A stretch of 63,801 bases of DNA, filler included, from Hausera hauseri (taxonomy: Eukaryota): NCBI GenBank assembly GCA_046269625.1. It is 11 parts of 11 records of this genome, joined end to end, with 100 filler letters (N's around TTAATTAATTAA, not from the genome) between each part and the next. Parts side by side here need not be neighbours in the genome. Positions count along the whole stretch, not along the records: positions 36,880 to 46,752 come from JBJURY010275507.1; 10 more parts are not named here. One strand, 5' to 3'. The position numbers and the translations under genes are program-made. Under the pieces are notes generated by a model. That model did not search any database and was not told the origin of the DNA. It saw nothing but the letters and a program-made list of their open reading frames with translations. This document shows, one piece after another, positions 1-63,801 of this stretch. Each line of letters opens with the position of its first letter. Positions within the stretch are counted from its first letter, which is position 1.

Positions 1-477
1 TCTCTCCAAATACTTCTTACCCAAGCATTATGTCTTTTGGCTGGGACAAGGTAGTTAAGGTGTAGAACTTGACGAACTGCTAGCTAAAGACCAACCACCA
101 TGGCCACACATCCAGTTTCTGAACGCTATCACTGATGGTTCTCTGTGTACATCTGGTGGCAAGTATGGCCAAGCAATGCTGTGGGACCTGAACGAAGGCA
201 ACACCTATACACTCTTGATGGTGGTGACTGCATCAATGCCACGTACGTCTCTCCTAACCGTTACCGGCTGTGTGCAACCACAGGACCAAGTATCAAGATC
301 TGGGATTTAGAGAGCAAGGTGATTGTTGAGCTGAAGCCTGATGTTATGGCAGCTGGAGCCGGCAGAGAACCACCACAGTGTCTGTCTCTGGCCTGGTCCT
401 CGGATGGACAGAACCTGTTTGATAATTACAGTGATAAATTGATTCGTGTATGGCAAGTCTCCATGACAGCTCGATAA
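1..477 (+). pseudogene. RACK1: RACK1 (GNB2L1) processed pseudogene, 3' half
   Basis: Reads [21 protein letters not shown]...[19 protein letters not shown]...[11 protein letters not shown]....[22 protein letters not shown]...[25 protein letters not shown]. In-frame TAG at 63-65 and 81-83, frameshifts, no introns; AATAAA at 530-535 and A-run at ~553-559. Confidence 0.93.
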
Positions 478-839
478 ACTGCATCCTATCGGATTTACTC
501 AGCAGTTGGAATGTCTAAGAAAATGATTCAATAAAAGTTAATGATCCAAATGAAAAAAACCGCACGATAACATGCTCAGGAAGTGAGTTAGTTGATGATC
601 TCCCTTCGCCGAGCGTCAGCTCTTCTGGATGAGCCCTGATAAGGGCTGTAGTCTTAAGAAAGACTCAGTAGTTGTGTTGAGCATTCCTGCTGTCCCAGTG
701 GATTCTAGTAGGGTGAACCGAAGTCCTCCAGGTTTTAATCCAATGTGTGGCGTCCTAAAAGGGATCCACCTCTCAACTGGGGACCATGACGATCCTCCCA
801 ACGTTAGCCAGAATTTCTTCTGCTAGACAAGGGCGTGCT

Positions 840-2330
840 GATTACGATTACTGAAGAGGTTCAGCCATTCTCTTTAGTTGAAGATGGAGTTCTTATAAGA
901 CTAGCTCATGATCTTGATCTTAGATATGAACTTCCAAGCCAACGAAATTTGACAATAAACCTGTCAGCTTTTTGAGGAAAGGAAACCAAAAAATTGTACA
1001 AAAGTTGATGGACGTTAAGGAGGTGGCGATTACTACAGACATTTGGACATCACGAAAAACACAAACAGTGACCTGTTATTCTGTTACCAGTGGGATCTCA
1101 TGACCTGTATTTAGAGACAAGAAGACTGACTGAGGCACACACGGCTGCCAACACTGAGCTAAAAGCCACAATGACTGAATGAAATATGAGAGACAAAGTT
1201 TGCGCCGTTGTGACTGATAACCGAGCCAATAGTGTCGCAGTAGTTGAGCAGCTCGAGCTGAGACATATTTCTTGTTTTACACACACGTTTCACATGGTGA
1301 TGACTTAAGCCGTTAGAAAAGTTGAAGTCAATCAAGTGCAGCATAAAGTCAAACGCCTTAGTCATTTTCATACGTCATTTAAATCAGCCGACAGACTTGC
1401 AGATGTTCAAAAAAGAGACGGACGAGAAATTAGAAAACTAATACAATATATTAAAAGAAGCCAACTCTGTCATTGTCATACAACAATGCGTTGATAAAGA
1501 TTTTATCACAGTTTTTTTTTTTAATTCTCGACAAGGAAACCAACATGATGCGCATGACTTTTTGTTTTGTCGACAGAAGCCAGTTGTGCTTGACAATTTC
1601 AGAGAATGTTGTAATAAATAAAACATTAAGCAGCATTGAAGCCATACGAACAAATGACTAAGGAATTAAGTGCTGAGACTTTCACAACTTTATCTAAAGT
1701 TCTGCCAGTTATTTACTTGGTACTTGATTATTGTTGGCATTCGTCAGAGCTCCGCATAAATCAGTTGGCAGCAGAGCTGCTAAACCAGTTGAAATATCGC
1801 TTCCCTCCCCTTGAGGAATGATTTACTCTTGCAGCAAGTACATACCTAGATCCTAGGTTCAAGCAGTTTCCTTTTTTCTATCCCTGAGGCTGTTAATCAC
1901 AAGGAAGACAGAATTATCAAAATGATAACAGGATGGATGTAGATCACATTTCAGACCAGCCAATGGCTGAAGAAGTTCCACATACCTCTGATCAGGTTCA
2001 AGAAGCACCATCTACAGACATATGGAATCGTTTTGATAAATTGATCGCTGAACATTTAAGTACAACGTATAAACCAGTTGTGCGTCCCCACTTGGATATT
2101 CGTCGTTACAACAAAGAAAGGTCTGTCCAACGAGAGGAGAATCCTTTAAAGTGGTGGAAAGAGATTACTACCAAAACTTCATAGAGTAGCCAGAAGACTG
2201 CTTTGTATTTCCGCTACCTCTGATCCTGCCTTTTAAAAAAAAAAAAAACGGGTCGCTGATCTCCCACCGATGAAGCAGCATCCGTGCTAATAATGTAAAG
2301 AAAATGTTATTTTTGAACAAAAATTATTCG
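840..2330 (+). mobile_element. Decayed hAT transposase (ZBED1/ZBED4-like)
   Basis: Fragments QPFSLVEDG, AITTDIWTS, VVTDN, HISCFTHTFH, TKELSAE..TTLSKVLP, TYLDPRFK, NPLKWWKE, LLCISATS, VKKMLFLNKN (hAT dimerisation domain); many stops and frameshifts. Confidence 0.85.
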
Positions 2331-2760
2331 TATGTCGTAGATTAAAATGACCCTGACCTGATAGGTACAGCGTTCGGTGTTTTGTTTTATTTACAGACAG
2401 AAATTGAGTTTTGTCTGTTGATTATCGAAACTTTGTGCCTCATTAGAAATATATTAAACACATTTTTGGAAAACAGTAATAGTCAAACTTAATTAATTCT
2501 CTTTTTGTCTGGGGTACTGATTTTTGGAATCGTGTATTTGGGTGGTGGGGTGGAGGGGGGTAGGGAGAGACAGAAAACATGCGGGAAGGCGATCCATTAA
2601 ATTGGATATTTTGATTCCAATAGAAAGTCACTGGCTATGGGGATTTCCTCCAAAACCGAGGATCTTCCCATCTCTGGTGTCCAGACCGCACGTGGAGATT
2701 GAACAAGAGAATTCAAGAAAACAAAGCCGAGTCAGCGTTTTTTGTACACGTTTACACACG

Positions 2761-3420
2761 TGACCGATGACCTTTGACCTTGCTCAGTGACCCGTATCGC
2801 TGAGCGTAAAACATTTGACATGTTTGTCAAAGCTTCGTGACCTATTTGTCTAATGAAGCGTGACCTTTGTCACGAGGAAAAGACGTGACCTTTGTCAGCG
2901 ATCAAAAAGCATTTGACCAATTTGGCTAATGACGCGTGACTTTTGACACGACTTAGCTTGACGACAAATCGTGCCCTTTTTCATAGACCTTTGGCATGAC
3001 AAATACCAATCGTTAACGACAAAATTACACGCCCGTTTCTTAACGGGCTAAAGTTTCCACTATAAGGACACGGCTTTTGCACTATACGGACACGGTGCCC
3101 GTTGTTATCGGACTACGTTTCTGCTATAAGTCCAACTCGCCCGTTTCTTAACGGGATACGTTTTCCACTATAAGTCCGACTCGCCCGTTGTTAAAGGGAA
3201 GCCGTTCGCACTATAAGGGCGACTCGCCCTTCGTTTATGTATACAATTATAGTGTAACGACAAGACTTTTGCACTATACGACCATGATGCTCGTTGTTAA
3301 AGGAATATGTTTTACACTATATGGGCACGAAGGCTGCATTATAAGGACAACATAGGGACATGAAGTTCGTTTGTTAACGACATAAATATGTCTTATACGG
3401 ACATGAAGTCCGGTTTGTTT
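2761..3420. repeat. TGACC(TTTG) motif cluster followed by a degenerate ~43-bp CpG-rich minisatellite
   Basis: Repeated (G)TGACCTTTG in 2761-2995; units such as GCCCGTTTCTTAACGGGATACGTTTTCCACTATAAGTCCGACTC (42-44 bp) in 3030-3230, decaying to ~3420. Confidence 0.75.
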
Positions 3421-3579
3421 ACGGCTGAAAGCCATTCTTTGTCCATTAACCCGACAAGTTTGCTTGTGGAAACCTTGTCAAACTCCATTAACGACAGTCG
3501 TAACCTAAAGAAATCAGCCAAAACGCTGATCGTTCCTTGGTGTCGTCCGCAGACGCGGTCGACGACATGTTTGTTGTCT

Positions 3580-3875
3580 ACAATGTACGAGGATGGAAAC
3601 GTCAGCAAATATTTTTGTACAACAGTCCATACAGCCGAATACAGAAATAGAATATTTTTTTTTTTTTTTTTTAGCCAAAACGTTTGGTAACGCTGTTTAA
3701 ATTGTACCTTAAGCTCTTCATTCATGATGATGGTTACTCGTTCATGTTGCAAATTTATATTTGGTTCTCCACTAGAAGTATATGGGTTAATGATCCAGTC
3801 CGGTATTTCCAACGATAGAATAGCTTCGAATCTAGTTTTGAAGTCTAAGTGACGAGCCTCCAAGTGGTTACGCAT
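3580..3875 (-). mobile_element. hAT (Buster/SCAND3-like) transposase C-terminal fragment
   Basis: HLEA.HLDFKTRFE.IL.LEIPDWIINP...NEELKVQFKQ.YQTFW...YSAVW.VVQKYLLTFPSSYIV, the FPSSYLVE-type C-terminus. Confidence 0.8.
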
Positions 3876-4149
3876 AGCAAGACCCGAGACCAAACAGTGA
3901 AACAAACAAACAAATGTGTGTGAACAGGGCACTCGATACACCAAAAGAAGTAGATGAAAGGAAAAGAACACACTGGACAACAGAAAAAAACAGAGAGGAA
4001 ATTGGTCACTCCTGGAATCGAACACTGAAACGGCGCCATCGCCTTGCAACAACATTAAGCCAAGCAGTCTAGTCGCTACTATCCACCTTTCTGTTTCTTC
4101 TCCTCCTTCTTTTAGTCTGTCGAGTGCCCAATTCATATACATATGTGTT

Positions 4150-4846
4150 TGTTTATTTCATTTATACGTTAATGCGATCCTCCTAGAATTTTAAAGAGTA
4201 TCGGTACATGAAAATATGTGGCTGAAAACCTCTGATTTGAAACAGCACCTAAAGTTTTTCATTTTTGTTTTAACTGCAATGTCTGGAGTGTTCCTAGCTT
4301 TCGATATTATTTCCTTTATTTTCCCTTCAAATACGAAAGCTCGGAAAGATACAGTGAACAGTCGACACCCGATAGCCACGCCCTGTCAGCTGACCCATTT
4401 TAACAATCGTGTTGAACTGTTTTCAGGGGAACACTTTTCTCAAATAGGTCCCCTTGCAAATATTCTTCTTTAAACAATCGTCTAACTGCATTAAAAACCG
4501 AAGAGCTTTATACATCAAAAGATTCCTTACATTAATTAGAAATAAATGATGATTTCAAATAATACAGTTTATCTACTCAAACAGAGCAAACGAGCAGTAA
4601 ACTTTCATATGAAAGGATGCCCTAACGCGTAAGGCTTAAGACTGTATTGAAGGGAACCAGTCTGTCCTATCGATTCCTCTCTCGGAAACGAAATAAAAAT
4701 CCAATAAAACTCTAACGTTAACCTGAGAGAGCCGATATAACCCGAGTGTTTCCGATCTACTGAAGCGATCTCTGTTTAATATTTGAATCTCAGATAGTCA
4801 CGTACTTCAAATTTTATTGTTTTTAAATATCTCATAGGGATTTAAC
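4150..4846 (-). mobile_element. 5' part of a hAT (ZMYM1-like) DNA transposon, copy 1
   Basis: 4231-4846 aligns by eye to 24490-25100; minus strand gives KEIISKAR.TPDIAVKTKMKNFRCCFKSE, resembling the N-terminus of ZMYM1-type transposases. Confidence 0.55.
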
Positions 4847-5154
4847 TTTCACAATTAAAACAACAAGAGTAGACGAAAGACAGGAAGAAAAGAAAATAAA
4901 CAATGACATTTGAATTTAATGTAAATCCTGGAGCTAAGATTTTCAAAATTGGTGACATTTTCACTTTGTTCACAGTGTATGATTTTCCCCATTATTTTTT
5001 ATCTTTATGGTTGCTATTGATGTTTAGGAAAAGGTTCTGTTCTCCAGTGTTTAAAACAAATAGAGATTGTTTAAAAGAAGACAGGAGCAGACTGTTCGTA
5101 GCAATACACAGGTTAATCAATATGAAGATGTTATCAGTAAGATCAGAATGAGAT

Positions 5155-5466
5155 AAGCTTTTATGGCTGGTCTAGAGGTAGGACGTCCGCCTTGAGAGCT
5201 AGAGGTACGGGGTTCGAATCTCAGTGCAAGCAATTGGGATTTTTTTCTCCTGGATCTTCTAGTAATAAATTCCTCTGATATCTGGGTAGTGAGATCGGAC
5301 ATTGTCGTGCACTTGGCAGTTGAAAATAAAAAAAAAGCCCCACTGCCTCTGTCCCTGTAAAATTCAAGGAAAAACCTACTCCCAGGGCAGAAATGTAAAC
5401 AGGCAATACTGCCTATTTCTCAACCCTGGTTAAATAAAGATCTTATCTTATCTTATCTTATCTTAT
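5155..5466 (+). mobile_element. tRNA-derived SINE with (TCTTA)n tail
   Basis: A-box TGGTCTAGAGG (~5168), B-box GGTTCGAATC (5211-5220), body, then AATAAA and five TCTTA units; related copies at 6190-6428 (-) and 15912-16125 (+). Confidence 0.85.
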
Positions 5467-5675
5467 ATTTTAAGAAGAGAAGGTCTGGAGAACATTGGCA
5501 ACACAGGCAAAATACCTGGAAAGAGAAGTAGTCGACGACCGAGAATGAAGTGTGTGGGTGATCTGCGTAAATGGCTCGGAAGACAGCCAACGTCAGAGAT
5601 GACTGGGGATATCAAGAATAACGAAAGATGGATATCAATGACTACCTACGATTTACAGCGTGCCACCTAACGATG
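5467..5675 (+). mobile_element. RTE-clade LINE 3' end
   Basis: ILRREGLENIGNTGKIPGKRSSRRPRMKCVGDLRKWLGR...ERWISM, typical RTE/BovB ORF C-terminus. Confidence 0.75.
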
Positions 5676-5784
5676 TTATCATGTCAACACTAGCATAAGC
5701 AAGGTAAAAGCCTGACTCCTTATTGTGGCAAAACATGCATCTGATTTACAGACCATCGAATGACATCAGCAACGAAATAATTCG

Positions 5785-6090
5785 ATTAGTTTAATTTAGT
5801 CATTAGGTTAACATCTTAAAATATTTAGTCATTAGGTTAAAATCTTAAAATATTTAGTTTAGTCATAAGGTTAAAATCGTAAAATATTTAGTCATTAGGT
5901 TAAAATCTTAAAATATTTAGTCATTAGGTAAAAATCTTAAAATATTTAGTCATTAAGTTAAAATCTTGAAATATTTAGTTTAGTCATAAGGTTAAAATCT
6001 TAAAATATTTAGTCATTAGGTTAAAATCTTAAAATATTTAGTTTAGTCATTAGGTTAAAATCTTAAAATATTTAGTCATTAGGTTAAAAT
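5785..6090. repeat. 29/34-bp minisatellite (ATATTTAGTCATTAGGTTAAAATCTTAAA)n
   Basis: About 10 near-identical tandem units, some carrying an extra TTAGT. Confidence 0.95.
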
Positions 6091-6189
6091 CACACGGATT
6101 TATATCCGCAATATCACCGTTCTCCTCCATAATGGAGGATCTCAGCTCAGTGCACGTTCTCCGTTGCGCCGGTAAGGACCCCGTAGCTT

Positions 6190-6428
6190 GAATAGATTTT
6201 TCCTAGAATTGTTCCCTGGCAGAGACGGTTAAGCTTACCCTTGTTCGATTTCCAAAAGCTGGGGGATTTTTTAATGAAGACGGAACTCCGATCTCACAAC
6301 ACATAATGGGGATTTGTTTTTTACTGTAAAATCCAGGAAAATAAATCTCACGTTCTTTCCCCGGGATTTTAACCTCGCATCCCTAGCACTCGAGGCGGAA
6401 TTCCTACCTCGACACCTCTGAGCCCCCA
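6190..6428 (-). mobile_element. tRNA-SINE, diverged reverse copy
   Basis: Reverse complement shares GAGGTAGGA.TTCCGCCT.GAG.GCTAG and GTGAGATCGGA blocks with the SINE at 5155. Confidence 0.65.
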
Positions 6429-7259
6429 TGAAAAGAATGTAGAGCTACAGGGTTTAGGAACAATATATATGACACGAAAACGTCATTAGAATAGACTATA
6501 CCATAACGAGATAAAACACAAACATCCTACAAAAACAGAACATCTAAGTAAACTTGCTACTGAACAACACTGGCGGAGGACTACCGGTGTGTTTCACGCA
6601 TAATGTCAAGTGAACTTTGAATATGAAATTGCAGACATAGATTCTTTCAAGAGGCGTTCTTCAAAGAACAAATTGACATGTACAGCATGAGTTGCATAGA
6701 GCGCTGGCAATGGCCACACTAAAACTCACAACAGATGGTCAGTACATCCTTAATGGAATCTTGTGTGCTTATTAACGCCCTCCATTTGACTCCGAGGCTA
6801 GTGTCCTAATCAGTGTGCCATAGAGGACCCCATGTTCTTCAAAGGACATGATGAATAACGTTTGAGTCAAATTCTTTTCTGACCGATGGACAGTTTTGGG
6901 AGGTTAGTTATATTAAGATATTTGCAGTGAATTGTCACTCGTTTTTGAAGAGTCCGGGAATTGTGTCTTTTTAATTGTGACATCAGTAGATTAGCCTAGG
7001 TCACAACCTTTCAGTTTACGCTTTATAGGTATACTCGCATCTTGGCTTGAGAACCACTGCCTTATTAGATATAACTTGGAACACGGCCTACGGTGTTGCC
7101 TGGTAAGTTATCACGGCCGAAATGGTTTCATCAGAAAAAAAAATAAAATGTACTTTTGGAACACCACGTTACGGCATGTGAGTTGTTTATGCGGGCTACA
7201 TGATTTCGTCAGAATGATTTTATTCTGATAAAACTTAATTTACCTGTCCTATCCTCAAC

Positions 7260-7331
7260 AGCAGAGTGGCGCAGTGGAAGCGTGCTGGGCCCATAACCCA
7301 GAGGTCCGTGGATCGAAACCACGCTCTGCTA
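7260..7331 (+). tRNA. tRNA-iMet: Initiator tRNA-Met (CAT)
   Basis: AGCAGAGTGGCGCAGTGGAAGCGTGCTGGGCCCATAACCCAGAGGTCCGTGGATCGAAACCACGCTCTGCTA: A1-U72 pair, GATCG T-loop diagnostic of eukaryotic initiator tRNA, Pol III T-run terminator at 7336-7340. Confidence 0.97.
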
Positions 7332-7434
7332 AATATTTTTCAATCGTGAGTTTCAAACTAAGCTTTGAGAGCAATTTTTTCGAGACAGAGTGAGAGAGCT
7401 GTATGAAATTGTATAGATTTCGCGACAATAGCGT

Positions 7435-7534
7435 NNNNNNNNNNNNNNNNNNNNNNNNNNNNNNNNNNNNNNNNNNNNTTAATTAATTAANNNNNNNNNN
7501 NNNNNNNNNNNNNNNNNNNNNNNNNNNNNNNNNN
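7435..7534. other. Artificial contig linker N44-TTAATTAATTAA-N44; same at 14492, 19032, 24390, 28572, 32640, 36780, 46753, 51195 and 58409
   Basis: Identical 100-nt spacer with stop codons in all six frames, present 10 times. Confidence 0.99.
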
Positions 7535-8489
7535 GTTTTGTAAAATCTCAAAATTCGTTAGCATGTTAGGGTAAAATGAAACATTGCAAAATGATGTGAC
7601 ACTCAAAATCTCTGATTGAATAACTTTATATTTGCTTGAAAAACTTTTTTTCATGTTATTAATCATATAAAAGTTTAAACTTGCATAACTCATTTTTATG
7701 AAAAGCTTTAACTCGCAACTTCACAACAAATCTAATGTAAAAGTTTGTTGACCAAGCAATGTATTATTTATTTCATTTAAAGTTTACATTCAATTCACAA
7801 AACTCCATTTCGTTTCAAAAATATATTTTCATTTTTTACATAAATTTTGATAATATTCAACAATAATCGTATAGTATCATATGAATGAAATTTGCCCAAG
7901 GATCATTTTATATACATTTATCAGGTACTCGTAAATCCATTGTTTTCCCAAAATTATGTAAATATTGATTCAATTTTTGTGAACATTCTACGAATATTAA
8001 TGATAATTCGACTAGTCTTCATATTACAACATAAATGTTAAAAATTAGTTATTTGATCAAATAGACTATGGCATCAAATTTCTATTTCATGAGTTTGTCA
8101 CTTCTGGATTACATTTCATTTTGTATTAAGCATCTGTGTATTTGAAAGCATTTGTGACATCATCCCTTGACAGCTGTGACATACTTTTTACAGTAATAAA
8201 CATACACTTTTTTCTCAACAAGTGGAGACACTAGTGACTGCTAAGGACTACTGTACTAATATGATAAATGTGAGATAAATGTGTTTACATTATAATAGTT
8301 ACAAACTAAATTCAATACGAATGTATGTGTAAAAAACCCAGCTATACATGGGTCTGCTAAAATACCCTTCCTTGCACATCATGCTTGCGATGAAGTGTTG
8401 ATTTATCATATTTAAAAAGCTGGTGTTGCCTGACCATCACCGTGAAAAGGATTGATGGACAAAATGAACATGAAAAATTAAAAAAACAA

Positions 8490-8998
8490 ATGTTGACTTA
8501 TTTGACTAGAGCACCTGCGCTGAACTATATATATTAGATCGAAATTGAAAGAGACACTTCATCGACTATAGCGTCGATTTGCTGCGCAATTCGAACAAAG
8601 AAATTACAATCAGTTCCGTGACGTCAGTATTGATATATCTGCTGTATTATTCTACGAAACTTTCTCGATTGACATTGCCATTGATCGCGTGATACGTGTT
8701 GTTCATTATACTGTGAGTATTGATTTGTCTTAAATTTCTTACATAGTTTTCATCGGCCCTTAAGGCTGATTGGTGAGCACCGTAAGAGATAAAATCTAAC
8801 GTAACTTATATAGTCACTAGAAGATTGTTAATTTCTGCACAGGACACGGCAAGCACCACAGGCATTATAAAATCTTGACACATCAACTGGGCACATTCGT
8901 TTAACGAGATCGTTAAACCGAATTTGCAATAGAATATAAACTTCAAGTGTAAATTGTTATATAGAGGGAGACGTTAAGGGCCACCCAAAATATAATAT
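8490..8998 (+). mobile_element. Probable 5' LTR (left boundary uncertain)
   Basis: Non-coding block directly upstream of the PBS; no second LTR copy in the contig to confirm boundaries. Confidence 0.35.
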
Positions 8999-8999
8999 T

Positions 9000-9017
9000 T
9001 GGCGACCCTAACAGGAC
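9000..9017 (+). promoter_or_regulatory. Primer-binding site, tRNA-Arg-like
   Basis: TGGCGACCCTAACAGGAC differs at 2 of 18 positions from TGGCGACCGTGACAGGAC, the complement of the invertebrate tRNA-Arg(TCG) 3' end used by 412/mdg1-type Gypsy elements; ~300 nt upstream of gag. Confidence 0.7.
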
Positions 9018-9315
9018 AGTTTGTGCCTATCTAGACTTTTAGAGTAAATTAAAGACATATCGGCGATCAGCACCAATACACCGAGTAATTGAAAAGCTTA
9101 AATTCAGGGATATAAGTTTTCAGATTGAAACTAAAAAGGATAAAATAAGAGACGAACATTGATAACCAAGTAAACGATAACGACAAATCACCCATACGAC
9201 AGACACGCAGAATATATATAGAGCTAATTCTGAAACTAGAGATAAAGTAGTTAACGGTAGATTTAAAATTCCTCAGCCTAAAGATAAACCTGATAGAAAT
9301 AAAATAGACAATAAT

Positions 9316-11121
9316 ATGGCAGCAGATAATCCACCAGCAGCGCAGAAGCTGGACATCTTTACGTTTGATTCTCTAAACCTGCCGGCATATGACTGTGATC
9401 CGGACGGATTAAATGACTTCCTAAGGACTTATAAGTTGCACGCAGAAGGTGCTAGTCTTCCTCCTGAAGTAATGATAAAGCTATACTTAAAGAATTTAGC
9501 CGCTGATGCTTATAGTGAGCTCACAAATGAAGAAAAGAAATCTTGGTCCTCCCTAGTAGGAGCATTGAATCGGAAACTATTGCCAACGGTAACGCCGCAA
9601 CAGAAACTCATGGCCTTTCAGAATAAAGTACAACAAAAGGGTGAATCAGTAACCCAGTTTGCATTTGCATTAAAGAATCTCGCTAATAGTTATGTAAGCA
9701 CTTTGAGAATAGCTAATGTAGCTAGAGCCAAAACAGACGCGGAACGTGAAGCCGCAGAGAAAGCAACTCCGCCAGATTTAGACGTCATGATGACGACACA
9801 GTTGATTATTGGGATTTGGTCCCGAGACTTAGTGAAACAATTGATTTTGGCTATACCTGATAATTTTGAGAGGACGCTACAATTAGCCCAAGATTTAGAA
9901 ATGGCATTAGAAAGATATACCAAACAAAATGATAAATACGAAAGTAACAATGACCGTAGTAATCGCAACAGAAATGATAACCGAGATAATAGACGATTTA
10001 ATGATAATAATAGAAGCCAAGGGTTTGATAATAGGAATCAAAATGCTTATAGAAATCAAAAATATGACAATAGAAATTCTAGTAATAATCGAAACACATA
10101 CAGCTCGTATAATAAGTCAGGTTACAACCCGGACAGGAACCAAAGTGGTTATAACCAAGGTGGTTATCGATCTAATAATAGCCGATATACGGATAGTCGG
10201 AGTAACGATAATAGAGATGATGGAGATAGTAGACAAACTCCACAAAGTCAAAATAAGAATATAACCAGAGCAAAATCGCCCGTAAACGAAGATGGTCGAC
10301 AAAGGATTGGCCGTAATGGAAATTTAATTTGTTATACATGTGGCAAAGAAGGACATATTGCTAAATCATGCCCAAATCCCAGAAGCGTTGCATTTACGGA
10401 GCCGAACAAAACAAGTATGATTAAAAACAACCTAAAAGCCATATACGGCAAAGGAGGTGAGATAAGTATGATAATTGAAATGCAAGATCTACGCAGATCT
10501 GTAAGAAATTTAGGTGAAACCACTAACCCTCACGTAACAAAAGCTAGGAAAGAGTATGAAGAAAAGTTACGACTAATGGAAGTTTATCATGGATTAACAG
10601 AACCAGAAACCGAGGACGAATATGCATTAGCACCAAACAGCATCAATATGGCACGCAAAAAGCCTTTTCCACAGGGAACAGCTCAGGCTGAGAAACCAAC
10701 GACATCTCAAAACGTAGATTTAGACACGGAAGTAGTATCCTTGACACAAGACCCAGAGGAAACTACATATGAGGTCGAAAGTGAATTTATCGGGCCTTTA
10801 GTGCTCAAAATAACTAAGAATAGAGACAGAAGCCCATCACTTAAGAGAAAGTCCACGGATCGCTCTCGATCCCCCATTAAAAAGAATTTGGTGGAAAAAG
10901 AAGATTTCTCTACTATTTTAAAAGATGACTCAATCGCGGATCTTTCTGTTATGTCTAAGGAAATACCAGAAACGCTGGAAACACCAGATGTAGTCAACGT
11001 CAACTACGAAATTAACGAAATTTGCCCACTTCCCACTAGCGAGGAAGAGACACAAGATAGCGATAATTTCGACCCAAAAAATGGAAGATCCGACGATCAT
11101 GGAAGAATGCTGATGAATTGA
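9316..11121 (+). CDS. gag: Retrotransposon Gag (capsid-like domain, N/D/R-rich linker, CCHC knuckle, acidic tail)
   Basis: QQKGESVTQFAFALKNLA (major-homology-like region), CYTCGKEGHIAKSC zinc knuckle; intact 601-aa ORF. Confidence 0.9.
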   Translation: MAADNPPAAQKLDIFTFDSLNLPAYDCDPDGLNDFLRTYKLHAEGASLPPEVMIKLYLKNLAADAYSELTNEEKKSWSSLVGALNRKLLPTVTPQQKLMAFQNKVQQKGESVTQFAFALKNLANSYVSTLRIANVARAKTDAEREAAEKATPPDLDVMMTTQLIIGIWSRDLVKQLILAIPDNFERTLQLAQDLEMALERYTKQNDKYESNNDRSNRNRNDNRDNRRFNDNNRSQGFDNRNQNAYRNQKYDNRNSSNNRNTYSSYNKSGYNPDRNQSGYNQGGYRSNNSRYTDSRSNDNRDDGDSRQTPQSQNKNITRAKSPVNEDGRQRIGRNGNLICYTCGKEGHIAKSCPNPRSVAFTEPNKTSMIKNNLKAIYGKGGEISMIIEMQDLRRSVRNLGETTNPHVTKARKEYEEKLRLMEVYHGLTEPETEDEYALAPNSINMARKKPFPQGTAQAEKPTTSQNVDLDTEVVSLTQDPEETTYEVESEFIGPLVLKITKNRDRSPSLKRKSTDRSRSPIKKNLVEKEDFSTILKDDSIADLSVMSKEIPETLETPDVVNVNYEINEICPLPTSEEETQDSDNFDPKNGRSDDHGRMLMN

Positions 11122-13925
11122 GGAAAATGAGAATTAGATCTCATGATCCAGCTGTACTCAAAAACAATTTAGAAAGGCTTAAGCAAATAAGTGAACAAGT
11201 CGATATATCCGGTAAAGAGCAACAATTTGCAGAAAAATTATATTAAAGTCTAAAATTTTGGAGCGAAGGGAAGTTCGATGAGGCAATTGAAGTAAGACAA
11301 CCGGAAGAGGTGTCGCCCGAGATGTTAGTAAAATGGAAGCACGAAATAGAATCGTGGATTAAAAGTGGAGTCTAATTTTCAGAAGGATGGAGTAAAAATG
11401 AAGATAGCATTGAGGTGAAAGTAGCTAAAGCTCAAACGTTGTTAACCACACTAGAAACTAATCGAAAATTAAAAATAGTAGCCCGCAACTTAGAATATAT
11501 AGTGGATGGAATTCGATATGCTACGACTAACCACCTTAGGGAAAAACCAGTTAACAACCGAAGCGACACGGATTTAGAAATGTTGGATATAGACCCGGTA
11601 GATATACCTCCTTTAATAGAAATGATAAAAATCGCATTCTCTGGACCTAAATTGTATAAGAACTTAGAGAATCGTATCAAATCAGAAAACAAAAAGAGGT
11701 CACAAATTAATAGTTTGAAAAACCGAATTCTATTTATGGACAACGAGGAAACCAAAACTGTAATAAAAGCCTGCATCATAGAGTCCGACGAATACAAGGA
11801 CGAATTTAACTATGTCAGTCAAATAATGAGGTTTATAAAAGGACCGGATGACGAGTTAAAAGATGCGTATAAGATGCTAGATAAGGCCATATTGGCAAAA
11901 CCAGTAATCGCTAACCAACTATCAGAATGGTCTGAATTGATAACAAGACTAAGGAAATTAGTAGAAGACCGCAGAAAAGAGTTTCCAGAAAGCGAACCCA
12001 CGATAAAAAGGCAATTAGAAGAAAGTGCACGAAACCTAGATACCATACTAGCAGAGATAGATATTCGAACACGGTTCGAAGCATTGCGACGACTGAAATT
12101 TATGAAGAAGAAGCAAGAAGAAATTATATTAGAAGAAATATACAGAATGATAGAGGAAACTAACTTTACAGAAAAGCGGAATATGACTTGTGATTTTTAC
12201 TCAAGATTAAGAAATATTCGATGGGAAGGAATCCAATATTTAATAACCAAACCTGTAGACGAAATTTCAGTACAAGATATTGATACTCTAGACATATTTT
12301 CTGATCATAGAGTATTCATAGAAGATGCATTGAGATTCATACATGAACCCCGCAAATGGATGTCCGGGACGGATCAAAAATTCCATACTGAGTTGATAAA
12401 AATTAAAAATGACCAAAGCCTCACTTCCGACGAAGCTAAATTCTTAAAGAAACTACTTAATGCCATAGATCCTGATTCGAAAATCATCAACGAGATGTAC
12501 AAACTAGCTTATTTACTAGTAGAAATGGCAGAAATTAGCGATGAAGAGATAAGGCAACTACTACCTAAACTACGACAAACCGAAGAAACATGTATAAAAA
12601 CTAAACAAAGAGAAGTAAGGTTAACCGAATTAATGAATGAGTTCCAGGAATACCGGAACAAATATGCCTTTACCGAGTCAGAAATCGAGCACAAATACGA
12701 GTTTGTACAAAGATGGCAAAAGGATATAATCATCGAGTTAACAGATTATCATCAGAAAGGACTTATTCCCACCGATGAGTTTGGTGAATTATTGAAACTA
12801 ATTCGACATGCCTGTGGAAACGGCGTAGGTTTCCGTACCACACAGATGAAAGAAATACAACCGAAATTGAAAGAAATTAGAGAAAATGTACGGAGAACGA
12901 GTATAGCACCAATAGATTATGGACCGCCAGAAGTTGATAATGACCCCGAATGGGATGCGTACTTAGATGCAATAAACGTAGAAAATCCAGTAACTCCAAT
13001 ACAACTAAACGAAGTGGAACCATGCCCACAAAGCAGGAGATTCAATGTGGAGATGCTTCTGGACTCAGCGCTAGCTGAAAAGGATTTAATTGAATTAGTT
13101 AACGTAAATATTACTGAAACTAAATTAAGACAACTTATCCCGACTCTAACTAGATTATCTTGCGAAAATACAGTTTACAGTACCTTACCAAAACTTTTAA
13201 TAAAAAGTTATGCGAGAATATTAAGGGCTAAACCTGAAGTAATGATGAAAGTAAAAATATCATCCGAATGGATGGATGAGAAAGAATGTGAACTAACTAC
13301 ATATTTATATGTAAAGGACGTAAGAGAGTGGCTAATAAATAATGGTGGTACGAACGAGTTAAATTACAGATTCTACTTTAGAGGTAGAATACTGGATGAA
13401 TTAGAACAATTAATCGATGTTGGGATTATACCCGACGAGACAAATAGAATAGTGGCAATAATAACTAACGAGCAGACTAAAGAAGAAGCCACCCGTAAAG
13501 CAAAAACAGAACAGTGCGTAGGACAAATCATGGGAGTCCGAGACGCCGCCATGTATTTCGAGTACTTGCAAACCGATGAGGACAAAGAACAATATGACAC
13601 GAACTTAGTGCCATTGACTGTATCACCAATGACCATCCAAAAACAGAAACGGCCCGTACGTAGGCCCAAGAAAATCCGAGAAGATGTTGATTATAATGGA
13701 GAATTAATCAGAGAATTGAGGCAGATGTCAATTCCTACTTTTAGCACACATAATGAAAAACTAAGCGAATTGATGAGGAATCTGATACGAATAGTAAACT
13801 CTTCGAGCCTTCGAAGATATATATTAGACTATAAAGAAAAGGCGATATTTAACGCAGATAGGACAATGAGAAGTGCACGGTTCAAGTTATCAAAAAGCAA
13901 CCTGACAGGCGAAGCAGTAGTTTAG
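11073..13925 (+). CDS. Large unknown charged/helical ORF in the -1 frame of gag, containing a ubiquitin-like domain (~13242-13463); not Pol
   Basis: The frame of ORF 11415-13925 extends back to 11073 with only two TAA (11244, 11373). No D(T/S)G, YxDD, RNase H or integrase motif seen. Ubl-like segment: MKVKISSEWMDEKECELTTYLYVKDVREWLINNGGTNELNYRFYFRGRILDELEQLIDVGIIPDETNRIVAI. Confidence 0.7.
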
Positions 13926-13931
13926 AAAATC

Positions 13932-14491
13932 ATGGTGGAAAATTCAATAGAAGAATTGAGGAAGGTATTGCTCTATTTAGCAATCAAGACAAATCCCAGC
14001 CGAGAAAATGAATTTAATCGGGCTATTAGCTTGGCACGAAAAGCAGCAAGGAAATTACCCTGTGAGGTAAATTGGATTAAAATATTTGATAAAGAAGAAG
14101 ATAAGAGAGCCAGTGGTAGTATACTAGAAGACGCGTTACGGAATCGGACGGCGACAGACAATAATAACCGGAAAAACGAATCCAACTGGTTAATCAGCCT
14201 ACTTACGATAATGATGCTGATGAAACAGATAGGTGCCGTCACTGTCTACGATTGCGATAAATTTAAGCTCGGACAAAAATACTCATTAATGAATCTAGAA
14301 GCGTGCGAAGACGCCAGACCCCATAAATTAGAAACAAAGGAAAAAAGTTATATCCTCTACCAACAACAAGAATTAATATCCTTGGACGGAATGGAGTGCA
14401 TGCTTAAGCGGTCTCGTAGCATTTTTCATTGTGGATTAATGTATGGACATTCTTCAATAATCAAACCAACGACCCCTCTGATTCCAATGAA
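13932..14491 (+). CDS. env: Chuvirus-like (class III fusion) envelope glycoprotein N-terminus, truncated by contig end
   Basis: Signal-peptide-like WLISLLTIMMLMKQIGA, then VYDC....YSL.NLEAC...ILYQQ...EC.LKRSRSIFHCG.YGHSS, matching the YDC...SL...C...Q...C......CG..H pattern of chuvirus glycoproteins; same frame as the upstream ORF, separated by one TAG. Confidence 0.75.
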
Positions 14492-15219
14492 NNNNNNNNN
14501 NNNNNNNNNNNNNNNNNNNNNNNNNNNNNNNNNNNTTAATTAATTAANNNNNNNNNNNNNNNNNNNNNNNNNNNNNNNNNNNNNNNNNNNNAAATTTGAA
14601 TTGTACGTTATAACAACGTTGCAAACAATAATTTTATGTCCTCTAATCGCACTCTGTTATCTAATCTTATATTTTTGTCTTAAATCATGAACACTATCAA
14701 ATACTGATAAATTATATTTGCCTGTCAAATCTTAAATTGGCTAATCTCATGTTCATTAATAATAATTCGCCAAATCTCATAATAACTAGTCTTTGAATGG
14801 CTTTTCTGACGCTATGTAGGCTTCCTGCGTACGTTTATGTGTTTTTCTATTTTGATCCTTCATCCCCTGCAAATTCTTTGTTTTAATGGGATTCTACCAC
14901 TGTTTTCGCTTCATTCCTTAACTGCTCACTTTCTTCAGGTGTTAATTTAAAGAAATGTTTATGCTAACATATGCCAACGTCAAGCATGTAAATCAACACG
15001 TTTATTGCGTCGCAGGAGATATAAAAATTCCTTTCTTTCAGTAAAAGTTACAGACGTCGAAAGATGGTCAGGACGTTACAATCAATACATGTCTTCTTGT
15101 GTGTCTCCTCCATGGAAGTCTTCGTTCTCGCTGATGACTGCGTTTACCAGGTAACACCGTTTTATACTCATTACTCGCAGACTAATTTGTAGATTTAAGC
15201 CAGTCATTTTGATGGATGG

Positions 15220-15610
15220 AGGAAAAGAAAGACAGTTGGTAGAGATAAAGACATGACAGAGATAAAGACAAAAGACTAGACGAAGAAATAGCACAGGAAG
15301 AAACACGAGAGACAAGAGGTGTGATAGATAAGTAATACAACAAACAAGAGAAACGTGAGGCACGAGAGACGATAACCAAACAAGAGATATGAGAAACAGT
15401 AGGGAGAGACAAGTTACGAGAGGCAGATACAACAGAGGAAAAATATGATAGATAAGAGATACGATAAACAAGAGATACGACAGACAAGAAATAAGAGACA
15501 TGCGATTTACGACAGAACATAAGAAGTGCGAGACATAAGATCTCTAAAAATAAAAGAGCATAAAGATAAAAGACAAGACAAACAAACAGACTAAGCGGAC
15601 AGAAATAAAA
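15220..15610. repeat. A/G-rich low-complexity tract
   Basis: Degenerate AAGAGATA/AGAC repeats. Confidence 0.8.
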
Positions 15611-15911
15611 CTAAATTAACTGGCGGCCAGTCACATATAAAATAAGAAATGTACAGGATAGACCGACGTCAGTAAAGATTAAACATTTCAGAGAGACAGA
15701 ATTATGTACCCCAACGACAGACGGGCAGACATCAGACAGATAATCCACTTGATACTTTCCCAGGTGTGCTTCTGTTCTGGGATAGATATTCTATGCCATG
15801 CTCGACAGCTCACACAGATTCCACCAAGAGTTACTGCCCAAAATACCTTGGCTACTGAACTGCATTTTAATGTAAGTATCCACATTCATATTTCTGTAAT
15901 TGTTGCAGATT

Positions 15912-16125
15912 CATAGAGATAAAGCATCTGCTTCAGGTGCTGGAAGTTCGGAGTTCGAATCCAACTAGAATCCCCCTGATCTCTAGGTAGTGAGATAGAA
16001 CGTCCGTGGACATGATCCCCCATGTTAAAACCATGGCAAATGAATATCGAACAAGATTAGACCTAACTTCCACTGCCCGGAAAACATTCTGGTTAAAATG
16101 TTCCCAGGGCTGGGAAGTGAGTCAT
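15912..16125 (+). mobile_element. tRNA-SINE copy
   Basis: B-box GAGTTCGAATCC, and CTGATCTCTAGGTAGTGAGATAG plus TCCCAGGGC blocks shared with the SINE at 5155. Confidence 0.65.
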
Positions 16126-16444
16126 GGACGATGCAAAGAAGTTCATGCAATGAGCTGAGATCTTGCGGTGTTGTGGAGAACAGAGTACTTGAGGATATGT
16201 ATCCGTGTGAGCAGATGTTGATCTCTTCACTATAATGAACTAAATTATCGAAAATAATTAAATCAAACGAGACTTGTTTCTTTGATCAATGACGTCATCA
16301 GATTGTGTTAACTGTTCTTTATTTCAGTAAGTTTTGTGTTATTTAAACAAACAAAAACATTAACCTGGTTACCGGAATCTGTTATATGCATACGTGCTAC
16401 TGGAACCAACACCAAACATTCAACACTTTCCCGTTTCTGAAACA

Positions 16445-16575
16445 TCGTTTAGAAAAGACGGTCTGGCGAACTTGGTCACCACGGGGAAAATACCAGGAAA
16501 TAGAAGTAGTGGACGGCAGAGGATGTGGTGTCGGGATGTTGTGTATGAGTGGCTCGGAAGACGAACTGAAATGTT
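16445..16575 (+). mobile_element. RTE LINE 3' fragment
   Basis: RKDGLANLVTTGKIPGNRSSGRQRMW...WLGR, homologous to 5467-5675. Confidence 0.7.
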
Positions 16576-17189
16576 ATGTTGCTGTCACTGTTCCACCATC
16601 GCATGGGACTATGGCGACCCTCAGTCAAACTTTGTTTTCTCTCATTTCCTATTGTCCTTACATCACCCAAGCAGTGTATCCTTGTGAGGCTTTCAATAAT
16701 GGAGAGATCACACTGGATCTGTTTCTATTTGTCTCAGTACTTAATCCTGTATGTCTGTTTTTCTCCGACTGTATATTTTTGTTTCTCCTGCGTTCAGTTC
16801 TGTCGACATTGCTAGTACTAGGGAGTAGTGCATTTAGCTAAGTTATTTAAAACGATGGTGTCACCCATACTGCCTTCTCAGAATGGAGTAAAGCTGATAA
16901 ACACGACACATAAATGTGTTAGATATCTTGAACAAAACATTTCTACTACCAGCAACCACAGAGAAGATCCGCCAACAATATATCTGTACAGACATCAACC
17001 GACCGTTGAGAAAGTACAACATTTGAAAGTCAAGCGTAAACAAAAACGACTCCAGTATGGACAAGCGTCAAAATTAAAGTCTAGTCTGTAAATAAACAAC
17101 TCAATATCAAGAAACTAACAACATTTGACAGTCCCACTCAATAGAGAAACGTAGTAAAAGTCAAAGATTTGTAACATCTGACTGTCCAC

Positions 17190-17380
17190 AAACCAACTTG
17201 GCGTTAAGAAGCTCCAACCTTTGATTGTCTAGTCTTTACAGAAACCAACTCGGCGTTAAGAAGCTCCAACCTTTGATTGTCTAGTCTTTACAGAAACCAA
17301 CACGGAATTAAGAAGCTCCAGCCTTTGACTGTCTAGTCTTTACAGGAACCAACTCGGCGTTAAAGCTACAACGTTTGATA
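17190..17380. repeat. 52-bp tandem repeat, ~3.5 copies
   Basis: AACCAACTCGGCGTTAAGAAGCTCCAACCTTTGATTGTCTAGTCTTTACAGA starting at 17191, 17243, 17295 and 17347. Confidence 0.9.
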
Positions 17381-17590
17381 GTGGCTGAATAAACTGAAAG
17401 ATAGAGCGTGTTTAAAATAAAATTTGACGGTACAAATTGACTCACAATGTTTTCACCTTAGCAGTGTTTGCTTGAGAAGCTTTATCAAAATCAAGGTTGA
17501 AATAAGTCGAAATATAAAACAAAATGTTAAGACCGTCTGGAAATAAACTAAAACACTAATATTATTATTAATAATAATAACAACTTATAA

Positions 17591-18937
17591 TTGTCCCTTC
17601 TGTTTCTGGATAATGAAATCAGAGTTATCACAGCAGGTAGCTTACCTCCAAAATTAACAGGAATTTACCTGAATGAAAATCCTCTGACTACAATCGAAGA
17701 CTCGGCATTTGGTGAATCTTATTCAACGCTGACACAAGTGTCTTTATCAAACGCTAACTTCACAAAATTCCCTGATGCATTTCGACGTCTGACAAGACTC
17801 CATTCATTATCCATCTCTGATAGCCATATACAAGATTGGAACGACGACGCTATGAAGATTATTGGTCAAACGGTAGAGGAACTTATCATTAGCAACGTCG
17901 GGTTAACAAAATGGCCGACATGGGTCGAGAATGTCTCTCAACTGCCAGATCTGACTTTAACTACAGGTTATATATCAGACATACCAGATAACGTTCTCGA
18001 TAATGTGGCCGATAGACTGTTAGCCCTTTACCTTCAGACGAACAGACTAAAAGCTATTCCTAAGGCCTTTTCAAAGTTAACATCTCTGGTGACTTTGCAT
18101 CTTTACGAGAATAAAATCACGGACGTGGCAGGGCTTCCTCAATCCAGCCAGTTCTCTTCCTTGATGCTGAATAGCAACCAGATATCAAACGGCACTCACC
18201 TCCAACAAGTTCTCTTCCTTGATGCTGAATAACAACCAGATATCAAACAACACTCACCTCAGCGACACGATACGACCTTTTGGAAACTCCATGATTGAAC
18301 TGGGTATTAATGACAATCTGTTGACCACAATTCCAAATTTGACTTTTCTTAGACACGTGAGCAGTCTTGATTTATCTCATAATAAAATATCAGATCCACG
18401 GTCAGGATCTGTGTCGCCAGTTCTATCTTCCGTTGATCTGAGCCACAACTTGCTTCCATCAATTCCTCAATTTATGTTACCATTACAGTTTATGTATGAA
18501 TTATATCTGCCATAAAATTCTATAAGACAGATCCGAGGAACAGACTTCCCACCATTTGTAGTGGTAGCAGATCTCGGGTATAATCTTATAACAGAGTTAA
18601 CTGACGAGAGTTTTCCACAGAATTCTCAACTAAAAGTCTTACACTTAAACGACAACCCAGTTACTAACATTTCCAATCTGGCATTCAAATATCTGGGTTT
18701 CCTGACAGAATTGTACCTACAAAACACCAAACTGACTCGCCTACCTATGGCTCTTGGTTACATCAATAACCTGTCCATTTTCAACATAGATGACAACAGA
18801 CAACTGATTTGTACATGCCTGGAGAAAAGTTTACAAACACAATGGACATATCCATGTTGCTTAGCAACGTTGTAGGAAACTGTGGCCACGTTAGTGTTTA
18901 TACATTTTTCTCCCAATTAAGTCAAAATTGTCCTTAA
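17591..18937 (+). pseudogene. Extracellular-type leucine-rich-repeat protein with LRRCT cap, disrupted
   Basis: Many LxxLxLxxNxI repeats; C-terminal LICTC...GNCGHVSVYTFFSQLSQNCP*. A 58-bp duplication (18151/18209) shifts the frame, TAA at 18513-18515, another shift near 18860. Confidence 0.88.
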
Positions 18938-19170
18938 TATGACGTCACAGAATTGTCGAACAGAGAGTTAGTTTAATAGGTTTGGAGAAGACATTTCGAA
19001 GACAAAACATGAAAGCAGGAACAATTTAACANNNNNNNNNNNNNNNNNNNNNNNNNNNNNNNNNNNNNNNNNNNNTTAATTAATTAANNNNNNNNNNNNN
19101 NNNNNNNNNNNNNNNNNNNNNNNNNNNNNNNTGTCCTCTCGGCCCCAACAGCAACCTTCATTTCACAGAT

Positions 19171-19178
19171 GGTGTGTG

Positions 19179-19208
<30 letters not shown>
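19171..19208. repeat. (TG)n microsatellite
   Basis: Direct reading. Confidence 0.95.
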
Positions 19209-19209
<1 letters not shown>

Positions 19210-21140
19210 AAACTTTGAATATTCCCTTGCTGACGGGCTATAAGCTGTTAGAAATGCAGTATGATTGTTCAAACTGATATAAATAAGCACACACACTCAT
19301 CCTGACACTGGTTCATCTGTAATTGGTTTCAAAGAGGATAAAAGCTTTTGGTGTTGGATAATGAAACGTTAGAAATTAGCCCGCCGTATTCCCATTGGTC
19401 GAAAGGCTGCTGACCTTCTTTTAGCCACTTTATCTTCATGTGACCAATCCAAACTGATATGAAACAGCCCAAAGCTGCTTGGCCACCACTAGCCTCGAGT
19501 CTCAAACCAAACCTATTAATCACCTCACTGTTCTTCTCTCTGATTTGGACCACTGTGCACCTCCGGTCATGCTTTAAGTCAAGTGTAGTTCATGGAAATG
19601 AATTTATGTTTAATGTAGCCGTAATGGCTCAGTTTATTATCTGACCTTTTCCTCTCTAATGCATTCAGCCTGTTGTCTTTGTTTCTTTTTAAGGTTCTGA
19701 CCTCAAGTTTTTTCTTAATAGTTCAACTTCAAACTGTATCATCCAACTTTAAAGTAAAAACAAAGACAACCAGAATTAAGAGGACATTGTTAAAATGTGT
19801 ATTTGTTATAGTTTCAGCAGCAGCATGTGGTAATAAAGCCTCTTATCTGTGGAGGGGTGTCCATGTACAGCTCTGTTCTGTTGACAGTTCATGGGAGACT
19901 GAGTTTGTATTTCCAATATTTACATATTTTTTATTCCATATTTACCACATAATGCCTATATTTGGACCATATCAACTACATATCATCCATATTTCCCACA
20001 TATTTCCCCACATAATGCCTATATGTTGGAGAATAAATGCGAATTTAGCACTAACTTCGTTAAAACAAATTAAAATTCTTTCACACTTCAGTATGTATTT
20101 TACAAGATATTGCATTTTTATGACATGAATTTTCTTTTTAGAACAACTTGATCATAAATTTAATGATTGAAAAAGATTTATTGTCCCAACGTTTTGTACA
20201 GTTGATCACCAAGTCTTTCCCGAAGGCCCTATTTTATTTATCAGATTCGTCTAAAAGTTTGACAACTTAAATTTTGCTCCAAACTTTTTGAAATCATTTG
20301 TTTGTGTATTGTCATAGTAAATTTTAGTTTATTATTTTGATATTACATATCAATATATTTTTAGGAAATAACACAACTTTGGGAGCAGAACAACCAAACC
20401 CGTAAAAATGAAGTGTTGTGGATTTCTTGTTTAAATTGAAAAAACTTCTAAGATGTTTTCATCGAATTTTATGTTGACTGTAGAATAAACGAAAATCGTG
20501 ATGTAGAAGAAATGGAAAACAAATATTTATTCGATATGAAGGTATTGGATTAAAATGATATTTTCAAAAATTTTCGTAATATTTCACTGTCAAAATAAGT
20601 TTGTGTAAATATATATTGTCACAATTTGAATATATAGTATAGTTTTCTGACAATAATCGTTTACAACAAATAATACACAAAAGCATTAACGCTTGGTACT
20701 ATCAGCATAAATTTTTCCAACAACAAATTCCATTAAATGCATGACAACTGGTATTTATTACGTCTATGAGTCTGCCAAAATCACAAAATTGCCATTATTA
20801 TAAATCAAAGAAATTCAAATCCATATCAACAAGTTCAAGATATATAATTTAAACGAATGAAAATTCGATTTTTTGTTGATAGCTCCATATATTTTATTAA
20901 ACCAAAATTAGCACATCCCTTTTGAACGCCGCAAATTTTACAAATTTTAAAAAATTCGGTTGATTAAATTGTGCCAACTTGTACAAACTGCCTATAAAAT
21001 TATTTGTATGCAATTTACAAATACAGTTTGTAAAGAAGATACAGAAAATCTCAATAACTTTCGTTGTTTTGATGTGTTTTAATAAATTTTTACATACAAA
21101 TCATTTAAACACTTAAATAGTTTTCATCTGAAAACTTGTA

Positions 21141-21218
21141 CTCCCTCTATCCGAAAATAAGAGTCCCATTTCAAACAAAATTTGACCGAAAATGGGACTC
21201 TTATTTTCAGACAGACAG
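21141..21218. mobile_element. 78-bp Stowaway-like (Tc1/mariner) MITE with TA target duplication
   Basis: TA|CTCCCTCTATCCGAAAATAAGAGTCCCATTT...AAATGGGACTCTTATTTTCAGACAGACAG|TA, with ~30-bp imperfect inverted arms. Confidence 0.75.
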
Positions 21219-21569
21219 TATTATATAAGATGCCAAATTATTTTTTGTTACAAAAATTATAAATAACTACATAATTAATTTTCGTAGCACAATATAAATA
21301 TAGAATGATGTCCAATTATTTGGGAAATTGTGCGCTATAACCTTAATAGCGTTATGACAAACGAAACAGAATTTATTGTTAACCTTTAACAAACATCACA
21401 TTCACCCGAAGGTGCACAGAACTTGCGGCATTAAATTCCAGTTCACTTTTCATGAATCATTTCACATTTTGTATTTGTTTTAATATTTGCATCGAGGCGC
21501 ACAGTCTGACACATTGTATTCGTATGTGATTGTTGTAATGTTTTTAACTAATTTCAACTAGATATTTAG

Positions 21570-22724
21570 ATGGTTCCTGAAGTTGTTATTAACTCATTTA
21601 AGTCGTTTAAACGCATTCTAGTAGTTTGGGATGATTGCTCAACAGACGTATTGCAGGAATTAAATGCTATTCTGAATAGTTTATCTACCGATTTAAGCGT
21701 GAAATACGAAAATCTGAAACGATTAAATCTGTCAAGTTACAAACATTCGTCATTCGACGGTATTTTAAGTGGATGGCCAACAGCAGTTCCCCGCTGAAGG
21801 TCACAACACAGATTTCCTATTTATGGCTTTGGATTTGCTTAAACCAAATGGTGTCATATTTCTACGTCAAGTATTTGATGGTCATGTGGAAAATACTGCG
21901 AAAACAATGAGAATAAGCGGTTTTTTGGATGTTTTTCAGGTAAATTCTTTTAATATTTTTGTTTCATTTTATATTTCGGATGCAAATAATCTGCGTGTTT
22001 ACAGTTCAGTATGTCATTGATGTTGCGTTCTAAAAGTTATTTAGATGAACATATTTACTTTTATTCCAAAATTCTTTAAGACAATGGGATTAATTTGTAG
22101 GTGGGGATATAATGAACATAAATTAAATGTACCATTTGAATTGAATGTTTTAGATTCATATAATTTTAAGTGATATTATTTTCCATTAGAAATATTGACG
22201 TGATATTGCCAAAAATATAAACTGAATATTTTATGTTAATGTCAATTTTAAAAATCAATATGGTTTGGTGTCTGGAATAACTTTTATTTTTTACTATTGA
22301 ATAGGTGGAATGTGGAGAAAAATTTGTCACGATGACAGGCCGCAGCCCATCATACGACATAGGTGCCATTTCGGCGCTCAATGGTATAACGGTATCCGAC
22401 GAACAGATTGGACTGTCAGGTGACGATGAGCTCATTGATACAGATGCGTTGTTGCAGCCGGAGGATTTCGTCAAACCAACAAAGGCCGAATGTGGTGTTG
22501 TGGATAGTCAGACGAAGAAAAAACGAGCGTGTAAGAATTGCACATGTGGCTTAGCCGAACAAGAAAAGAAAGAACAGGTGGTTGTAACGGTAAAATCGTC
22601 TTGCGGAAATTGTTACCTCGGAGACGCGTTCCGTTGTGCGTCGTGCCCGTATATGGGTATGCCTCCATTCAAACCGGGTGAGGCGGTTATTCTGAACGAC
22701 GATCAACTTGCAATGGATTTGTAG
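21570..22724 (+). CDS. CIAPIN1: Anamorsin/Dre2 Fe-S assembly protein; exons 21570-21939 and 22305-22724
   Basis: N-terminal methyltransferase-like domain ([15 protein letters not shown]), [52 protein letters not shown]; GT-AG phase-0 intron 21940-22304; one frameshift at a C-run near 21790. Confidence 0.93.
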
Positions 22725-23329
22725 ACCGCAGTCGACTTGCGATGACCGTATCGATATGCTTTTGTTTCAATAGAATTCATCCATTATTTTGTTGTAATTT
22801 CATAAGGGATGTTACTTTACTGGTAATCTGTGACTTTATGGAAATTAATTATATAACTACAGATCTAAGTAATAGGGAAAAATTCTAAGCGGAGATAAAA
22901 ATTATGCGATGAGAGCGAAATATAACATCATATACAAAGGAATTTTATAATTTATCAAATTGGTGAAGTGCCGAAATTACGTAACCTTTGAAAGCATTCA
23001 TATTAAGTACTAATACGTTGTATTATAACTCTAACACGAACTTTCGATAATTTCTTGCATAAGAGTAAATGTATTATCTACATGGAATGCTAAATGTACA
23101 CACTGAAACACATCATCACCCATTGAGTTTTAATAAAAAATTACCCATCTTATTTGACCTTATTTGTTATGCATGTCATACTTGCGTAGATGATGTAATT
23201 ATTGCATCAATTTGATTTATTCTTTTATATGTTGTAGATGTGCATTTTGGTTTTATGTCACAATTTGGTATTTTATAATGTAATTATTTTACAATCATAG
23301 ATATTAAACGAATCGACCAAGAAAATCGA

Positions 23330-23740
23330 TACCAAATTATAAATATGATAAAAAATGGAAAGTCGCAACATCAGTTAGCTAAGGAACTGAACATATCCGG
23401 ATATGCTGTTCAGAAAAGTCTAGAGATAATTTTTAACATCAAATGTGAAAAATTTTCACTAAACTGGACATCCATCGAAAGTTTCAGGTAAAACAGAAAA
23501 ATCCATAGTTATTAAATCAAAATTAAACCCGTTCTCACTAGAAAATATAATAAACAATATTAAAAATGTAACAAATATTTCTTGAAGCACCATTTGTAGA
23601 ATTTTAAAACGAAATGGCATCAGAATGTGCAGAATGGTTCATAAAAAGATTCTTACTAAGCGCTACATTCATAAAAGGTTGAAATTTGTTAAAGTATATT
23701 ATTCGCTCAGTTACAATGGATGAAACAAGTTACTTTCACA
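23330..23740 (+). mobile_element. Tc1-like transposase N-terminal remnant
   Basis: LAKELNIS, GHPSKVS..TEKSIV, STICRILKRNGI...KKILTKR....RLKFVK; heavily decayed. Confidence 0.6.
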
Positions 23741-24259
23741 GATGATATATATATGGTAAGTTAAGCAAAATATATTACAATGCACATTTCTATTCAGATT
23801 TAGACGATCTGGGCTCATTTGACTTTTGGTAAATCGACTCCCAATTAACCCGTTCGCTGCCAAATTCTCCCAGGAAAACAGCCACAATAATCCAAGATAT
23901 TTTAAGATTATTTTAAATCGGCATTTAAATGTAACGACGGGCTGTGGCAAGAAACTGCTGTGTCACATATGTGACTGTTGGTAGCGAACGAGTTAGTGCA
24001 GTTTCTATAAATGACTGAGTTGTGATTTGTTATGTTTGTACATATTTTAAGGTATTTCAAAATATATTAATTTGTAGCGATTATGGGCGAACATTCCAGA
24101 GAGTACTGAACAAATGAAATCCTATTGTACAAGTATATATAGTAATTTAACACTAGGATGCTTAATGTGTAATTTTCGACAAATGTATAGGAAAACGTAC
24201 GAAGCAATTGTATCAATATATACATTCAATGATGACACAATATTTATATCTGTAGTATA

Positions 24260-24389
24260 TTCACCAAATCAGAAAATAAGTACACATTAACACAATGGCA
24301 CAAAGAAATTGTAACAAAAATTATGAGTACTAATTCGGATTCACCAAATCAGAAAATAAGTACACATTCACACAATGGAACAAAGAAAT
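24260..24389. repeat. 80-bp-period tandem duplication at contig end
   Basis: TTCACCAAATCAGAAAATAAGTACACATT.ACACAATGG.ACAAAGAAAT at ~24260 and ~24340. Confidence 0.85.
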
Positions 24390-24489
24390 NNNNNNNNNNN
24401 NNNNNNNNNNNNNNNNNNNNNNNNNNNNNNNNNTTAATTAATTAANNNNNNNNNNNNNNNNNNNNNNNNNNNNNNNNNNNNNNNNNNNN

Positions 24490-25164
24490 TCTGATTTGAA
24501 ATAACACCTACAGTTTTTCATGTTTGTGTTAACTGCAATGTCTAGAGTGGGCTTACCTTTCGATATTATTTCTTTTTCTTCTTCAAAACCGAAGGCTTTC
24601 GAAAGTTACAGTGAACATTATGTCAAGAATACAGCGCTGAGACACCCGATCACCACGCCTTGTCAGCTGACCCATTTCAACCAATCGTGTTGAATTGTTT
24701 TGAGTGAACAATTTTCTAAACCAAGTCCCATTGCAATTATTCTTATTTAAACAATCGTGAAAATTAAAAACAAGCACTTTTATACATCAAAAGATTCCTC
24801 ACATTAATGAGAAATAAATGACGCTTTCAAATAACACAATTTATCTACTCAAACAGATCAAACGAACTTTAAACTTTCAAACGACCGAACGCCATAGCGT
24901 GTAATGTTAATAATACTCCAGAAGCCTGCAGTAATTCGAGCTTAGTCCCCTGTATCTGAAACCAAACAAGGAGCGTCGGAGAGAGCCGATATAACCCGAG
25001 TGTTTCCGATCTAATGAAGCGATCTCCGTTTAATTTTCGAATCTCAGATAATCACATACTTCAGACTTTATTTTGTTTAAACATATGATAGGGATTTAGC
25101 ACAGATTACTTAAAGTGTCTAGGGACTAGGCTAGTCCCCTAGTCCACTGCATTGCACGCCATTG
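24490..25164 (-). mobile_element. 5' end of hAT (ZMYM1-like) transposon, copy 2, with terminus
   Basis: Homologous to 4231-4846; minus strand begins CAATGGCGTGCAATGCAGTGG (hAT-like CAGTGGCG terminus) with a CTAGGGACTAG/CTAGTCCCCTAG hairpin; peptide FEEEKEIISKGKPTLDIAVNTNMKNCRCYFKS. Confidence 0.6.
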
Positions 25165-27834
25165 ATGACCACACAGACTGGAAAGGAGAATCATGTCAAA
25201 CAGACGTGGCGACAACTATAAACAAAAATTTAGACCGCGGACATGACTTGTAATTGAGTTGTAACTGGTAAATTTTCGTGATTGTTTAAGTTAGAAACGT
25301 TAAGTGTGAATGAATACATTCAGTAAACATGATTTGTGTGGTATGAAAGAATCATGCTAAACAATTCTAGCAAAAATTAATAACATAAGGGGACTTAGAT
25401 GAATTTAGCACTCGCTTTATATGTCGAAAGACATTAGGGGTATATAAGAAAATAACAATGTATATGAGTGTATAATACATTAGATTACAATATATCAGGA
25501 GTTAGACGTTAGAAGATAATTGAAATAACTTTACAACCAAATTTGAAAATTAACAATCTCCAGAGCCACTTGTGAAGTTCAAATCACCTTCAAATTGATG
25601 ACCTAGTTTTATCATCGATGCACTTAGGCATTTATCGGATCGACAATCTTACATTGCCGATTTGAATTTAAATTTTCAAATTATTTTGGGGGTAAAGACA
25701 TAACTTTACATCAAAAAGAGTTTGGGTCACGATTGTTGTGTTGAGCTCGGATAGTAGCCTAAAAACTTAGGTTCGGCGCAAGTCGACAGCACACGAAGAC
25801 ATGACTGAATCACAGCCATTATTAAATTTGTGGATGCAGCAAAATAGCTGAGTCCACGAATAACTGGCTGAGACGAAGTAGGAGGGAAGAATGTCCGACA
25901 CCGGAGATCATATGCATTTTAGGATATTGTCCTAACATTCAGGCATATTAATGTCACCTCCACACTTTCTTCAAATTAATTATACCCACACGAGTGAATC
26001 TCGGATGGCTATCACAGAAGAAGTATCCACTTATGTGATACAGTCAAGGTGATTTTAATCAAATTAAACGATACATGTATAAGAACCATACATAAAGCAA
26101 AGGGCTCAGGAGAATTAAGTAGGAGGTTATAGCAATTTAATTAAGGGATGTTTAACGTCATCTCATTTCCATTCATTGCAGACAATGGAAAACGTCAACG
26201 TCGAAATTACATCGACATGGGTGCACATCTAGATTGGGATATGTTTATCTATGATAGTTAAGATGTGCGCACACAATTTTCATTGGCAGAAAAGAATTTT
26301 GAGTAAATTTCAAAATTAATTATCGGTCAGCAACGTTCGAATTATTTATGTGTACGTTACTTTTTCAACAGAAGGGGGGGGGGGGGGTTATTGTAATATA
26401 ATAGGAATTTAGGGAAACAGACGCAAGGGGAGCAAATGAAAATTGTGCACACCGCTACATGTTAATGTGTCTAGCATAAGGATTGCACAGCGAGAAATGC
26501 ACGACATCGACAAGAAAAGCCGACAACAGCTATCCTCACTACAGTGGCGTAATCTAAAAACGGCAGAGCATAAGGATTCACGCCAGAGAGAGTGATGGGG
26601 ATAGGCATGGCCAAGAAAGACAGCAGAGCGGTGATGGCTCGGAAATACATCATTGGCGTTATGCTAGAACCATTGTGTAAACTTAATTGATCGAATCGAA
26701 GGTCTTTGTGAACGATTTCGTGCGTGAATGAAAGAGACGTCGCGAAGAATCGGATTCACAGAGAACTAGAACATAGAGTAAATCGAACTTTCACATAGAT
26801 TACAAACACAGCCATGCCTTTCTACAAATCCCAGCTCAGTTCATCGATGGAGCATCAACAAAGAGGTTTAAGGGAGAATTTAATTAACATGTATAAACTA
26901 AACACTTACGTATGTGCGTGCTTACAGCTTTAATTGAGGTCGACAGAAACCTCAGTCCAGTGCAAACTTTACGAACGGACATCATAACGGACAGCTAGTA
27001 ATTTTATTTCGTAACAAAATGAACACAGGTGCCTTCATTAAGATTTATTTAATTATTTGATTATTTATTGTCGGTAAATGTAAACAGAGTTTAATTATTA
27101 GAAGATGACCTACGGGCAGGAGAAGGTCAACGGTTAGGGGATCAAGGCTACAGACTCGGAGTCACAGTAGACGTCACGGTCGACTATTGGTTTAAGGTTT
27201 TAGTGGGATACACTTAAACACAGGCGGCTCCAAAGGGAGAGGCTACTAAATTTGAATCTTGGTTCGGATTCGGGATTAGCTTCCTGAATGGACAGTGTAG
27301 AAATATTTGGATAAGGACTGTGGACCGTTATTGTGAAGAGGCTCCTCTAATAGGAACTGCTGACCACTTTAACGAAGAGGTTCTTGATCATAACAATTGT
27401 TGACCATTGAGCTAAAAACTATTGACTACCCATACGATGATATTCTTCAAGTAAATTGTAATGGGTTTTATTTGCACGATTAATGTTCGGGAGATTGAGC
27501 TCGACCCAAGATGTATTAAGGATAATTTGTAACCATGATGGAGTTTAGAGGTATTAAGGAATGGAAGTTCATTCATGGACATTTTTACACAGCTACAGCA
27601 TTACTTGGTTATATGATTACTTGATTATATAATTTCGTTGCGTATTGAATTATGTTGATTTAATAACATCTCACACGCACCAAACCCTCATTTCTAAAGT
27701 AACCCTGAATACAAAGTGATGTCTCTAAAAGGTTCGCGTTATTCATTACTTGAATCTATAATTTATATTCCCCTAATCGGAAGTGGAGTTAGAAACATGT
27801 ATTAAGTTAGATTTATCATTTATTTTTATTATAT

Positions 27835-28470
27835 GACACAAGCCGAGACCCACCCCATCCCCTGGAAAACAAAGTTGAGGATGATGATGATGCATGGCAC
27901 ATGATGATGATACTTAACATTCCTCACCTCTTATCTTACCCATATTCCTATAACCTACGTCATGGTGATGATGCATAACTTCATAAATACGTCATCAACA
28001 AGGAAAACGGTACATAACAATCTAACTACATACAATTATTACGTCATCAAAATGATGTCATAAAAGGAATGATTATGGTACATCTAACTATATAAACACG
28101 TCATCAAAATAAATTTCACAAAAATTACCTCCCTTTATCTACCTGGTTACCCACATGATGACGACATCCCTAAGACCCACCCTGACCCCGTACATAACAA
28201 AATATACAAATCAATATTACAAATTCACAAAACAAGGCGATCTGCCCGGCTATCCACCTCTGCTGACGATACCCGCCCTTATCAAGGCTTACAACACGAA
28301 TATGAAGAAGAAAGACAGCTGCCACCTGGTCACCCTACTTACGTGACAAATACACAAAACACCTATAAATACATAACAATTATCTAAAATAAAAATACCA
28401 TTAAAAAAACTACAAAAGTTGTCTCCCGTTAACTATTCGGGTACCCAGCGCCAGACGCCATCTTGCGCCA
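27835..28470 (+). repeat. Interspersed repeat related to the contig-10 foldback arm and flank
   Basis: CCACCTCTGCTGACGATACCC..CTTATCAAGGCTTACAACA and GCCACCTG...ACCCTACTTACG match 56895-57060; TACGTCATCAAAATGATGTCAT resembles ~53120-53160. Confidence 0.7.
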
Positions 28471-28671
28471 GGTTCTCCCTTTTAGTTAGTTTAGTTTAGT
28501 CGAAGGGTCAACATCTACGCACACGGATAGATCCATAAGTGCTCCGTTCTCCTCCATTCTGGAGGATCTCANNNNNNNNNNNNNNNNNNNNNNNNNNNNN
28601 NNNNNNNNNNNNNNNTTAATTAATTAANNNNNNNNNNNNNNNNNNNNNNNNNNNNNNNNNNNNNNNNNNNN

Positions 28672-31600
28672 AATGAGTTATATAGGCTTGTCTAAGATCG
28701 TTAATCATTATCCGTTTGTCCGGGCTTTGTTCGAGTATTGCTGCGGGATTTCTGCTGTCTAATGTTAATTGGGCTAAACGGTTGGCTACTGTATATAGCT
28801 CGTATTCCTCGGTTGATAATTCATGACGGTCTTTGCGAAGCTTGTTTATGCCGCGATGTATTGGAATTATTTTGTTAGTAGTTAAATAGTGGTGTTTGGC
28901 TATTGATCCTACTCCTTGTGCTATCAAGGTTATGATTATTTGCGTTTCCTCTGAGAGTATGTCAAATGGGGAATAAATTTCTTCCTTTATGTAATTGATA
29001 ATTTCTTCGTTCTGTGATATTAGCTGTATATAATGGCGATTTAGCCTTGGCTCTTTCGCATAAATCTCTAAGTTTAGTTGGACTGGGCCGTCTAATCTTA
29101 ACCATTCTGTTATTTGATCAAAATCCTTAATAAAGATTAGATTTTCTCGTTTGTATTCTTGTAATTTTTTTTCATAACGTTCTACTTGTTGAGATAGTGA
29201 TAAGTATGGGTTTGGCACTGGGTTTTGAGGTTGATTTGATTCTTCTCGTCTGCAGCAATATTCGCCTGCAAGGTTAATATCTTCCTTATCACCATCGGGT
29301 AAAAGAGGCATATTAATTGATATTTTCTTCATTCTTGCTAGCATTCTACGTTTTATATATTTTGGTTTGACGGTGGGAACTTCTTCCCTTATGGTGTGTC
29401 CTTCGGTTGGAGCAATCTCCTCGTCTTCGTCACTGGTTGTTCAGATTTCTTCATATGAAGCACTAAGTTGATTAAAATTAATAATACTAACCAGATTGAT
29501 AAAGTTTCTTGAGTAATGTTTACCTTCATAGGAGTAGGTTCAACTGTTCCAAATAATATGAATGGTACAATAAGTAATATTAATGTTGAGTAGATGAATT
29601 CGTTATTAATTATGCTGAATTGATTTTTTTCTAATAGTGGTTGGGAGTCGGCAGTTTTCGTCTGTAACATTTGTTCGGTTGTCTTAATATGTATGAGTTC
29701 ATCTGGACTGATGTTGTCTCTGATCATGGTTTGGTCGTAATCAGCCCTGGGTTGAAATATCTTGTGTTGTACATCAACTATCGTTGGTGGTTTAATATTA
29801 ATATCTCCTTCCTTCTTATAATGATCATCATCACTATGCGATATATCTTCACCTTCTTTTATTTTAGATGATTTCCTATTGTAGTAGATACGCATGATAC
29901 GTTTCTCAAAAACGTTCAATCGTCGCAAATTTTTCGTCATATGGGTTATTTCTTTCTTTTTCTTATCTGTTCTTACTCGGCGGTTACTTATTAATCTCTC
30001 TCGTTCTTCTTTAAATGGTTTGAAAATTTCTTCGTTATCGTCTAACTCACAAAAGATTAGATGGTGTCATACTGCATTTAATACACCTGAAAATCCGCTT
30101 GCATTCATCATGTCGAATTTATCTATATATTCGTAACCAGCGGGATTAACGATGTATTTACATCCCGATTCAGATAATTATTCCATACTATTTGTGCCTC
30201 CTCTTCTTTATAGGCATCTATTTCGTCTTGAGTAAGTTCGTCTTTTATTGCCATAAGTGTTTATGTCATCCAACAACTGATCAGAAAGGAGTCTGTTTGT
30301 ACTTTATTTATTAGCTCTTCGCCATAATTCTTAAATAACCCCAGACATCTCTCGGCCAGTTTGGCAATTCTTTTTGGTGGTTTATTTGCTATTATTTCCG
30401 GGGAAATTCTTTGGAGGAGATTAATTACGTCCGCTGCGGGAAATAATGACGGTTTCCCTCGGAGGAAGAGAGTAATCAATATACGTTCTCTACGGCTTCC
30501 GACGAATAAAGGTTGATATTTATTTTTATCTCCATACATTATGCATTCTTCGTGGGTTAGCCGGTATTTATCTATTAATGGATCAAATGATCGAAGACAA
30601 CGTATTATCTGTAATCTAGATTGGGTTTACAGTCGAGTTTTTAACAGTAATTCATGCTTTCTGCATATTGGTTCATTGTTTGGTGTCCCCATTATATCAT
30701 TCCAAGTTCCTATCATGATATTAGCAGGTTGTAACCATATGGATTGTAGGGATACTTCCAATAAAATTTGTTAAAGTAAGTAAAATCCCTAGTAGTATAC
30801 TTTGGTTCGAAAATCATTTGATGTGTAAGATAGTGAAATATCATTTGAAATTTTATAATAAGTATATAGGATACTAGCTATTAGTAGCAATTGGTTTCTG
30901 TAGTCCGATTCTTTAAAGTTTATTCCAGTCTCCTGTTTTAACCGATAGAAATATAATTCATACAAGATTGTATATAATTTCATGAAGTCTTTTTGTTCCT
31001 CGTTGGATAATTGAGTTATACTACCTTCTTGCAGTAAGCAATTAATAATATCTCCGTCCCATTCATGCTGGGTCTCTCTAAATATGCGAAGTATGGTAGT
31101 GAGGTGGTCGTCGTCAAGTATGGTAATGGGCTGGTTGTCTTTTGATTTAATATCGTTTAGCCATTGTTTGGTTCTATTTGCTATATGACGTAACTTTTTG
31201 ATGGTGTTCAAAACATCTTGATCTTTGGGACATTTTCTGTGAGTTTGTGACGGTTTGATGTAATGCCTTATACACTAATCTATGCATTACTCGGTCTAAT
31301 TCCTCTCGGACTAACGAGAGACTGCTTGGATTTGTTCTTAGAGCATTCATTATCCTGAAGTAAGGAAATATCTGGTTGGTCAGCGCGTAATCGTATTCCC
31401 CTGTGGAACCTATTACGTTTGCAATGGTGGTTAGTATTGTATTGGTTTCAGGTGTTGCCGTTGTTGGCGTCATACTAAGGTCCTTTTGTATCACCTAAAT
31501 CAAATCTGATGCAAGTAGCCATAGGGTTCTGTATGGTTTTAGTTCACTTCCATTTTTGGTCAGTCCATCCATGGCGTCTTGTATGCATTCATGTAATTCT

Positions 31601-32639
31601 TTCCATCCCCTAGTATTAGCGCAGCCTTTCCATAGTCTTTCTTTAGACCAATAACATTTTTGTTTCTTTGGAGGGGTTCATGTTTAATTCAGATATTATT
31701 CCTATCCTTATATTGATTTGGATATGACACTCTTCTTTCTGTATGAGAGGAAGAGTGTTGAAGTACTTTTCCTTTTGATATTCTTTCAATATATGTATTA
31801 AATTGGAATAATTGTTATCAGATTGTGTTTGTTCGCAATATTGCTTTTTAGATAACGGTTTGTCAAGTGAAGAGTTCGACGATTGTGTCTTGTTGACTTC
31901 CTTTGGGACCTCCTTTGAATTTAAATAATCCGCGTATACTTTCGCCAGTCGGGTGGTGCGTAGGAATGCTGATGATGTTTCCATATTATTTAAAGGGTCT
32001 ACATCGTCAGTGCTGCTGGATGTCTTAAATTTTTCTTTATTAAAATGTATATTCCAGAAGGAGTCCGGGACGCTTATTATTTTCCAACGTCTATTTGGTT
32101 CATCATCAACATCGCTAAAGGGTTTACCTATCATTAGCAACAAGAGTATCCATAGTAGTATTGAGGTCCACGTGGGACTAGGGTGTTGAGATATGGTCTC
32201 AGCTGCATGTGCTATGTTGATCATGGATATGAAACATTCCCATAAAGAATAACGTTCCTAATGAGAATGAAAAATAACCTTTTATACCCGAGGATTCTCG
32301 TTTTTTGTCTTTTTCTTTATTAGAAGTTTACTCAATGGTGTCAGCGTATTGGAATCCAATTTTATGTCTTCGCAAATTATTTTCATTATTGGTCTATATT
32401 GATCATCTGTTATCCTGCATTTTTCGTGATATTTACCAAGGAAGTCTCTTAGTTCCATTACGCTATTTATGGGTCCTTTGACTACTTGTTGTGCGTGATT
32501 AATACATTCTGCAGTGGCTGGCACGAAATTCTCCAATCGGTGTAGATTTGCAGCTTCTCTAGTTAAATGGAGTGGTGGTAGATTTTTCCCTTTCTGTTGG
32601 GGTAATTCTGAGTAATTTTGCTCAATCGGTTTGACTTCT
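28672..32639 (-). pseudogene. Decayed ~4-kb unknown polyprotein-like ORF with several hydrophobic segments
   Basis: Seven consecutive minus-strand ORFs joined by single stops or frameshifts; no introns; A-rich coding strand like contigs 2 and 9; no recognisable catalytic motif. Confidence 0.55.
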
Positions 32640-32741
32640 NNNNNNNNNNNNNNNNNNNNNNNNNNNNNNNNNNNNNNNNNNNNTTAATTAATTAANNNNN
32701 NNNNNNNNNNNNNNNNNNNNNNNNNNNNNNNNNNNNNNNTA

Positions 32742-33772
32742 ATGCCTTACGTACTTACATCATAGATATACGCTGTTATGGTTTTTATTTTAGGTTACTG
32801 TAATTGTAATGCTAGGTCTGCTGCAGTAGAATATGAACGGCGTTACCCTAATAGAAAGATTCCAGATTCCAAAACAATTTGTGGAACTTTCCGTACTCTT
32901 CGGGAAACAAGATCACTACCGAGTATTCGAAACAATTATGAACGTACTGTCCAACATGACGATGATATTGTTATTAATGCTGTTCATCGTAGTCCAGGCG
33001 TAAGTACACGACGTCTTTCTAGGCGGATAGGAGTTTCGCAGTGGACGGTGTGGAGGTCACTGAATCCAAATAAATTTTATCTATTTCATAAACAAAATAT
33101 TCAACATTTACGGCCAGGGGATGGTCCGCTTGGCTTGGAGTTTTGCAACTTTTTGAATATTAATCAACAACCATACAAGCGTATTTTGTTTACGGATGAG
33201 GCACAATTCACTCAAGATGGTGTCAACATCTTGCACAATGAACACTCATGGGCAGAAGAGAAGTCTCATGAGGTAGTGGAACAGAACTTTCAACGCCGAT
33301 TTAACGTCAATGTTTGGTGTGGCCTTTTGAACAATCGACTGATTGGACCGTTCATATTACTTTGACGCATAAATGATGAGTTCTGTTTGCACTTCCTTCA
33401 AGAAGAGTTGCCACAGCTGCTTGTGGATGTTCCTTTGTATCTCAGACGAGATTTGTACTTCCAGAATGATGGAGCACCTCCCCACTTTTCACGTTCCGTT
33501 TCCGCTCACTTAAATAATGAATTTCCTGGACAATGGATTGGTCGTGGAGGGCCTCACTCTTGGCCACCAAGATCACCAGATCTATCTCCATTGGATTATT
33601 GCGTTTAAGGATGGATGAAAGATATTATCTACAAGACAAAAGTAAAATCTCGTGAAGAATTAATTGCCGCATTATGGAAATCATGGGAAATTAAGAAACG
33701 CAACAAAAGCCGTACACAAACGTACTTGAAAATGTATTGATAATGACGGCTACATTTTTGAACATCTATTAT
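32742..33772 (+). mobile_element. Tc1/mariner transposase relic, DD41D (rosa-type)
   Basis: N-terminal HTH (NARSAAVEY..RYPNR), ILFTDEAQF, VNVWCG, FQNDGAPPH...WPPRSPDLSPLD with 41 residues between the second and third D; internal stops. Confidence 0.9.
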
Positions 33773-33914
33773 AAAAAGGTGCGTACAGTTGGCCAAACCC
33801 AAGTAATTTTCCTTAAAATTAGTAATGTATTATACTAAATAAAATTGAATTTTTTGTACTTATTTCTATTTTATTTTTGACTTAACTTACATCAATTTTC
33901 TCAGAATTAAATTA

Positions 33915-34584
33915 CCGACTGTCAGTTACTCCTCACTTCTCAGCCAAAAACATCAAGGACTGCTTGGCATGTGCACAGCGATATAAAACCTGGAGCGATT
34001 GGTCTACCACTTTGTTTAGTGATGAAAGCGTCATTAAACAGTTTTACAACTTCTCCACATTTGTTCGCCGTCCTGTTGGAGAGCCTTTCAATCCAAGATA
34101 CACGGCTGGTATGGTGAAAAACACGCCATCAATCATGATATAGTCATCAATATCATGTGCCGGTGGTGGTCCTCTCTACGTGGTTCATAAGAAAGCAACA
34201 ATAACATCGGCGCACTACCTCTCAATTTTTCGGCTGTACCGCCTGCTGACACTCGCAGCCCACTCATGCACAACTTTTCAACAATATGGAGCTCCGGCTC
34301 ACACAGCTCACTCGGTGCGGAGATGGCTCGCTGAAAATAAAGTCATTGTTTTGGAACCATGGCCTGGCAACTCACCTAACCTGAATCCTATAGAAAATTG
34401 TTCGGCGATGATGAAAAGAAAGGTTGGCGAGCTGCGATCAACATCTCTGAGTGATCTGGAAGAGAAAATGAAGAGAGTGTGGTAAACAGAGGTAACTGCC
34501 GAGTATTGTGCGTCACTGATTAAATCGATGCCACAACGCCTGGTAGATGTGATTCATGCCAGAGGTGGGCCAACAAAACATTGA
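33915..34584 (+). mobile_element. Tc1-like transposase relic (DD35E spacing)
   Basis: LFSDES, FQQ(Y)GAPAHTA, WPGNSPNLNPIEN, SMPQRLVDVIHARGGPTKH*. Confidence 0.88.
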
Positions 34585-34744
34585 GCATGATTTCTGTTAG
34601 TGACACTCCTAGGACATTTGTCTGATGTTACTGTGCGATTTGCATGCATAAAGTTAGTTTTATTTAATAAAAGTAGATTTGGTTTGAGAAAAACATGCTT
34701 TTTCATTATTGTTGTAATCTAATTGCCAGCATGGTATTTATACT

Positions 34745-35320
34745 ATGTTTGTTACGAATTGTAACTTACGATGAAAGATGGGTGTTATATGATAATCGAA
34801 GAAGATCATCGAATTGGTCGGATGCAGTTGAAGCTCCAAAAAATTGACATAAACCAAACCTTTACCCAAGACGACAATGATTCCGGTGTGGTGGTGATCA
34901 GCCGGTATAATTCCTTATGAATTTTTAAATCAAGGTGAAACAATAATTGCCCTGTCTTATTGCCGTCAAACTGAAGTGATGCACCAAAAACTGAGGAAAA
35001 AAGAGTCTTCTTTAATCAATCGAAAAGGCCCTATAGTCCTTTACGATAAGGATGCTCACACGGTTCGTGGATTACGGTGTAAAAGCTAAACGAGTTGAGT
35101 TATGTAGTTCTACCTCATCCACTTTACTCTCCCAACTTATGTCCATAAGATTATCATCTTTACAAGCACATGACCGATTTTCAAACAACAAAGTTTACCG
35201 TAATCACGATGAGGTAAAAATTGATGTAGTTGAGTTTTTAAGTTCAAGATTCCCCAAATTTTTTGAAACGGGTATAATTAATTTGTTAATTCGTTAGCAG
35301 AAACGTATTGACTGTGAGTA
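34745..35320 (+). mobile_element. Mariner (DD34D-type) transposase relic
   Basis: RIVTYDERWVLYDN, VWW, YEFLNQGETI, VLPHPLYSP.L.P.DYHL, FFETGIINL; frameshifted. Confidence 0.88.
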
Positions 35321-35479
35321 TTTTTAAGAGTTTTGTCTTGCACATATGAGAAAAAGCTTTTGCACATGAGCGAAGATACACTCGTGAATGAAAAATTAAA
35401 GTATGCTTGTTATAATTTTTATTCGTTTATATTTTATATGATTTTGACCAATAAATGGTATTTTAATTTATACATTCAG

Positions 35480-36335
35480 GTCGCGGTCTCGAAGGGAATG
35501 ATAAAATCATTTATTGGAAATGTGAAGTGGGCAGTACAATCCATGAAACAATATCAATCCCCATTAGCAATCCCTACAAGGAACATGCTCTGCTGATTGC
35601 TGCACAGCACCACTTGTCGACCCAGGAAGTAAGAAGAAGACAAGTCACGGGAACGTTGAATAGCAGTAGCTTGTTGCTGACTGCAGTTCAGTTGCTAACA
35701 TCTCAGAATGCTGATGCCGAAGAACAAGCGACCAAGGCAAGCAGGAAGATCTTGGATACGGTACGCAATGAGAGATCATAACGTCTCCTTATCGTATTAT
35801 TCAGAAATACAGCAATAAAGGAAATTTAATTGATTTTGAAATCGAATTCGATTCATCATATTTCAGCGGACCTTTACAAATCCAAATACCAGATTCTTTG
35901 ACTTATTCCTCCACGGATACATCGAAAAGTAGTCATTCAAATGGTAAACACAAGAGTATTTGTTGTTGATATTTAGACACAAAAAATCCCGAAATGAAAA
36001 CGATTGATATTCCAATTAAGTTCTACGCTCAAACGGCGGGAATCTATCCATGTAATGTTGTATTAAAGGGTCCCGATGATGTACGGGTTTATAAAATTGA
36101 ATGTACGGTTACACCTGAGGGTCATTCTGCACAGTTGTTTTTCAAAATACCGTTGCAAGACTCTATTCTTCAAAACATACCCATTGTCAATAAGACGAAA
36201 CAAGATTGGCCACTCAGAGCAACCATTTCCAGTACATCTGCCGCCTTTGTCGGTCCAGAAAACATAATGGCTAAGGCCCTTTCTGTTTCGCAATATCCGC
36301 TTCAATTCAAACCAACAAAAGAAGGAAAAGTCAAT
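35480..36335 (+). CDS. CFAP47: Cilia- and flagella-associated protein 47, internal/C-terminal exons with short introns
   Basis: EHALLIAAQHHLSTQEVRRRQVTGTLNSSSL; GIYPCNVVLKGPDDVRVYKIECTV; LQNIPIVNKT..DW; FVGP; YPLQFKP. Exon boundaries approximate. Confidence 0.75.
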
Positions 36336-36956
36336 GTATTATTTATAGTTTTATTTTTTGGCATTCCAATAATTTTCATGTGGAGTTACTTATTAAATAT
36401 TCCAAATTTGAATATAGATTGTTGTAATAGATTGATAGCTCAACTATTTTAATGTGCTCACTAAATTTAATTTTCGGGTTTAATTTGATCGTTTAAGGTT
36501 TTATTTTTTGTTTCTTTTTTTGCACATGAATCCGTAATTAATGGTTATTTATTTATTTTTTTGACAACCTATCTATTTTTCCGATTTTTGAGTATTTTAA
36601 TTTATCTGTGATGTTGAATTTTGAGAAATTTAAATTTTGAGATTTTGCTTTTGATATATTTTGTTATTAGTAAAAAAATTTTTATTTTGTTGATTTGGTT
36701 AATCTGAATATAAATTTTAATATTTTGTAAGGTAGAACCTTACAATGTATAAGGGGTTTTTATATATGAGGAATCCATTNNNNNNNNNNNNNNNNNNNNN
36801 NNNNNNNNNNNNNNNNNNNNNNNTTAATTAATTAANNNNNNNNNNNNNNNNNNNNNNNNNNNNNNNNNNNNNNNNNNNNTCAGCAGGAGAATGAACGAGT
36901 CCATCGGAATTAGTTACATTGCAATGTTGCTTGAAACAAATCCGATCTGCTGACTG

Positions 36957-37437
36957 TCACGTTGGAATGATGTTGGAATCTTTGGAATCTTTGACAAAAT
37001 CTTCCACAAACCGTATTTGATGTGGATTATCATCCAACGACGCCAATTTCTGATAAGTGAGAAAAATCTGGCCGAATATCGTGTCCATATCACCAAGAAC
37101 CTGCTTCATGTCGTAGATAAGGTTCTCGTGCCCTCCAATTCTCCTCAGTACGCCGGAGTATCTCTTCGGGCGAACAGTATCGTACATCATGTAAAGGTCG
37201 ATCAAGATTATAAAGTCCAATAAGGAAATTAATCCGTCGTTGTCGTTGTTGCCGCTTTCGTTTCCACTCATCTTCGATACGTTTTATGAAGAGAGATTGA
37301 ACTATCAATTCAATACACTCTCGTCTGCTCATTATCCTGGTTTCTGTCAGCTCACATAGATACTGAACGTCAAACACGTGTCCAGTCATTATTTCATCTG
37401 TCAATTTCCGAATTTCACTCTCAATGTACTCTTCCAT
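36957..37437 (-). pseudogene. Unknown Polinton ORF (frameshifted)
   Basis: Overlapping ORFs 37090-37437 and 36957-37271 probably form one gene. Confidence 0.4.
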
Positions 37438-37631
37438 TTAAGTTGTAATATGTAATACAGTTGATATGTTTATATCTGAGTAAAATAAATAAGTTACTGT
37501 ATATCAATTTATTATATAATTGTATTTAATGTTAACATTTACTTTTATTTGTTTTAATTTAGAAATGTAATCAATATCTAATGTATAGCGTCACTCGCAT
37601 ACATGAGAAGTCATAACAGTACCATAAACAG

Positions 37632-38033
37632 ATGGCGAAATATTACAGTGTTGGAATGGACACATATTTATGTCCGAAGTGTAATATTTCAGCCCAATGT
37701 CCGTATCCCGATTTTTATGAGATGAGCAAGCATCATCTCGGACCGTTTACAAGTACAGTGTACAACGTTGATGGTTGTCATAGTGCAATGGAACAATACT
37801 ACGGCGCCACAAGGGTGCACGGTAAACGGGCCTATGTATGTCCCGATTGTTCTATAGTCGATGAAATGAACTGTGAACAATTTTATAATGAGCACAAGGA
37901 CCACTTGAACCAGTTTCAGAGGTCCAAAAAAGAAATATTAATGGAGGCAGCAAAAAGCATTATTCATTCAGCAAGTAAGAAACGTCAAGCATCAACAAGT
38001 CTTGATGAATACCTGCAAAGCAGCAAAACATAG
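37632..38033 (+). CDS. Cys/His-rich (Zn-finger-like) ORF upstream of pPolB
   Basis: YLCPKC and YVCPDC...HKDH motifs. Confidence 0.5.
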   Translation: MAKYYSVGMDTYLCPKCNISAQCPYPDFYEMSKHHLGPFTSTVYNVDGCHSAMEQYYGATRVHGKRAYVCPDCSIVDEMNCEQFYNEHKDHLNQFQRSKKEILMEAAKSIIHSASKKRQASTSLDEYLQSSKT

Positions 38034-38111
38034 CATCAGCAGCAGCAGCAGGAATCGCCCATTACTGTCAAGTACGATCTAAACAGATCGTACGTAGACA
38101 TAAAAGTAAAC

Positions 38112-41100
38112 ATGTTGGCGAAATTAGCAACTCAACTGAGGTACGTACCCGCTCATGTGCTCAACCGGTTAAAAATCGAAGTGGAGAAATTCAAACACCA
38201 CAATTGCAAAGTGAAATATTATGCACTTGCAGAATTTGAGAATCTGCATGGTGACAGGAAACAATGGTACCTGTCACATCGTGCAGATCCATGTTCCAAA
38301 TATTTCATTGCCGACATAGGCGAAAAAGTGGACAAAAAAATTGCAAACTACACCGAAAAGGGCAGTGGTTGGCGAATAATAAAAATTGTCACTCTCGGTT
38401 TTACTATAACAAAGTCGAGTGATATAATTTACCTGCCTGAATGTTCATTCATACGACATCTGAAGCTCTAAAGCACTCTTATGCGGTAGTGAATGTAAAA
38501 AACACGGACGATGATTACTGTTTTATTTACAGTATTCTGGTGGTATTAAAATATGACGAAGTGGACAGACATAGTGCATATCGTACAAGTCTGTATCGGC
38601 AGTATTTTTCCGAATTGCAATTCGACGAAAACTGGATGCAGAAGAAACTAAAAACCATTCTAACATTTGAACGGCGTAATTCGACGTTTTCAATCAACGT
38701 GTTACTGTACATTACAATAGTTGAAATACCTGCAGACAAGGAAATTTACAAGAATCCACATGTGGATATAATCTATCATAGTCGGAACCCGTATGGACGC
38801 ACAGTAAATTTGTTATTGTTGAAGCAGGCAGAAAATTTTCATTACATGGCCGAAACAAATTTGGACCGACTGTTGAACATGGATCACCATCAGTTTGTCC
38901 AAAACAAATACGTTGTAAAGGGTGTCTTACATGTCTCTATGGCTTCAGATCAGAAACCACGTGGGAAAAACATGTGACGCTGGGCAGACAGAATGCATCA
39001 GAAACAACAATGTACGTCATGCCAATCAAAAAGGAGCTGCGATTTAGTGACTGGTATAAAACGGGCAGTCCAGCATATGTGATATTTGCTGATATTGAGG
39101 CAATTCTATCACGGCACGAAGTACACGATCGAAAACATGTTCCAGTTGCCGTCGGAATATTGGTTGACCCAATAAAAGCTGCAAGTCAACCGCAGTATTA
39201 CATGTTTCACGGCTGGAACTGTGTGTATGTGATTTCCTGCATCATTTGGAAACAATATCTGAATCGTAAATCGCACCGTGGTATCGCAATAACAGTGCAA
39301 AACCCCTGATTTGGACAGATGAAGATGAACGCCTGACATTTGCAGTCACAGAGGAATGTTACCTGTGCCACAAAATATTACCGTTTGATGCACAAGAACG
39401 AATAGTACCGGATTACGACCATTTTACCGGTTGATACTTGGAGCAGCATGAAACACATGCAATTTAGCGAGGTGTGTGCGGCCATTTCTACCGATGATCT
39501 TTCATAATTTTCGAGGTTATGATTGTCACCATATACTGAAATGGGCCATCAACGGATTTCCGCACTGGGAACTGTCCATAATCCGAACAACAATGGAGAA
39601 GTGTCCGTTTCTGTCAGCATGCATAAACCGGTTCCAGGTACGCTTCCTTGATTCGTTGCAATTTCTCAATGAATCACTGGGGAAGCTGGTAAATGCCTTG
39701 CCGGATATGCCGATAACCTCAACACAGTTCCCCACATATAATGCACGTTGCAAAGGCATATTTCCATATGACTTTGCAACATCATATGAGTGACTCAAGA
39801 CAGCATAGAAATTACAGCCGCGATGGACAGGTATCGCAAAGGATGAATACCGGAAAGCACAGAAATGTTGGATAGAACTCTGCTGTAGAAATATGCTGGA
39901 TTACATGCTACAGTGTCTTAAACTGGACGTATACTTATTAGCCGATGTGTTCCAAGCGTTTCGAGCAAAAGTGTTGGTTGAAGATATGCTGAAGCCACTC
40001 AACTTTTATTCCATACCGGGAGTGAGTTAGGCGTCAGGTCTAATGTCACTGGATCGAGACATTGAGCTTCTGCAAGACCCGGAAATGTACCGGCTGTTTG
40101 ATGTTGGTATTCTCGGTGGCATGACATTTGTCAACAAACATCAGGTCCGTGCAACCGATACTATATCACTACCGTATATTGATATTAATAACCTGTACGG
40201 CTGGGCGCTTTCGCAACCCTTGCCGTAGGGTTTATTCGAATGGGTTGTCGACAGACAATATGTGGACGATATAATGGTCAACCTACCATGAGCAGACATG
40301 GCAGACTCAGTCGGATACCTGATGGAGGTCGATTTGGTGTACCTGATGAGCTGCATGACGTTTTGGACGATTTCCCGGTCGCACCACTTATCCAATGTCC
40401 GCCAAGCTCAAAAGTGAAGAAACTTCTCATGACGCATGAACCGAAGCTAAATTACGTGGTCCAAGGCGTACATAAATGGAAATTCGGAGAAACGAGCCAC
40501 AGCTTGTACAAAGTTCGAAAAGGACTACAAGGAGCTGGAAAACAATTTCCCGTACGGAAAAACAGTGGAGAATCTGAAAAAGCGGCTCAATGTACACCTA
40601 TGCAATAGCGAAAAGCGGTTAGTCACGTACAAGAGTAAGCCGCAGTTTCGGCAGTCAATGCACATTGCCGATGGTTTGGTTGAGATGCTGTTAAACCGGA
40701 AAGAAGTCGTTATTGACCGACCAAGTTACATCGGACAAGTGGTATTGGACGTGAGCAAGTTGCGGATGTATGAGCTACAGTATCGCGATTTGGTACATTA
40801 CCATCAAATGTTTGATTTCTGTGATATTAGTATTGTTGCAGGTGACACAGACAGCTTTTTCTTGCGGCTGAAAAAAGTCAGTCGCAAAAAAGTCAATGCA
40901 GTCAGATGGATTACTGGACACGTCCAACTATCCACCGGATCATCCGTTGTATGGCAGTGAGATCGCCAACAAAATCGGCTGCTTTAAAGATAAAAGTGAA
41001 GGTCGTGTCCAATATCGGAATGGATATTCCTACGCTCAAAGTGCTACAGTCTTCTGACGGACTGTGGACTGAAAATGCGGAAAAAAGGAGTCCAGCTGAG

Positions 41101-41293
41101 ACAGACGGAAATCAACCACGGTGATCATCACCGTATCTATGAAGAAGGACAAACAAAGGCTGTTGTGTTACAAATGATCATCCGATCGATTGAGCACCAG
41201 CTGTATACGGTGATCAATACAAAAGTCGCTTTATCATGCAATGATAAACGTAAGTGGGTGGGGCGAAATAAGAGTTGGAAGTACGGACAATGA
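38112..41293 (+). pseudogene. polB: Protein-primed family B DNA polymerase (pPolB)
   Basis: GSGW, VVNVKNTDD.YCF, IFADIE (Exo I), FHNFRGYD (Exo II), FLDSLQF, KGIFPYD, LKLDVYLLADVF, YIDINNLYGWALSQPLP, YGKTVEN, GDTDSFF, LDTSNYP, KGV; many frameshifts and stops. Confidence 0.95.
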
Positions 41294-41491
41294 CGTTTGG
41301 AATAAAACACGCATGAATTCGATGTAGACGATACAGACAGATCAAATTACTGCGACAATTCATTGTGATTTGTTTGTTTTGTATAAATAATGTATATTAT
41401 TCGTTGTTTTTGCCTTTTGTTTTATTATAATTTAACGTATCTATTTAACTTAATGTGACAATAAACAATATAAAAAAGTCAATAAAATTTA

Positions 41492-41991
41492 TTAATCATC
41501 ATAAGCTAAAATCAAAAACAAAGTAAATCCAATCAGGGTAAACTTTCCCAGCTTCCATATTGGTGATTTAATGCCGTGCAGATCCTTGTATCCTTTCAAC
41601 TTCAATGTTAGATGACCTTTAGCTCCTTCTGGTAGCAAAACGGCCGCTGCTGCTACTGCTGTTTCTCCCCCATGTGAACTGACAATTTTCGCCATATTTC
41701 CTTTCAGAAAAATCGACGATGTGCCTCAGATATCGTTAGTCAACACCAAGTCACTGTCAACTTTTCTAATTGTATCTTCCATTGTATCCAAATCATCGTC
41801 TCTCATTTTTTTCACCAATAGGCCATATTTCACCAGTTTATTTTGACCGTTTGCATCAATGGCAATTGAATAGCGTTGCGCAGATAATATAAGTTGTATC
41901 CATTATACAACCAGAAATTTCTATGCGAATATTCGCTGCACCTTGGCTTTTTTGACAGACGGTCACTTGCGGAATTATTTTTCAAATTCAT
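41492..41991 (-). pseudogene. Unknown Polinton ORF, possibly an ssDNA-binding protein
   Basis: Broken ORF ending ...GHLTLKLKGYK..GIKSPIWKLGKF; SSB/OB-fold resemblance is only an impression. Confidence 0.25.
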
Positions 41992-42150
41992 TGTTTAAAG
42001 AAGACAAGCGTGAAGTGAAATTGCATCTCTATTTATATCAAAGGTTTGTTATCATTGTAAACAATAGACATTTATTTTTTGACTATTGTCTCATATCACA
42101 ATGATACAAATTACCTCCACGTCATTGAAGCCTATGTTCCGTTATTAAAC

Positions 42151-42629
42151 TCAATCGTAATAAACGTGTACAATTTCCATTACAGCACATTTACATTCTG
42201 GGCATTGGTGGGTTGTTACTTGGGTAGTGGAACACATTTGACAAACAACGAGATGGCCGCTCATTAAGAATACCGTATCCACTTGTCTTTGTTTACATAG
42301 TACACACATAAACTGACAGTCTCGTACTTTGTCCATTGTTTTCTCTTTCAAGTTCGTTAATTCACCGCGTACCTTTTCAAAAGTACTAAAGTAATTTTAT
42401 CATAAAATCGGTGAATGTACATTTGATTTAACACAATAATTAGATTTTCTATAGAGCTGCAACCTGTTGCTGTCATCAATGCTACTGACGTTAAATCCTC
42501 TTTAAATCCAAAATCACCTGCTGCTCTCGCAACCAGATCACTATCAAGTACTTTCCACCATCGTTCCAAGTCTGAAATTGATAATCCATCAAAATTTTCC
42601 AATTGCGTCAATTGATTAACTATTTCCAT
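42151..42629 (-). pseudogene. IAP-type UBA-like + C3HC4 RING protein lacking BIR domains
   Basis: RING CVLC...VDTVFL.SGHLVVC..C......CPEC...V; upstream LVARAAGDFGFKEDL....CSSIENLI resembles the cIAP/XIAP UBA; the two parts are separated by a stop and frameshift. Confidence 0.7.
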
Positions 42630-42732
42630 GATATTATTTCCTACCTATATTCATAGTTTTTGAATTATTCAACTGACTAACACGGCGGACCTTATATACG
42701 GAAAGAAAAAAGAAACAGAGAAATACATTTAT

Positions 42733-43220
42733 TTATTTCGATAAAATATAGTCGATACAAAGGCGTAAACATTTTATGTAAGCACATTGCCGTCCGCGAT
42801 CACTATACGGACATCGGATACTGTCAGGTACCATCGCCAGCGAATTATTCGATGTTGTTAAATACATCGTCATTCGCAACTCCGAAATTAGTGAATGGAG
42901 TTGTGTAAACTTTTGCAGGCCAATTTGATCTTTAATGTAAAATATGATATTTTCAATGTCAAAACGATCACAAATCTCTTCCATAATACATGGCACACAA
43001 CGTTGAATTGCCTTCATACCAATGAAGTCCACGACGATGTCGAAAGAAATCCATTTGTAATTTTCGCTTTTTCCGTCAGGTCTTTCCATACAATACCGGG
43101 CTTGAATATGTACACAAGTGGTTAGAAAATGTTACCGAAGTCCATAATGCATAATTCCTTTACTATGTACCGGACATTATCATCTAGGAAAGCTTCAATA
43201 TCTATAAACCCTGACGCCAT
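42733..43220 (-). pseudogene. DEDD-like nuclease commonly found in Polintons
   Basis: MASGFIDIEAF...YIVKELCI...YIFKP..W..L....K.TN...IFYIK...C..CA.IKC; internal TAA and frameshift. Confidence 0.65.
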
Positions 43221-43303
43221 TACTTAGCTGGTACAAAATCATTTTTTATTTTTAACACAAGCAAAACAACTAACTATTATTATTATTATTATCATAACAA
43301 TCA

Positions 43304-43790
43304 TTAAACATAGGTGGTTTTGTCCATATCACCAATGCCTAATTCTTTGCGTTCATTTCGTGTCGATTCATTGACGCAAAATAATTTCCATTGTTCAGGT
43401 GACATTACACTGAATTTTGCCTCTTCACAGCGAAGAAAAACAATTTGTGTGACTGCACGTCCTTTTGAAAAAGCACACGTTGCCGGATAGGTTTTCCACC
43501 AACACTTTAATTTTAGCACAAAAGTCTGAATCAATGACACTGCCGCCCAACAACCGTCAGTCCAAGCTTTGCCACTCCGCTTTTCGATAACAGTTGACCG
43601 TAGTAACCCGGTGGAATCGCCAATCGAATCCCAGTCGTTATACATTTGATTGTGCTGTCCGAAACTGTCGTATTGACATTGGAAAACATCGTTGCCTGCA
43701 CTATTTGCTGTAACACGTCTCGGTACAAAGGTATTTTCGTCTGTTAAGATAATCTTTACATCATTTATTATCCTTATTTTTATGCCATTC
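43304..43790 (-). pseudogene. dut: Trimeric dUTPase
   Basis: PRRVTANSAG.D (motif I), TTGIRLAIPPGYYGQLLSKSG.A..GLTV (II), D.DF..KIKV (III), GRAVTQIVF (IV), R.E.GIG (V); frameshifted. Confidence 0.88.
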
Positions 43791-44047
43791 CTAAAATAAC
43801 ACGTATATTTATACTTGTTAATTGGGTTAATGAAAAAAGAACAGTAAAACAATATATATTGGTAATTAAAATGCGCTTCAGCCCCACGCTAAATCGGGCT
43901 TTTGAAACCGGCTTTTTCCTGGTATCCTTGCAATTCAATATTCAACCGACACTTTAATCGACCACCATCATCATCAAGTACATGAGATATTTCGCGAGCG
44001 ATAAAATCAAATAATTTCCTTTTCTGCACCGGCAAAACAACACATTG

Positions 44048-45064
44048 CTATTGCACGGTCGTTTCGTTCAACTTTAAATCCACATTTAATTGATGTATGG
44101 CATCAGAAAGTTTATCCAAATTTTCACCCGAAAGCCGTTTAACACGATAGCGGTACTTGGGTACACATAGAGATACGGGATCATTCAATGAGATCAGTAC
44201 GGGCGTTTGCAGAAAATACATTTCATACTTGAGAAGAATTCGTTTCGGTAAAAATGTCTGTGTTTGACACGATAATTTTGATTTTTGTATACGTATTCCA
44301 ATCATTGCATTTTGCCTTTTTAACGTCGGTTTTGATGATTTCTGAGCAAGTTCCTTTTTCGTTTCCAGACAATCGCCCTGCAAACAATTGCCATTAGAAG
44401 GTTTTTCTAATTGTTGGACAAGTTCTGGTTTCGCTTCCAGCAGTTTGATATTAGAATTATCCTTTTTGTAGCCAAACAACCACGACCAATCTGAACTTTC
44501 ATCATTGGCATCAATGAGTAGAATCGTTTTGTCGACGTCTTCCATGGCAGTAATGTCTGAATAAGCATGGGAATGGTATTTATAGTTTGTTGTTGTGCAG
44601 AGTACATTATTTGGATTCACTAAAACATGTACGTAGTTTTTTATTTGATTAATAATCAATTCATAGTCCACTATCCGAATACTGAGTACAGCAATTTTTT
44701 CGCTGCTAACCACATTGACACAAAGTGGGCGAAACGATGTCAGTGTCAATGCAGGAAACAGTTCGGGTTCATATGTACATTCAGTGGCCATTGCTAATTT
44801 GAACAGATTGATTGTTTGGTAGTCTAACTGAGTCGTTACCGTTATTGATTGAATTTGGTCAATAACAATTCCGAATGGTAATAGTTTACCAGCTGTTATT
44901 GGTTTGCGACAACCCATAATACGACACTTTCTCGATTAAAATATAATTCACGTGAAATCCGGTGGACATTTGAGGACATACTGCCTCGGCTTCCATTGAT
45001 TAAAAGGTAATGTGTTAATGTCACACTCGGTAACATGTCCGCGATAGTTGATATTAGCTAACAT
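44048..45064 (-). pseudogene. TATA-binding-protein-like gene (two TBP repeats, ~44630-45064) in frame with an unknown C-terminal extension
   Basis: MLANINYRG...IIF*SRKCRIMGC (repeat 1; two stops near 44940-44950) and IQSITVTTQL...INLFKLA....YEPELFPALTL...PLCVNVVSSEKIAVL (repeat 2, cf. TBP YEPELFPGL). Confidence 0.8.
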
Positions 45065-45160
45065 TATGGAAACAGTGTTTATACTATAGCTATTTATATG
45101 CGCGTAACACGATTATAAACAGATCATGTGAGGAAAGGTTGTATTATTATGATTATTTAG

Positions 45161-45770
45161 ATGAAACTGCAGAATGATGCCATTTTCCAGATTGTAGGCC
45201 CCAGTGGAAGTGGCAAAACACACTTTGTGTGTAAACTATTGCCGAACTACCAGAACATGTTCCATTCACCGCGGTACAGTCACATATACTGGCATCAAGG
45301 TGCTGGTGATGATGGTTAGTCCGGTTTGACACAACGGGAATTTTGCAAACTAAAATCCATAACGGTAATTGATGAGTTTGATAAAAACTGGTCAAAGAGA
45401 TTACGCAATGGTGACGTTATTTTCATCGATGATTTATTTCAAGAGACAACGAAACAATCGGACTTCAACAACCTGTTCACAAAGATGGCACGACACCGTG
45501 GTGTAAGGGTTATTTTCATTACGCAAAACATGTTCCATCAGGGCGGATAGCATGGAACAAAAAATCTAAAAGTACACTATTTGATGTTGCTCAAAAATCC
45601 CCGTGATCAGACTAATATTGATTGTTTCACGACAAGCATTTCCTCACAACTGAGCCCGTTTGATATATGCATATCATGATGCTACGACCGAGCCACACGA
45701 ATACTTGTTCATCGACTTTACAAAACAGTGTCCAGATGACATGCGTGTACAAACAGACACTTTCAATTAG
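45161..45770 (+). pseudogene. FtsK/A32-like packaging ATPase
   Basis: IVGPSGSGKT (Walker A), VIFIDDL (Walker B), LFTKMARHRG, FITQNMF, KNPRD, YLFIDF. Confidence 0.92.
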
Positions 45771-45994
45771 AAAGGTGTGTGTCTATAAACAAATTCAAAA
45801 ATCGACAACATGATAGTGATAAAATGAAGAATTTCCGAACAACAATTGATGAACGTAAACCTACTAAGCGGGTGTCCGGCAAGAATCGTGTATCAAAACG
45901 AACCGCTGCAGTCAAGCGATTAATCAATTCTGTGCTTCAAACAACAGCAGCTGCAACTAGACGCAAACTACCGTCACAGTGGCAACGGTTGTAA

Positions 45995-46350
45995 ACAACT
46001 ACGTCTCACCAGCATCAAAACGTCCACAAAAAAGCGATTCAAACGAGGTCAGCTGTACTTTATTGCTTTGCTCAAGGCACCTACGAGACATAAGCGAAAC
46101 ACGCTTCGATCATTTCTACAATTTGTGGTAGACGATTTAATGGAAATTTTGTACAATATCGTTGTGGGTCACGTTGATATTGGTAGCGGGAACCGTAATT
46201 TACTAAAATATCGAAAACGACTCATTGGCCTTGCCATCGCTCGTAGTAAACGACTGAAACAAGAGGTCATGTATCACCAAGACGAGGATTCCTTGGTGCA
46301 ATTATACGGTTGTCACGTCATTACTGGATGGACTCGTTGGTTATGCAGCA
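45995..46350 (+). pseudogene. Basic Polinton core (pVII-like) protein
   Basis: LMEILYNIVVGHVDI....LLKYRKRL..LA....KRLKQE..YHQ, matching the E...N...G.V..L..YK..L..LA pattern seen next to Maverick ATPases. Confidence 0.6.
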
Positions 46351-46519
46351 TAGTATAAACAATGATGGTAAATATATGATGATTCAGCGATATGGGTGCA
46401 TCGTTTTCATCATTTTGCACCACTTTACCGAATCTTTCATTTACGTTTCATTCTAATTTCTGTAATGTTAACAAAACGACATCATCGTCGACAACGATGG
46501 GCGGCGTGTGGTTCGATCC

Positions 46520-46752
46520 GTGTCATCCCGTCGGGTATACTGGCGTAAACTGTTAAAGACTGTCAAACAGACTCGGCAACAGACCGAAAGTTGGCTCGGG
46601 AAACAGTTGGCATAAAGCCTAAACAAACCGATAAGAAGGCGGTTTCCAACTCGTGCATACCGTGTTGCCGGTGTCAATAACGTATGGCAAATGGATCTGA
46701 TGGAAATGATTCCGTACGCCAGCATCAACGATGGATATCGGTACGTGCTGAC
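46520..46752 (+). CDS. Polinton integrase N-terminus (truncated by contig end)
   Basis: ESWLGKQLAYSLNKPIRRRFPTRAYRVAGVNNVWQMDLMEMIPYASINDGYRYVL. Confidence 0.88.
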
Positions 46753-46852
46753 NNNNNNNNNNNNNNNNNNNNNNNNNNNNNNNNNNNNNNNNNNNNTTAA
46801 TTAATTAANNNNNNNNNNNNNNNNNNNNNNNNNNNNNNNNNNNNNNNNNNNN

Positions 46853-49800
46853 CTCATAAAACATCTGCAGCCTAGAATAAAAGAGCAAATACAAAAGGAT
46901 TTAAAGAAAATAAATGAAGGAAAAATTCCCAAAGAATTAAAATTGTCAAAACTGATAAATACGTATACTGAAAAGAATTGTTTAAATAGGCTAAATGAAG
47001 ATGACAAGGATAAGCTTATTAAAGAAATTTATAAGATTCGAGGAAAAGATCTGGTTACCTCTCAGAAGGAATCAAGATATTAAATAGATTACGAAAGACA
47101 AGAAAAATTAAACAGGCGAATTGATGACATAATTGAAGGAGTTATTGGTCGAAAATTCGAACCACCTCCTATCATAATTAGTAGTGATAGTAGTGGAACA
47201 CAAACCCTTTGTGGAAAAGATGAAACCAAGCTCATCAAAGAAAATGAAAAAGTCGGTATTAAGAAATTCATCGAAGAAGGCCAGAATCTACTTATGACTT
47301 ATAATAATGTATCTACCAAAAATGAGTATTTAGACAGATTATGTCTCCTACTAAAAACCAAGAAAATGAAGAGAGAATATAAAGAACAGTTAGAAGAAAT
47401 TCGAGCTGAAATGGAACTATTACTAGACCGATCATATGTATCCGAAATAAAAATTGAATTGAAGAAAATCAGTAATATCCTGGATCAAAATTTAAGTGAA
47501 AAACAGAAGATTTTCTGGACTGAACAAAAGGAAAATTTGGAAATGGCAATGCAATCACCAATTACTTTAGAAAAGAGAGAAGTAATAAATGAAATACGCG
47601 TCAAATCAAGTCAAGTAATGATAACTTATTTATTTAAGATTCTGAAAAAAAATCATTATGTAAAAGATTACTTCAAAATGAAGTCATAAAATAATCTGAG
47701 CATCTCGCAGGAAGAGTTAACACCTTTATCAATAAGTTGAAAGTTCTAGGCATAAAAAGTACCGAAGAAAATGAAAAGGAATTAACAGGGATTCTCAATG
47801 AAAGTAACGATTTGCACCAGTGTTTAATTGATGATATTGATCTTGATGAAGAACCACAACAATTATTAGAAATATTAATCTCAATTTGTAGACATCATAT
47901 AGATGATAAAATAACTGATGATGGATATCCTCCTATGATACCTCCTTTAACCATTGATGAACTTACTGACGGAATAAAAACGACTAAAGAATTCGCCAAA
48001 CGGTTAGAAGGAATAAAAAGATCGCCAGATTTCGATAAGTTTACGGAAAAAGCAAGAAAAGCAGAAGAAGATTTTCAACTTGATTTCTCAGAAGTGATTA
48101 ATAAAGAAAATACTGTAATTGCAAGTGACGAAGAAAGTAGTTTGAAAAAACGTATGGAAAAATTAAAACCACCTAGATACCAGGAATTATTAACAAAAGA
48201 AGAGAGAAGAAAGCAAAAAAACAAATAAAATATCCAGATATGATTGACAGCGAGATAAATAAAACTACTGAGAATATACAGCCAATAAAAAAACAGAAAA
48301 AGCCTGCTACGAAGAGAATAAGACTGTACAAACCAGAAAAGCCGGAAAAGAAATATTACGAATGCCAGCAAAGATGATTTTAAGGACACAACTGAGTACG
48401 AGACACAAGACAGTTTTGGACAGGATATGAACATTAATGATTTTCTTGAATATGACTTAGATACAATCCATCTTGATAGATTTAGAGACGAAGAAATAAA
48501 TGAAAATGAGAGAATAAAATCAAGACCAACTCTGATTGAAAGAATGGCCGCTCCACAAGAATTTCCAGAAGATCTAGATGACTTGCTAATGTCTTACCTC
48601 AATAAAAAGAATAATATTTATGAAATTGAAGAAACAGCAGAAGAATTAGCTAAAAAACCAGCTGATAAATGGAGGTATAATAATACGCCTCGAACCTTAC
48701 TAAAATTATTAGGAAAATACTATTTAAATGAAAAGAAATTTATGAATCAAAAAATAACAGTGCGACCTTGGATTGACGATAGTTTCTTCCCTAATCTAGA
48801 AATGAGTATTGATAGTCGAGTTGTTGGTCTTGAACAGGCAATCAAATCTCAAACTCAGAAACAAATGAAACATCTTAGAATTATATATTGCGATAGAATT
48901 TTGGATCCAGAAGAACCAACAACTGAACTAACTCCAGAAGAAGATAAACGGAAAATTATTAAAGTCAAAAATATAGCACAAGAAGAAACCATTATGGGAA
49001 TAAAAGATCAACAAGGGTAGTTGAAACATCTCCATGAGACACTAATCGAAAATTCGTCACAGACATAGCAGCAGATGCTTACAATGAATTGACAGATGAA
49101 GGAAAAGATAAATGGAATAACGTACAGACCGCCTTTATTGATAAGTTCTATCCTACCTTATCCCCACACCAACAATTGATTAAGCTACAAAACAGATATA
49201 AGCAATATGATGAATCTGTTACACAATATCCCTATGCTTTACGACAAATTGTCTCTCAATACGTTAAAGCTGTCCGACTAGATACAATAAAAAGAAAAAA
49301 TAAATTTTATGAAAAAGAATTAAATACCGATATATTATTGCTCACTCAATTTTTGAATGGATTAAGTCCTGAATTGAAATATGAAGTAGAGGTAAAATAT
49401 CCTACTGATTTTGTAGATGCTTTAAAATCGGCCCAAATGATAGAATCGTTTGCTCCGCCAAAGCGACAGAAAATCGCTAACCGATTTTTTGAAAATGATC
49501 AGAGAAATTTTGACTCACAGAAATGATAATCGCAGAAATGATCAAAGAAACCGAAGAGATAATGAAATTGATTTTGACCGAGATAGCTATAATCGAGGAT
49601 ATAATAAATCAGATTCAAGAAACTTTACGGACAATCGAAATCAGATGCCAATAAAGCCAGAAAATGTTACTCAATACGAAAAAAGTAATGCTCCTAGATT
49701 TTAGCACAGAGTTTTATTTAGTCCAGAAACAAAATATCGAAGAGATGGTAGACAGGATTTGAATAAAACCGGTCGAACGCCTACATGTAATCAATGTAAC

Positions 49801-51194
49801 AAAACTGGACATTATGGCAATTCACGTTAAACTCCAGCTCACGAGTTGCCTGGACCAAATGAGAAGAAAAGAAGTGCCATAATGAACAAAGTTAAAACTT
49901 ACAATACTCCAGAAGAATTTTTAAAACGAATTTCTGAGTTAACTCCAGATAAAAGAAATATTACAGCTAACGTTCTCAGAAAAATGCATGCTGATGTTGA
50001 TCGAATTCTTCGAAAATATAATATTGATACAAGTTATAGTTTGCCTCAGTGCCAAGGCATTTTTGATGATTTAAATAAAAATGAACCTGTAGCGGAACCA
50101 GCTCAGGCAAAACGTATTACTGAATCAGTTATCATTGAAGCTCGAACCGAAGCTAAGAATAGACTTTTACTTGGTGAAGAACATTCTGAAGTAGATGAAT
50201 TTATGCTTGAATGTTTCCCGGTTGATCCTCAAGTCGCTGCATGTGAACGAGCTCGAAAAGAATCCGATAAAGAAAAGCCGACTTTACCTGATCAAAAAGA
50301 CAAATTTGCTCGATATAAAATACCAAAAAGAAAACCTGAAGAAGTTTCTAAATCACCAATCACAAAATGAGATGTTGAATATGAACAAATTCACAGAAGT
50401 TATAAAATGCCAAATGACGCAGTTCCATCTACATCCAAATCAGAAGCGCACCCACAAAGTCCAGAAGTTCAGATTATTGAAAGAGATACTATTTATGAAG
50501 TTGCCGATAAAGAGCTCATAAAACATTTTCAGCCTAGAATAAAAGAGCAAATACAAAAGGATTTAAAGAAAATAAATGAAGGAAAAATTCCAAAGAATTA
50601 AAATCATCTAAGCTGATAAATACTTATACTGAAAAGAATTGTTCAAGTAGACTAAATGAAGATGACACAGATAAACTTATTAAAGAAATTTATAAGGTTC
50701 GAGAAGAAGATCTGGTTACCTCTCAGAAGGAATCAAGATATTTAATGGATTATAAAAAGCAAGAAAAATTAAAGAAGCAAATTGATGACATAATTGAAGG
50801 AGTTCTTGGTCGAAAATTCGAACCACCTCCGATTATAATCAGTAGTGATAGTAGTGGAAGACAAACTCCTTGTGGAAGAGATGAAATCAAACCCATCAAA
50901 GAAAATGACGAAGTCAATATTATAAAATTCATTGAAGAAGGCCAGAATCTACTTATGACTGATAGTAATGTATCTACCAAAAACGACTACTTAGACAGAT
51001 TATGTCTCCTACTACTAAAAAACAAGAAAATAAAAAGAGAATCTAAGGAACAGTTAGAAAAAAGTCGAGCTGACATGGAACTATTACTAGACCGATCATA
51101 TGTATCCGAAACAAAAATTGAATTGAAGAAAATCAATAATATTCTGGATCAAAATTTAAGTGAAAAAGAAAAGTTATTTTGGACTGATCAAAAG
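46853..51194 (+). mobile_element. Decayed relative of the contig-2 element (Gag, degenerate knuckle, unknown ORF, Ubl), tandemly duplicated with ~3662-bp period
   Basis: 46853-47530 is a diverged copy of 50515-51194; Gag at 49064-49830 and Ubl at ~48742-48966. Confidence 0.8.
49064..49830 (+). pseudogene. gag: Gag fragment homologous to 9316-11121
   Basis: AADAYNELTDEGKDKW...PTLSPHQQL..LQN...ESVTQY.YAL vs AADAYSELTNEEKKSW...PTVTPQQKL..FQN...ESVTQFAFAL; DGRQ precedes the knuckle in both; CNQCNKTGHYGNSR has its last Cys replaced by Arg. Confidence 0.85.
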
Positions 51195-51449
51195 NNNNNN
51201 NNNNNNNNNNNNNNNNNNNNNNNNNNNNNNNNNNNNNNTTAATTAATTAANNNNNNNNNNNNNNNNNNNNNNNNNNNNNNNNNNNNNNNNNNNNTACCAT
51301 ATATTGGCATCAAAGTCAATAAGAGCTGACGCTCGATGACTGTGGATCAATGACAAGACAAGACAAGACAAGTGACTTGTATACTATGCTGATATATTTA
51401 TGTGATAGATTATTAATTAAACGCTTATTTTATATTCCACAGAGACAAG

Positions 51450-52150
51450 GACATGAATGTGGGGTGTGTAACCGTGTCTTCGTGCGGCTTGATATCTTTC
51501 AGCGACATTCTAAAACGAAGCATAGGCGATGTCCCATTGCCTGTGGAATTTGTGGTCGTCTGTACGGGTGACGTGATAACTTGAAAGCACATACGAAAAA
51601 ATAGCATACCTCTGAGGAGAACACCGTCAGTTCAGTTGAGCATAAACTTGATGAAGGGGAAAAAACCTCGACTGATTCTAAGCAACAGAAAGCTAAATCT
51701 GACACAGCGGTTTCTTTACCAGATGACGTCTACAAATTGTACCAAGACAACTGGCTAGCAATTAAAACGCCCAGTAACATTGGAGAATACCTTTCCACAT
51801 ACACACATTTACACGGACCAGACACATGACAACCGTTTGGACTGGAGCTGCCTTTTAGACCATATTTTCAAACACCAGACTCTTAGATTCAAGCTCAATT
51901 ACAGTCACCACTTTATACTCAGACACAGAGAGATGGGGGAACTTAGATTTTATCACGCGTCGTCAAGTAACGCAATTGTAATAGACACACCTAAACTCAT
52001 CAATAACATACAGGACTTTGAAGATTTCGTTAGGACATTAGAAAACACCGACCCGCTTAGTTTTGCATTACATAATAGGCCAAATACCAAATACAGCGTG
52101 TGAGCAATTCCGTCATCCAGTTTTTATATGTACCATTTGAATGGTTTTCC
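51450..52150 (+). pseudogene. C2H2 zinc fingers plus domain typical of the region N-terminal to Polinton pPolB
   Basis: CGVCNRVFVRLDIFQRHSKTKH, CGICGRLYG*RDNLKAHTKK*H; YQDNWLAIKT...IFKHQTLRFKLNYS.HFILRH.EMGELRFYHAS...RPNTKY. Confidence 0.65.
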
Positions 52151-52299
52151 TAAAGGTTAACATATTGTATACTTTCTCGAATAAAGTTGTAATAAAATAT
52201 GTCATGTTTTGTGTGTAATGTTCTTATACGAATATAATAAAAATTGTGTGTTGTTACAATTAGGCCAACTACACGTTATCTACTCAAGTACACTTCAGC

Positions 52300-53010
52300 G
52301 GCCATCTTGACTTCACCTTCTGCTGTAACATGACCCCGTGGACCATTCAGTCACCATCTTGATTTCACTTGACTTTACCCTCTGAGTTCACCTTCTGCTG
52401 TCACATGACCCCGCTTCCTGTTGCTCCCTCTTCCGCTTGACTTTGTCCTCTGAGTTCACCTTCTGTTGTCACCTGACTCTGCATCGGGTTCCGCGCTCTT
52501 CCGCCTGCCTTTGATCACAAAAATATGACCATTGAATGCCTCATCAGGCTCACATAAGAATGAAGTAGACGACCTAAACCACGCCCGCGTCTTGAGAAAC
52601 ACGCCCTTAGTAGAAAAAATGTATCCCTAAACACGAAGAAGACGTCCTAAAACACAGCCCGCATCCCTGAAGACACGTCCTTAACATAAAAAATGTGTCC
52701 TTAATCACGTCCTAAACCACCGCCCGCATCCTTGAGAAACCCGCCCTTAACCAAAAATATCGCCCCGAAACACAAAGCCAACGCCCTAAACCACTGCTAG
52801 CATCCTTGAAGTTACGCCCTCAACAGAAAATATCACCGTTACATGTTCCTAAACACGAAAAAGCCGACCTAAATCCCCATCACCGTGAGAAACGCGACAT
52901 TAACATAACAATGTGCCCCTTTAATGTTCCGACTTGATCCCTAAGAACGAAGAAGCTGACTCACACCACTGCCATCACACTTGAGAACCGCGACATTAAC
53001 AACAAAATAT
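52300..53010. repeat. Degenerate tandem repeats (TTCACCTTCTG.TGT.AC.TGAC x3; AAACCACGCCCGCATCCTTGAGAAACACGCCCTTAAC-type units)
   Basis: Direct reading of recurring blocks. Confidence 0.7.
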
Positions 53011-53717
53011 GACCCGTCCTCGACCCACTAGCCACGACACCTGACGATACCAAAAACGCTATCAACCCCGAGACATGGTACCACCACAGTCCCTTACTGT
53101 ACATAACTAAAGAAATTACGACATCAAGATGCTGACTTCATCAAAAAGAATGATACATCATCTACTACAACAAAGACATAGCACTCAACACACCAAAGCC
53201 CCCTAACTAACTGCACATAAAAAGAACGATAAAGAAGAACACACCTAAAAATAATTGCATATATAACTTATCAAAGAACACATCAGAACCCCGTCAACCC
53301 TAACTAACTAATCAGAAAAAAGAATGATGATGACGATGTTAACAAATTAAAAATGCTAACTAATTAAAAAACAACGACACAATTACCTAATTAATTACCT
53401 AATTAAAAACAAAATATATACAAGATTTATCTCCCCATAAATAATTTCCAAAAATGTTATCTCCCCCTGAACATCGCCGAGCGCTGCCAAGCACAGCCAG
53501 AATACTTTGCTCTTTGAGTCAATCAGCACTGCTAAGCACAACCAGAATACTTACTCTTTGATTCAATTAGCACTACCAGCTACGCCGAATGAAATACTAC
53601 CCGGGTCCCTAACTATACTACTCTGGCGATCATGTCTCTGGACATCTCTATATTTCATGTGCTCGATATCAAATTTTTGGATGACTTTGTCAATACCAAT
53701 ACTATATTACCCGTGTG

Positions 53718-56700
53718 GGTGAGAATTTTTGTATTTTTGCTGTTAAATAATAGTGCTTTGTATAATTTTATGAATTGATATGTGATTGTATTGGTCTATT
53801 TATTATGTAAGTAGGGTACCCAGATAGGTGGCGGGATCCATAGGGGAAATAATTTTTTCACATTTTATTTTTATTATATTTGTATGCAATATCAGCAAAT
53901 TCTTGTTCATAAGTGGCTACCTTGTTTTTCATGTTGTAAGTCTTGATAATCATGGGTGTCGTCAGCAGAGGTCGGCTATGTGAATACCGGGGTAGTAAGG
54001 GGAGATAATTTTCAGCGCATTTGGCATGAGTATTGAAGGAGTGAAGAATTAATTCACGAGGGACCGGGGTGATAATTTTGAGTCACATTTAGCAAGAGTA
54101 TTGAAGGAATGAAGAATTAATTCAGGCAGAACAGGAGTGATAACTCCTGTCAAGTACTCGAAAAAGTAAAGGGAAATAATTTTGAGTCTTATTTGGCAGG
54201 TATATGGAAGAAGTGAAGAATTAATTCAGGGGTTAGGAGCAATAGCGCTTGTCAGGTACCCGAGTAGGTAAGGGTAGATAATGTTTGTCGAATTGTATCG
54301 AGGTAATGAGGATGTCGTCCTGTCCATCTCGCTGAGGGCTAGCTTTACTAGAAGGTTGACCCTTGTAGTAGATTCCTGATTGTTGAGGGTGGATCCATGG
54401 TGTTGGTTTAGGTCTTTGTGGTCATCAGCAGATAACTAGTAATTTCCCCCAAGGATAATTTGGTCTTGCCCAGGCTTGTTTCCCAAGTAAGCATAGTAAT
54501 GAGAAAAAACTCGTAGTGACGTACAAATTAAAAAGGCAAACAGAGAAATTTACTTTTTTTATTTACAATTTTTTTTACTGACTTGTCTGTATGGAAAAAC
54601 TCATAATGTCATATTGTGCATAACACAGGCATAGTACGGCAATAGAAAAAATAATTTATTTGTCCATACACATATTTATTCTTTTTTTTTTATTCATTTT
54701 TTATTCATTTTTATTCATATGAAGTCTGGCAGTAGGAAAAATAAAGTTTTATTCGTATACACACATTTATTAGCAGTTAAATAGTGCATTTTTATTCATA
54801 GGAAATTCTTCGCACAATACAGAATGTGTTTGATACGTGTGTTTGTGTTTAAATGTCTAAGGTGGCTGTAGTAATGCGTTTCCTCGCTCGCAACAAAGCG
54901 TGAGTGTCAGGTTAACTAGGCGCGGGGAGAAAGTAGATGACATTTAGATAACCGAGAGCCCATTAATTTTACGTTTGTGTTTTTGTTATTCCTTATAACT
55001 ACATACTTGTATACATTAAAATGTATTCCTTATATGTTCCTCTCCACTATTTCTCACTACACATAAATAGACCTAACCCCTGAACAAGCCTGGGCAATAT
55101 CTATGTGGACAACAGAAGACCGATCCACCCCCAAAACCGGTGACAAGCCAAGATCCACCCCTCAACAACATGTACAAGACGAGACCCTAACCTCTGAGGA
55201 TGACCCGAAGACCCATCCCGCAACAACAGGGACAAGCCGAGATCCTAACCTCTGAGGATGACAATAACCCATCACACAACAACATGGACTGGACGAGATC
55301 CGCTTCCACCTCGGGAAACAAGCGGACTGGGAAAATGGCTGACCTGGAAAAATGATTCACCTGATTGGTCGACATGGAAAATTGCTGGCATGGAAAATGA
55401 TCGATCAGAATGTCGACTTGAATGGCCGACATGGAATAATTGCTGACTTGTACGGCCGACTTGGAAAAATGACCGACCTGAAAAACCGACCTGAATGGAC
55501 AATATGGAATACTTACTGACTTGCATGGACGACCTGGGAAAAATATGTCCAATCTGAATGGCCAATATGGAAAATTGCTGGCATGGAGAAATGGTCGACC
55601 TGAATACTCAACTTGAAAGACCGACCCGAAGAATGGCTGACATGGAATAATGGCTGACGTACATGGCCGACTTGAATGACCAACATGAATGGTCGACTTG
55701 AGTGACCGACCTGGGAATAAATGTCCGACCAGAGTGGCCGACATGGAAAATTGATGGCATGGAAAAAAGTTGCCGCCCCGGAAAAAATGGCCGATATGAA
55801 AGGTCCACTTGAAATGCCGATTTTAATGATCGACATGGAAAAAATGGCCGACGAGAAAGGTCTGTGTTATGTATAGAGATATATAGTTACAAGTAATAAC
55901 AAAAACACCAACGAAAAATTCGTGTGAAAACACCATGACACACGCGTTCAGCTATAGTGTAAATTGATATCTCTTTTCAATGTTGTTGTTCGAACCTAAC
56001 ATGTTGAGAACGGGCTCTCGGTTATCTTTATCTTAAAGTCAATTACTTTCTCCCTGCGCCTAGGCAACCTGTAACTCACACTTTGTTCTGAGTGAGGGAA
56101 TCTCATTAGAACAGCCACATTAGACATTTAAACACAAACACATGTATCATAATGTACATACGGTATTGTATGAAGAATTTCCTATGAATAAAAATGCACT
56201 ATTTAACAGCGAATAAATGTGTTTCTACGAATAAAAATTATTTTTCCTACTGCCAGATTTCATATGAATAAAAATAAATAAAAAGGTGAATGAAAATGAA
56301 TAAATGTGTGTGTAGACAAATAAGTTATTTTTTTCTATTGCCGTACTATGCATGTAGTATGCACAATATAACATTATATATGGTTTCCGTACAGATAATT
56401 ATGTAACAAATTGTAAATAAAAGTAAATTTCTCTATGTTCTCCCTTTTAATGTGTACGTTATTAACTGTTTTCTCATTACTATGCTTACTGGGAAAACAA
56501 GCTTGGGAAAGATCCAACTGTCCTTGTGAAAAATACTAGTTATCTGCTGATGACCACAAAACCTCAACCACACCATGGATCCACTCTCAACAATGAAGTA
56601 TCTACTACAACGGTCAACCTGCTGGTAGAGCTAGCCCTAAGCAAGATGGGACAAGACGACACCCTCATTACCTAGACAAAATTCGACACAAATTATCTAC

Positions 56701-57150
56701 CCTTACCTAGTCAGGTACCTGACAAGAGTTACAAGTTCTATCCCCTGAATTAAGTCTTCACTCCTTCAATACTCCTGCCAAATGTGACTCAAAATTATCA
56801 CTCCTGTCCTGCCTCAATTAATTCTTCACCCCTGCAATATATCTGTCAAATGCGACTCAAAATTATCTCCCCTTACTACCCGGTATCACCTAGCCCACCT
56901 CTGCTGGCAACACCCACCTTTATCAAGACTTACAACATAAAGAAAACGGTAGCCACTTATGGACAAGAATTTGCTGATATTACATAAAAATATTTTTAAA
57001 AAGTAGCAATAATATTTCCCCTTACCGACCCCGCCACCTGTCCGGGTACCCTATTTACGTAATAAATACACAAATACAATTATCTATCAAAGAATAAAAT
57101 TATACAAAACACTATTATCTAACAACAAAAATACTAAAATTATCTCCCCT
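53718..57150. mobile_element. ~3.4-kb foldback element: ~1.25-kb diverged inverted arms around a minisatellite core
   Basis: 53718-55005 is the reverse complement of ~55880-57150 (e.g. TAGGGTACCCAGATAGGTGGCGGG vs CCCGCCACCTGTCCGGGTACCCTA; GATAACCGAGAGCCC vs GGGCTCTCGGTTATC); core 55330-55855 consists of GGCCGACATGGAAAA-type repeats. Confidence 0.88.
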
Positions 57151-57439
57151 TACCTACCTGGGTACCTGACAGAAGGTCTGAAGTCACCCACACCTGAATT
57201 AGTTGTTCACTCCTTCATTTATCTTCCTGAAATCCGCCCATTACCAGTGTATTCTACTATTGTGACTGTTCTACAGACCTCTTATTGAAAAATGGCCAAT
57301 CATAGATGTTTGTATCTTTCTGATCTTGCTGATAAGCATTCTGTCAGCGTATGGTTAACGTAAACATCTTTATTTGTTATGCATCGAATTTTCAATATTC
57401 ATTAGAGTCATACATACTCTGTTGCTGCAAATAATGGCA

Positions 57440-57845
57440 ATTTACATCATCATCGTCATCAGGTGCCACGCTGTGAAGCGTAGCTCGCCTTAAATCTCGA
57501 TCTCTCGCAATTCCTGGTGTCCCAATCATCTCTGCTGTTGACGTTCTCCTGAGCCATTCATGCAAACCATAAAGGCCTTCCATCCTCTGATCCTCTGTCA
57601 TCCACTACTATTATATCTCGGTATTTTGTCATGTGTCGACCAAGTTTCCAGACCTACTCTTCTTAAAACGTGCCAATTATAGATGTTGTCTCTTTCTTAT
57701 CTTACTCGTAAGTGGTCCTTCTCCTAAATCATCTTCATTTGTTCACTTTTCTGTCCGTGGGATTTTCAAAATTCTTTTGAGAAACCACATCTCTGTTCCT
57801 TTTAAAAATGTTTCAGTTTCCAAGATTCGCAGCCATACATTAGTA
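57440..57845 (-). mobile_element. RTE LINE 3' end with (GAT)n tail
   Basis: YGCESW...EMWFLKRILKIP.TEK.TNEDD...LHEWL...RDRDL.R; tail seen as CATCATCATCGTCATC on +; abuts a CAGTGGCGTGC hAT-like terminus at ~57847. Confidence 0.75.
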
Positions 57846-58509
57846 TCAGTGGCGTGCGTGACTTTATTTGCAGGAGATTCGCTACTACGATACTTTAAGG
57901 CCCTTTTGATGCAATGTACATCTTAACTAAGAAAATTTCACAGGCGACAAATACAAAGTGTAACTATATCAAATTACGCATTTTTGACATTAAAAATAAA
58001 ATAAACATACAACGATAAACTTGAACACAAAATTCAACAAACAATTAAATAGAAAAACAATGTTTAAAAGGTTATGAAAACATTTACCCTTATTTATTTG
58101 CGTTACACAGTGGACGTGCTGAATGCTATTGTTGATACCAAACGCTTCATCTGCTAATTATGTTTCTTTCTGTAACTGTCTTATTTGAAAACTCTGATAG
58201 CCTGTAAACTGACATAAATTAACTTCGCAAATTACTACAGTTGAACAAATTACCATAACTTGGCTTATGTTGTCTTTTCTTATTCACGATCCACAGTCAT
58301 CGAGCGTCAGCTCTTGTTGACTTTGATGCCGATATATGGTACTGTGCAGTTTTAATAAGCTGCTGTGGGCTGCCATATAGGATATTGTCTGTGTTAGGGT
58401 TGTCAGGTNNNNNNNNNNNNNNNNNNNNNNNNNNNNNNNNNNNNNNNNNNNNTTAATTAATTAANNNNNNNNNNNNNNNNNNNNNNNNNNNNNNNNNNNN
58501 NNNNNNNNA

Positions 58510-60340
58510 ATGCTGTTTTTTAAACACAAGGTCAATTTCCTAGGACATGTTAGTAGCTCCTCCGGACATTCACCTCAGCCGGACCGCATCACTCAGCTCA
58601 AAAACATACAACTGCCACGTACGTTAACAGAGATGCGTTCTTTCCTCGGAACCTTGCACTTTATTCATAAGTACGTTCCGCACTGTTCCACTTTAATCGC
58701 TCCATTTGCATTACTAAACTCTGGCAAGAAGAAACAGCCTACTCAATGGACCGCAAATTTAGTCAATGCTTTAGATGGTCTCAAAGACAATTTGAAAACT
58801 GTGGATATCCTGCTTATCCATACTCCCATGCAGAACTTTTCTTAACCACCGACGCATCCACAAAAGCTGCAGATGCTGTCCTACATCAAGTTAAAAAAGG
58901 ATCCCATAAACCATTGGAATTCTTTTCTTGAAAATTCACAGCACAAGAGCAGAGATATTTTACCTTTGACCGAGAGTTGCTTGCAATGGTTCTTGCCGTA
59001 AAACGCTTCAAACATTTCCTAACTGCACGAACTTTTACCATACAAACTGACCACAAGCCCTTGCTTTAAATTCTCACCATGAAATAGCCTTCTCCACGTA
59101 AGGGGAGGCAAATGTCGTATTTGTCAACATTTAATTTTGTAAGTAAACACCTAAACGGGGTCGGCAATTTAGTAGCTGCCTTTTTGTCCCGATCGGTCAG
59201 CTCGATTGATTTTACACCAATCTTTCCTCAATCGAAACTTCAGCAAAACCAGCCACCTCTTGACATGCTTAAATCTTTTAAATTTTGCAAAACCATCGAC
59301 GGTGCGGCCTTTGACACCTCCAAACCTAATAATCCTAAAGTCATCCTTTCTGAATCGCTTCAAAAAGAAGCATTCAACAGCATCCATTCGTTGCATCATC
59401 CCGGGGCCAAGGCCATTTTTCGACTCTTACAACGCCAAGTAGTATGGCCGTCGATGCGCTCTGACGTGCAGGCATGGGTTAGGCAGTGTGTGGCATGCCA
59501 AAAATACAAAGTTACTAAGCACTTAAAGCTACCACTATATCATTTTCCCTGCACGTCTCGTTTTGAATCTGTTCACATTGACCTTGTATGCCCACTACCC
59601 TTAGACAACGGCCATCAGTTCATACTCACAATAATGGACCGTTCCTCGCGATGGCCAGAGGCTGTCCCGCTTCGGAGCACTAACACAGAAACAATTGCAG
59701 ACGTTTTCATCCGCACTTGGATCAGCAGGTTTGAATCACCTCGCTACATCATTTAGGACCAAAGCCCACAGTTCGAATCCAACTTGTTTAAAGCTATTGT
59801 CAATCGATTGAAAATTAACCAAATTTACAGGTCATCATATTATCCTCAATCGAATGGCCTTCTCGAACGCTTTCACCAAACGATGAAAACGTTTCTCAAA
59901 ATCCTTGCTGAATTAAATCGCAGTTGGACTACACTCCTTCCGTACGTTCTGCTTGGCTGGTGGAACACACCATCTACTTCGACAGGCTGCTCTCATGCAG
60001 AAGCATTATTTGGTACTTCTATCAGACCATTATTCGAGCTGGCTGAGCTGGACAATATTCTTACAGACGAAACCAAACAAGCGGCCCAAAGACACTTCGT
60101 TGAGATCAGCAAAGACTCATTTTGCAGACTGTTACACGGAAATAAACCCAACATACCTGATGATTTATATACTGCTAACTTCGTATGGCTAAAAAATCAG
60201 ACGCCGTGTGATTTTCGACCCCAGTATGTTGGCCTCTACAAAGTAATTCGTTTACACTCTCACAATATCATCATTTTCAAGGACGACAAAGAAGTAACAG
60301 TCCACATCAACAATGCTAAGCCGGATTTTTTCATTGACGA
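58510..60340 (+). mobile_element. pol: Ty3/Gypsy pol remnant (RT C-terminus, RNase H, integrase)
   Basis: VNFLGH, MRSFLG, LTTDAS, TFDRELLA, TDHKPL, H..HHPG...C..CQ, VHIDLV.PLP, RWPEA, PQSNGLLERFH; several stops and frameshifts. Confidence 0.95.
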
Positions 60341-61100
60341 TACGTCTCCCATCGAAACCACTTCTCCACCAACATCTTTACACGACGCGCAGCAATCAAC
60401 AATTCACCTTCCATCTTTGCTCAATTTTCTAACTCACTTTCCCCTAAGTTTTCTCCCCAGACTTCTACTTCAATTTTTTTAGTTCAGCCTATTTTTTCCC
60501 ACCCGATTTTGCACCTTCAAGCCTTTCACACCCCCTTCATCCCCTGGTGACAACTTGCTTTCTCCTCTTACAAGACCTCCTCCGCCAAACACCATTTCGA
60601 TTTCACCAATATTTCCATCTTTTTGCTCTCTTCCGTTTTGTCCCTCTTCGCAGTCTTTTCTCTCCCTCTCGCTTTCTTTCTCCTTCCACACCTTCCTCAT
60701 TTTCGGCGATCGCTCCCTCCCTCTCTCCTTATACATCGTCTTTTACTCCTTTCGTCACCGTTTCGCAAATTTCTTCTCTTTTTACTCCTATCCATATCTC
60801 TCTTTCTCTCTCTACTACTACTTTTGTTTCATCCTCTATTTCTACTCTATCACCTAATACAATTTCAATTTCTACGCAACTTTTCGTCTCTCCTCCTTTA
60901 TCCGCCACTACACCTCTTTTTAGTCCTTTGTCTTCCAACACTCCCTTGAACACCTTCAACCGTCTGCCTCCAAAAACCTCTCTTCCTCCTTCACCTTCTA
61001 TTTCTCTTTATTCTGAACCATCTTCGCACGACACAACACTCACAAAACAATCCCACAATTTTTCCCCAAATTCAAACTCTGCAAGCAAACACACAGAATA
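60340..61100 (+). repeat. C/T-rich low-complexity tail of the Gypsy element
   Basis: Pyrimidine-rich tract; followed by a purine run GCAGGGAAAAA (~61138), a possible PPT. Confidence 0.6.
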
Positions 61101-61686
61101 AAGACAAAACACACAGAGTCACATTTAGCAAGTATTGCAGGGAAAAATCAGTAGATGGCGCCCAATGTCTTGTCCACACTAAGACCAACTGACACACACT
61201 TTTTCGTTTAGCGCTTGTTCCTTTCCGTCTGTTTTAATCTTTATAGTTTTCACTTTGCCATGTGGGGGGGGGTGATGTGGTGCCCACAGCGGCAGGTGCC
61301 CTTTGGCCCATTTGGTCGGGCACGGCCGGGCGTTCGTTGCCGCAGCGTCGGGTCCATAGTTGGGCCCCATTCCACGCCTCAAAAATTTTCCAAGATTCGT
61401 CGACAGAAACAAGCACCACTGAATTTTGTTTATATTTTGTAAATGTTATATTAAACAAGTACCTGTAATATAAGATCTGAAGAGAGCCATACTACAATTG
61501 GTCAACTAGACTGTTAATAACTATCCAACAGTGTATATCTGTGCCATTTGGCCAACATTCTCATTCCCTATAGCATTTCTACAATCCAAAAGCCCAGCTC
61601 AACAACACAGAAGATTCTATGAAAGAACAATTAACACGTTCTGATTCGGGTTACAACACTTTCAATGAAACCCAAAATATCCGAAT

Positions 61687-62559
61687 TTGCTCAAAAAAAT
61701 CCAAAATTTCCGGGAAGTCAAAGACGATAAAATACATGACAATATGGCGGCCGAGACAAAAAATGAAATAGGCTCAACGATGAATCAGCATTCACCCGAT
61801 GGAATGTTTCAAAAGAACCGAAATTATTGGTCTTTGAATATGACAAATGCTATGCTCAGCTTTCATCAGATATACAGACCATCACGCTTTGGTTTTAACC
61901 AAAATAATAATGATAATATTAAAAGTCGACGAGATAGTCTGCCTGATGAGGAGAACACTGACGAATATGATACAGCGAACGTGTCCGAAGCCAATTCTCA
62001 GTGTATTGTGATTGTAGATAACTCACCTTACGATATGGACAAAGCAGCTAATCTTCTTGCAGCTATTCAAAATCAGTCAAACAATAACAAGATGAAAGGA
62101 GAGAGAGATCCACTCAGTCCTATCAAATCACCCACATCATCAGACTATCACAAACCAGAATACAAACCAAAGCCGAGACCAACAAATAATGTCAGACGAT
62201 TTAGAATCGACAGAACAAATAGAAACAATATCCAAAATCAGGTTCATGAAACGATAAAGAAATTCCATAAAATTATCGAGGCCCAATTACATGTACAGAT
62301 TAACTCTAACAAACATTGTGATTCAACAATCTCCGATTTATCTAAACGTCTACAGAATTTTATTTTTAATGACTGCCAGGAAAAGAAAGACATTTTCAAG
62401 AAATATTACTCACAGACCATCAATACAAACAAACCATATGACTTTTCATCAGAAGAAATTGATCTCAATAATTCCGACTTTTCTAGATTCTTATTTTTAA
62501 AACGAATGACTAGCAATTCGATTATCTGTGGCAACTTAATTCTCTGTATTGTTTTCTAA
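61687..62559 (+). CDS. Unknown N/K-rich ORF, probably a retroelement fragment
   Basis: 290-codon open frame with no recognised motif. Confidence 0.3.
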   Translation: MLKKIQNFREVKDDKIHDNMAAETKNEIGSTMNQHSPDGMFQKNRNYWSLNMTNAMLSFHQIYRPSRFGFNQNNNDNIKSRRDSLPDEENTDEYDTANVSEANSQCIVIVDNSPYDMDKAANLLAAIQNQSNNNKMKGERDPLSPIKSPTSSDYHKPEYKPKPRPTNNVRRFRIDRTNRNNIQNQVHETIKKFHKIIEAQLHVQINSNKHCDSTISDLSKRLQNFIFNDCQEKKDIFKKYYSQTINTNKPYDFSSEEIDLNNSDFSRFLFLKRMTSNSIICGNLILCIVF

Positions 62560-62934
62560 TTCTATTTTTATTCGTAAAAAATAAGATCACACGTTTGAAT
62601 TCGAATTCTTGTTGAGCCATATTTAGCGTAAAAATTCCTTCTTGATTTAATCTTACAATTATCAATCGAAATTTGCTTATATTTGGAAATTTATTGTTTC
62701 AGTTTTTATAAGCGTAAACGGTGTAATCATATTTCAATTGTTGCTACGAAGTTGCATACTTGTCATATTTATTGTGTATCCAATAGTTGGTTGATTACAA
62801 GGTAGAAGAAACATTGCAAGTCGCAATAAATTCGTTCGGACATGGTGTACACAGATGCCATCTTGTTTCCGTGCAGAAACGAACAAACCAACATCGGAGT
62901 TCAACTTGTCCATTTATAAGACCAAATACAGAGC

Positions 62935-63801
62935 ACGAAATGTACTGCAAAAACAATTACTATGTAAGACCAGAATTTCCCAAGGAGGACTATATTGAAT
63001 TCAAGGAGTTCGAGAAGAAGATCAAGGTCCCAATAGTTACCTATTGCGACTTTGAAGTTATTCTTCGACCAATACACAGATGCACTCCCAGTCCTCAACA
63101 CAGCAGCACAATGGCATACCAATATCATGAACTCTCATCATATTGCATGTATGCCAAAGTACTGGACAGTGAACCATTTCTATTCAGGAGTCTAGGCGCA
63201 GCATTACATTTCATGAAATAACTGGAATACATGACTCATAGGATTGGAGATATGCTCTAGCAGTATAAGGATACCATAAACATGTCGAAAATGCAAGAAG
63301 AAGAATGGCACAAGGCAACAACATGTTACTTATGCTCCAAATCATTCACCAAATAGAATGATAAAGTCAAGGATCATTGCCATTTTACAGGCACATATCG
63401 CGGCGCAACATGCAACAACTGCAATCTGCGTTGCAAAACATGTACATGTGCCTGTATTGTTCCACAATCTCAGTGGGTATGATTCCCACTTTACTGTTCG
63501 GGAACTGGGCAACATTGATGGGAACATTGATGTCATTCCAAACAGTGAGGAAAAATATATCACCTTCACTAAGCATGTGGGCCGAATTAGACTTCGATTC
63601 GTAGACAGCTTCCAATTCACGAGCTCGTCACTGGATAGTTTAGTGAACAACCTCCCTGCAGAAAAACTCAGGTAGACGAAGCGGTTCTTCCCCACTGCAT
63701 TTTACATCGTCAAGAGGAAAGGCGTGTTTCCTTATAATTAAATAACATCATGGGAAACACTGGATGAGACCTCATTGCCGGACAAGAAAGAGTTTTACAG
63801 T
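62935..63801 (+). pseudogene. polB: Second Polinton pPolB fragment (exonuclease region)
   Basis: VPIVTYCDFE, CYLCSKSF, VKDHCHFTGTYRGATCNNCNL, VLFHNLSGYDSH, IPNSEEKYITF, RFVDSFQF..SSLDSLVNNL, RKGVFPY; contains stops. Confidence 0.93.

Follow-up and report, generated by a model that had tools for sequence, protein, structure and literature searches.

A highly repeated LTR-type retroelement, probably represented by its 5' half, that carries a ubiquitin-like cargo and a gB-type env in a Hausera hauseri assembly

Gene content from the LTR to env

The window, that is the whole stretch of 63,801 nucleotides analysed here, was composed of 11 contigs of the Hausera hauseri assembly joined by N spacers. 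The element under study lies on contig 2 (7535-14491) and reaches its final base. Its features are all on the plus strand and comprise a primer-binding site (PBS), gag, a cargo region with a ubiquitin-like domain (Ubl) and a gB-type env; together they likely represent the 5' half of an LTR-type retroelement that is highly repeated.

The segment 8541..8999 was taken as the probable 5' LTR from its position ahead of the PBS; its left edge is not fixed, it does not end in CA, and no second LTR copy was found on contig 2. In the bins as far as 8694 the contigs of run X1 had a summed depth of 0.9-43, which rose to 2674 across 8695-8926 and to 12336 across 8927-9158. Skip-type joints of 121-158 bases were observed in the same run within 8584-8929, which suggests LTR length variants. 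The PBS follows at 9000..9017. Its first 12 bases are similar to tRNA ends assigned to Arg in supplement file 2 of PMC13524379, where a few entries sharing the 8-base core carry the label Lys or Asn; as originally predicted, the site is likely of the tRNA-Arg type.

The gag gene (9316..11121, 601 codons) is open from the ATG at 9316 to the stop ending at 11121 and encodes a capsid region, an N/R-rich linker, one CCHC knuckle (10330-10371) and a long acidic tail. The knuckle matched zf-CCHC in Pfam (E 1.7e-6) and the protein matched Retrotrans_gag below the cut-off (E 0.0028), confirming the intact CCHC Gag reported previously. Word-index protein searches with Gag retrieved no longer relative among 3,915 candidates and no near relative among 6,962.

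The end of gag overlaps ORF2, which lies in the -1 frame and extends for about 950 codons up to env. In-phase slippery-type heptamers are present at 11073 and 11076 within the overlap (11067..11121), and an ORF2-frame ATG is found at 11127, 5 bases behind the gag stop. Heptamers of this type occur at 6 of the 1,444 codons here, giving a chance of about 7% of finding one in the 18-codon overlap. The first base of the heptamer at 11073 was different in about two thirds of the placed contig depth, and the 12 windows examined downstream of the heptamers contained no stable hairpin (z between -1.2 and +0.5). Frameshift and restart are both possible ways of crossing the offset. The pol frame of gypsy elements usually starts at a -1 offset after gag.

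No protease (PR), reverse transcriptase (RT), RNase H (RH) or integrase (IN) match was obtained for ORF2 in a Pfam profile search, and the six frames of contig 2 contained no PR, RT or HHCC motif, only one bare DAS tripeptide, so that the observation of about 950 codons lacking a pol motif was upheld. The first part of ORF2 (11067..13241) encodes a charged, probably helical cargo (38% E/K/R/D/Q) which had no Pfam match at the cut-off and occupies the position of the Smc-like region of the planarian element Burro. A sequence search with ORF2 among 1.84 billion representatives revealed a single relative, P0001 (40% over 150 aa, E 6.7e-20), a 150-aa singleton from a 2,157-nt contig. Comparison of the whole ORF2 with the Atlas gave scores under 0.8, to be read as a lead only, and the one match in a search of PDB sequences was rejected as chance. 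No relatives were matched in the viral contig collections (0 of 8 and 0 of 5 stretches) or in prokaryote genomes (0 of 391); two matches among 222 metagenome stretches were rejected, both being 20-residue matches to the knuckle. Three stops (11244, 11373 and 13923), rather than the single TAG noted originally, were found in 11073-14491, indicating that this copy of the element is decayed.

The cargo is followed by a ubiquitin/SUMO-like domain (13242..13460) that has no C-terminal Gly-Gly. An 83-residue segment containing it scored 0.90-0.94 against Atlas clusters, including those of PF11976 (Rad60-SLD) and PF00240 (ubiquitin). The segment alone found no Ubl among its three PDB sequence matches, while five of the eight matches of a two-sequence profile built with the corresponding region of contig 9 were Ubl (best E 0.072). 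A model of the domain, of low confidence (pLDDT 49.7), showed the beta-grasp order, and Ubl chains topped its VIA list (best Z 5.7, rmsd 3.0, 68 aligned residues), a result rated as middling. Each of these lines scored weakly and all agree, pointing to a real Ubl between Gag and env.

Between the Ubl and env lie a linker and a predicted helical region (13461..14186) containing the stop at 13923 and an ATG at 13932. No Pfam family was found there at E<=10, and a single-sequence model of 13080-13922, which covers the first half of this region, had a pLDDT of 33.7. Burro carries a BCL2-like motif in this position, and by eye the region has a BH3/BH2-like look.

The env start (14187..14491) comprises a predicted internal signal peptide and about 90 ectodomain residues. 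Its segment 14187-14234 contains the most hydrophobic 15-mer of the three ORFs, and the sequence matched PF24664 (Monjiviricetes_fusion) above the cut-off (E 1.7e-9, profile positions 6-95 of 653), in support of the chuvirus-like glycoprotein N-terminus proposed from the sequence. By eye, the pattern is the same as that of six Schmidtea env rows in the accessible part of supplement file 3 of PMC13524379. No matches were found among PDB sequences, and a word-index protein search gave no longer relative among 481 candidates. Contig 2 ends at 14491, 101 residues into env.

Repetition of the element and its relative on contig 9

The stretch was matched by 11,115 of 15,501,002 contigs in run X1 and by 1,021 of 9,551,390 in run X2; run X1, possibly the source sample, is not an independent one. 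In run X1 every bin of 8695-14491 had a summed depth of 719-27,626, against 0.9-43 in the flank, although depth summed over contigs does not measure copy number, and 'high copy' is used here in a qualitative sense. Half of the placed X1 contigs were less than 90% alike to the stretch. The ORF2 bins were as deep as those of gag and env in both runs. The element is a family, not a one-off, and ORF2 is not an unrelated insertion confined to this copy.

Variation among the copies was informative about the reading frames. Nearly all of the placed contig depth differs from this copy at stops 11244 and 11373, and both stops are therefore private decay of this copy. Four indels were listed across 10800-11450, but the part 11001-11450 had none, and the gag/ORF2 overlap is spanned gap-free by one 238-nt contig of run X2; a missing indel at the junction is not proof, as unitigs may break at indels. 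Among the 40 variants listed of 150, 18 of 27 variable sites in 11083-11375 fell on the third codon position in the ORF2 frame (P 4e-4). Since no indels were listed there, a contig bridges the junction without a gap and third positions are favored, the -1 offset after gag looks family-wide and the ORF2 frame appears to be coding upstream of its long open part. Along the whole element, the 40 variants listed of 1,276 included 10 in gag, two non-coding ones, which were dropped, and 28 in ORF2, distributed over third (11), first (9) and second (8) positions with no clear codon bias.

Contig 9 carries a decayed distant relative (46853..51194, +) with a tandem duplication of about 3.66 kb that includes mid-Gag, a knuckle remnant, cargo and Ubl, and a 680-nt direct repeat at 90%. 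At 48991-49062 the Ubl region joins straight back into mid-Gag, producing the 3.66-kb tandem unit. The Gag of contig 9 is 33% identical to that of contig 2 over 139 aa (E 1.6e-19), and the score of the Ubl pair was attained by 4 of 2000 shuffles; the contig 9 Ubl also matched ubiquitin (E 0.0045). The two ORF2 regions had no match at E<1. The knuckle remnant and the cargo start of this decayed copy are in the same frame. No PBS, env or pol was seen on contig 9, and its three forward frames had no Pfam match at E 0.01. The original prediction had used this relative to argue against a single rearrangement, and this holds in that ORF2, with its deep bins in X1 and X2, is not a single-copy insertion; contig 9 lends no support to the loss of pol, on which it says nothing because it has no env.

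Comparison with known elements and position of pol

Burro/GYPSM1 are giant gypsy-like LTR retrotransposons of planarians present in thousands of copies, in which, according to the accessible part of PMC6431247, a Gag with CCHC knuckles is followed by Smc-like, MATH, Ubi2/SUMO-like (PF11976) and BCL2-like regions, a mononegavirus-like env in frame and then PR, dUTPase, RT, RH and IN. The accessible text of PMC11410931 mentions Burro for its size only. The element shares with Burro/GYPSM1 a Gag with Retrotrans_gag and CCHC matches, a long accessory region, a Ubl between Gag and env for which the PF11976 cluster was among the Atlas matches, an env with no protease motif between it and the PBS, and very high copy. 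On the other hand, Gag, cargo, env and pol of Burro form one ORF of 4,873 aa with two or three knuckles, again from the part of PMC6431247 available, while the element has one knuckle and a -1 offset after gag. MATH, BIR, ankyrin and BCL2 regions as in Burro were not detected in the element by Pfam search. Burro is further characterized by the PR-dUTPase-RT-RH-IN order downstream of env, an RT of the Burro clade and a total length over 30 kb; the comparison made here is one of gene layout. The element works like Burro as far as it is visible, and it is not filed as Burro because it departs from the single ORF, the BCL2-like feature is unconfirmed and any pol would lie outside the contig.

The same env type, also placed after gag, is found in the GAG-ENV-POL gypsy elements (errantiviruses) with HSV/gB-type env of flatworms, nematodes and bryozoans (PMC13524379, Chary and Hayashi). 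The accessible part of that paper, where the words 'ubiquitin' and 'Burro' do not occur, describes no cargo of about 950 codons lying between gag and env, and none of the nine flatworm elements seen in its supplement file 2 has an Arg PBS (eight 'none', one 'others'), in contrast to the Arg-like PBS found here. Anakin, a mosquito BEL/Pao element cited in the accessible parts of PMC12440569 and PMC13524379, carries a captured chuvirus glycoprotein of the same class as the env of the element. Troyka, as described in the accessible part of PMC12440569, was rejected as unrelated. The element has one knuckle and an env directly after the cargo. BEL/Pao Gag proteins, by contrast, typically have three knuckles and the env of these elements follows pol.

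We favor, with a probability of about three in four, a Burro-like element whose PR, RT, RNase H and integrase would follow env beyond the contig end. No pol is visible here because the contig breaks off after 101 residues of an env whose profile spans 653 positions, and the absence of pol is uninformative because about 550 of these positions are missing past the contig end. In such an element most ribosomes would make Gag alone, and a minority would enter the -1 frame, either by slipping at the A-rich heptamer or by restarting at the ATG behind the gag stop, to produce a cargo-Env-Pol protein. Signal peptidase would cut the internal signal peptide, so that the cargo stays in the cytosol, the Env ectodomain enters the lumen and Pol, following the Env anchor, faces the cytosol, and tRNA-Arg would prime reverse transcription. 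Having no Gly-Gly end, the Ubl would bind rather than be conjugated, acting as a binding module for partners in the host ubiquitin system and not as a modifier. This mechanism is derived from the Burro precedent and from membrane topology, and the parts, the gene order up to env, the high repetition of every part and the family-wide offset are its observed component. A Burro-like element is supported by the visible gene order, the PF11976 match, the GAG-ENV-POL elements of PMC13524379, the repetition in both runs and the third-position bias in 11083-11375. The points against it are that no pol has been linked to the family, that two frames and one knuckle differ from Burro, that the additional domains of Burro were not detected, that the 28 listed ORF2 sites have no clear codon bias, that the heptamer at 11073 varies and that no stimulatory hairpin was found.

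The original prediction had offered two readings, a pol-less element and one with pol downstream of env, and considered the architecture unrecognised. The second is the likely one, but its gene order is already published, for Burro/GYPSM1 and for the GAG-ENV-POL errantiviruses of PMC13524379, and the pol-less status put forward in the headline lacks positive evidence. In a pol-less, non-autonomous enveloped family, gag, cargo and env would be kept and RT and integrase borrowed from an autonomous partner sharing LTR and PBS. Some 5.5 kb free of pol motifs after the PBS, a cargo in the -1 frame, the usual place of pol, and high repetition with coding constraint would all fit, but a pol placed after env would lead to these observations as well, given that the contig ends inside env; moreover, the architecture described in the accessible part of PMC6431247 explains all the visible parts, and our literature search found no invertebrate precedent for a pol-less family. 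We consider this reading unlikely, and it is just as doubtful when spelled out as a highly amplified family in which the gag/pol frameshift yields a fusion of the ubiquitin-like cargo with a class III fusogen and infectious particles obtain RT and integrase from a helper.

Improbable, and more so than the loss of pol, is a mixed family in which autonomous copies with pol behind env coexist with many internal deletion or tandem derivatives, gag, cargo and env being separate cistrons and not one polyprotein. At two places (11119/11127 and 13923/13932) an in-frame ATG lies no more than 6 bases after a stop; this, the rearranged derivative on contig 9 and the many skip-type joints in run X1 are in agreement with such a family, but the stop at 13923 is not among the 40 variants listed of 1,276, and decay is a simpler cause of the stops at 11244 and 11373, which are private to this copy. 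That this copy alone carries ORF2, as an unrelated insertion or through chimeric assembly, as the scarcity of ORF2 relatives in databases and its failure to align with contig 9 outside the Ubl might suggest, is very improbable and already largely refuted by the depth of the ORF2 bins in both runs, by contigs that bridge the gag/ORF2 junction gap-free and by the same Gag-cargo-Ubl order on contig 9.

If pol follows env, the element would represent a compact lineage resembling Burro, with a frame offset that separates Gag from cargo-Env-Pol. Unlike the single ORF of Burro, this offset would fix how much capsid is made relative to envelope and enzymes. Such a lineage would be modestly interesting for how env-before-pol elements evolved, and more so in a host other than a planarian. 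If pol were truly absent, the element would be a helper-dependent enveloped invertebrate element of a kind that our literature search did not find described.

Other features of the window

A decayed long coding region on contig 6 (28672-32639, -) contains two or three hydrophobic signal- or TM-like stretches and had no Pfam match in three frames at E 0.01; it may be the accessory region of another giant retroelement. An ordinary gypsy-type RNase H and integrase remnant was found on contig 11 (58509-60479, +), with an endonuclease VII match further on; it shows no connection with the element.

Other contigs of the window have features that suggest a possible origin in other animals. These are a snail-like LRR ORF (17591-18229), a DUF4817 transposase match (32766-33362, E 0.0005) and a CFAP47-like exon (35970-36449), and more than one animal may be represented among the contigs. 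Contig 8 (38441-44935) contains fragments with a GIY-YIG match (E 0.009) and a TBP-like match (E 1e-4), adjoined by a Polinton-like polymerase piece.

Follow-up and report, generated by a model that had tools for sequence, protein, structure and literature searches.

What might a ubiquitin-like domain (UBL) do inside a retrotransposon, between Gag and the envelope protein (Env), when it lacks the C-terminal GG of ubiquitin? This question is raised by a locus of Hausera hauseri (GenBank assembly GCA_046269625.1) within the window, the whole 63,801-nucleotide stretch, filler included, that was analysed. The window joins 11 short contigs through 10 N-linkers, and the domain lies on the contig at positions 7535-14491 (JBJURY010048441.1, 6957 bases). 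Our best explanation, to which we assign a probability of roughly 40%, is that the integral, GG-less UBL of this decayed Burro-like retrotransposon, which has Gag on one side and a gB-type Env on the other, acts as a non-cleaved module for docking on the host. The contig carries the following features.

9000..9011, + strand: primer-binding-site (PBS)-like 12-mer, tRNA-Arg-like, upstream of gag, recognised in the sequence
9316..11121, + strand: Gag-like ORF1, with a capsid region, an N/R-rich linker, one CCHC knuckle (~10330-10377) and an acidic tail
11067..11375, + strand: broken Gag/ORF2 junction, with a frame change and two in-frame stops
11376..13925, + strand: ORF2, the accessory region that separates Gag from Env (849 codons), with no Pfam family at cut-off
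13074..13226, + strand: three helices, predicted in the model, directly before the UBL and conserved with it
13242..13469, + strand: integral UBL (predicted beta-grasp) with no C-terminal GG
13926..14491, + strand: first part of a fusion glycoprotein of gB type (mononega/chuvirus-like), in the ORF2 frame after TAG 13923 and cut by the contig end

Both flanks of the accessory region resemble retroelement genes. ORF1 matches zf-CCHC (E 1.7e-6) and, below threshold, Retrotrans_gag (E 0.0028) in Pfam, and it aligns with the Gag of a metagenomic relative, P0002, at a pairwise E of 4e-14. The env start matches the Pfam family Monjiviricetes_fusion above its cut-off (E 7.5e-9) and includes a hydrophobic, signal-like stretch near 14190-14240 in the hydropathy profile. 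Upstream of gag, comparison by eye finds a single mismatch in 12 bases between the reverse complement of the 12-mer and the PBS of two rotifer errantiviruses, both typed Arg_ACG in the supplement of PMC13524379. No second LTR was found on contig 7535-14491, and the LTR is therefore undelimited.

Is this copy able to make a polyprotein that includes the UBL? TGA 11119 closes ORF1, and stops in the ORF2 frame occur at 11064, 11244 and 11373. A programmed frameshift was considered at 11073, where CCCAAAA is one of six slippery-type heptamers in the ORF1 frame, but this candidate was rejected because no unusually stable hairpin lies behind the heptamer (z -0.9 and -0.7) and two further stops follow downstream. 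Decay is thus the simpler reading of the junction. Given the stops and the frame change, a Gag-UBL product is unlikely to arise from this copy, and translation from Gag through to the UBL is probably not to be expected. The sequence-only reading had described the domain as embedded in a retroelement polyprotein. That description would apply to P0002, and it agrees with the order published for Burro elements, whereas in this copy the Gag and UBL frames are split.

The same reading had supposed that the element has no protease of its own. Indeed, no D[TS]G motif occurs in ORF1, ORF2, the env start or P0002. However, this absence is uninformative and the premise cannot be used, because the contig covers only about 189 codons of env before it ends at 14491 (the gap begins at 14492), which leaves pol off the contig, and it is behind env that gag-env-pol elements encode their protease. 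Such an order, with PR-RT-RH-IN following env, is given for Burro in the sections of PMC6431247 that we consulted and for flatworm gag-env-pol elements in those of PMC13524379.

The case for a UBL begins with modest single-sequence resemblance. The peptide originally compared with ubiquitin maps to 13311-13427 (in the + strand translation of 13242-13463, inside the ORF2 frame) and shares 9 of 39 residues with the ubiquitin fragment quoted beside it. None of four cuts of the UBL segment matches a ubiquitin-clan Pfam family, and neither of its two matches at E<=10 in a search of PDB sequences is a UBL. Once relatives of the element are included, the resemblance exceeds chance.

The first relative, P0002, is the sole match for the last 330 residues of ORF2 (E 1e-4) in a whole-library phmmer search of 1.84 billion representatives, a search that was blind to the ubiquitin hypothesis. 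This protein of 997 amino acids, from a metagenome contig of 4.3 kb, carries Gag, a CCHC knuckle and a UBL in one 997-codon frame. Its UBL matches PF00240 below the curated cut-off (E 0.0046), at the same place as the aligned UBL of ORF2, and its C-terminus (residues ~830-985) has a sub-threshold match to Bcl-2 in Pfam (E 0.019). The resulting order of Gag, knuckle, UBL and Bcl-2-like region is the one printed for Burro in PMC6431247, as far as its layout is described there. No Env is seen in P0002, which ends at residue 997. When P0002 is aligned with ORF2 plus env, a single significant alignment results, covering ORF2 residues 571-698 at 28% identity (pairwise E 4e-10).

The second relative lies on another contig of the window.

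48571..48990, + strand: second helix-plus-UBL segment, in a diverged, decayed relative (PF00240 E 0.0035-0.03, sub-threshold)

The Gag of this second copy (49038-49523) is 33% identical to ORF1. Its UBL is weakly similar to that of the first copy (z 2.3, with 72 of 2000 shuffles reaching the score), and a single-sequence phmmer search with the segment gave no UBL match. The contig at 46853-51194 is a tandem with a period of ~3.66 kb: 46853-47530 is ~90% identical to 50515-51194, and about 15 codons past the UBL the sequence jumps back to mid-capsid Gag near 49020-49038. This arrangement reflects either an internal tandem duplication or a misassembly.

Other searches added no relatives. Word-index protein searches with ORF2 residues 560-849 and with the env start retained none of 3408 and none of 481 candidates, respectively, and the one hit among 7993 scored sequences for the three-sequence profile was P0002 itself. 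Scans of viral contigs with env, the three-sequence profile and P0002 yielded no locus. A metagenome scan with Gag led to a bacterial TPR-type gene neighbourhood (L001), which was dismissed as spurious.

The remaining contigs of the window hold a varied set of genes and fragments. A tRNA-Met(CAT) gene is found on the neighbouring contig (7260-7331), a leucine-rich-repeat frame at 17591-18232 (LRR_8 E 2.4e-15), and a helix-turn-helix frame at 32766-33365 (DUF4817 E 4.6e-4) that is probably a DNA-transposon fragment. At 44048-46752, a TBP-like fragment (PF00352 E 9.7e-5) stands beside P-loop ATPase-like and integrase-like fragments, a gene set that we take to resemble Polinton/Maverick. Fragments at 62787-63675 resemble, by eye and by motif, the protein-primed DNA polymerase region of Polintons. 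Decayed gypsy-type RT/RNase H/integrase fragments at 58510-60482, on yet another contig (Integrase_H2C2 E 8.4e-17), show no link to the UBL element.

The first copy, P0002 and the second window copy make up the three-sequence alignment used below, and they are the only three sequences found. A profile of the two window copies has 16 matches at E<=10 in the PDB, all of UBL type (best E 0.012). With P0002 included, the best PDB match is the UBL of ubiquilin-2 (E 6.3e-5), ubiquilin-2 and -1 occupy three of the top four rows, and 58 of the best 60 of 118 matches are UBL-type, the other two being VPS28; this profile is biased, because its third sequence was chosen for its PF00240 match. The three-sequence profile recognises UBLs; the segment alone has no match, the relatives match PF00240 only below threshold, and none of the three copies reaches the curated Pfam cut-off for the ubiquitin family.

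Structure prediction points the same way as the profile. AlphaFold2, run on the three-sequence alignment, gave a best model with pLDDT 68.4 and pTM 0.64 (pLDDT range of the five models, 45-68). Its UBL part is predicted to contain E58-64, E71-76, H81-92, E99-103, H114-117 and E126-131, in beta-grasp order, preceded by helices at residues 2-10, 16-28 and 38-52. All 14 Foldseek matches in the PDB at E<=1e-3 are ubiquitin, SUMO, ISG15 or UBL chains, and single-domain targets overlay the model at an rmsd of ~2 A over 73-82 residues, with TM scores of 0.71-0.85 for most. Identity to ubiquitin structures is ~15% in these Foldseek comparisons. Six matches in the viral Foldseek library reach E<=1e-3, with UBL proteins of giant viruses ranking first; pestiviral ubiquitin inserts are also among the structural matches. 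VIA-align, run against 48,161 chains, gave a best Z of 9.3 (rmsd 2.5, 79 residues aligned) and 37 chains at Z>=8, with rows mainly covering model residues 54-137. An initial model from two sequences (pLDDT 44) had no Foldseek match at E<=1e-3 and was set aside as a hint only; of its 48 listed Foldseek rows, titles or chain sizes marked 46 as UBL-type.

Considering the profile, the model and the P0002 match together, we regard the beta-grasp fold and the integral nature of the domain as very probable. The original observation of a UBL, weak by single-sequence evidence, is thus confirmed, and the AlphaFold comparison that had been proposed as a check does predict the fold. Regardless, Foldseek and VIA scores leave shuttle UBLs, ubiquitin, SUMO, ISG15 and kindlin F0 unseparated, and the predicted fold does not tell from which UBL subfamily the domain derives.

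What has been conserved is not the UBL alone. Alignment with P0002 gives 22 identities over 75 residues for the UBL (z 13.6) and 15 over 57 for the three helices before it (z 11.1), and in both cases 0 of 2000 shuffles reach the score. By contrast, the flanks, 565 residues before (z 0.7) and 70 after (z 0.8), do not align. A comparison of the UBL with its flanks had been proposed from the outset, and for this one pair it suggests that the conserved unit is the helices plus the UBL, ~135 residues in all. The downstream interval 13680-14108 was also considered as a BCL-2-like region. It is at most a weak candidate: the interval has no Pfam match, none of its three PDB matches is BCL-2, and its similarity to P0002 is not significant (z 0.7 for the region, 2.4 for its C-terminal half).

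This pattern of conservation bears on whether the UBL does anything for the element. A captured host UBL exon without function would be in keeping with the decay of both window copies. We consider such a passenger quite improbable, since three elements whose flanks can no longer be aligned, and Burro as described, all retain the UBL in frame and in a matching relative position.

Which functions might the domain then retain? Roles of individual ubiquitin positions are well established, including the hydrophobic patch centred on Ile44, which in proteasome-shuttle UBLs is conserved together with Gly47, and Lys48 as the usual chain acceptor. Ubiquitin numbering was taken from the VIA register, which places model residues 59-133 on ubiquitin 1-73, and residues are listed here in the order first copy/P0002/second window copy. 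Core positions 23, 26, 30, 43, 45, 50 and 61 are hydrophobic in all three copies. A C-terminal GG is present in none: positions 72-76 read TNEQT, VNTSQ and KNIAQ, with no LRGG-type tail, and positions 74-76 of the first copy are E-Q-T. The single GG of ORF2 sits at the end of the central helix. Thus the description of an integral UBL without GG stands, and ubiquitin-style conjugation or cutting is impossible for this domain.

The lack of GG speaks strongly against the processing-site idea, in which the UBL would be a cleavage signal for host deubiquitinating enzymes that replaces a missing protease, as in cytopathic pestiviruses. There, according to the account in PMC8310069, it is ubiquitin C-terminal hydrolases of the host that cleave the inserted ubiquitin. 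The presence of these inserts among the structural matches reflects the shared fold only, and the element's own protease should be encoded behind env, in sequence that the contig does not reach. A cleavage signal is therefore hardly credible here.

A degradative role also meets difficulty at a single position. Non-cleavable ubiquitin fusions are degraded, and a released UBL could in this way send its own accessory product or precursor to fast proteasomal turnover and so limit its dose. The UBLs of FAT10 and midnolin, which act at the proteasome, are among the tied structural matches (Z 8.6 and 8.5). However, the usual chain-acceptor lysine is missing in all three copies (position 48, R/Q/R), and we judge a degron to be improbable.

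Could the UBL instead recruit ESCRT? In the portion of PMC2958808 that we consulted, ubiquitin without its GG causes VPS4-dependent budding when joined to Gag, with K48 and K63 dispensable. By analogy, a Gag-joined UBL could mimic mono-ubiquitin as a built-in late domain through which Env-bearing particles bud. The element does have env, and no P[TS]AP, PPxY or YPx(1-3)L motif occurs in ORF1, ORF2, the env start or P0002, an absence that has no control set. The upstream helices add a faint resemblance to the N-terminus of the ESCRT-I subunit VPS28 (E 0.096 and 0.12, two of the best 60 of 118 profile rows), but these matches are not significant and Pfam returns no VPS28 match for the helices. 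Moreover, the budding assay needed L8 and I44 (PMC2958808), whereas this UBL has Tyr at position 44 and no Leu in the model loop that spans position 8 (residues 66-68, E-W-M; the register at position 8 is uncertain). In this copy, ~950 codons also separate the UBL from the knuckle upstream. The late-domain reading accordingly receives a low probability. A more specific form, in which a VPS28-like three-helix element and a GG-less ubiquitin mimic act together as a hard-wired ESCRT recruiter in place of peptide late domains, is a longer shot still; if true, the engineered Gag-ubiquitin fusions that cause budding would have a counterpart in nature.

The putative receptor face of the UBL is hydrophobic but variable. 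Position 44 is Y/V/I, 47 is G/G/D, 68 is V/K/I and 70 is I/I/K, with the register of the second window copy doubtful at 67-72; positions 44 and 70 are thus hydrophobic in the first copy and P0002. A surface patch that varies while the core stays hydrophobic in three of three copies would also suit an internal scaffold, in which the helices and UBL bind the element's own Gag or nucleocapsid, RNA or polyprotein neighbours and have no host ubiquitin-pathway partner. The UBL travels with a helical partner, binding of the viral N protein by coronavirus nsp3 Ubl1 is in print (PMC9938351, PMC8769549, each consulted in part), and the UBL of the first copy is acidic (14 D/E versus 9 K/R). The other two UBLs are approximately neutral (13 K/R versus 11 D/E, and 13 versus 13), and the neighbouring cargo described for Burro in PMC6431247 belongs to host ubiquitin and apoptosis machinery. 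On balance, an internal scaffold appears unlikely, though to a lesser degree than the readings above.

We therefore return to docking on the host. That the UBL works as an adaptor on receptors of the host ubiquitin system is a tentative proposal, short of even odds. It is favoured by the best sequence matches, which are integral shuttle-factor UBLs; by the selective conservation of helices and UBL beside unalignable flanks; by the Gag-knuckle-UBL frame, Bcl-2 match and Burro-like order of P0002; and by the hydrophobic residues at 44 and 70 in two copies, together with UBL-proteasome complexes (2nbw, 9bui) among the VIA matches. It also fits what the literature at hand describes for Burro, whose cargo includes MATH, BIR/RING, BCL-2-like and ankyrin modules, several of them ubiquitination or apoptosis modules (PMC6431247), and whose member Burro1 is reported, as cited second-hand in PMC13465017, to protect planarian stem cells in an anti-apoptotic manner via its RING/BIR region. 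Docking is disfavoured by a putative receptor-binding face that varies among the copies, by fold scores that are unspecific, and by the finding that ORF2 has no Pfam match to MATH, BIR, RING or ankyrin. The recruitment of proteasome or ESCRT machinery that had been suggested from the sequence is a plausible candidate role.

An intact element may produce Gag, UBL, Env and Pol as one polyprotein. The element's own protease, encoded downstream of env, would cut this product at sites other than the UBL and release an accessory piece in which UBL and helices are still connected. The UBL could then be used like those of host shuttle factors of the ubiquilin/Rad23/BAG6 type, binding proteasome receptors or UBA, E3 or DUB partners. 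Docking of this kind might steer the turnover of host or element proteins, along with the MATH, BIR/RING and BCL-2-like modules of Burro elements.

That giant gypsy elements carry a UBL between Gag and Env has already been published, in one sentence of PMC6431247, where HHpred is said to detect a Ubi2/SUMO-like motif (PF11976) in planarian Burro/GYPSM1. The sequence-only reading overlooked this precedent and offered pestiviruses instead. Our literature search found no other paper on a UBL in LTR/gypsy retrotransposon polyproteins, and the primary Burro papers may describe more. New here are the structural support, the finding that all three diverged copies lack GG, and the helical partner conserved beside the UBL. 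At present these extend a known architecture only modestly, and the copy that shows them is dead. Nevertheless, the compact unit of three helices and UBL can be expressed and tested alone. If its UBL binds host ubiquitin receptors, the retrotransposon would possess an accessory factor with influence on protein turnover. Should it recruit ESCRT, the budding of these Env-bearing elements in the absence of known late motifs would be explained.

Among known systems, the cytopathic pestivirus inserts share with this element a ubiquitin fold inside a viral polyprotein, but they are cellular ubiquitin cut by host hydrolases (PMC8310069, as far as consulted), whereas the UBL here is diverged and tailless. 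Coronavirus nsp3 Ubl1 is, by description, a diverged, uncleaved UBL inside a polyprotein; it belongs to an unrelated virus group and binds the viral N protein. The integral (type II) UBLs of ubiquilin, Rad23, Dsk2 and BAG6 share the beta-grasp fold and the lack of a GG tail and include the best sequence matches. In contrast to them, the UBL here is internal rather than N-terminal, follows three helices, has no detected UBA and has a variable Ile44 patch.

Similarly, errantiviruses of flatworms, nematodes and bryozoans combine a GAG-ENV-POL order with an HSV/gB-type Env (PMC13524379, consulted in part), and here too a gB-type env directly follows the gag region. The env start resembles, by eye and unscored, the ectodomain row of Schmidtea errantivirus_1 in the supplement of that paper, whose main text makes no mention of ubiquitin. 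Two of its Schmidtea entries span ~14.8 kb, which would be close to the 4,873-codon frame of Burro.

Burro/GYPSM1, the giant Ty3/gypsy elements of planarians, differ from this element in several respects in the description of PMC6431247. They have two or three knuckles rather than one, and they carry MATH, BIR and ankyrin modules that have no match in this ORF2, as well as a BCL-2-like motif between UBL and Env for which the match here is not clear. This copy is broken and ends before pol, on a contig too short to show the RT clade, paired LTRs and total size above 25 kb that go with Burro membership. Their motif is labelled PF11976, whereas the best sequence matches here are ubiquilin-type/PF00240, and the three-helix partner is absent from that description; the UBLs are compared by description, not by sequence. 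We therefore call the element Burro-like in layout and do not assign it as a Burro member. In both, Retrotrans_gag and CCHC precede a long accessory region with a ubiquitin- or SUMO-like motif, and an Env related to mononegavirus fusion proteins comes next, which in Burro lies in frame between gag and pol and here continues the ORF2 frame after one TAG up to the contig end.

Follow-up and report, generated by a model that had tools for sequence, protein, structure and literature searches.

A structurally reduced TATA-binding protein of Polintons and a promoter-like box before their packaging and capsid genes

Polintons carry a TATA-binding protein (TBP) of about 150 amino acids that is under purifying selection, and a promoter-like box is fixed some 35 nt before their packaging ATPase, capsid and core-protein genes and is rare before the TBP gene itself. 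The member of this family found in the window, by which we mean the whole stretch of 63,801 nt of Hausera hauseri DNA analysed here (assembly GCA_046269625.1), is a real TBP homologue in the form of a pseudogene. Ten spacers (44 N, 12 nt and 44 N each, at 7435, 14492, 19032, 24390, 28572, 32640, 36780, 46753, 51195 and 58409) divide the window into short scaffolds, so that neighbours across a spacer are not linked. The TBP finding sits on the scaffold at 36880-46752, where the gene and its two premature stops are placed as follows.

44579-45064, minus strand: mini-TBP pseudogene, codons 1-162 (Pfam TBP above cut-off; 76% identity to the intact homologues P0002 and P0003; tree support 100/100 with both)
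44948-44950, minus strand: premature stop, codon 39 (sequence)
44936-44938, minus strand: premature stop, codon 43 (sequence)

The minus-strand frame 45064-44048 begins with an ATG and contains both YEPELFP and SRKCRIMG. With X placed at the stops, it scores 24.2 bits against Pfam TBP (PF00352), above the cut-off of 22.9, and all 27 of the solved-structure sequences that match it at E<=1 are TBPs or TBP fusions (best E 2.3e-5). A previous sequence-only reading had recognised a TBP-like gene here, which the motifs and the Pfam and PDB matches bear out; it had also taken the frame to be open, writing the stops at codons 39 and 43 as 'x', and in this it was mistaken. The two stops fall inside and beside its quoted 'IIFxSxK' motif. 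At four of the 21 columns that show no variation among 29 intact homologues the window copy has a substitution, and both TFIIB-contact glutamates are retained in the alignment. This copy is dead, and its use is limited to that of a marker.

The C-terminal part of the frame had been described as an extension of the protein. It is not: beyond the TBP gene the frame reads through into its downstream neighbour, a gene with a TATA box to itself. This conclusion is drawn because the closest homologue ends at codon 162, the remainder matches a separate gene family (C1), and that gene has a TATA box and an ATG of its own.

43868-44545, minus strand: downstream gene, family C1, broken; its 5' part is the earlier 'extension' (C1 profile and tblastn)
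44577-44584, minus strand: TATAAATA box of the downstream gene, overlapping the end point of the closest homologue (sequence, alignment)

The nearest homologue, P0002 (76% identical), stops in the alignment at the position of window codon 162, and 124 of the 125 listed TBP homologues are no longer than 175 aa, with a median of 150 aa. Codons 278-335 of the window frame match the C1 profile (E 5.9e-14), tblastn places C1 at 44227-43868 with 2 stops, and a separate TATAAATA box stands 39 nt ahead of the ATG at 44545. That the extension is a protein domain was ruled out by comparison with the 31 longer tails found among homologues, none of which is like it. It is hardly credible, finally, that the 338-codon frame encodes a live fusion protein with recoded stops. 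The frame does stay open for 295 codons past the second stop, and one longer family member, P0270, has an unrelated tail. However, stops or frameshifts also occur in the polymerase, ATPase, integrase, C1 and C3 genes of the same element, four invariant TBP columns are substituted, none of the 31 tails resembles the extension, and the downstream gene is equipped with its own TATA box and ATG.

C1 adjoins TBP in 22 of the 60 loci surveyed below. Language-model comparison of C1 (L025:1479-1835) points to nucleocytovirus proteins that are unnamed (score 0.93), and DUF2738 is assigned to 10% of one of their clusters; alignment of C1 against solved structures gave no convincing match (best E 0.37). 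Short AT-rich GT...AG stretches are seen between clusters C5 and C1 in five loci (L005, L011, L016, L017 and L025) and also upstream of C11. This sequence pattern suggests that C5 and C1 are two exons of one spliced gene, and the stretches between them would fit nuclear transcription.

The other genes of the scaffold are listed here.

38208-41290, plus strand: protein-primed DNA polymerase B (pPolB), broken by 15 stops and several frameshifts (Pfam DNA_pol_B_2; tblastn E 8e-142)
45149-45785, plus strand: A32-like packaging ATPase, broken by 4 stops and 1 frameshift (64% identity to intact Pox_A32-matching ATPases)
46467-46752, plus strand: rve integrase (INT), 5' part, truncated where the scaffold ends (58% identical to intact rve integrases)
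46023-46334, plus strand: C6 gene, a putative core protein (weak Adeno_PX match in relatives, E 0.011 and 0.05)
42739-43223, minus strand: family C3 gene, broken; it adjoins TBP in 15 of 60 loci (comparison with relatives)
43534-43743, minus strand: dUTPase-like fragment (Pfam E 0.0017, below cut-off)
42154-42396, minus strand: RING-finger ORF (Pfam zf-C3HC4_3, E 1e-7)
37093-37437, minus strand: family C4 gene, with ATAAACA 36 nt upstream (comparison with relatives)

The core gene set of Polintons (Mavericks) includes pPolB, an rve integrase, an A32 ATPase, a protease and a double-jelly-roll capsid. The first three are all present on the window scaffold, which bears out the earlier naming of the element as a Polinton, and the last two occur in relatives. 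The double-jelly-roll capsid and the adenovirus-like protease are absent from the window scaffold, which ends inside the integrase; in relatives both lie downstream of the integrase. Neither terminal inverted repeats nor a target-site duplication were seen in 36880-46752, a scaffold ending within that gene. By comparison with intact relatives, the window pPolB, ATPase, INT, C1 and C3 carry stops or frameshifts, and the TBP copy together with most of the Polinton element is dead. Of eight listed public runs, four were aligned to the scaffold; all four, from four organisms, cover 30 of 30 bins with many divergent contigs, which fits a multi-copy family. The records per aligned run (59,729, 2,912, 637 and 525) represent a depth that is not a copy number. 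From the neighbouring scaffolds and the style of the promoters, the host would probably be an animal.

TBP and the A32-like ATPase stand head-to-head in the window, with 84 nt between the TBP start and that of the ATPase at 45149. This arrangement, remarked upon earlier, is correct for the window but is not conserved, the two genes being on the same strand in 13 of the 15 loci that hold both.

Two small points on neighbouring genes may be added. In family C3 (alignment A8) the N-terminus bears an acidic D-x-E motif, and Cys/His residues are conserved, features which we take to be reminiscent of a DEDD-type nuclease fold; no convincing Pfam family was found for it, and the best solved-structure match has E 0.59. 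A small ORF at 46392-46553 (plus strand), ahead of the integrase, starts with Met-Gly and is also found upstream of INT in L015, L021, L031, L035 and L038, in relatives with a Cys motif at its end; it may be lipidated.

The intact relatives define the family. A homologue search with the window protein gave 30 matches among 43 candidates. Among 1516 candidates, the profile of 29 of these homologues matched 514 clusters at E<=1e-5, a figure that may include some cellular TBPs; 120 of these matches were listed, and the unlisted remainder may hold cellular TBPs. Family representatives at E<=1e-30 number 60. A search for longer proteins yielded three matches of 7993 scored, P0270 and two proteins that we label TRF2-like from their motif.

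Genomic context was surveyed in 60 metagenome loci with TBP homologues, many of them near-relatives and most of them short contigs. Neighbours include the ATPase (15 loci), rve integrase (8), C10 (8), C12 (7), a C5-type protease (6) and pPolB (3). At least one Polinton core gene is found in 22 of the 60 loci, and most of the remaining ones are contigs of 1-3 kb. As to the synteny of TBP, ATPase and integrase, which the sequence-only reading had singled out for a survey, the ATPase (15/60) and the rve integrase (8/60) recur as neighbours of TBP, and the order of the genes is variable. C10, a capsid candidate for which no sequence match was obtained in the PDB, was identified by its fold: its model (pLDDT 73) matches a double-jelly-roll major capsid protein (Foldseek E 2e-13).

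Four further contigs were found by their ATPase alone. L122 carries pPolB, INT, capsid and protease together with a mini-TBP (40.6 bits against Pfam TBP). L123, a divergent Polinton, has the core set, an ATPase about 40% identical and a full-length two-repeat TBP at 11568-12122 on the minus strand (124.7 bits), while L124 and L125 are cut short. In L057:1-537 and L060:747-1235 an intermediate TBP with a longer N-lobe lies directly upstream of a divergent ATPase with ATAAACA at -36. Among Polinton TBPs three grades can be told apart: a full-length one in L123, an intermediate one in L057 and L060, and a mini one in L122 and the clade of the window copy. The dN/dS ratio of the TBP family has a median of 0.33 and a maximum of 1.04 (126 non-independent pairs from 49 genes, 0.05<dS<1.5); for the ATPase it is 0.11. 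Pattern-limited scans of viral contigs with the mini alignment, the intermediate alignment, the plant-type canonical TBP P0181, the ATPase and the capsid detected no relative, and a likewise pattern-limited scan of genome contigs with an archaeal-type TBP gave no match.

The Polinton contigs L122-L125 lie within bacterial MAG records, where they are probably mis-binned. L022:5616-7684 holds a tandem pair of C12 genes (putative minor capsid), and an ORF for a ubiquitin-conjugating enzyme is present at 225-719 of the same locus.

The origin of the family was approached by a tree of 78 rows and 159 columns, which has long branches and does not include animal canonical TBP. The window row groups with P0002 and P0003 (100/100) in a mini clade of 31 rows (100/98), itself inside a clade of 50 rows with the intermediate forms (100/99). 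Neither the two eukaryotic TBP rows nor the two TRF2-like ones fall within the 50-row clade. Forcing the family together with these four rows costs 29 log units and is not rejected (p-AU 0.089). A deep host origin of the family is thus compatible with the AU test (p = 0.09) and is not rejected, and the grouping with giant-virus TBPs may be due to long-branch attraction.

A recent host retrocopy is unlikely on this tree. That the gene is a recent retrocopy of host TBP, or a passenger, decaying in the element is in our judgement very improbable, even though the window copy is a pseudogene and a clade with eukaryotic TBP/TRF2 is not rejected at p 0.089 in a tree lacking animal canonical TBP. Identity to solved TBPs is 20-27%, against 76% to family members, and the window row is nested in the mini clade of a Polinton-borne family, apart from the eukaryotic TBP/TRF2 rows. 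Moreover, the family has intact frames, dN/dS below 1 and a Polinton context in 22 loci, and the remaining element has decayed to an equal degree. The clustering with host TBP that would mark a recent retrocopy, named by the sequence-only reading as a refuting outcome, was not seen in this tree, in which eukaryotic TBP is represented by non-animal rows.

That the family adopts a TBP fold was examined on the intact relative P0002. Its model has a pLDDT of 92.6 and matches TBP in Foldseek at E 4e-8. Superposed on human TBP 164-337, it gives Z 12.9 with an rmsd of 2.5 A over 146 aligned residues, and the next unrelated fold has Z 6.2; identity to solved TBPs is 20-27%. In the model, the N-lobe strands are present, no helix of at least 4 residues occurs before residue 85 and the C-lobe is complete.

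Contact surfaces were compared in an alignment of 160 of 179 family proteins with P0181, the 19 partial or motif-lacking ones being dropped. The middle columns of N-lobe helix H2 are gapped in 86-98% of the 160 members. The two C-lobe stirrup glutamates are 97% and 99% conserved. Three of the intercalating phenylalanines are kept at 99-100%, and the first aligns to a 99% conserved proline. Several strand positions are invariant among the 160 members yet differ in type from canonical TBP; we take these positions to be DNA-facing in the canonical protein. Their being at once invariant and non-canonical suggests a changed site preference.

The family is thus predicted from the model to be a TBP saddle from which both N-lobe helices have been deleted, and the surface for TFIIA, TAF1, Mot1 and Brf is predicted to be missing together with them. 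Excerpts of PMC7221094 describe the glutamates as the TFIIB contact and a basic N-lobe cluster, mostly on H2, as that for TFIIA, TAF1, Brf1/2 and Mot1. Compared with cellular TBP, TRF and TBPL (PF00352; human core 1cdw, yeast 1ytb), the family shares the two-lobed saddle (Z 12.3-12.9), a complete C-lobe, the YEPELFP stirrup with both TFIIB-contact glutamates and three intercalating phenylalanines. It differs in having about 150 rather than about 180 core residues, in the lack of N-lobe helices H1 and H2 from the model, in the replacement of the first phenylalanine by proline and in its non-canonical DNA-facing residues. The family is a TBP by profile and fold, yet it is not a canonical TBP.

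A second line of evidence concerns the DNA upstream of Polinton genes. The boxes of the window are given below.

45091-45098, minus strand: TATAAATA box of canonical type, 34 nt before the TBP start (sequence)
45114-45121, plus strand: TATAAACA box, a candidate late promoter; its ATAAAC precedes the ATPase start by 34 nt (motif enrichment in relatives)
45785-45790, plus strand: ATAAAC box 39 nt upstream of the ATG at 45824, which opens a basic ORF ahead of C6 (sequence)
46355-46360, plus strand: ATAAAC box 37 nt upstream of the small ORF (ATG 46392) preceding the integrase (sequence)

The box is retained in the window before four genes on the plus or minus strand, at -34 (ATPase), -39, -37 and -36. 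The window TBP gene has, in addition to its canonical box, an ATAAACA-type one 18 nt upstream of its start.

The motif was noticed by eye and then tested in 80-nt upstream regions from which near-duplicates had been removed. ATAAAC occurs upstream of the ATPase in 11/11 cases, the capsid in 6/7, C6 in 6/9, C12 in 4/7, C3 in 7/9, LRR in 4/4, C22 in 3/3 and the protease in 3/4. For the ATAAAC-rich gene classes the shuffles have means of 0.1-0.9 (p<=0.005, the floor of 200 shuffles), and there are 0 antisense occurrences. It is rare before INT (1/6), C13 (1/5), C1 (3/18), C4 (0/8), C5 (0/7), C11 (0/6) and C14 (0/7). Before the TBP gene, ATAAAC is found in 3/39 and ATAAACA in 0/39. This gene has instead a canonical TATA upstream in 17/39 (shuffle 3.6) and an initiator-like TCAYW in 27/39 (shuffle 7.6), and the same two elements precede C5 (4/7 and 5/7) and C14 (6/7 and 6/7).

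Position is constrained as well. In relatives a (T)ATAAAC(A) box lies about 35 nt before the ATPase and capsid starts, and 10 of the 11 ATPase sites are at -31 to -36. A conserved start lies downstream of 131 of 167 motif sites, at a distance of 30-39 nt in 38 of the 131. In L122, 11 TATAAAC are found on the structural-gene strand and 0 on the other, and ATAAAC precedes C6, C12, capsid and protease, not ATPase or INT. The TATAAAC strand counts in L123 and L125 are 2 and 2. L123, the contig with the full-length TBP, has no ATAAACA before ATPase or capsid and a canonical TATAAAAG before the C6 core-protein gene; L125, which is cut short before the TBP position, has the same promoter pattern.

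Two other explanations of the motif were ruled out. It is not a polyadenylation signal, as it occurs at 1 of 22 convergent gene ends and its spacing is fixed to starts, not stops. Nor is it a coding constraint before the capsid: 7/7 loci use ATA-AAC for Ile-Asn, while in the comparison these Ile and Asn codons have shares of only 400/984 and 238/960.

From these comparisons, we lean towards the view that an early viral TBP would read a late promoter of the TATAAACA type and recruit host TFIIB and RNA polymerase II (Pol II) for the capsid and packaging genes. Host TBP/TFIID would transcribe the mini-TBP gene early. The mini-TBP would prefer the viral TATAAACA-type box through its non-canonical DNA-facing residues, and the kept C-lobe glutamates would dock host TFIIB. 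Loss of the basic N-lobe helix H2 would free it from TAF1, TFIIA, Brf1/2 and the evictor Mot1/BTAF1, and it would then drive the packaging and capsid genes with Pol II. Host TFIIB is the proposed partner because no viral TFIIB was found: among 56 representative neighbours and the 23 ORFs of L122/L123 there is no TFIIB family match at E<=0.05, a search that very divergent ones, or ones beyond the contig ends, could escape. The proposal made from the sequence at the outset, a basal factor of viral origin that redirects host polymerase, would fit the kept TFIIB-contact glutamates and the gene-class-specific motif. Several observations speak against our view: the motif is mostly missing before INT (1/6) and C13 (1/5) and is missing before the L122 ATPase, the window TBP gene has its ATAAACA box at -18, and the 5' leader would have to be very short if a TATA-like box stood just 35 nt ahead of the ATG.

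In its general form, which we hold to be plausible if slightly doubtful, the proposal is that a widespread Polinton group possesses a one-protein early-to-late switch: a minimal TBP, cut down stepwise from a full-length ancestor, would read TATAAACA together with the TFIIB and Pol II of the host, and TFIID, TFIIA and Mot1 would not recognise it. Polintons show each grade that such a stepwise reduction calls for, from full through intermediate to mini.

An alternative model, unlikely but deserving of weight, assumes that host TBP or a Forkhead protein reads TATAAACA and that the mini-TBP is an inhibitor that occupies TATA or soaks up TFIIB, thereby damping host or early viral transcription. The box differs by one base from canonical TATAAA(A/T)A; host TBP may be able to read ATAAACA, which also fits the Forkhead consensus. 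Keeping the TFIIB glutamates while losing the co-activator surface would suit a dominant-negative protein as well as an activator, and scans of viral contigs by ATPase and capsid found no TBP-less Polinton to serve as a control for the motif. Against this model, the DNA-facing positions are invariant and non-canonical, and ATAAACA is missing before ATPase and capsid where the TBP is full-length (L123, with L125 alike; two contigs only).

Another model, which we consider improbable, is that the TBP fold has been kept for a purpose other than transcription, for instance to bend viral DNA or to mark it for replication, integration or packaging. Mini-TBP often adjoins ATPase, C1 and C3, C1 resembles unnamed nucleocytovirus proteins, and half of one lobe's outer surface is lost. 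The variable gene order speaks against such a role, as does the 97-99% conservation of the TFIIB glutamates, for which excerpts of PMC7221094 give no known use outside pre-initiation complexes.

The proposed late factor, a TBP that would act with host TFIIB, can be compared with two kinds of viral TBP. According to excerpts of Ravarani et al. 2020 (PMC7221094), nucleocytovirus and poxvirus TBPs have lost both signatures, conservation of their C-lobe glutamate reaches only about 40%, and a TFIIB of their own is encoded in most of these genomes. As in the large dsDNA viruses covered by those excerpts, the Polinton protein has a conserved L5.1 Phe and has lost the eukaryotic N-lobe basic signature; the P0002 model has 22 matches in BFVD at E<=0.001. 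In contrast, the Polinton glutamates are 97-99% conserved, no TFIIB was found and the helices are deleted outright. The TBPs of large viruses are full-length whereas the Polinton mini-TBP is structurally reduced, and Polinton contigs carrying almost the whole core set measure just about 13 kb. The word 'Polinton' does not occur in the main text of PMC7221094.

The ORF24 protein of KSHV, representing the beta- and gammaherpesviruses, is described in excerpts of PMC12529657 as a TBP mimic that reads TATTWAA before late structural genes, early genes having host-type promoters. It is large, binds Pol II directly, requires five further viral factors and, by prediction, cannot be combined with TFIIB (same excerpts). 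The Polinton model, in which binding is inferred, likewise consists of a viral TBP and a dedicated non-canonical box before structural genes. Unlike ORF24 as portrayed there, the Polinton protein is a bare domain of ~150 aa that keeps the TFIIB contact. By analogy, the mini-TBP would work like the herpesvirus TATT-binding late factor without being a member of that system.

A trace of the family may exist in print. The Fig. 5 legend of Starrett et al. 2021 (PMC8502044; preprint 10.1101/697771), a paper whose abstract names the Polinton core set, has a 'TBP' label in MELD viruses with adintovirus-like PolB. It is a single legend entry, to which the portions available add neither text nor structure, nor a survey of the family or an analysis of promoters; 'TBP' and 'TATA' were not found in one supplement of that paper (about 4 million characters, possibly truncated). 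Term look-ups found no Polinton TBP in PMC11131425, PMC11161782, PMC12220804, 10.64898/2026.10.13.758929 or 10.64898/2026.06.19.733378, and the passages of PMC10675990 returned mention TBP for mirusvirus-like elements only. Beyond the Starrett legend, the family was not described in the published literature that was searched, a search lying outside figures, bioRxiv supplements and most subscription journals.

We know of no account of how Polinton capsid genes are controlled, and a literature search on this subject found no paper. Their control bears on the question of a true viral cycle. A dedicated TBP and a matching promoter box form a directly testable pairing. In this family, moreover, nature has dissected TBP, which poses the question of whether the saddle and the C-lobe stirrup suffice by themselves to initiate Pol II transcription when the regulatory surface of the N-lobe is missing. 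It stands in contrast to the TBPs of large viruses, which are paired with their own TFIIB.

Other scaffolds of the window hold the following features.

62931-63786, plus strand: second pPolB fragment, more divergent and broken, on another scaffold (comparison with relatives)
59112-60479, plus strand: LTR-type integrase fragments, Integrase_H2C2 and rve (Pfam)
22332-22721, plus strand: CIAPIN1/anamorsin match, a piece of a host gene (E 1e-23)
9316-14489, plus strand: long ORFs with a CCHC zinc knuckle, then an ORF matching a Monjiviricetes fusion glycoprotein (E 7e-9)

Judging from these ORFs, the stretch at 9316-14489 is probably an env-bearing LTR element.

Follow-up and report, generated by a model that had tools for sequence, protein, structure and literature searches.

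Features of contig 9 and contig 2

The window is a stretch of 63,801 nucleotides made of 11 contigs from the Hausera hauseri assembly GCA_046269625.1, joined by spacers. The feature under study lies in contig 9 (JBJURY010626441.1; positions 46853-51194), and the sequence most often compared with it lies in contig 2 (Table 1). The two ends of contig 9, 46853-47530 and 50515-51194, were repeats of each other (90% identity) at a period of about 3662 bp, and the contig spanned 1.19 repeat units. Within 48742..49830 the literal order was the ubiquitin-like (Ubl) domain and then Gag. Because the contig ends repeat each other, the wrapped order was Gag, knuckle, charged region X and Ubl, which is the order that the initial annotation had described across the repeat unit and the order seen in contig 2. 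The distance from Gag to Ubl was 3489 nt in contig 9 (wrapped round) and 3887 nt in contig 2.

Table 1. Coordinates of features in contigs 2 and 9, counted along the window
Contig	Feature	Position	Strand	Basis
2	Presumed primer-binding-site-like motif, some 300 bp upstream of the start of Gag	9000..9007	+	
2	Gag, with CCHC knuckle at 10330	9316..11121	+	zf-CCHC E 1.7e-6; Retrotrans_gag E 0.0026 (under cut-off)
2	Complete Ubl, inside 849-aa ORF 11376-13925	13239..13478	+	Model, Foldseek, VIA, Atlas, profile
2	Hydrophobic signal-like stretch and start of gB/chuvirus-type fusion glycoprotein (Env)	14190..14491	+	Pfam, hydropathy
9	Charged region X, end of first unit	46853..48645	+	Translation; interrupted by stops and frameshifts
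9	Pre-Ubl conserved segment, predicted helical	48646..48741	+	Leave-one-out profile and four-sequence alignment
9	Ubl, N-terminal three quarters; C-terminal part missing	48742..48916	+	Pfam ubiquitin, profile tests
9	Post-Ubl linker up to joint	48917..49053	+	Aligns with contig-2 post-Ubl linker
9	Rearrangement joint, post-Ubl linker fused into Gag interior	49053..49054	.	Loose ends of related copies
9	Gag capsid core without N-terminus	49053..49523	+	Retrotrans_gag E 0.00099 (under cut-off); contig-2 Gag match
9	Degenerate CCHC zinc knuckle	49786..49827	+	zf-CCHC E 0.054
9	Region X, second unit	49831..51194	+	Translation; 50515-51194 is the second copy of 46853-47530

Lysine, glutamate, aspartate and arginine together made up 36-39% of contig-9 region X, and the two ORFs from this region tested against Pfam gave no match below E 0.38. 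The sequence between Gag and Ubl had been described as not alignable by eye between the two contigs, and region X of contig 2 did not align with that of contig 9. Between the first and second copies of region X in contig 9, dN/dS was 0.39 (224 codons, p 0.0008). Of 13 differences listed for the Ubl, 8 were synonymous, with p 0.001-0.03 according to the expectation chosen. Both results were counted as evidence that the protein may formerly have been under selection.

The contig-2 Env lies 852 nt past the Ubl, and no Pol motif precedes it. In Pfam it matched positions 6-95 of the 653-position Monjiviricetes_fusion profile (E 7.5e-9, 34.5 bits vs a cut-off of 27). Only the first 85 codons of the Env ectodomain lie within contig 2.

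Gag and the ubiquitin-like domain in four sequences

The claimed homology of the two Gag proteins was borne out: contig-9 Gag (about 49050-49523) and contig-2 Gag were identical at 46 of 139 positions (33%, E 3e-24, z 33.8), a score reached by 0 of 300 shuffles. About 60 N-terminal Gag residues of contig 2 were missing from contig 9. A Gag profile of two database proteins, P0003 (JGI/IMG, 997 aa) and P0004 (ENA, 949 aa), matched contig-9 Gag (iE 1.1e-5), and contig-2 Gag matched the same two proteins at iE 1.6e-10. Word-indexed homologue searches with the Gag alignment, the contig-9 Ubl ORF and the contig-2 849-aa ORF returned no relatives; a search of this kind is weak evidence for absence.

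The peptide that had been read as ubiquitin-like was located at 48742 onward on the + strand. It matched Pfam ubiquitin at E 0.0037 (17.5 bits vs a cut-off of 25.4), and all seven of the named rows in the Atlas were ubiquitin-family (scores 0.86-0.88). The initial annotation had staked this assignment on Ubl profile tests, and in these the segment behaved as a Ubl: a profile built without contig 9 recovered it (0 of 2000 shuffles), and the four-sequence Ubl profile matched the ubiquilin-2 UBL in the PDB at E 6.7e-5. All of the best 60 of 114 PDB matches were either named as ubiquitin, SUMO, ISG15 or UBL-bearing proteins or were unnamed proteins aligned over the same stretch. Pairwise likeness between the contig-9 and contig-2 Ubl was marginal (191 of 5000 shuffles as good; 67 of 5000 with flanks), so the homology of the domain between contigs rests on profiles. 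Contig 2 was needed in the profile, as the two-protein profile of P0003 and P0004 met the contig-9 Ubl at noise level (iE 0.12); the same profile matched the contig-2 Ubl at iE 1.8e-11. Single-sequence PDB searches gave unrelated weak matches only, and the contig-2 Ubl alone had no Pfam ubiquitin match.

At 48916-48919 the contig-9 Ubl was shorter than that of contig 2 by about 18 codons, and this gap takes in the last strand. Its single-sequence fold had a pLDDT of 36, and the pre-Ubl helix was seen only in a low-confidence model. The contig-2 Ubl model (pLDDT 60) had the order beta-beta-alpha-beta-beta. Foldseek probabilities for this model were 0.75-0.98 but with E 0.09-0.31 and about 15-25% identity to ubiquitin-fold proteins, the best VIA match had Z 5.5 (rmsd 3.5, 72 aligned), and the first named Atlas cluster carried PF11976 (98% of members). 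Profiles and models show a real ubiquitin-like (beta-grasp) domain. In contig 2, P0003 and P0004 the Ubl ended without a C-terminal di-glycine, and contig 9 is without that part of the domain. Since the terminal di-glycine is absent and the best structural relatives are the ubiquilin and BAG6 UBLs, the Ubl is likely to be an integral, non-conjugated interaction domain. Its putative role, to which we give about an even chance, would be to link the polyprotein's accessory part with the proteasome or ubiquitin machinery, controlling turnover or modulating the host.

A Ubl-plus-flank profile, without Gag, found three hits among 1.84 billion proteins. The top hit, P0002, was an InlB-repeat bacterial protein, a false positive that was excluded from all profiles. 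The other two, P0003 and P0004, each contained Gag, CCHC, helical segment and Ubl within one ORF, with a region X much shorter than in contigs 2 and 9; the contig encoding P0004 is 14,848 bp long. The pre-Ubl helical segment was common to all four sequences. As a Gag-free Ubl profile retrieved Gag-CCHC-helical-Ubl proteins, the architecture is conserved, which together with the Ubl profile results supports the earlier view of Gag-X-Ubl as the conserved architecture of a diversified family. The P0003 C-terminus matched Bcl-2 at E 0.019 (profile positions 35-100 of 100), the third of five matches and well under cut-off; the contig-2 post-Ubl region (13479-14264) gave no Bcl-2 match in Pfam or the PDB and none to the P0003 C-terminus. 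A profile search found no third family member elsewhere in the window, and locus scans of viral, metagenome and genome contigs gave no matches.

The joint in contig 9 and the missing Pol

Contig 9 holds a decayed and rearranged piece from the interior of a multi-copy retroelement. The 49053/49054 joint is a rearrangement, and the contig-9 copy carries two lesions. Loose ends of related copies fell before 49052/49053 in nine records of run X1 and five of run X2, and behind 49054 in one record of X2. The two records that supplied all of the left-hand depth in X2 (48.6 + 14.5 = 63.1) stopped at the joint, and further loose ends occurred at 48916, inside the Ubl. The contig-2 and contig-9 copies were both interrupted by stops and frameshifts. 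The 3.66-kb unit probably formed by fusion of one copy's post-Ubl linker to the interior of Gag in a second copy that differed by 10%, perhaps by deletion between tandem copies, unequal recombination or a template switch.

It is unlikely, at perhaps one chance in several, that the joint arose instead when assembly merged two diverged copies, with no rearrangement in the genome; the reading of the family would then be unchanged. The repeat is high-copy, the contig is short and none of the 16 pieces listed of 721 held a bridging record. However, of the words sampled from the window X1 and X2 share 39% at most and are therefore unlikely to be the sample from which the window comes, and a private lesion in the genome would give the same picture.

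No PR, RT or IN motifs were found in contig 2 or contig 9, nor PR/RT motifs in the P0003 and P0004 ORFs. The earlier statement that the family shows no Pol was true of contigs 2 and 9 but is without weight, since contig 9 comes from the interior of a decayed copy, which makes its missing Pol uninformative, and contig 2 ends within Env. An integrase in contig 11 lies on a separate contig and cannot be linked to the Gag-X-Ubl element. Pol is likely to be missing only because the contigs end too early, and would be located downstream of Env.

A truly Pol-less family, that is, an old and diversified enveloped LTR lineage (LTR-Gag-X-Ubl-Env) with a Ubl accessory protein and a gB-type fusogen that spreads by borrowing reverse transcriptase and integrase from helpers, appears improbable. 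All four sequences (two contigs and two database ORFs) are without a Pol motif, and defective Env-bearing copies are common in Anakin (250 of 263 in Table 1 of PMC7642597). Against this, none of the four reaches the post-Env site of a Burro-type Pol, and their visible order equals the 5' half of Burro in the available text of PMC6431247. If real, such a lineage would be helper-dependent and invisible to Pol-anchored surveys such as that described in the available part of PMC13524379.

Amplification of the 3.66-kb unit itself, whether as a macrosatellite or as a circle, with continuous reading of a Ubl-Gag fusion, is very improbable. All 30 bins were covered in both runs, only 1-4% of contigs continue unlike the stretch and contig 9 holds more than one unit, but related copies diverge on both sides of the joint, where the left-hand depth of X2 also ends, and the unit contains many stops and frameshifts.

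For contig 9 as a decayed fragment, the proposed parent would have the order LTR-Gag-CCHC-X-Ubl-(Bcl-2-like)-Env-PR-RT-RH-IN, and its product would be mostly one polyprotein cleaved by its own protease. In cytopathic pestiviruses, ubiquitin insertions act as host deubiquitinase cleavage signals. That the Ubl is such a signal, replacing the viral protease, is the least probable reading: pestivirus polyprotein fragments were 3 of the 50 fold matches listed and no protease motif was found before Env, but the Ubl ends without di-glycine in contig 2, P0003 and P0004, is distant from ubiquitin-fold proteins in sequence (the Foldseek identities above), and Burro, in the text available, has its own protease after Env (PMC6431247).

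Comparison with known retroelements

Literature searches for Ubl with gag and envelope in LTR retrotransposons gave nothing related by title, and none was found for non-autonomous gag and env LTR retrotransposons without pol; for SUMO-like and BCL-2 domains in gypsy polyproteins, PMC6431247 alone was found. Troyka was rejected, being without envelope and having a different zinc finger in the accessible part of PMC12440569.

Anakin elements, in the sections of PMC7642597 available, are BEL/Pao elements with a chuvirus glycoprotein, and BEL/Pao envelopes lie downstream of the polyprotein. The likeness to the present sequences lies in the same glycoprotein class and the many defective copies; the difference is BEL/Pao Gag and Pol vs Retrotrans_gag with a single CCHC knuckle here. 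Membership in BEL/Pao was rejected, with no BEL/Pao-type Gag among the Pfam matches and no Pol motif before the contig-2 Env.

GAG-ENV-POL errantiviruses with gB-type Env are described from Nematoda, Bryozoa and Platyhelminthes (PMC13524379, available part). In the HSV/gB-type errantiviruses, e.g., Smed_errantivirus_1-6, a gB-type Env directly follows the Gag-side ORF, as in contig 2. By eye, about one third of 42 residues at the start of the contig-2 Env were as in Smed_errantivirus_2 and about one quarter as in one insect row. Those elements are intact and were chosen for Pol, whereas the copies here are broken; the word ubiquitin is absent from the main text of that paper.

In the available text of PMC6431247, Burro/GYPSM1 are giant gypsy elements of dugesiid planarians with high copy number and decayed fragments in Dugesia japonica. 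The planarian Burro polyprotein has the order Gag-CCHC-Ubi/SUMO-like-BCL2-Env-PR-RT, and its Ubi2/SUMO-like domain is PF11976. The Gag-X-Ubl(-Env) layout is therefore already published, and the novelty implied by the initial annotation does not hold. Likened through this published domain order, contig 9 is quite probably a decayed, rearranged fragment of a Burro-like Ty3/gypsy element with Env between Gag and Pol. With the present work, a Gag-accessory-Ubl-Env design that has been little studied gains four divergent sequences. The helical-plus-Ubl module is conserved although the sequence around it cannot be aligned, and it offers a small domain for asking what the ubiquitin-related cargo of Burro does. 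A host other than a flatworm would widen the range of the design.

As far as the available description of Burro allows comparison, there were several differences. One knuckle is present here vs two or three in Burro; the Gag-to-Ubl distance of 3.5-3.9 kb is more compact; MATH, BIR and ankyrin had no Pfam match here, unlike in Burro, and BCL2 was not detected in contig 2. In contig 9 the Ubl follows Gag by wrap-round only, and there is no Env within the contig. The weak Bcl-2-like C-terminus of P0003 sits where Burro has BCL2, and the Burro Env, like that of contig 2, is related to mononegavirus fusion glycoproteins. Common to Burro and contig 2 are Retrotrans_gag, CCHC, a long accessory region, a Ubi2/SUMO-like domain and then Env without a preceding Pol, the contig-2 order corresponding to the 5' half of the Burro polyprotein.

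Gag and Ubl in the contig 9 repeat unit

The window consists of 11 short contigs with spacers between them. All coding of contig 9 (46853-51194) lies on the plus strand, which is A-rich (AT skew 0.27, the same as the coding part of contig 2), and its translation is interrupted by stops and frameshifts. The contig ends are 90% identical repeats with a period of ~3662 bp. As it stands, the contig reads in the order: charged region X, ubiquitin-like domain (Ubl), Gag core, degenerate knuckle, and X again. Wrapping the unit round gives Gag, knuckle, X, Ubl, the order of contig 2 and the one the initial annotation had proposed; Gag-to-Ubl distances are 3489 nt in contig 9 and 3887 nt in contig 2. 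The proposed homology of the two Gags held (33%, E 3e-24), and no alignment could be obtained between the two X regions, as had been said of the intervening sequence.

Contig 2 (7535-14491), the comparison element, contained, in order, a putative PBS-like motif, Gag with CCHC, and an 849-aa ORF that includes the Ubl. A hydrophobic stretch follows, then a Monjiviricetes-type fusion glycoprotein (E 7.5e-9) that is cut by the contig end, leaving profile positions 6-95 of 653.

The window contigs also carry animal-type repeats and genes, including integrase, Polinton-type polymerase, LRR and CIAPIN1 pieces. The contig 6 ORFs had no Pfam match under E 0.1 and none to Gag or Ubl profiles; they are possibly the middle part of a different large retroelement polyprotein. 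The CIAPIN1 piece may be a retrocopy.

Features of contig 9 and other contents of the window
Feature	Position	Strand	Remarks
tRNA-Met gene	7260-7331		close to contig 1 end
Helical segment before Ubl, contig 2	~13080-13238		predicted
Leucine-rich-repeat ORFs	17591-18875		LRR_8 E 2.4e-15 over 17591-18229
CIAPIN1/anamorsin C-terminal piece	22305-22724		uninterrupted, E 1.6e-23
Contig 6 long charged ORFs	28672-32639	minus	decayed, A-rich strand; two hydrophobic stretches near 29650-29480
Polinton/Maverick-type pieces	36880-46752, 62787-63675
TBP-like ORF	44051-44935	minus	E 9.7e-5; in Polinton/Maverick-type stretch
Helical segment before Ubl, contig 9	48646-48741	plus	predicted
Ubl-like segment, contig 9	48742	plus
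Gag core, contig 9	49050-49523	plus
Degenerate knuckle, contig 9	49786	plus
Gypsy-type integrase	59088-60482		Integrase_H2C2 E 8.4e-17, stop-interrupted; contig without link to Gag-Ubl family
DNA_pol_B_2	63280-63672		E 3e-7; tblastx match to contig 8

Identity of the ubiquitin-like domain

Taken alone, the contig 9 Ubl segment matched Pfam ubiquitin at E 0.0037, under the cut-off, and the contig 2 segment gave no Pfam ubiquitin match. Their pairwise likeness was marginal (191 and 67 of 5000 shuffles). A two-sequence profile placed three UBL domains at the head of its 5 PDB matches (E 0.12-0.91). Against 1.84 billion proteins it returned three matches: the database ORFs P0003 (JGI/IMG, 997 aa) and P0004 (ENA, 949 aa), and an InlB-repeat protein discarded as a false positive. 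Both ORFs start with Gag and a CCHC knuckle, and the query profile contained no Gag. These two independent relatives are new here and bear out Gag-X-Ubl as a conserved design.

A P0003/P0004 profile found the contig 2 module at iE 1.8e-11 and the contig 9 module only at iE 0.12. With contig 2 added, the contig 9 module reached iE 1e-4 (score 18.6; maximum of 2000 shuffles 8.2), and the four-sequence profile matched the ubiquilin-2 UBL at E 6.7e-5. The contig 9 segment passed the profile tests for a ubiquitin-like domain, and these searches settle that the Ubl is real. The contig 2 Ubl model (pLDDT 60) has its elements in beta-grasp order; the Foldseek matches listed are ubiquitin-fold entries, with weak E-values, and the best VIA Z was 5.5. 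In Atlas both segments point to the ubiquitin family too, with scores that class there as leads.

The predicted helical segment directly before the Ubl is conserved in contig 2, contig 9, P0003 and P0004 and fits no assigned family. A nameless 79-aa Atlas cluster (54 members) ranks first for the contig 9 query; its length and size suggest that it is also the cluster ranked second for contig 2.

The helical-plus-Ubl module is conserved, whereas X is not. By analogy with ubiquilin and BAG6, its closest structural matches, the module would likely have been an adaptor linking to the proteasome or the ubiquitin machinery. Without di-glycine, the Ubl is unlikely to serve as a cleavage signal for deubiquitinases: the terminal di-glycine is absent from all three complete copies (contig 2, P0003, P0004), which argues for an integral UBL rather than a modifier.

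Fragment boundaries and the missing Pol

Diverged copies are abundant in two public runs, X1 and X2 (5,959 and 662 contigs matched, all 30 bins covered). Among the matches listed in the breakpoint survey (12 of 65 loose-end rows and 16 of 721 pieces), related copies depart from the window at two positions. One lies within the Ubl, at 48916 (11 records of X1 and 1 of X2); here contig 9 has a ~18-codon gap relative to contig 2, last strand included. The other is 49052-49054, with departures from either side (9 and 5 records before, 1 behind), and in X2 both records making up all depth left of this joint end there. About 60 N-terminal Gag residues of contig 2 are missing from contig 9 at the same joint. 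Given these two-sided departures and the missing Gag N-terminus, the place where Ubl meets Gag is a rearrangement joint. The contig 9 unit begins within Gag and runs to 158 nt beyond the Ubl core motif; as an internal slice it cannot hold Env or Pol, whatever its parent contained.

In overlapping copies X has a dN/dS of 0.39 (224 codons, p 0.0008), and Ubl differences are synonymous in 8 of the 13 listed. By this codon pattern, ancestors of the contig 9 copy were under protein selection; the copy itself is dead.

The initial annotation had also claimed that this family member shows no Pol. The motif scan found no PR, RT or IN motifs in contig 2 or contig 9, so the observation stands, but the absence is likely an effect of fragment boundaries, and a family without Pol of its own is improbable. 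The parent element would have encoded a Gag-accessory-Env-Pol polyprotein, cut by its own protease.

Comparison with Burro and errantiviruses

A Pol-anchored search described in PMC13524379 turned up elements of Nematoda, Bryozoa and Platyhelminthes in which a gB-type Env sits between Gag and Pol. By eye, the contig 2 Env start is somewhat nearer to the Schmidtea entries in the supplement of that survey than to the one insect row compared, a lead only.

Burro elements, giant Ty3/gypsy elements of planarians, encode in a single ORF of ~4,900-5,100 aa, according to PMC6431247: Gag, CCHC knuckles, accessory domains, a Ubi2/SUMO-like motif (PF11976), BCL2, Env, and then PR-RT-RH-IN. The same paper mentions decayed Burro fragments in a third planarian. 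No Bcl-2 signal was found between Ubl and Env of contig 2; the equivalent position of P0003 has a weak Bcl-2 match (E 0.019, third of 5). Membership of the contig 2/9 element among the Burro-like elements is likely rather than proven. No defining Burro feature failed among those examined, and all features visible in contigs 2 and 9 agree with the 5' half of the Burro design as laid out in PMC6431247.
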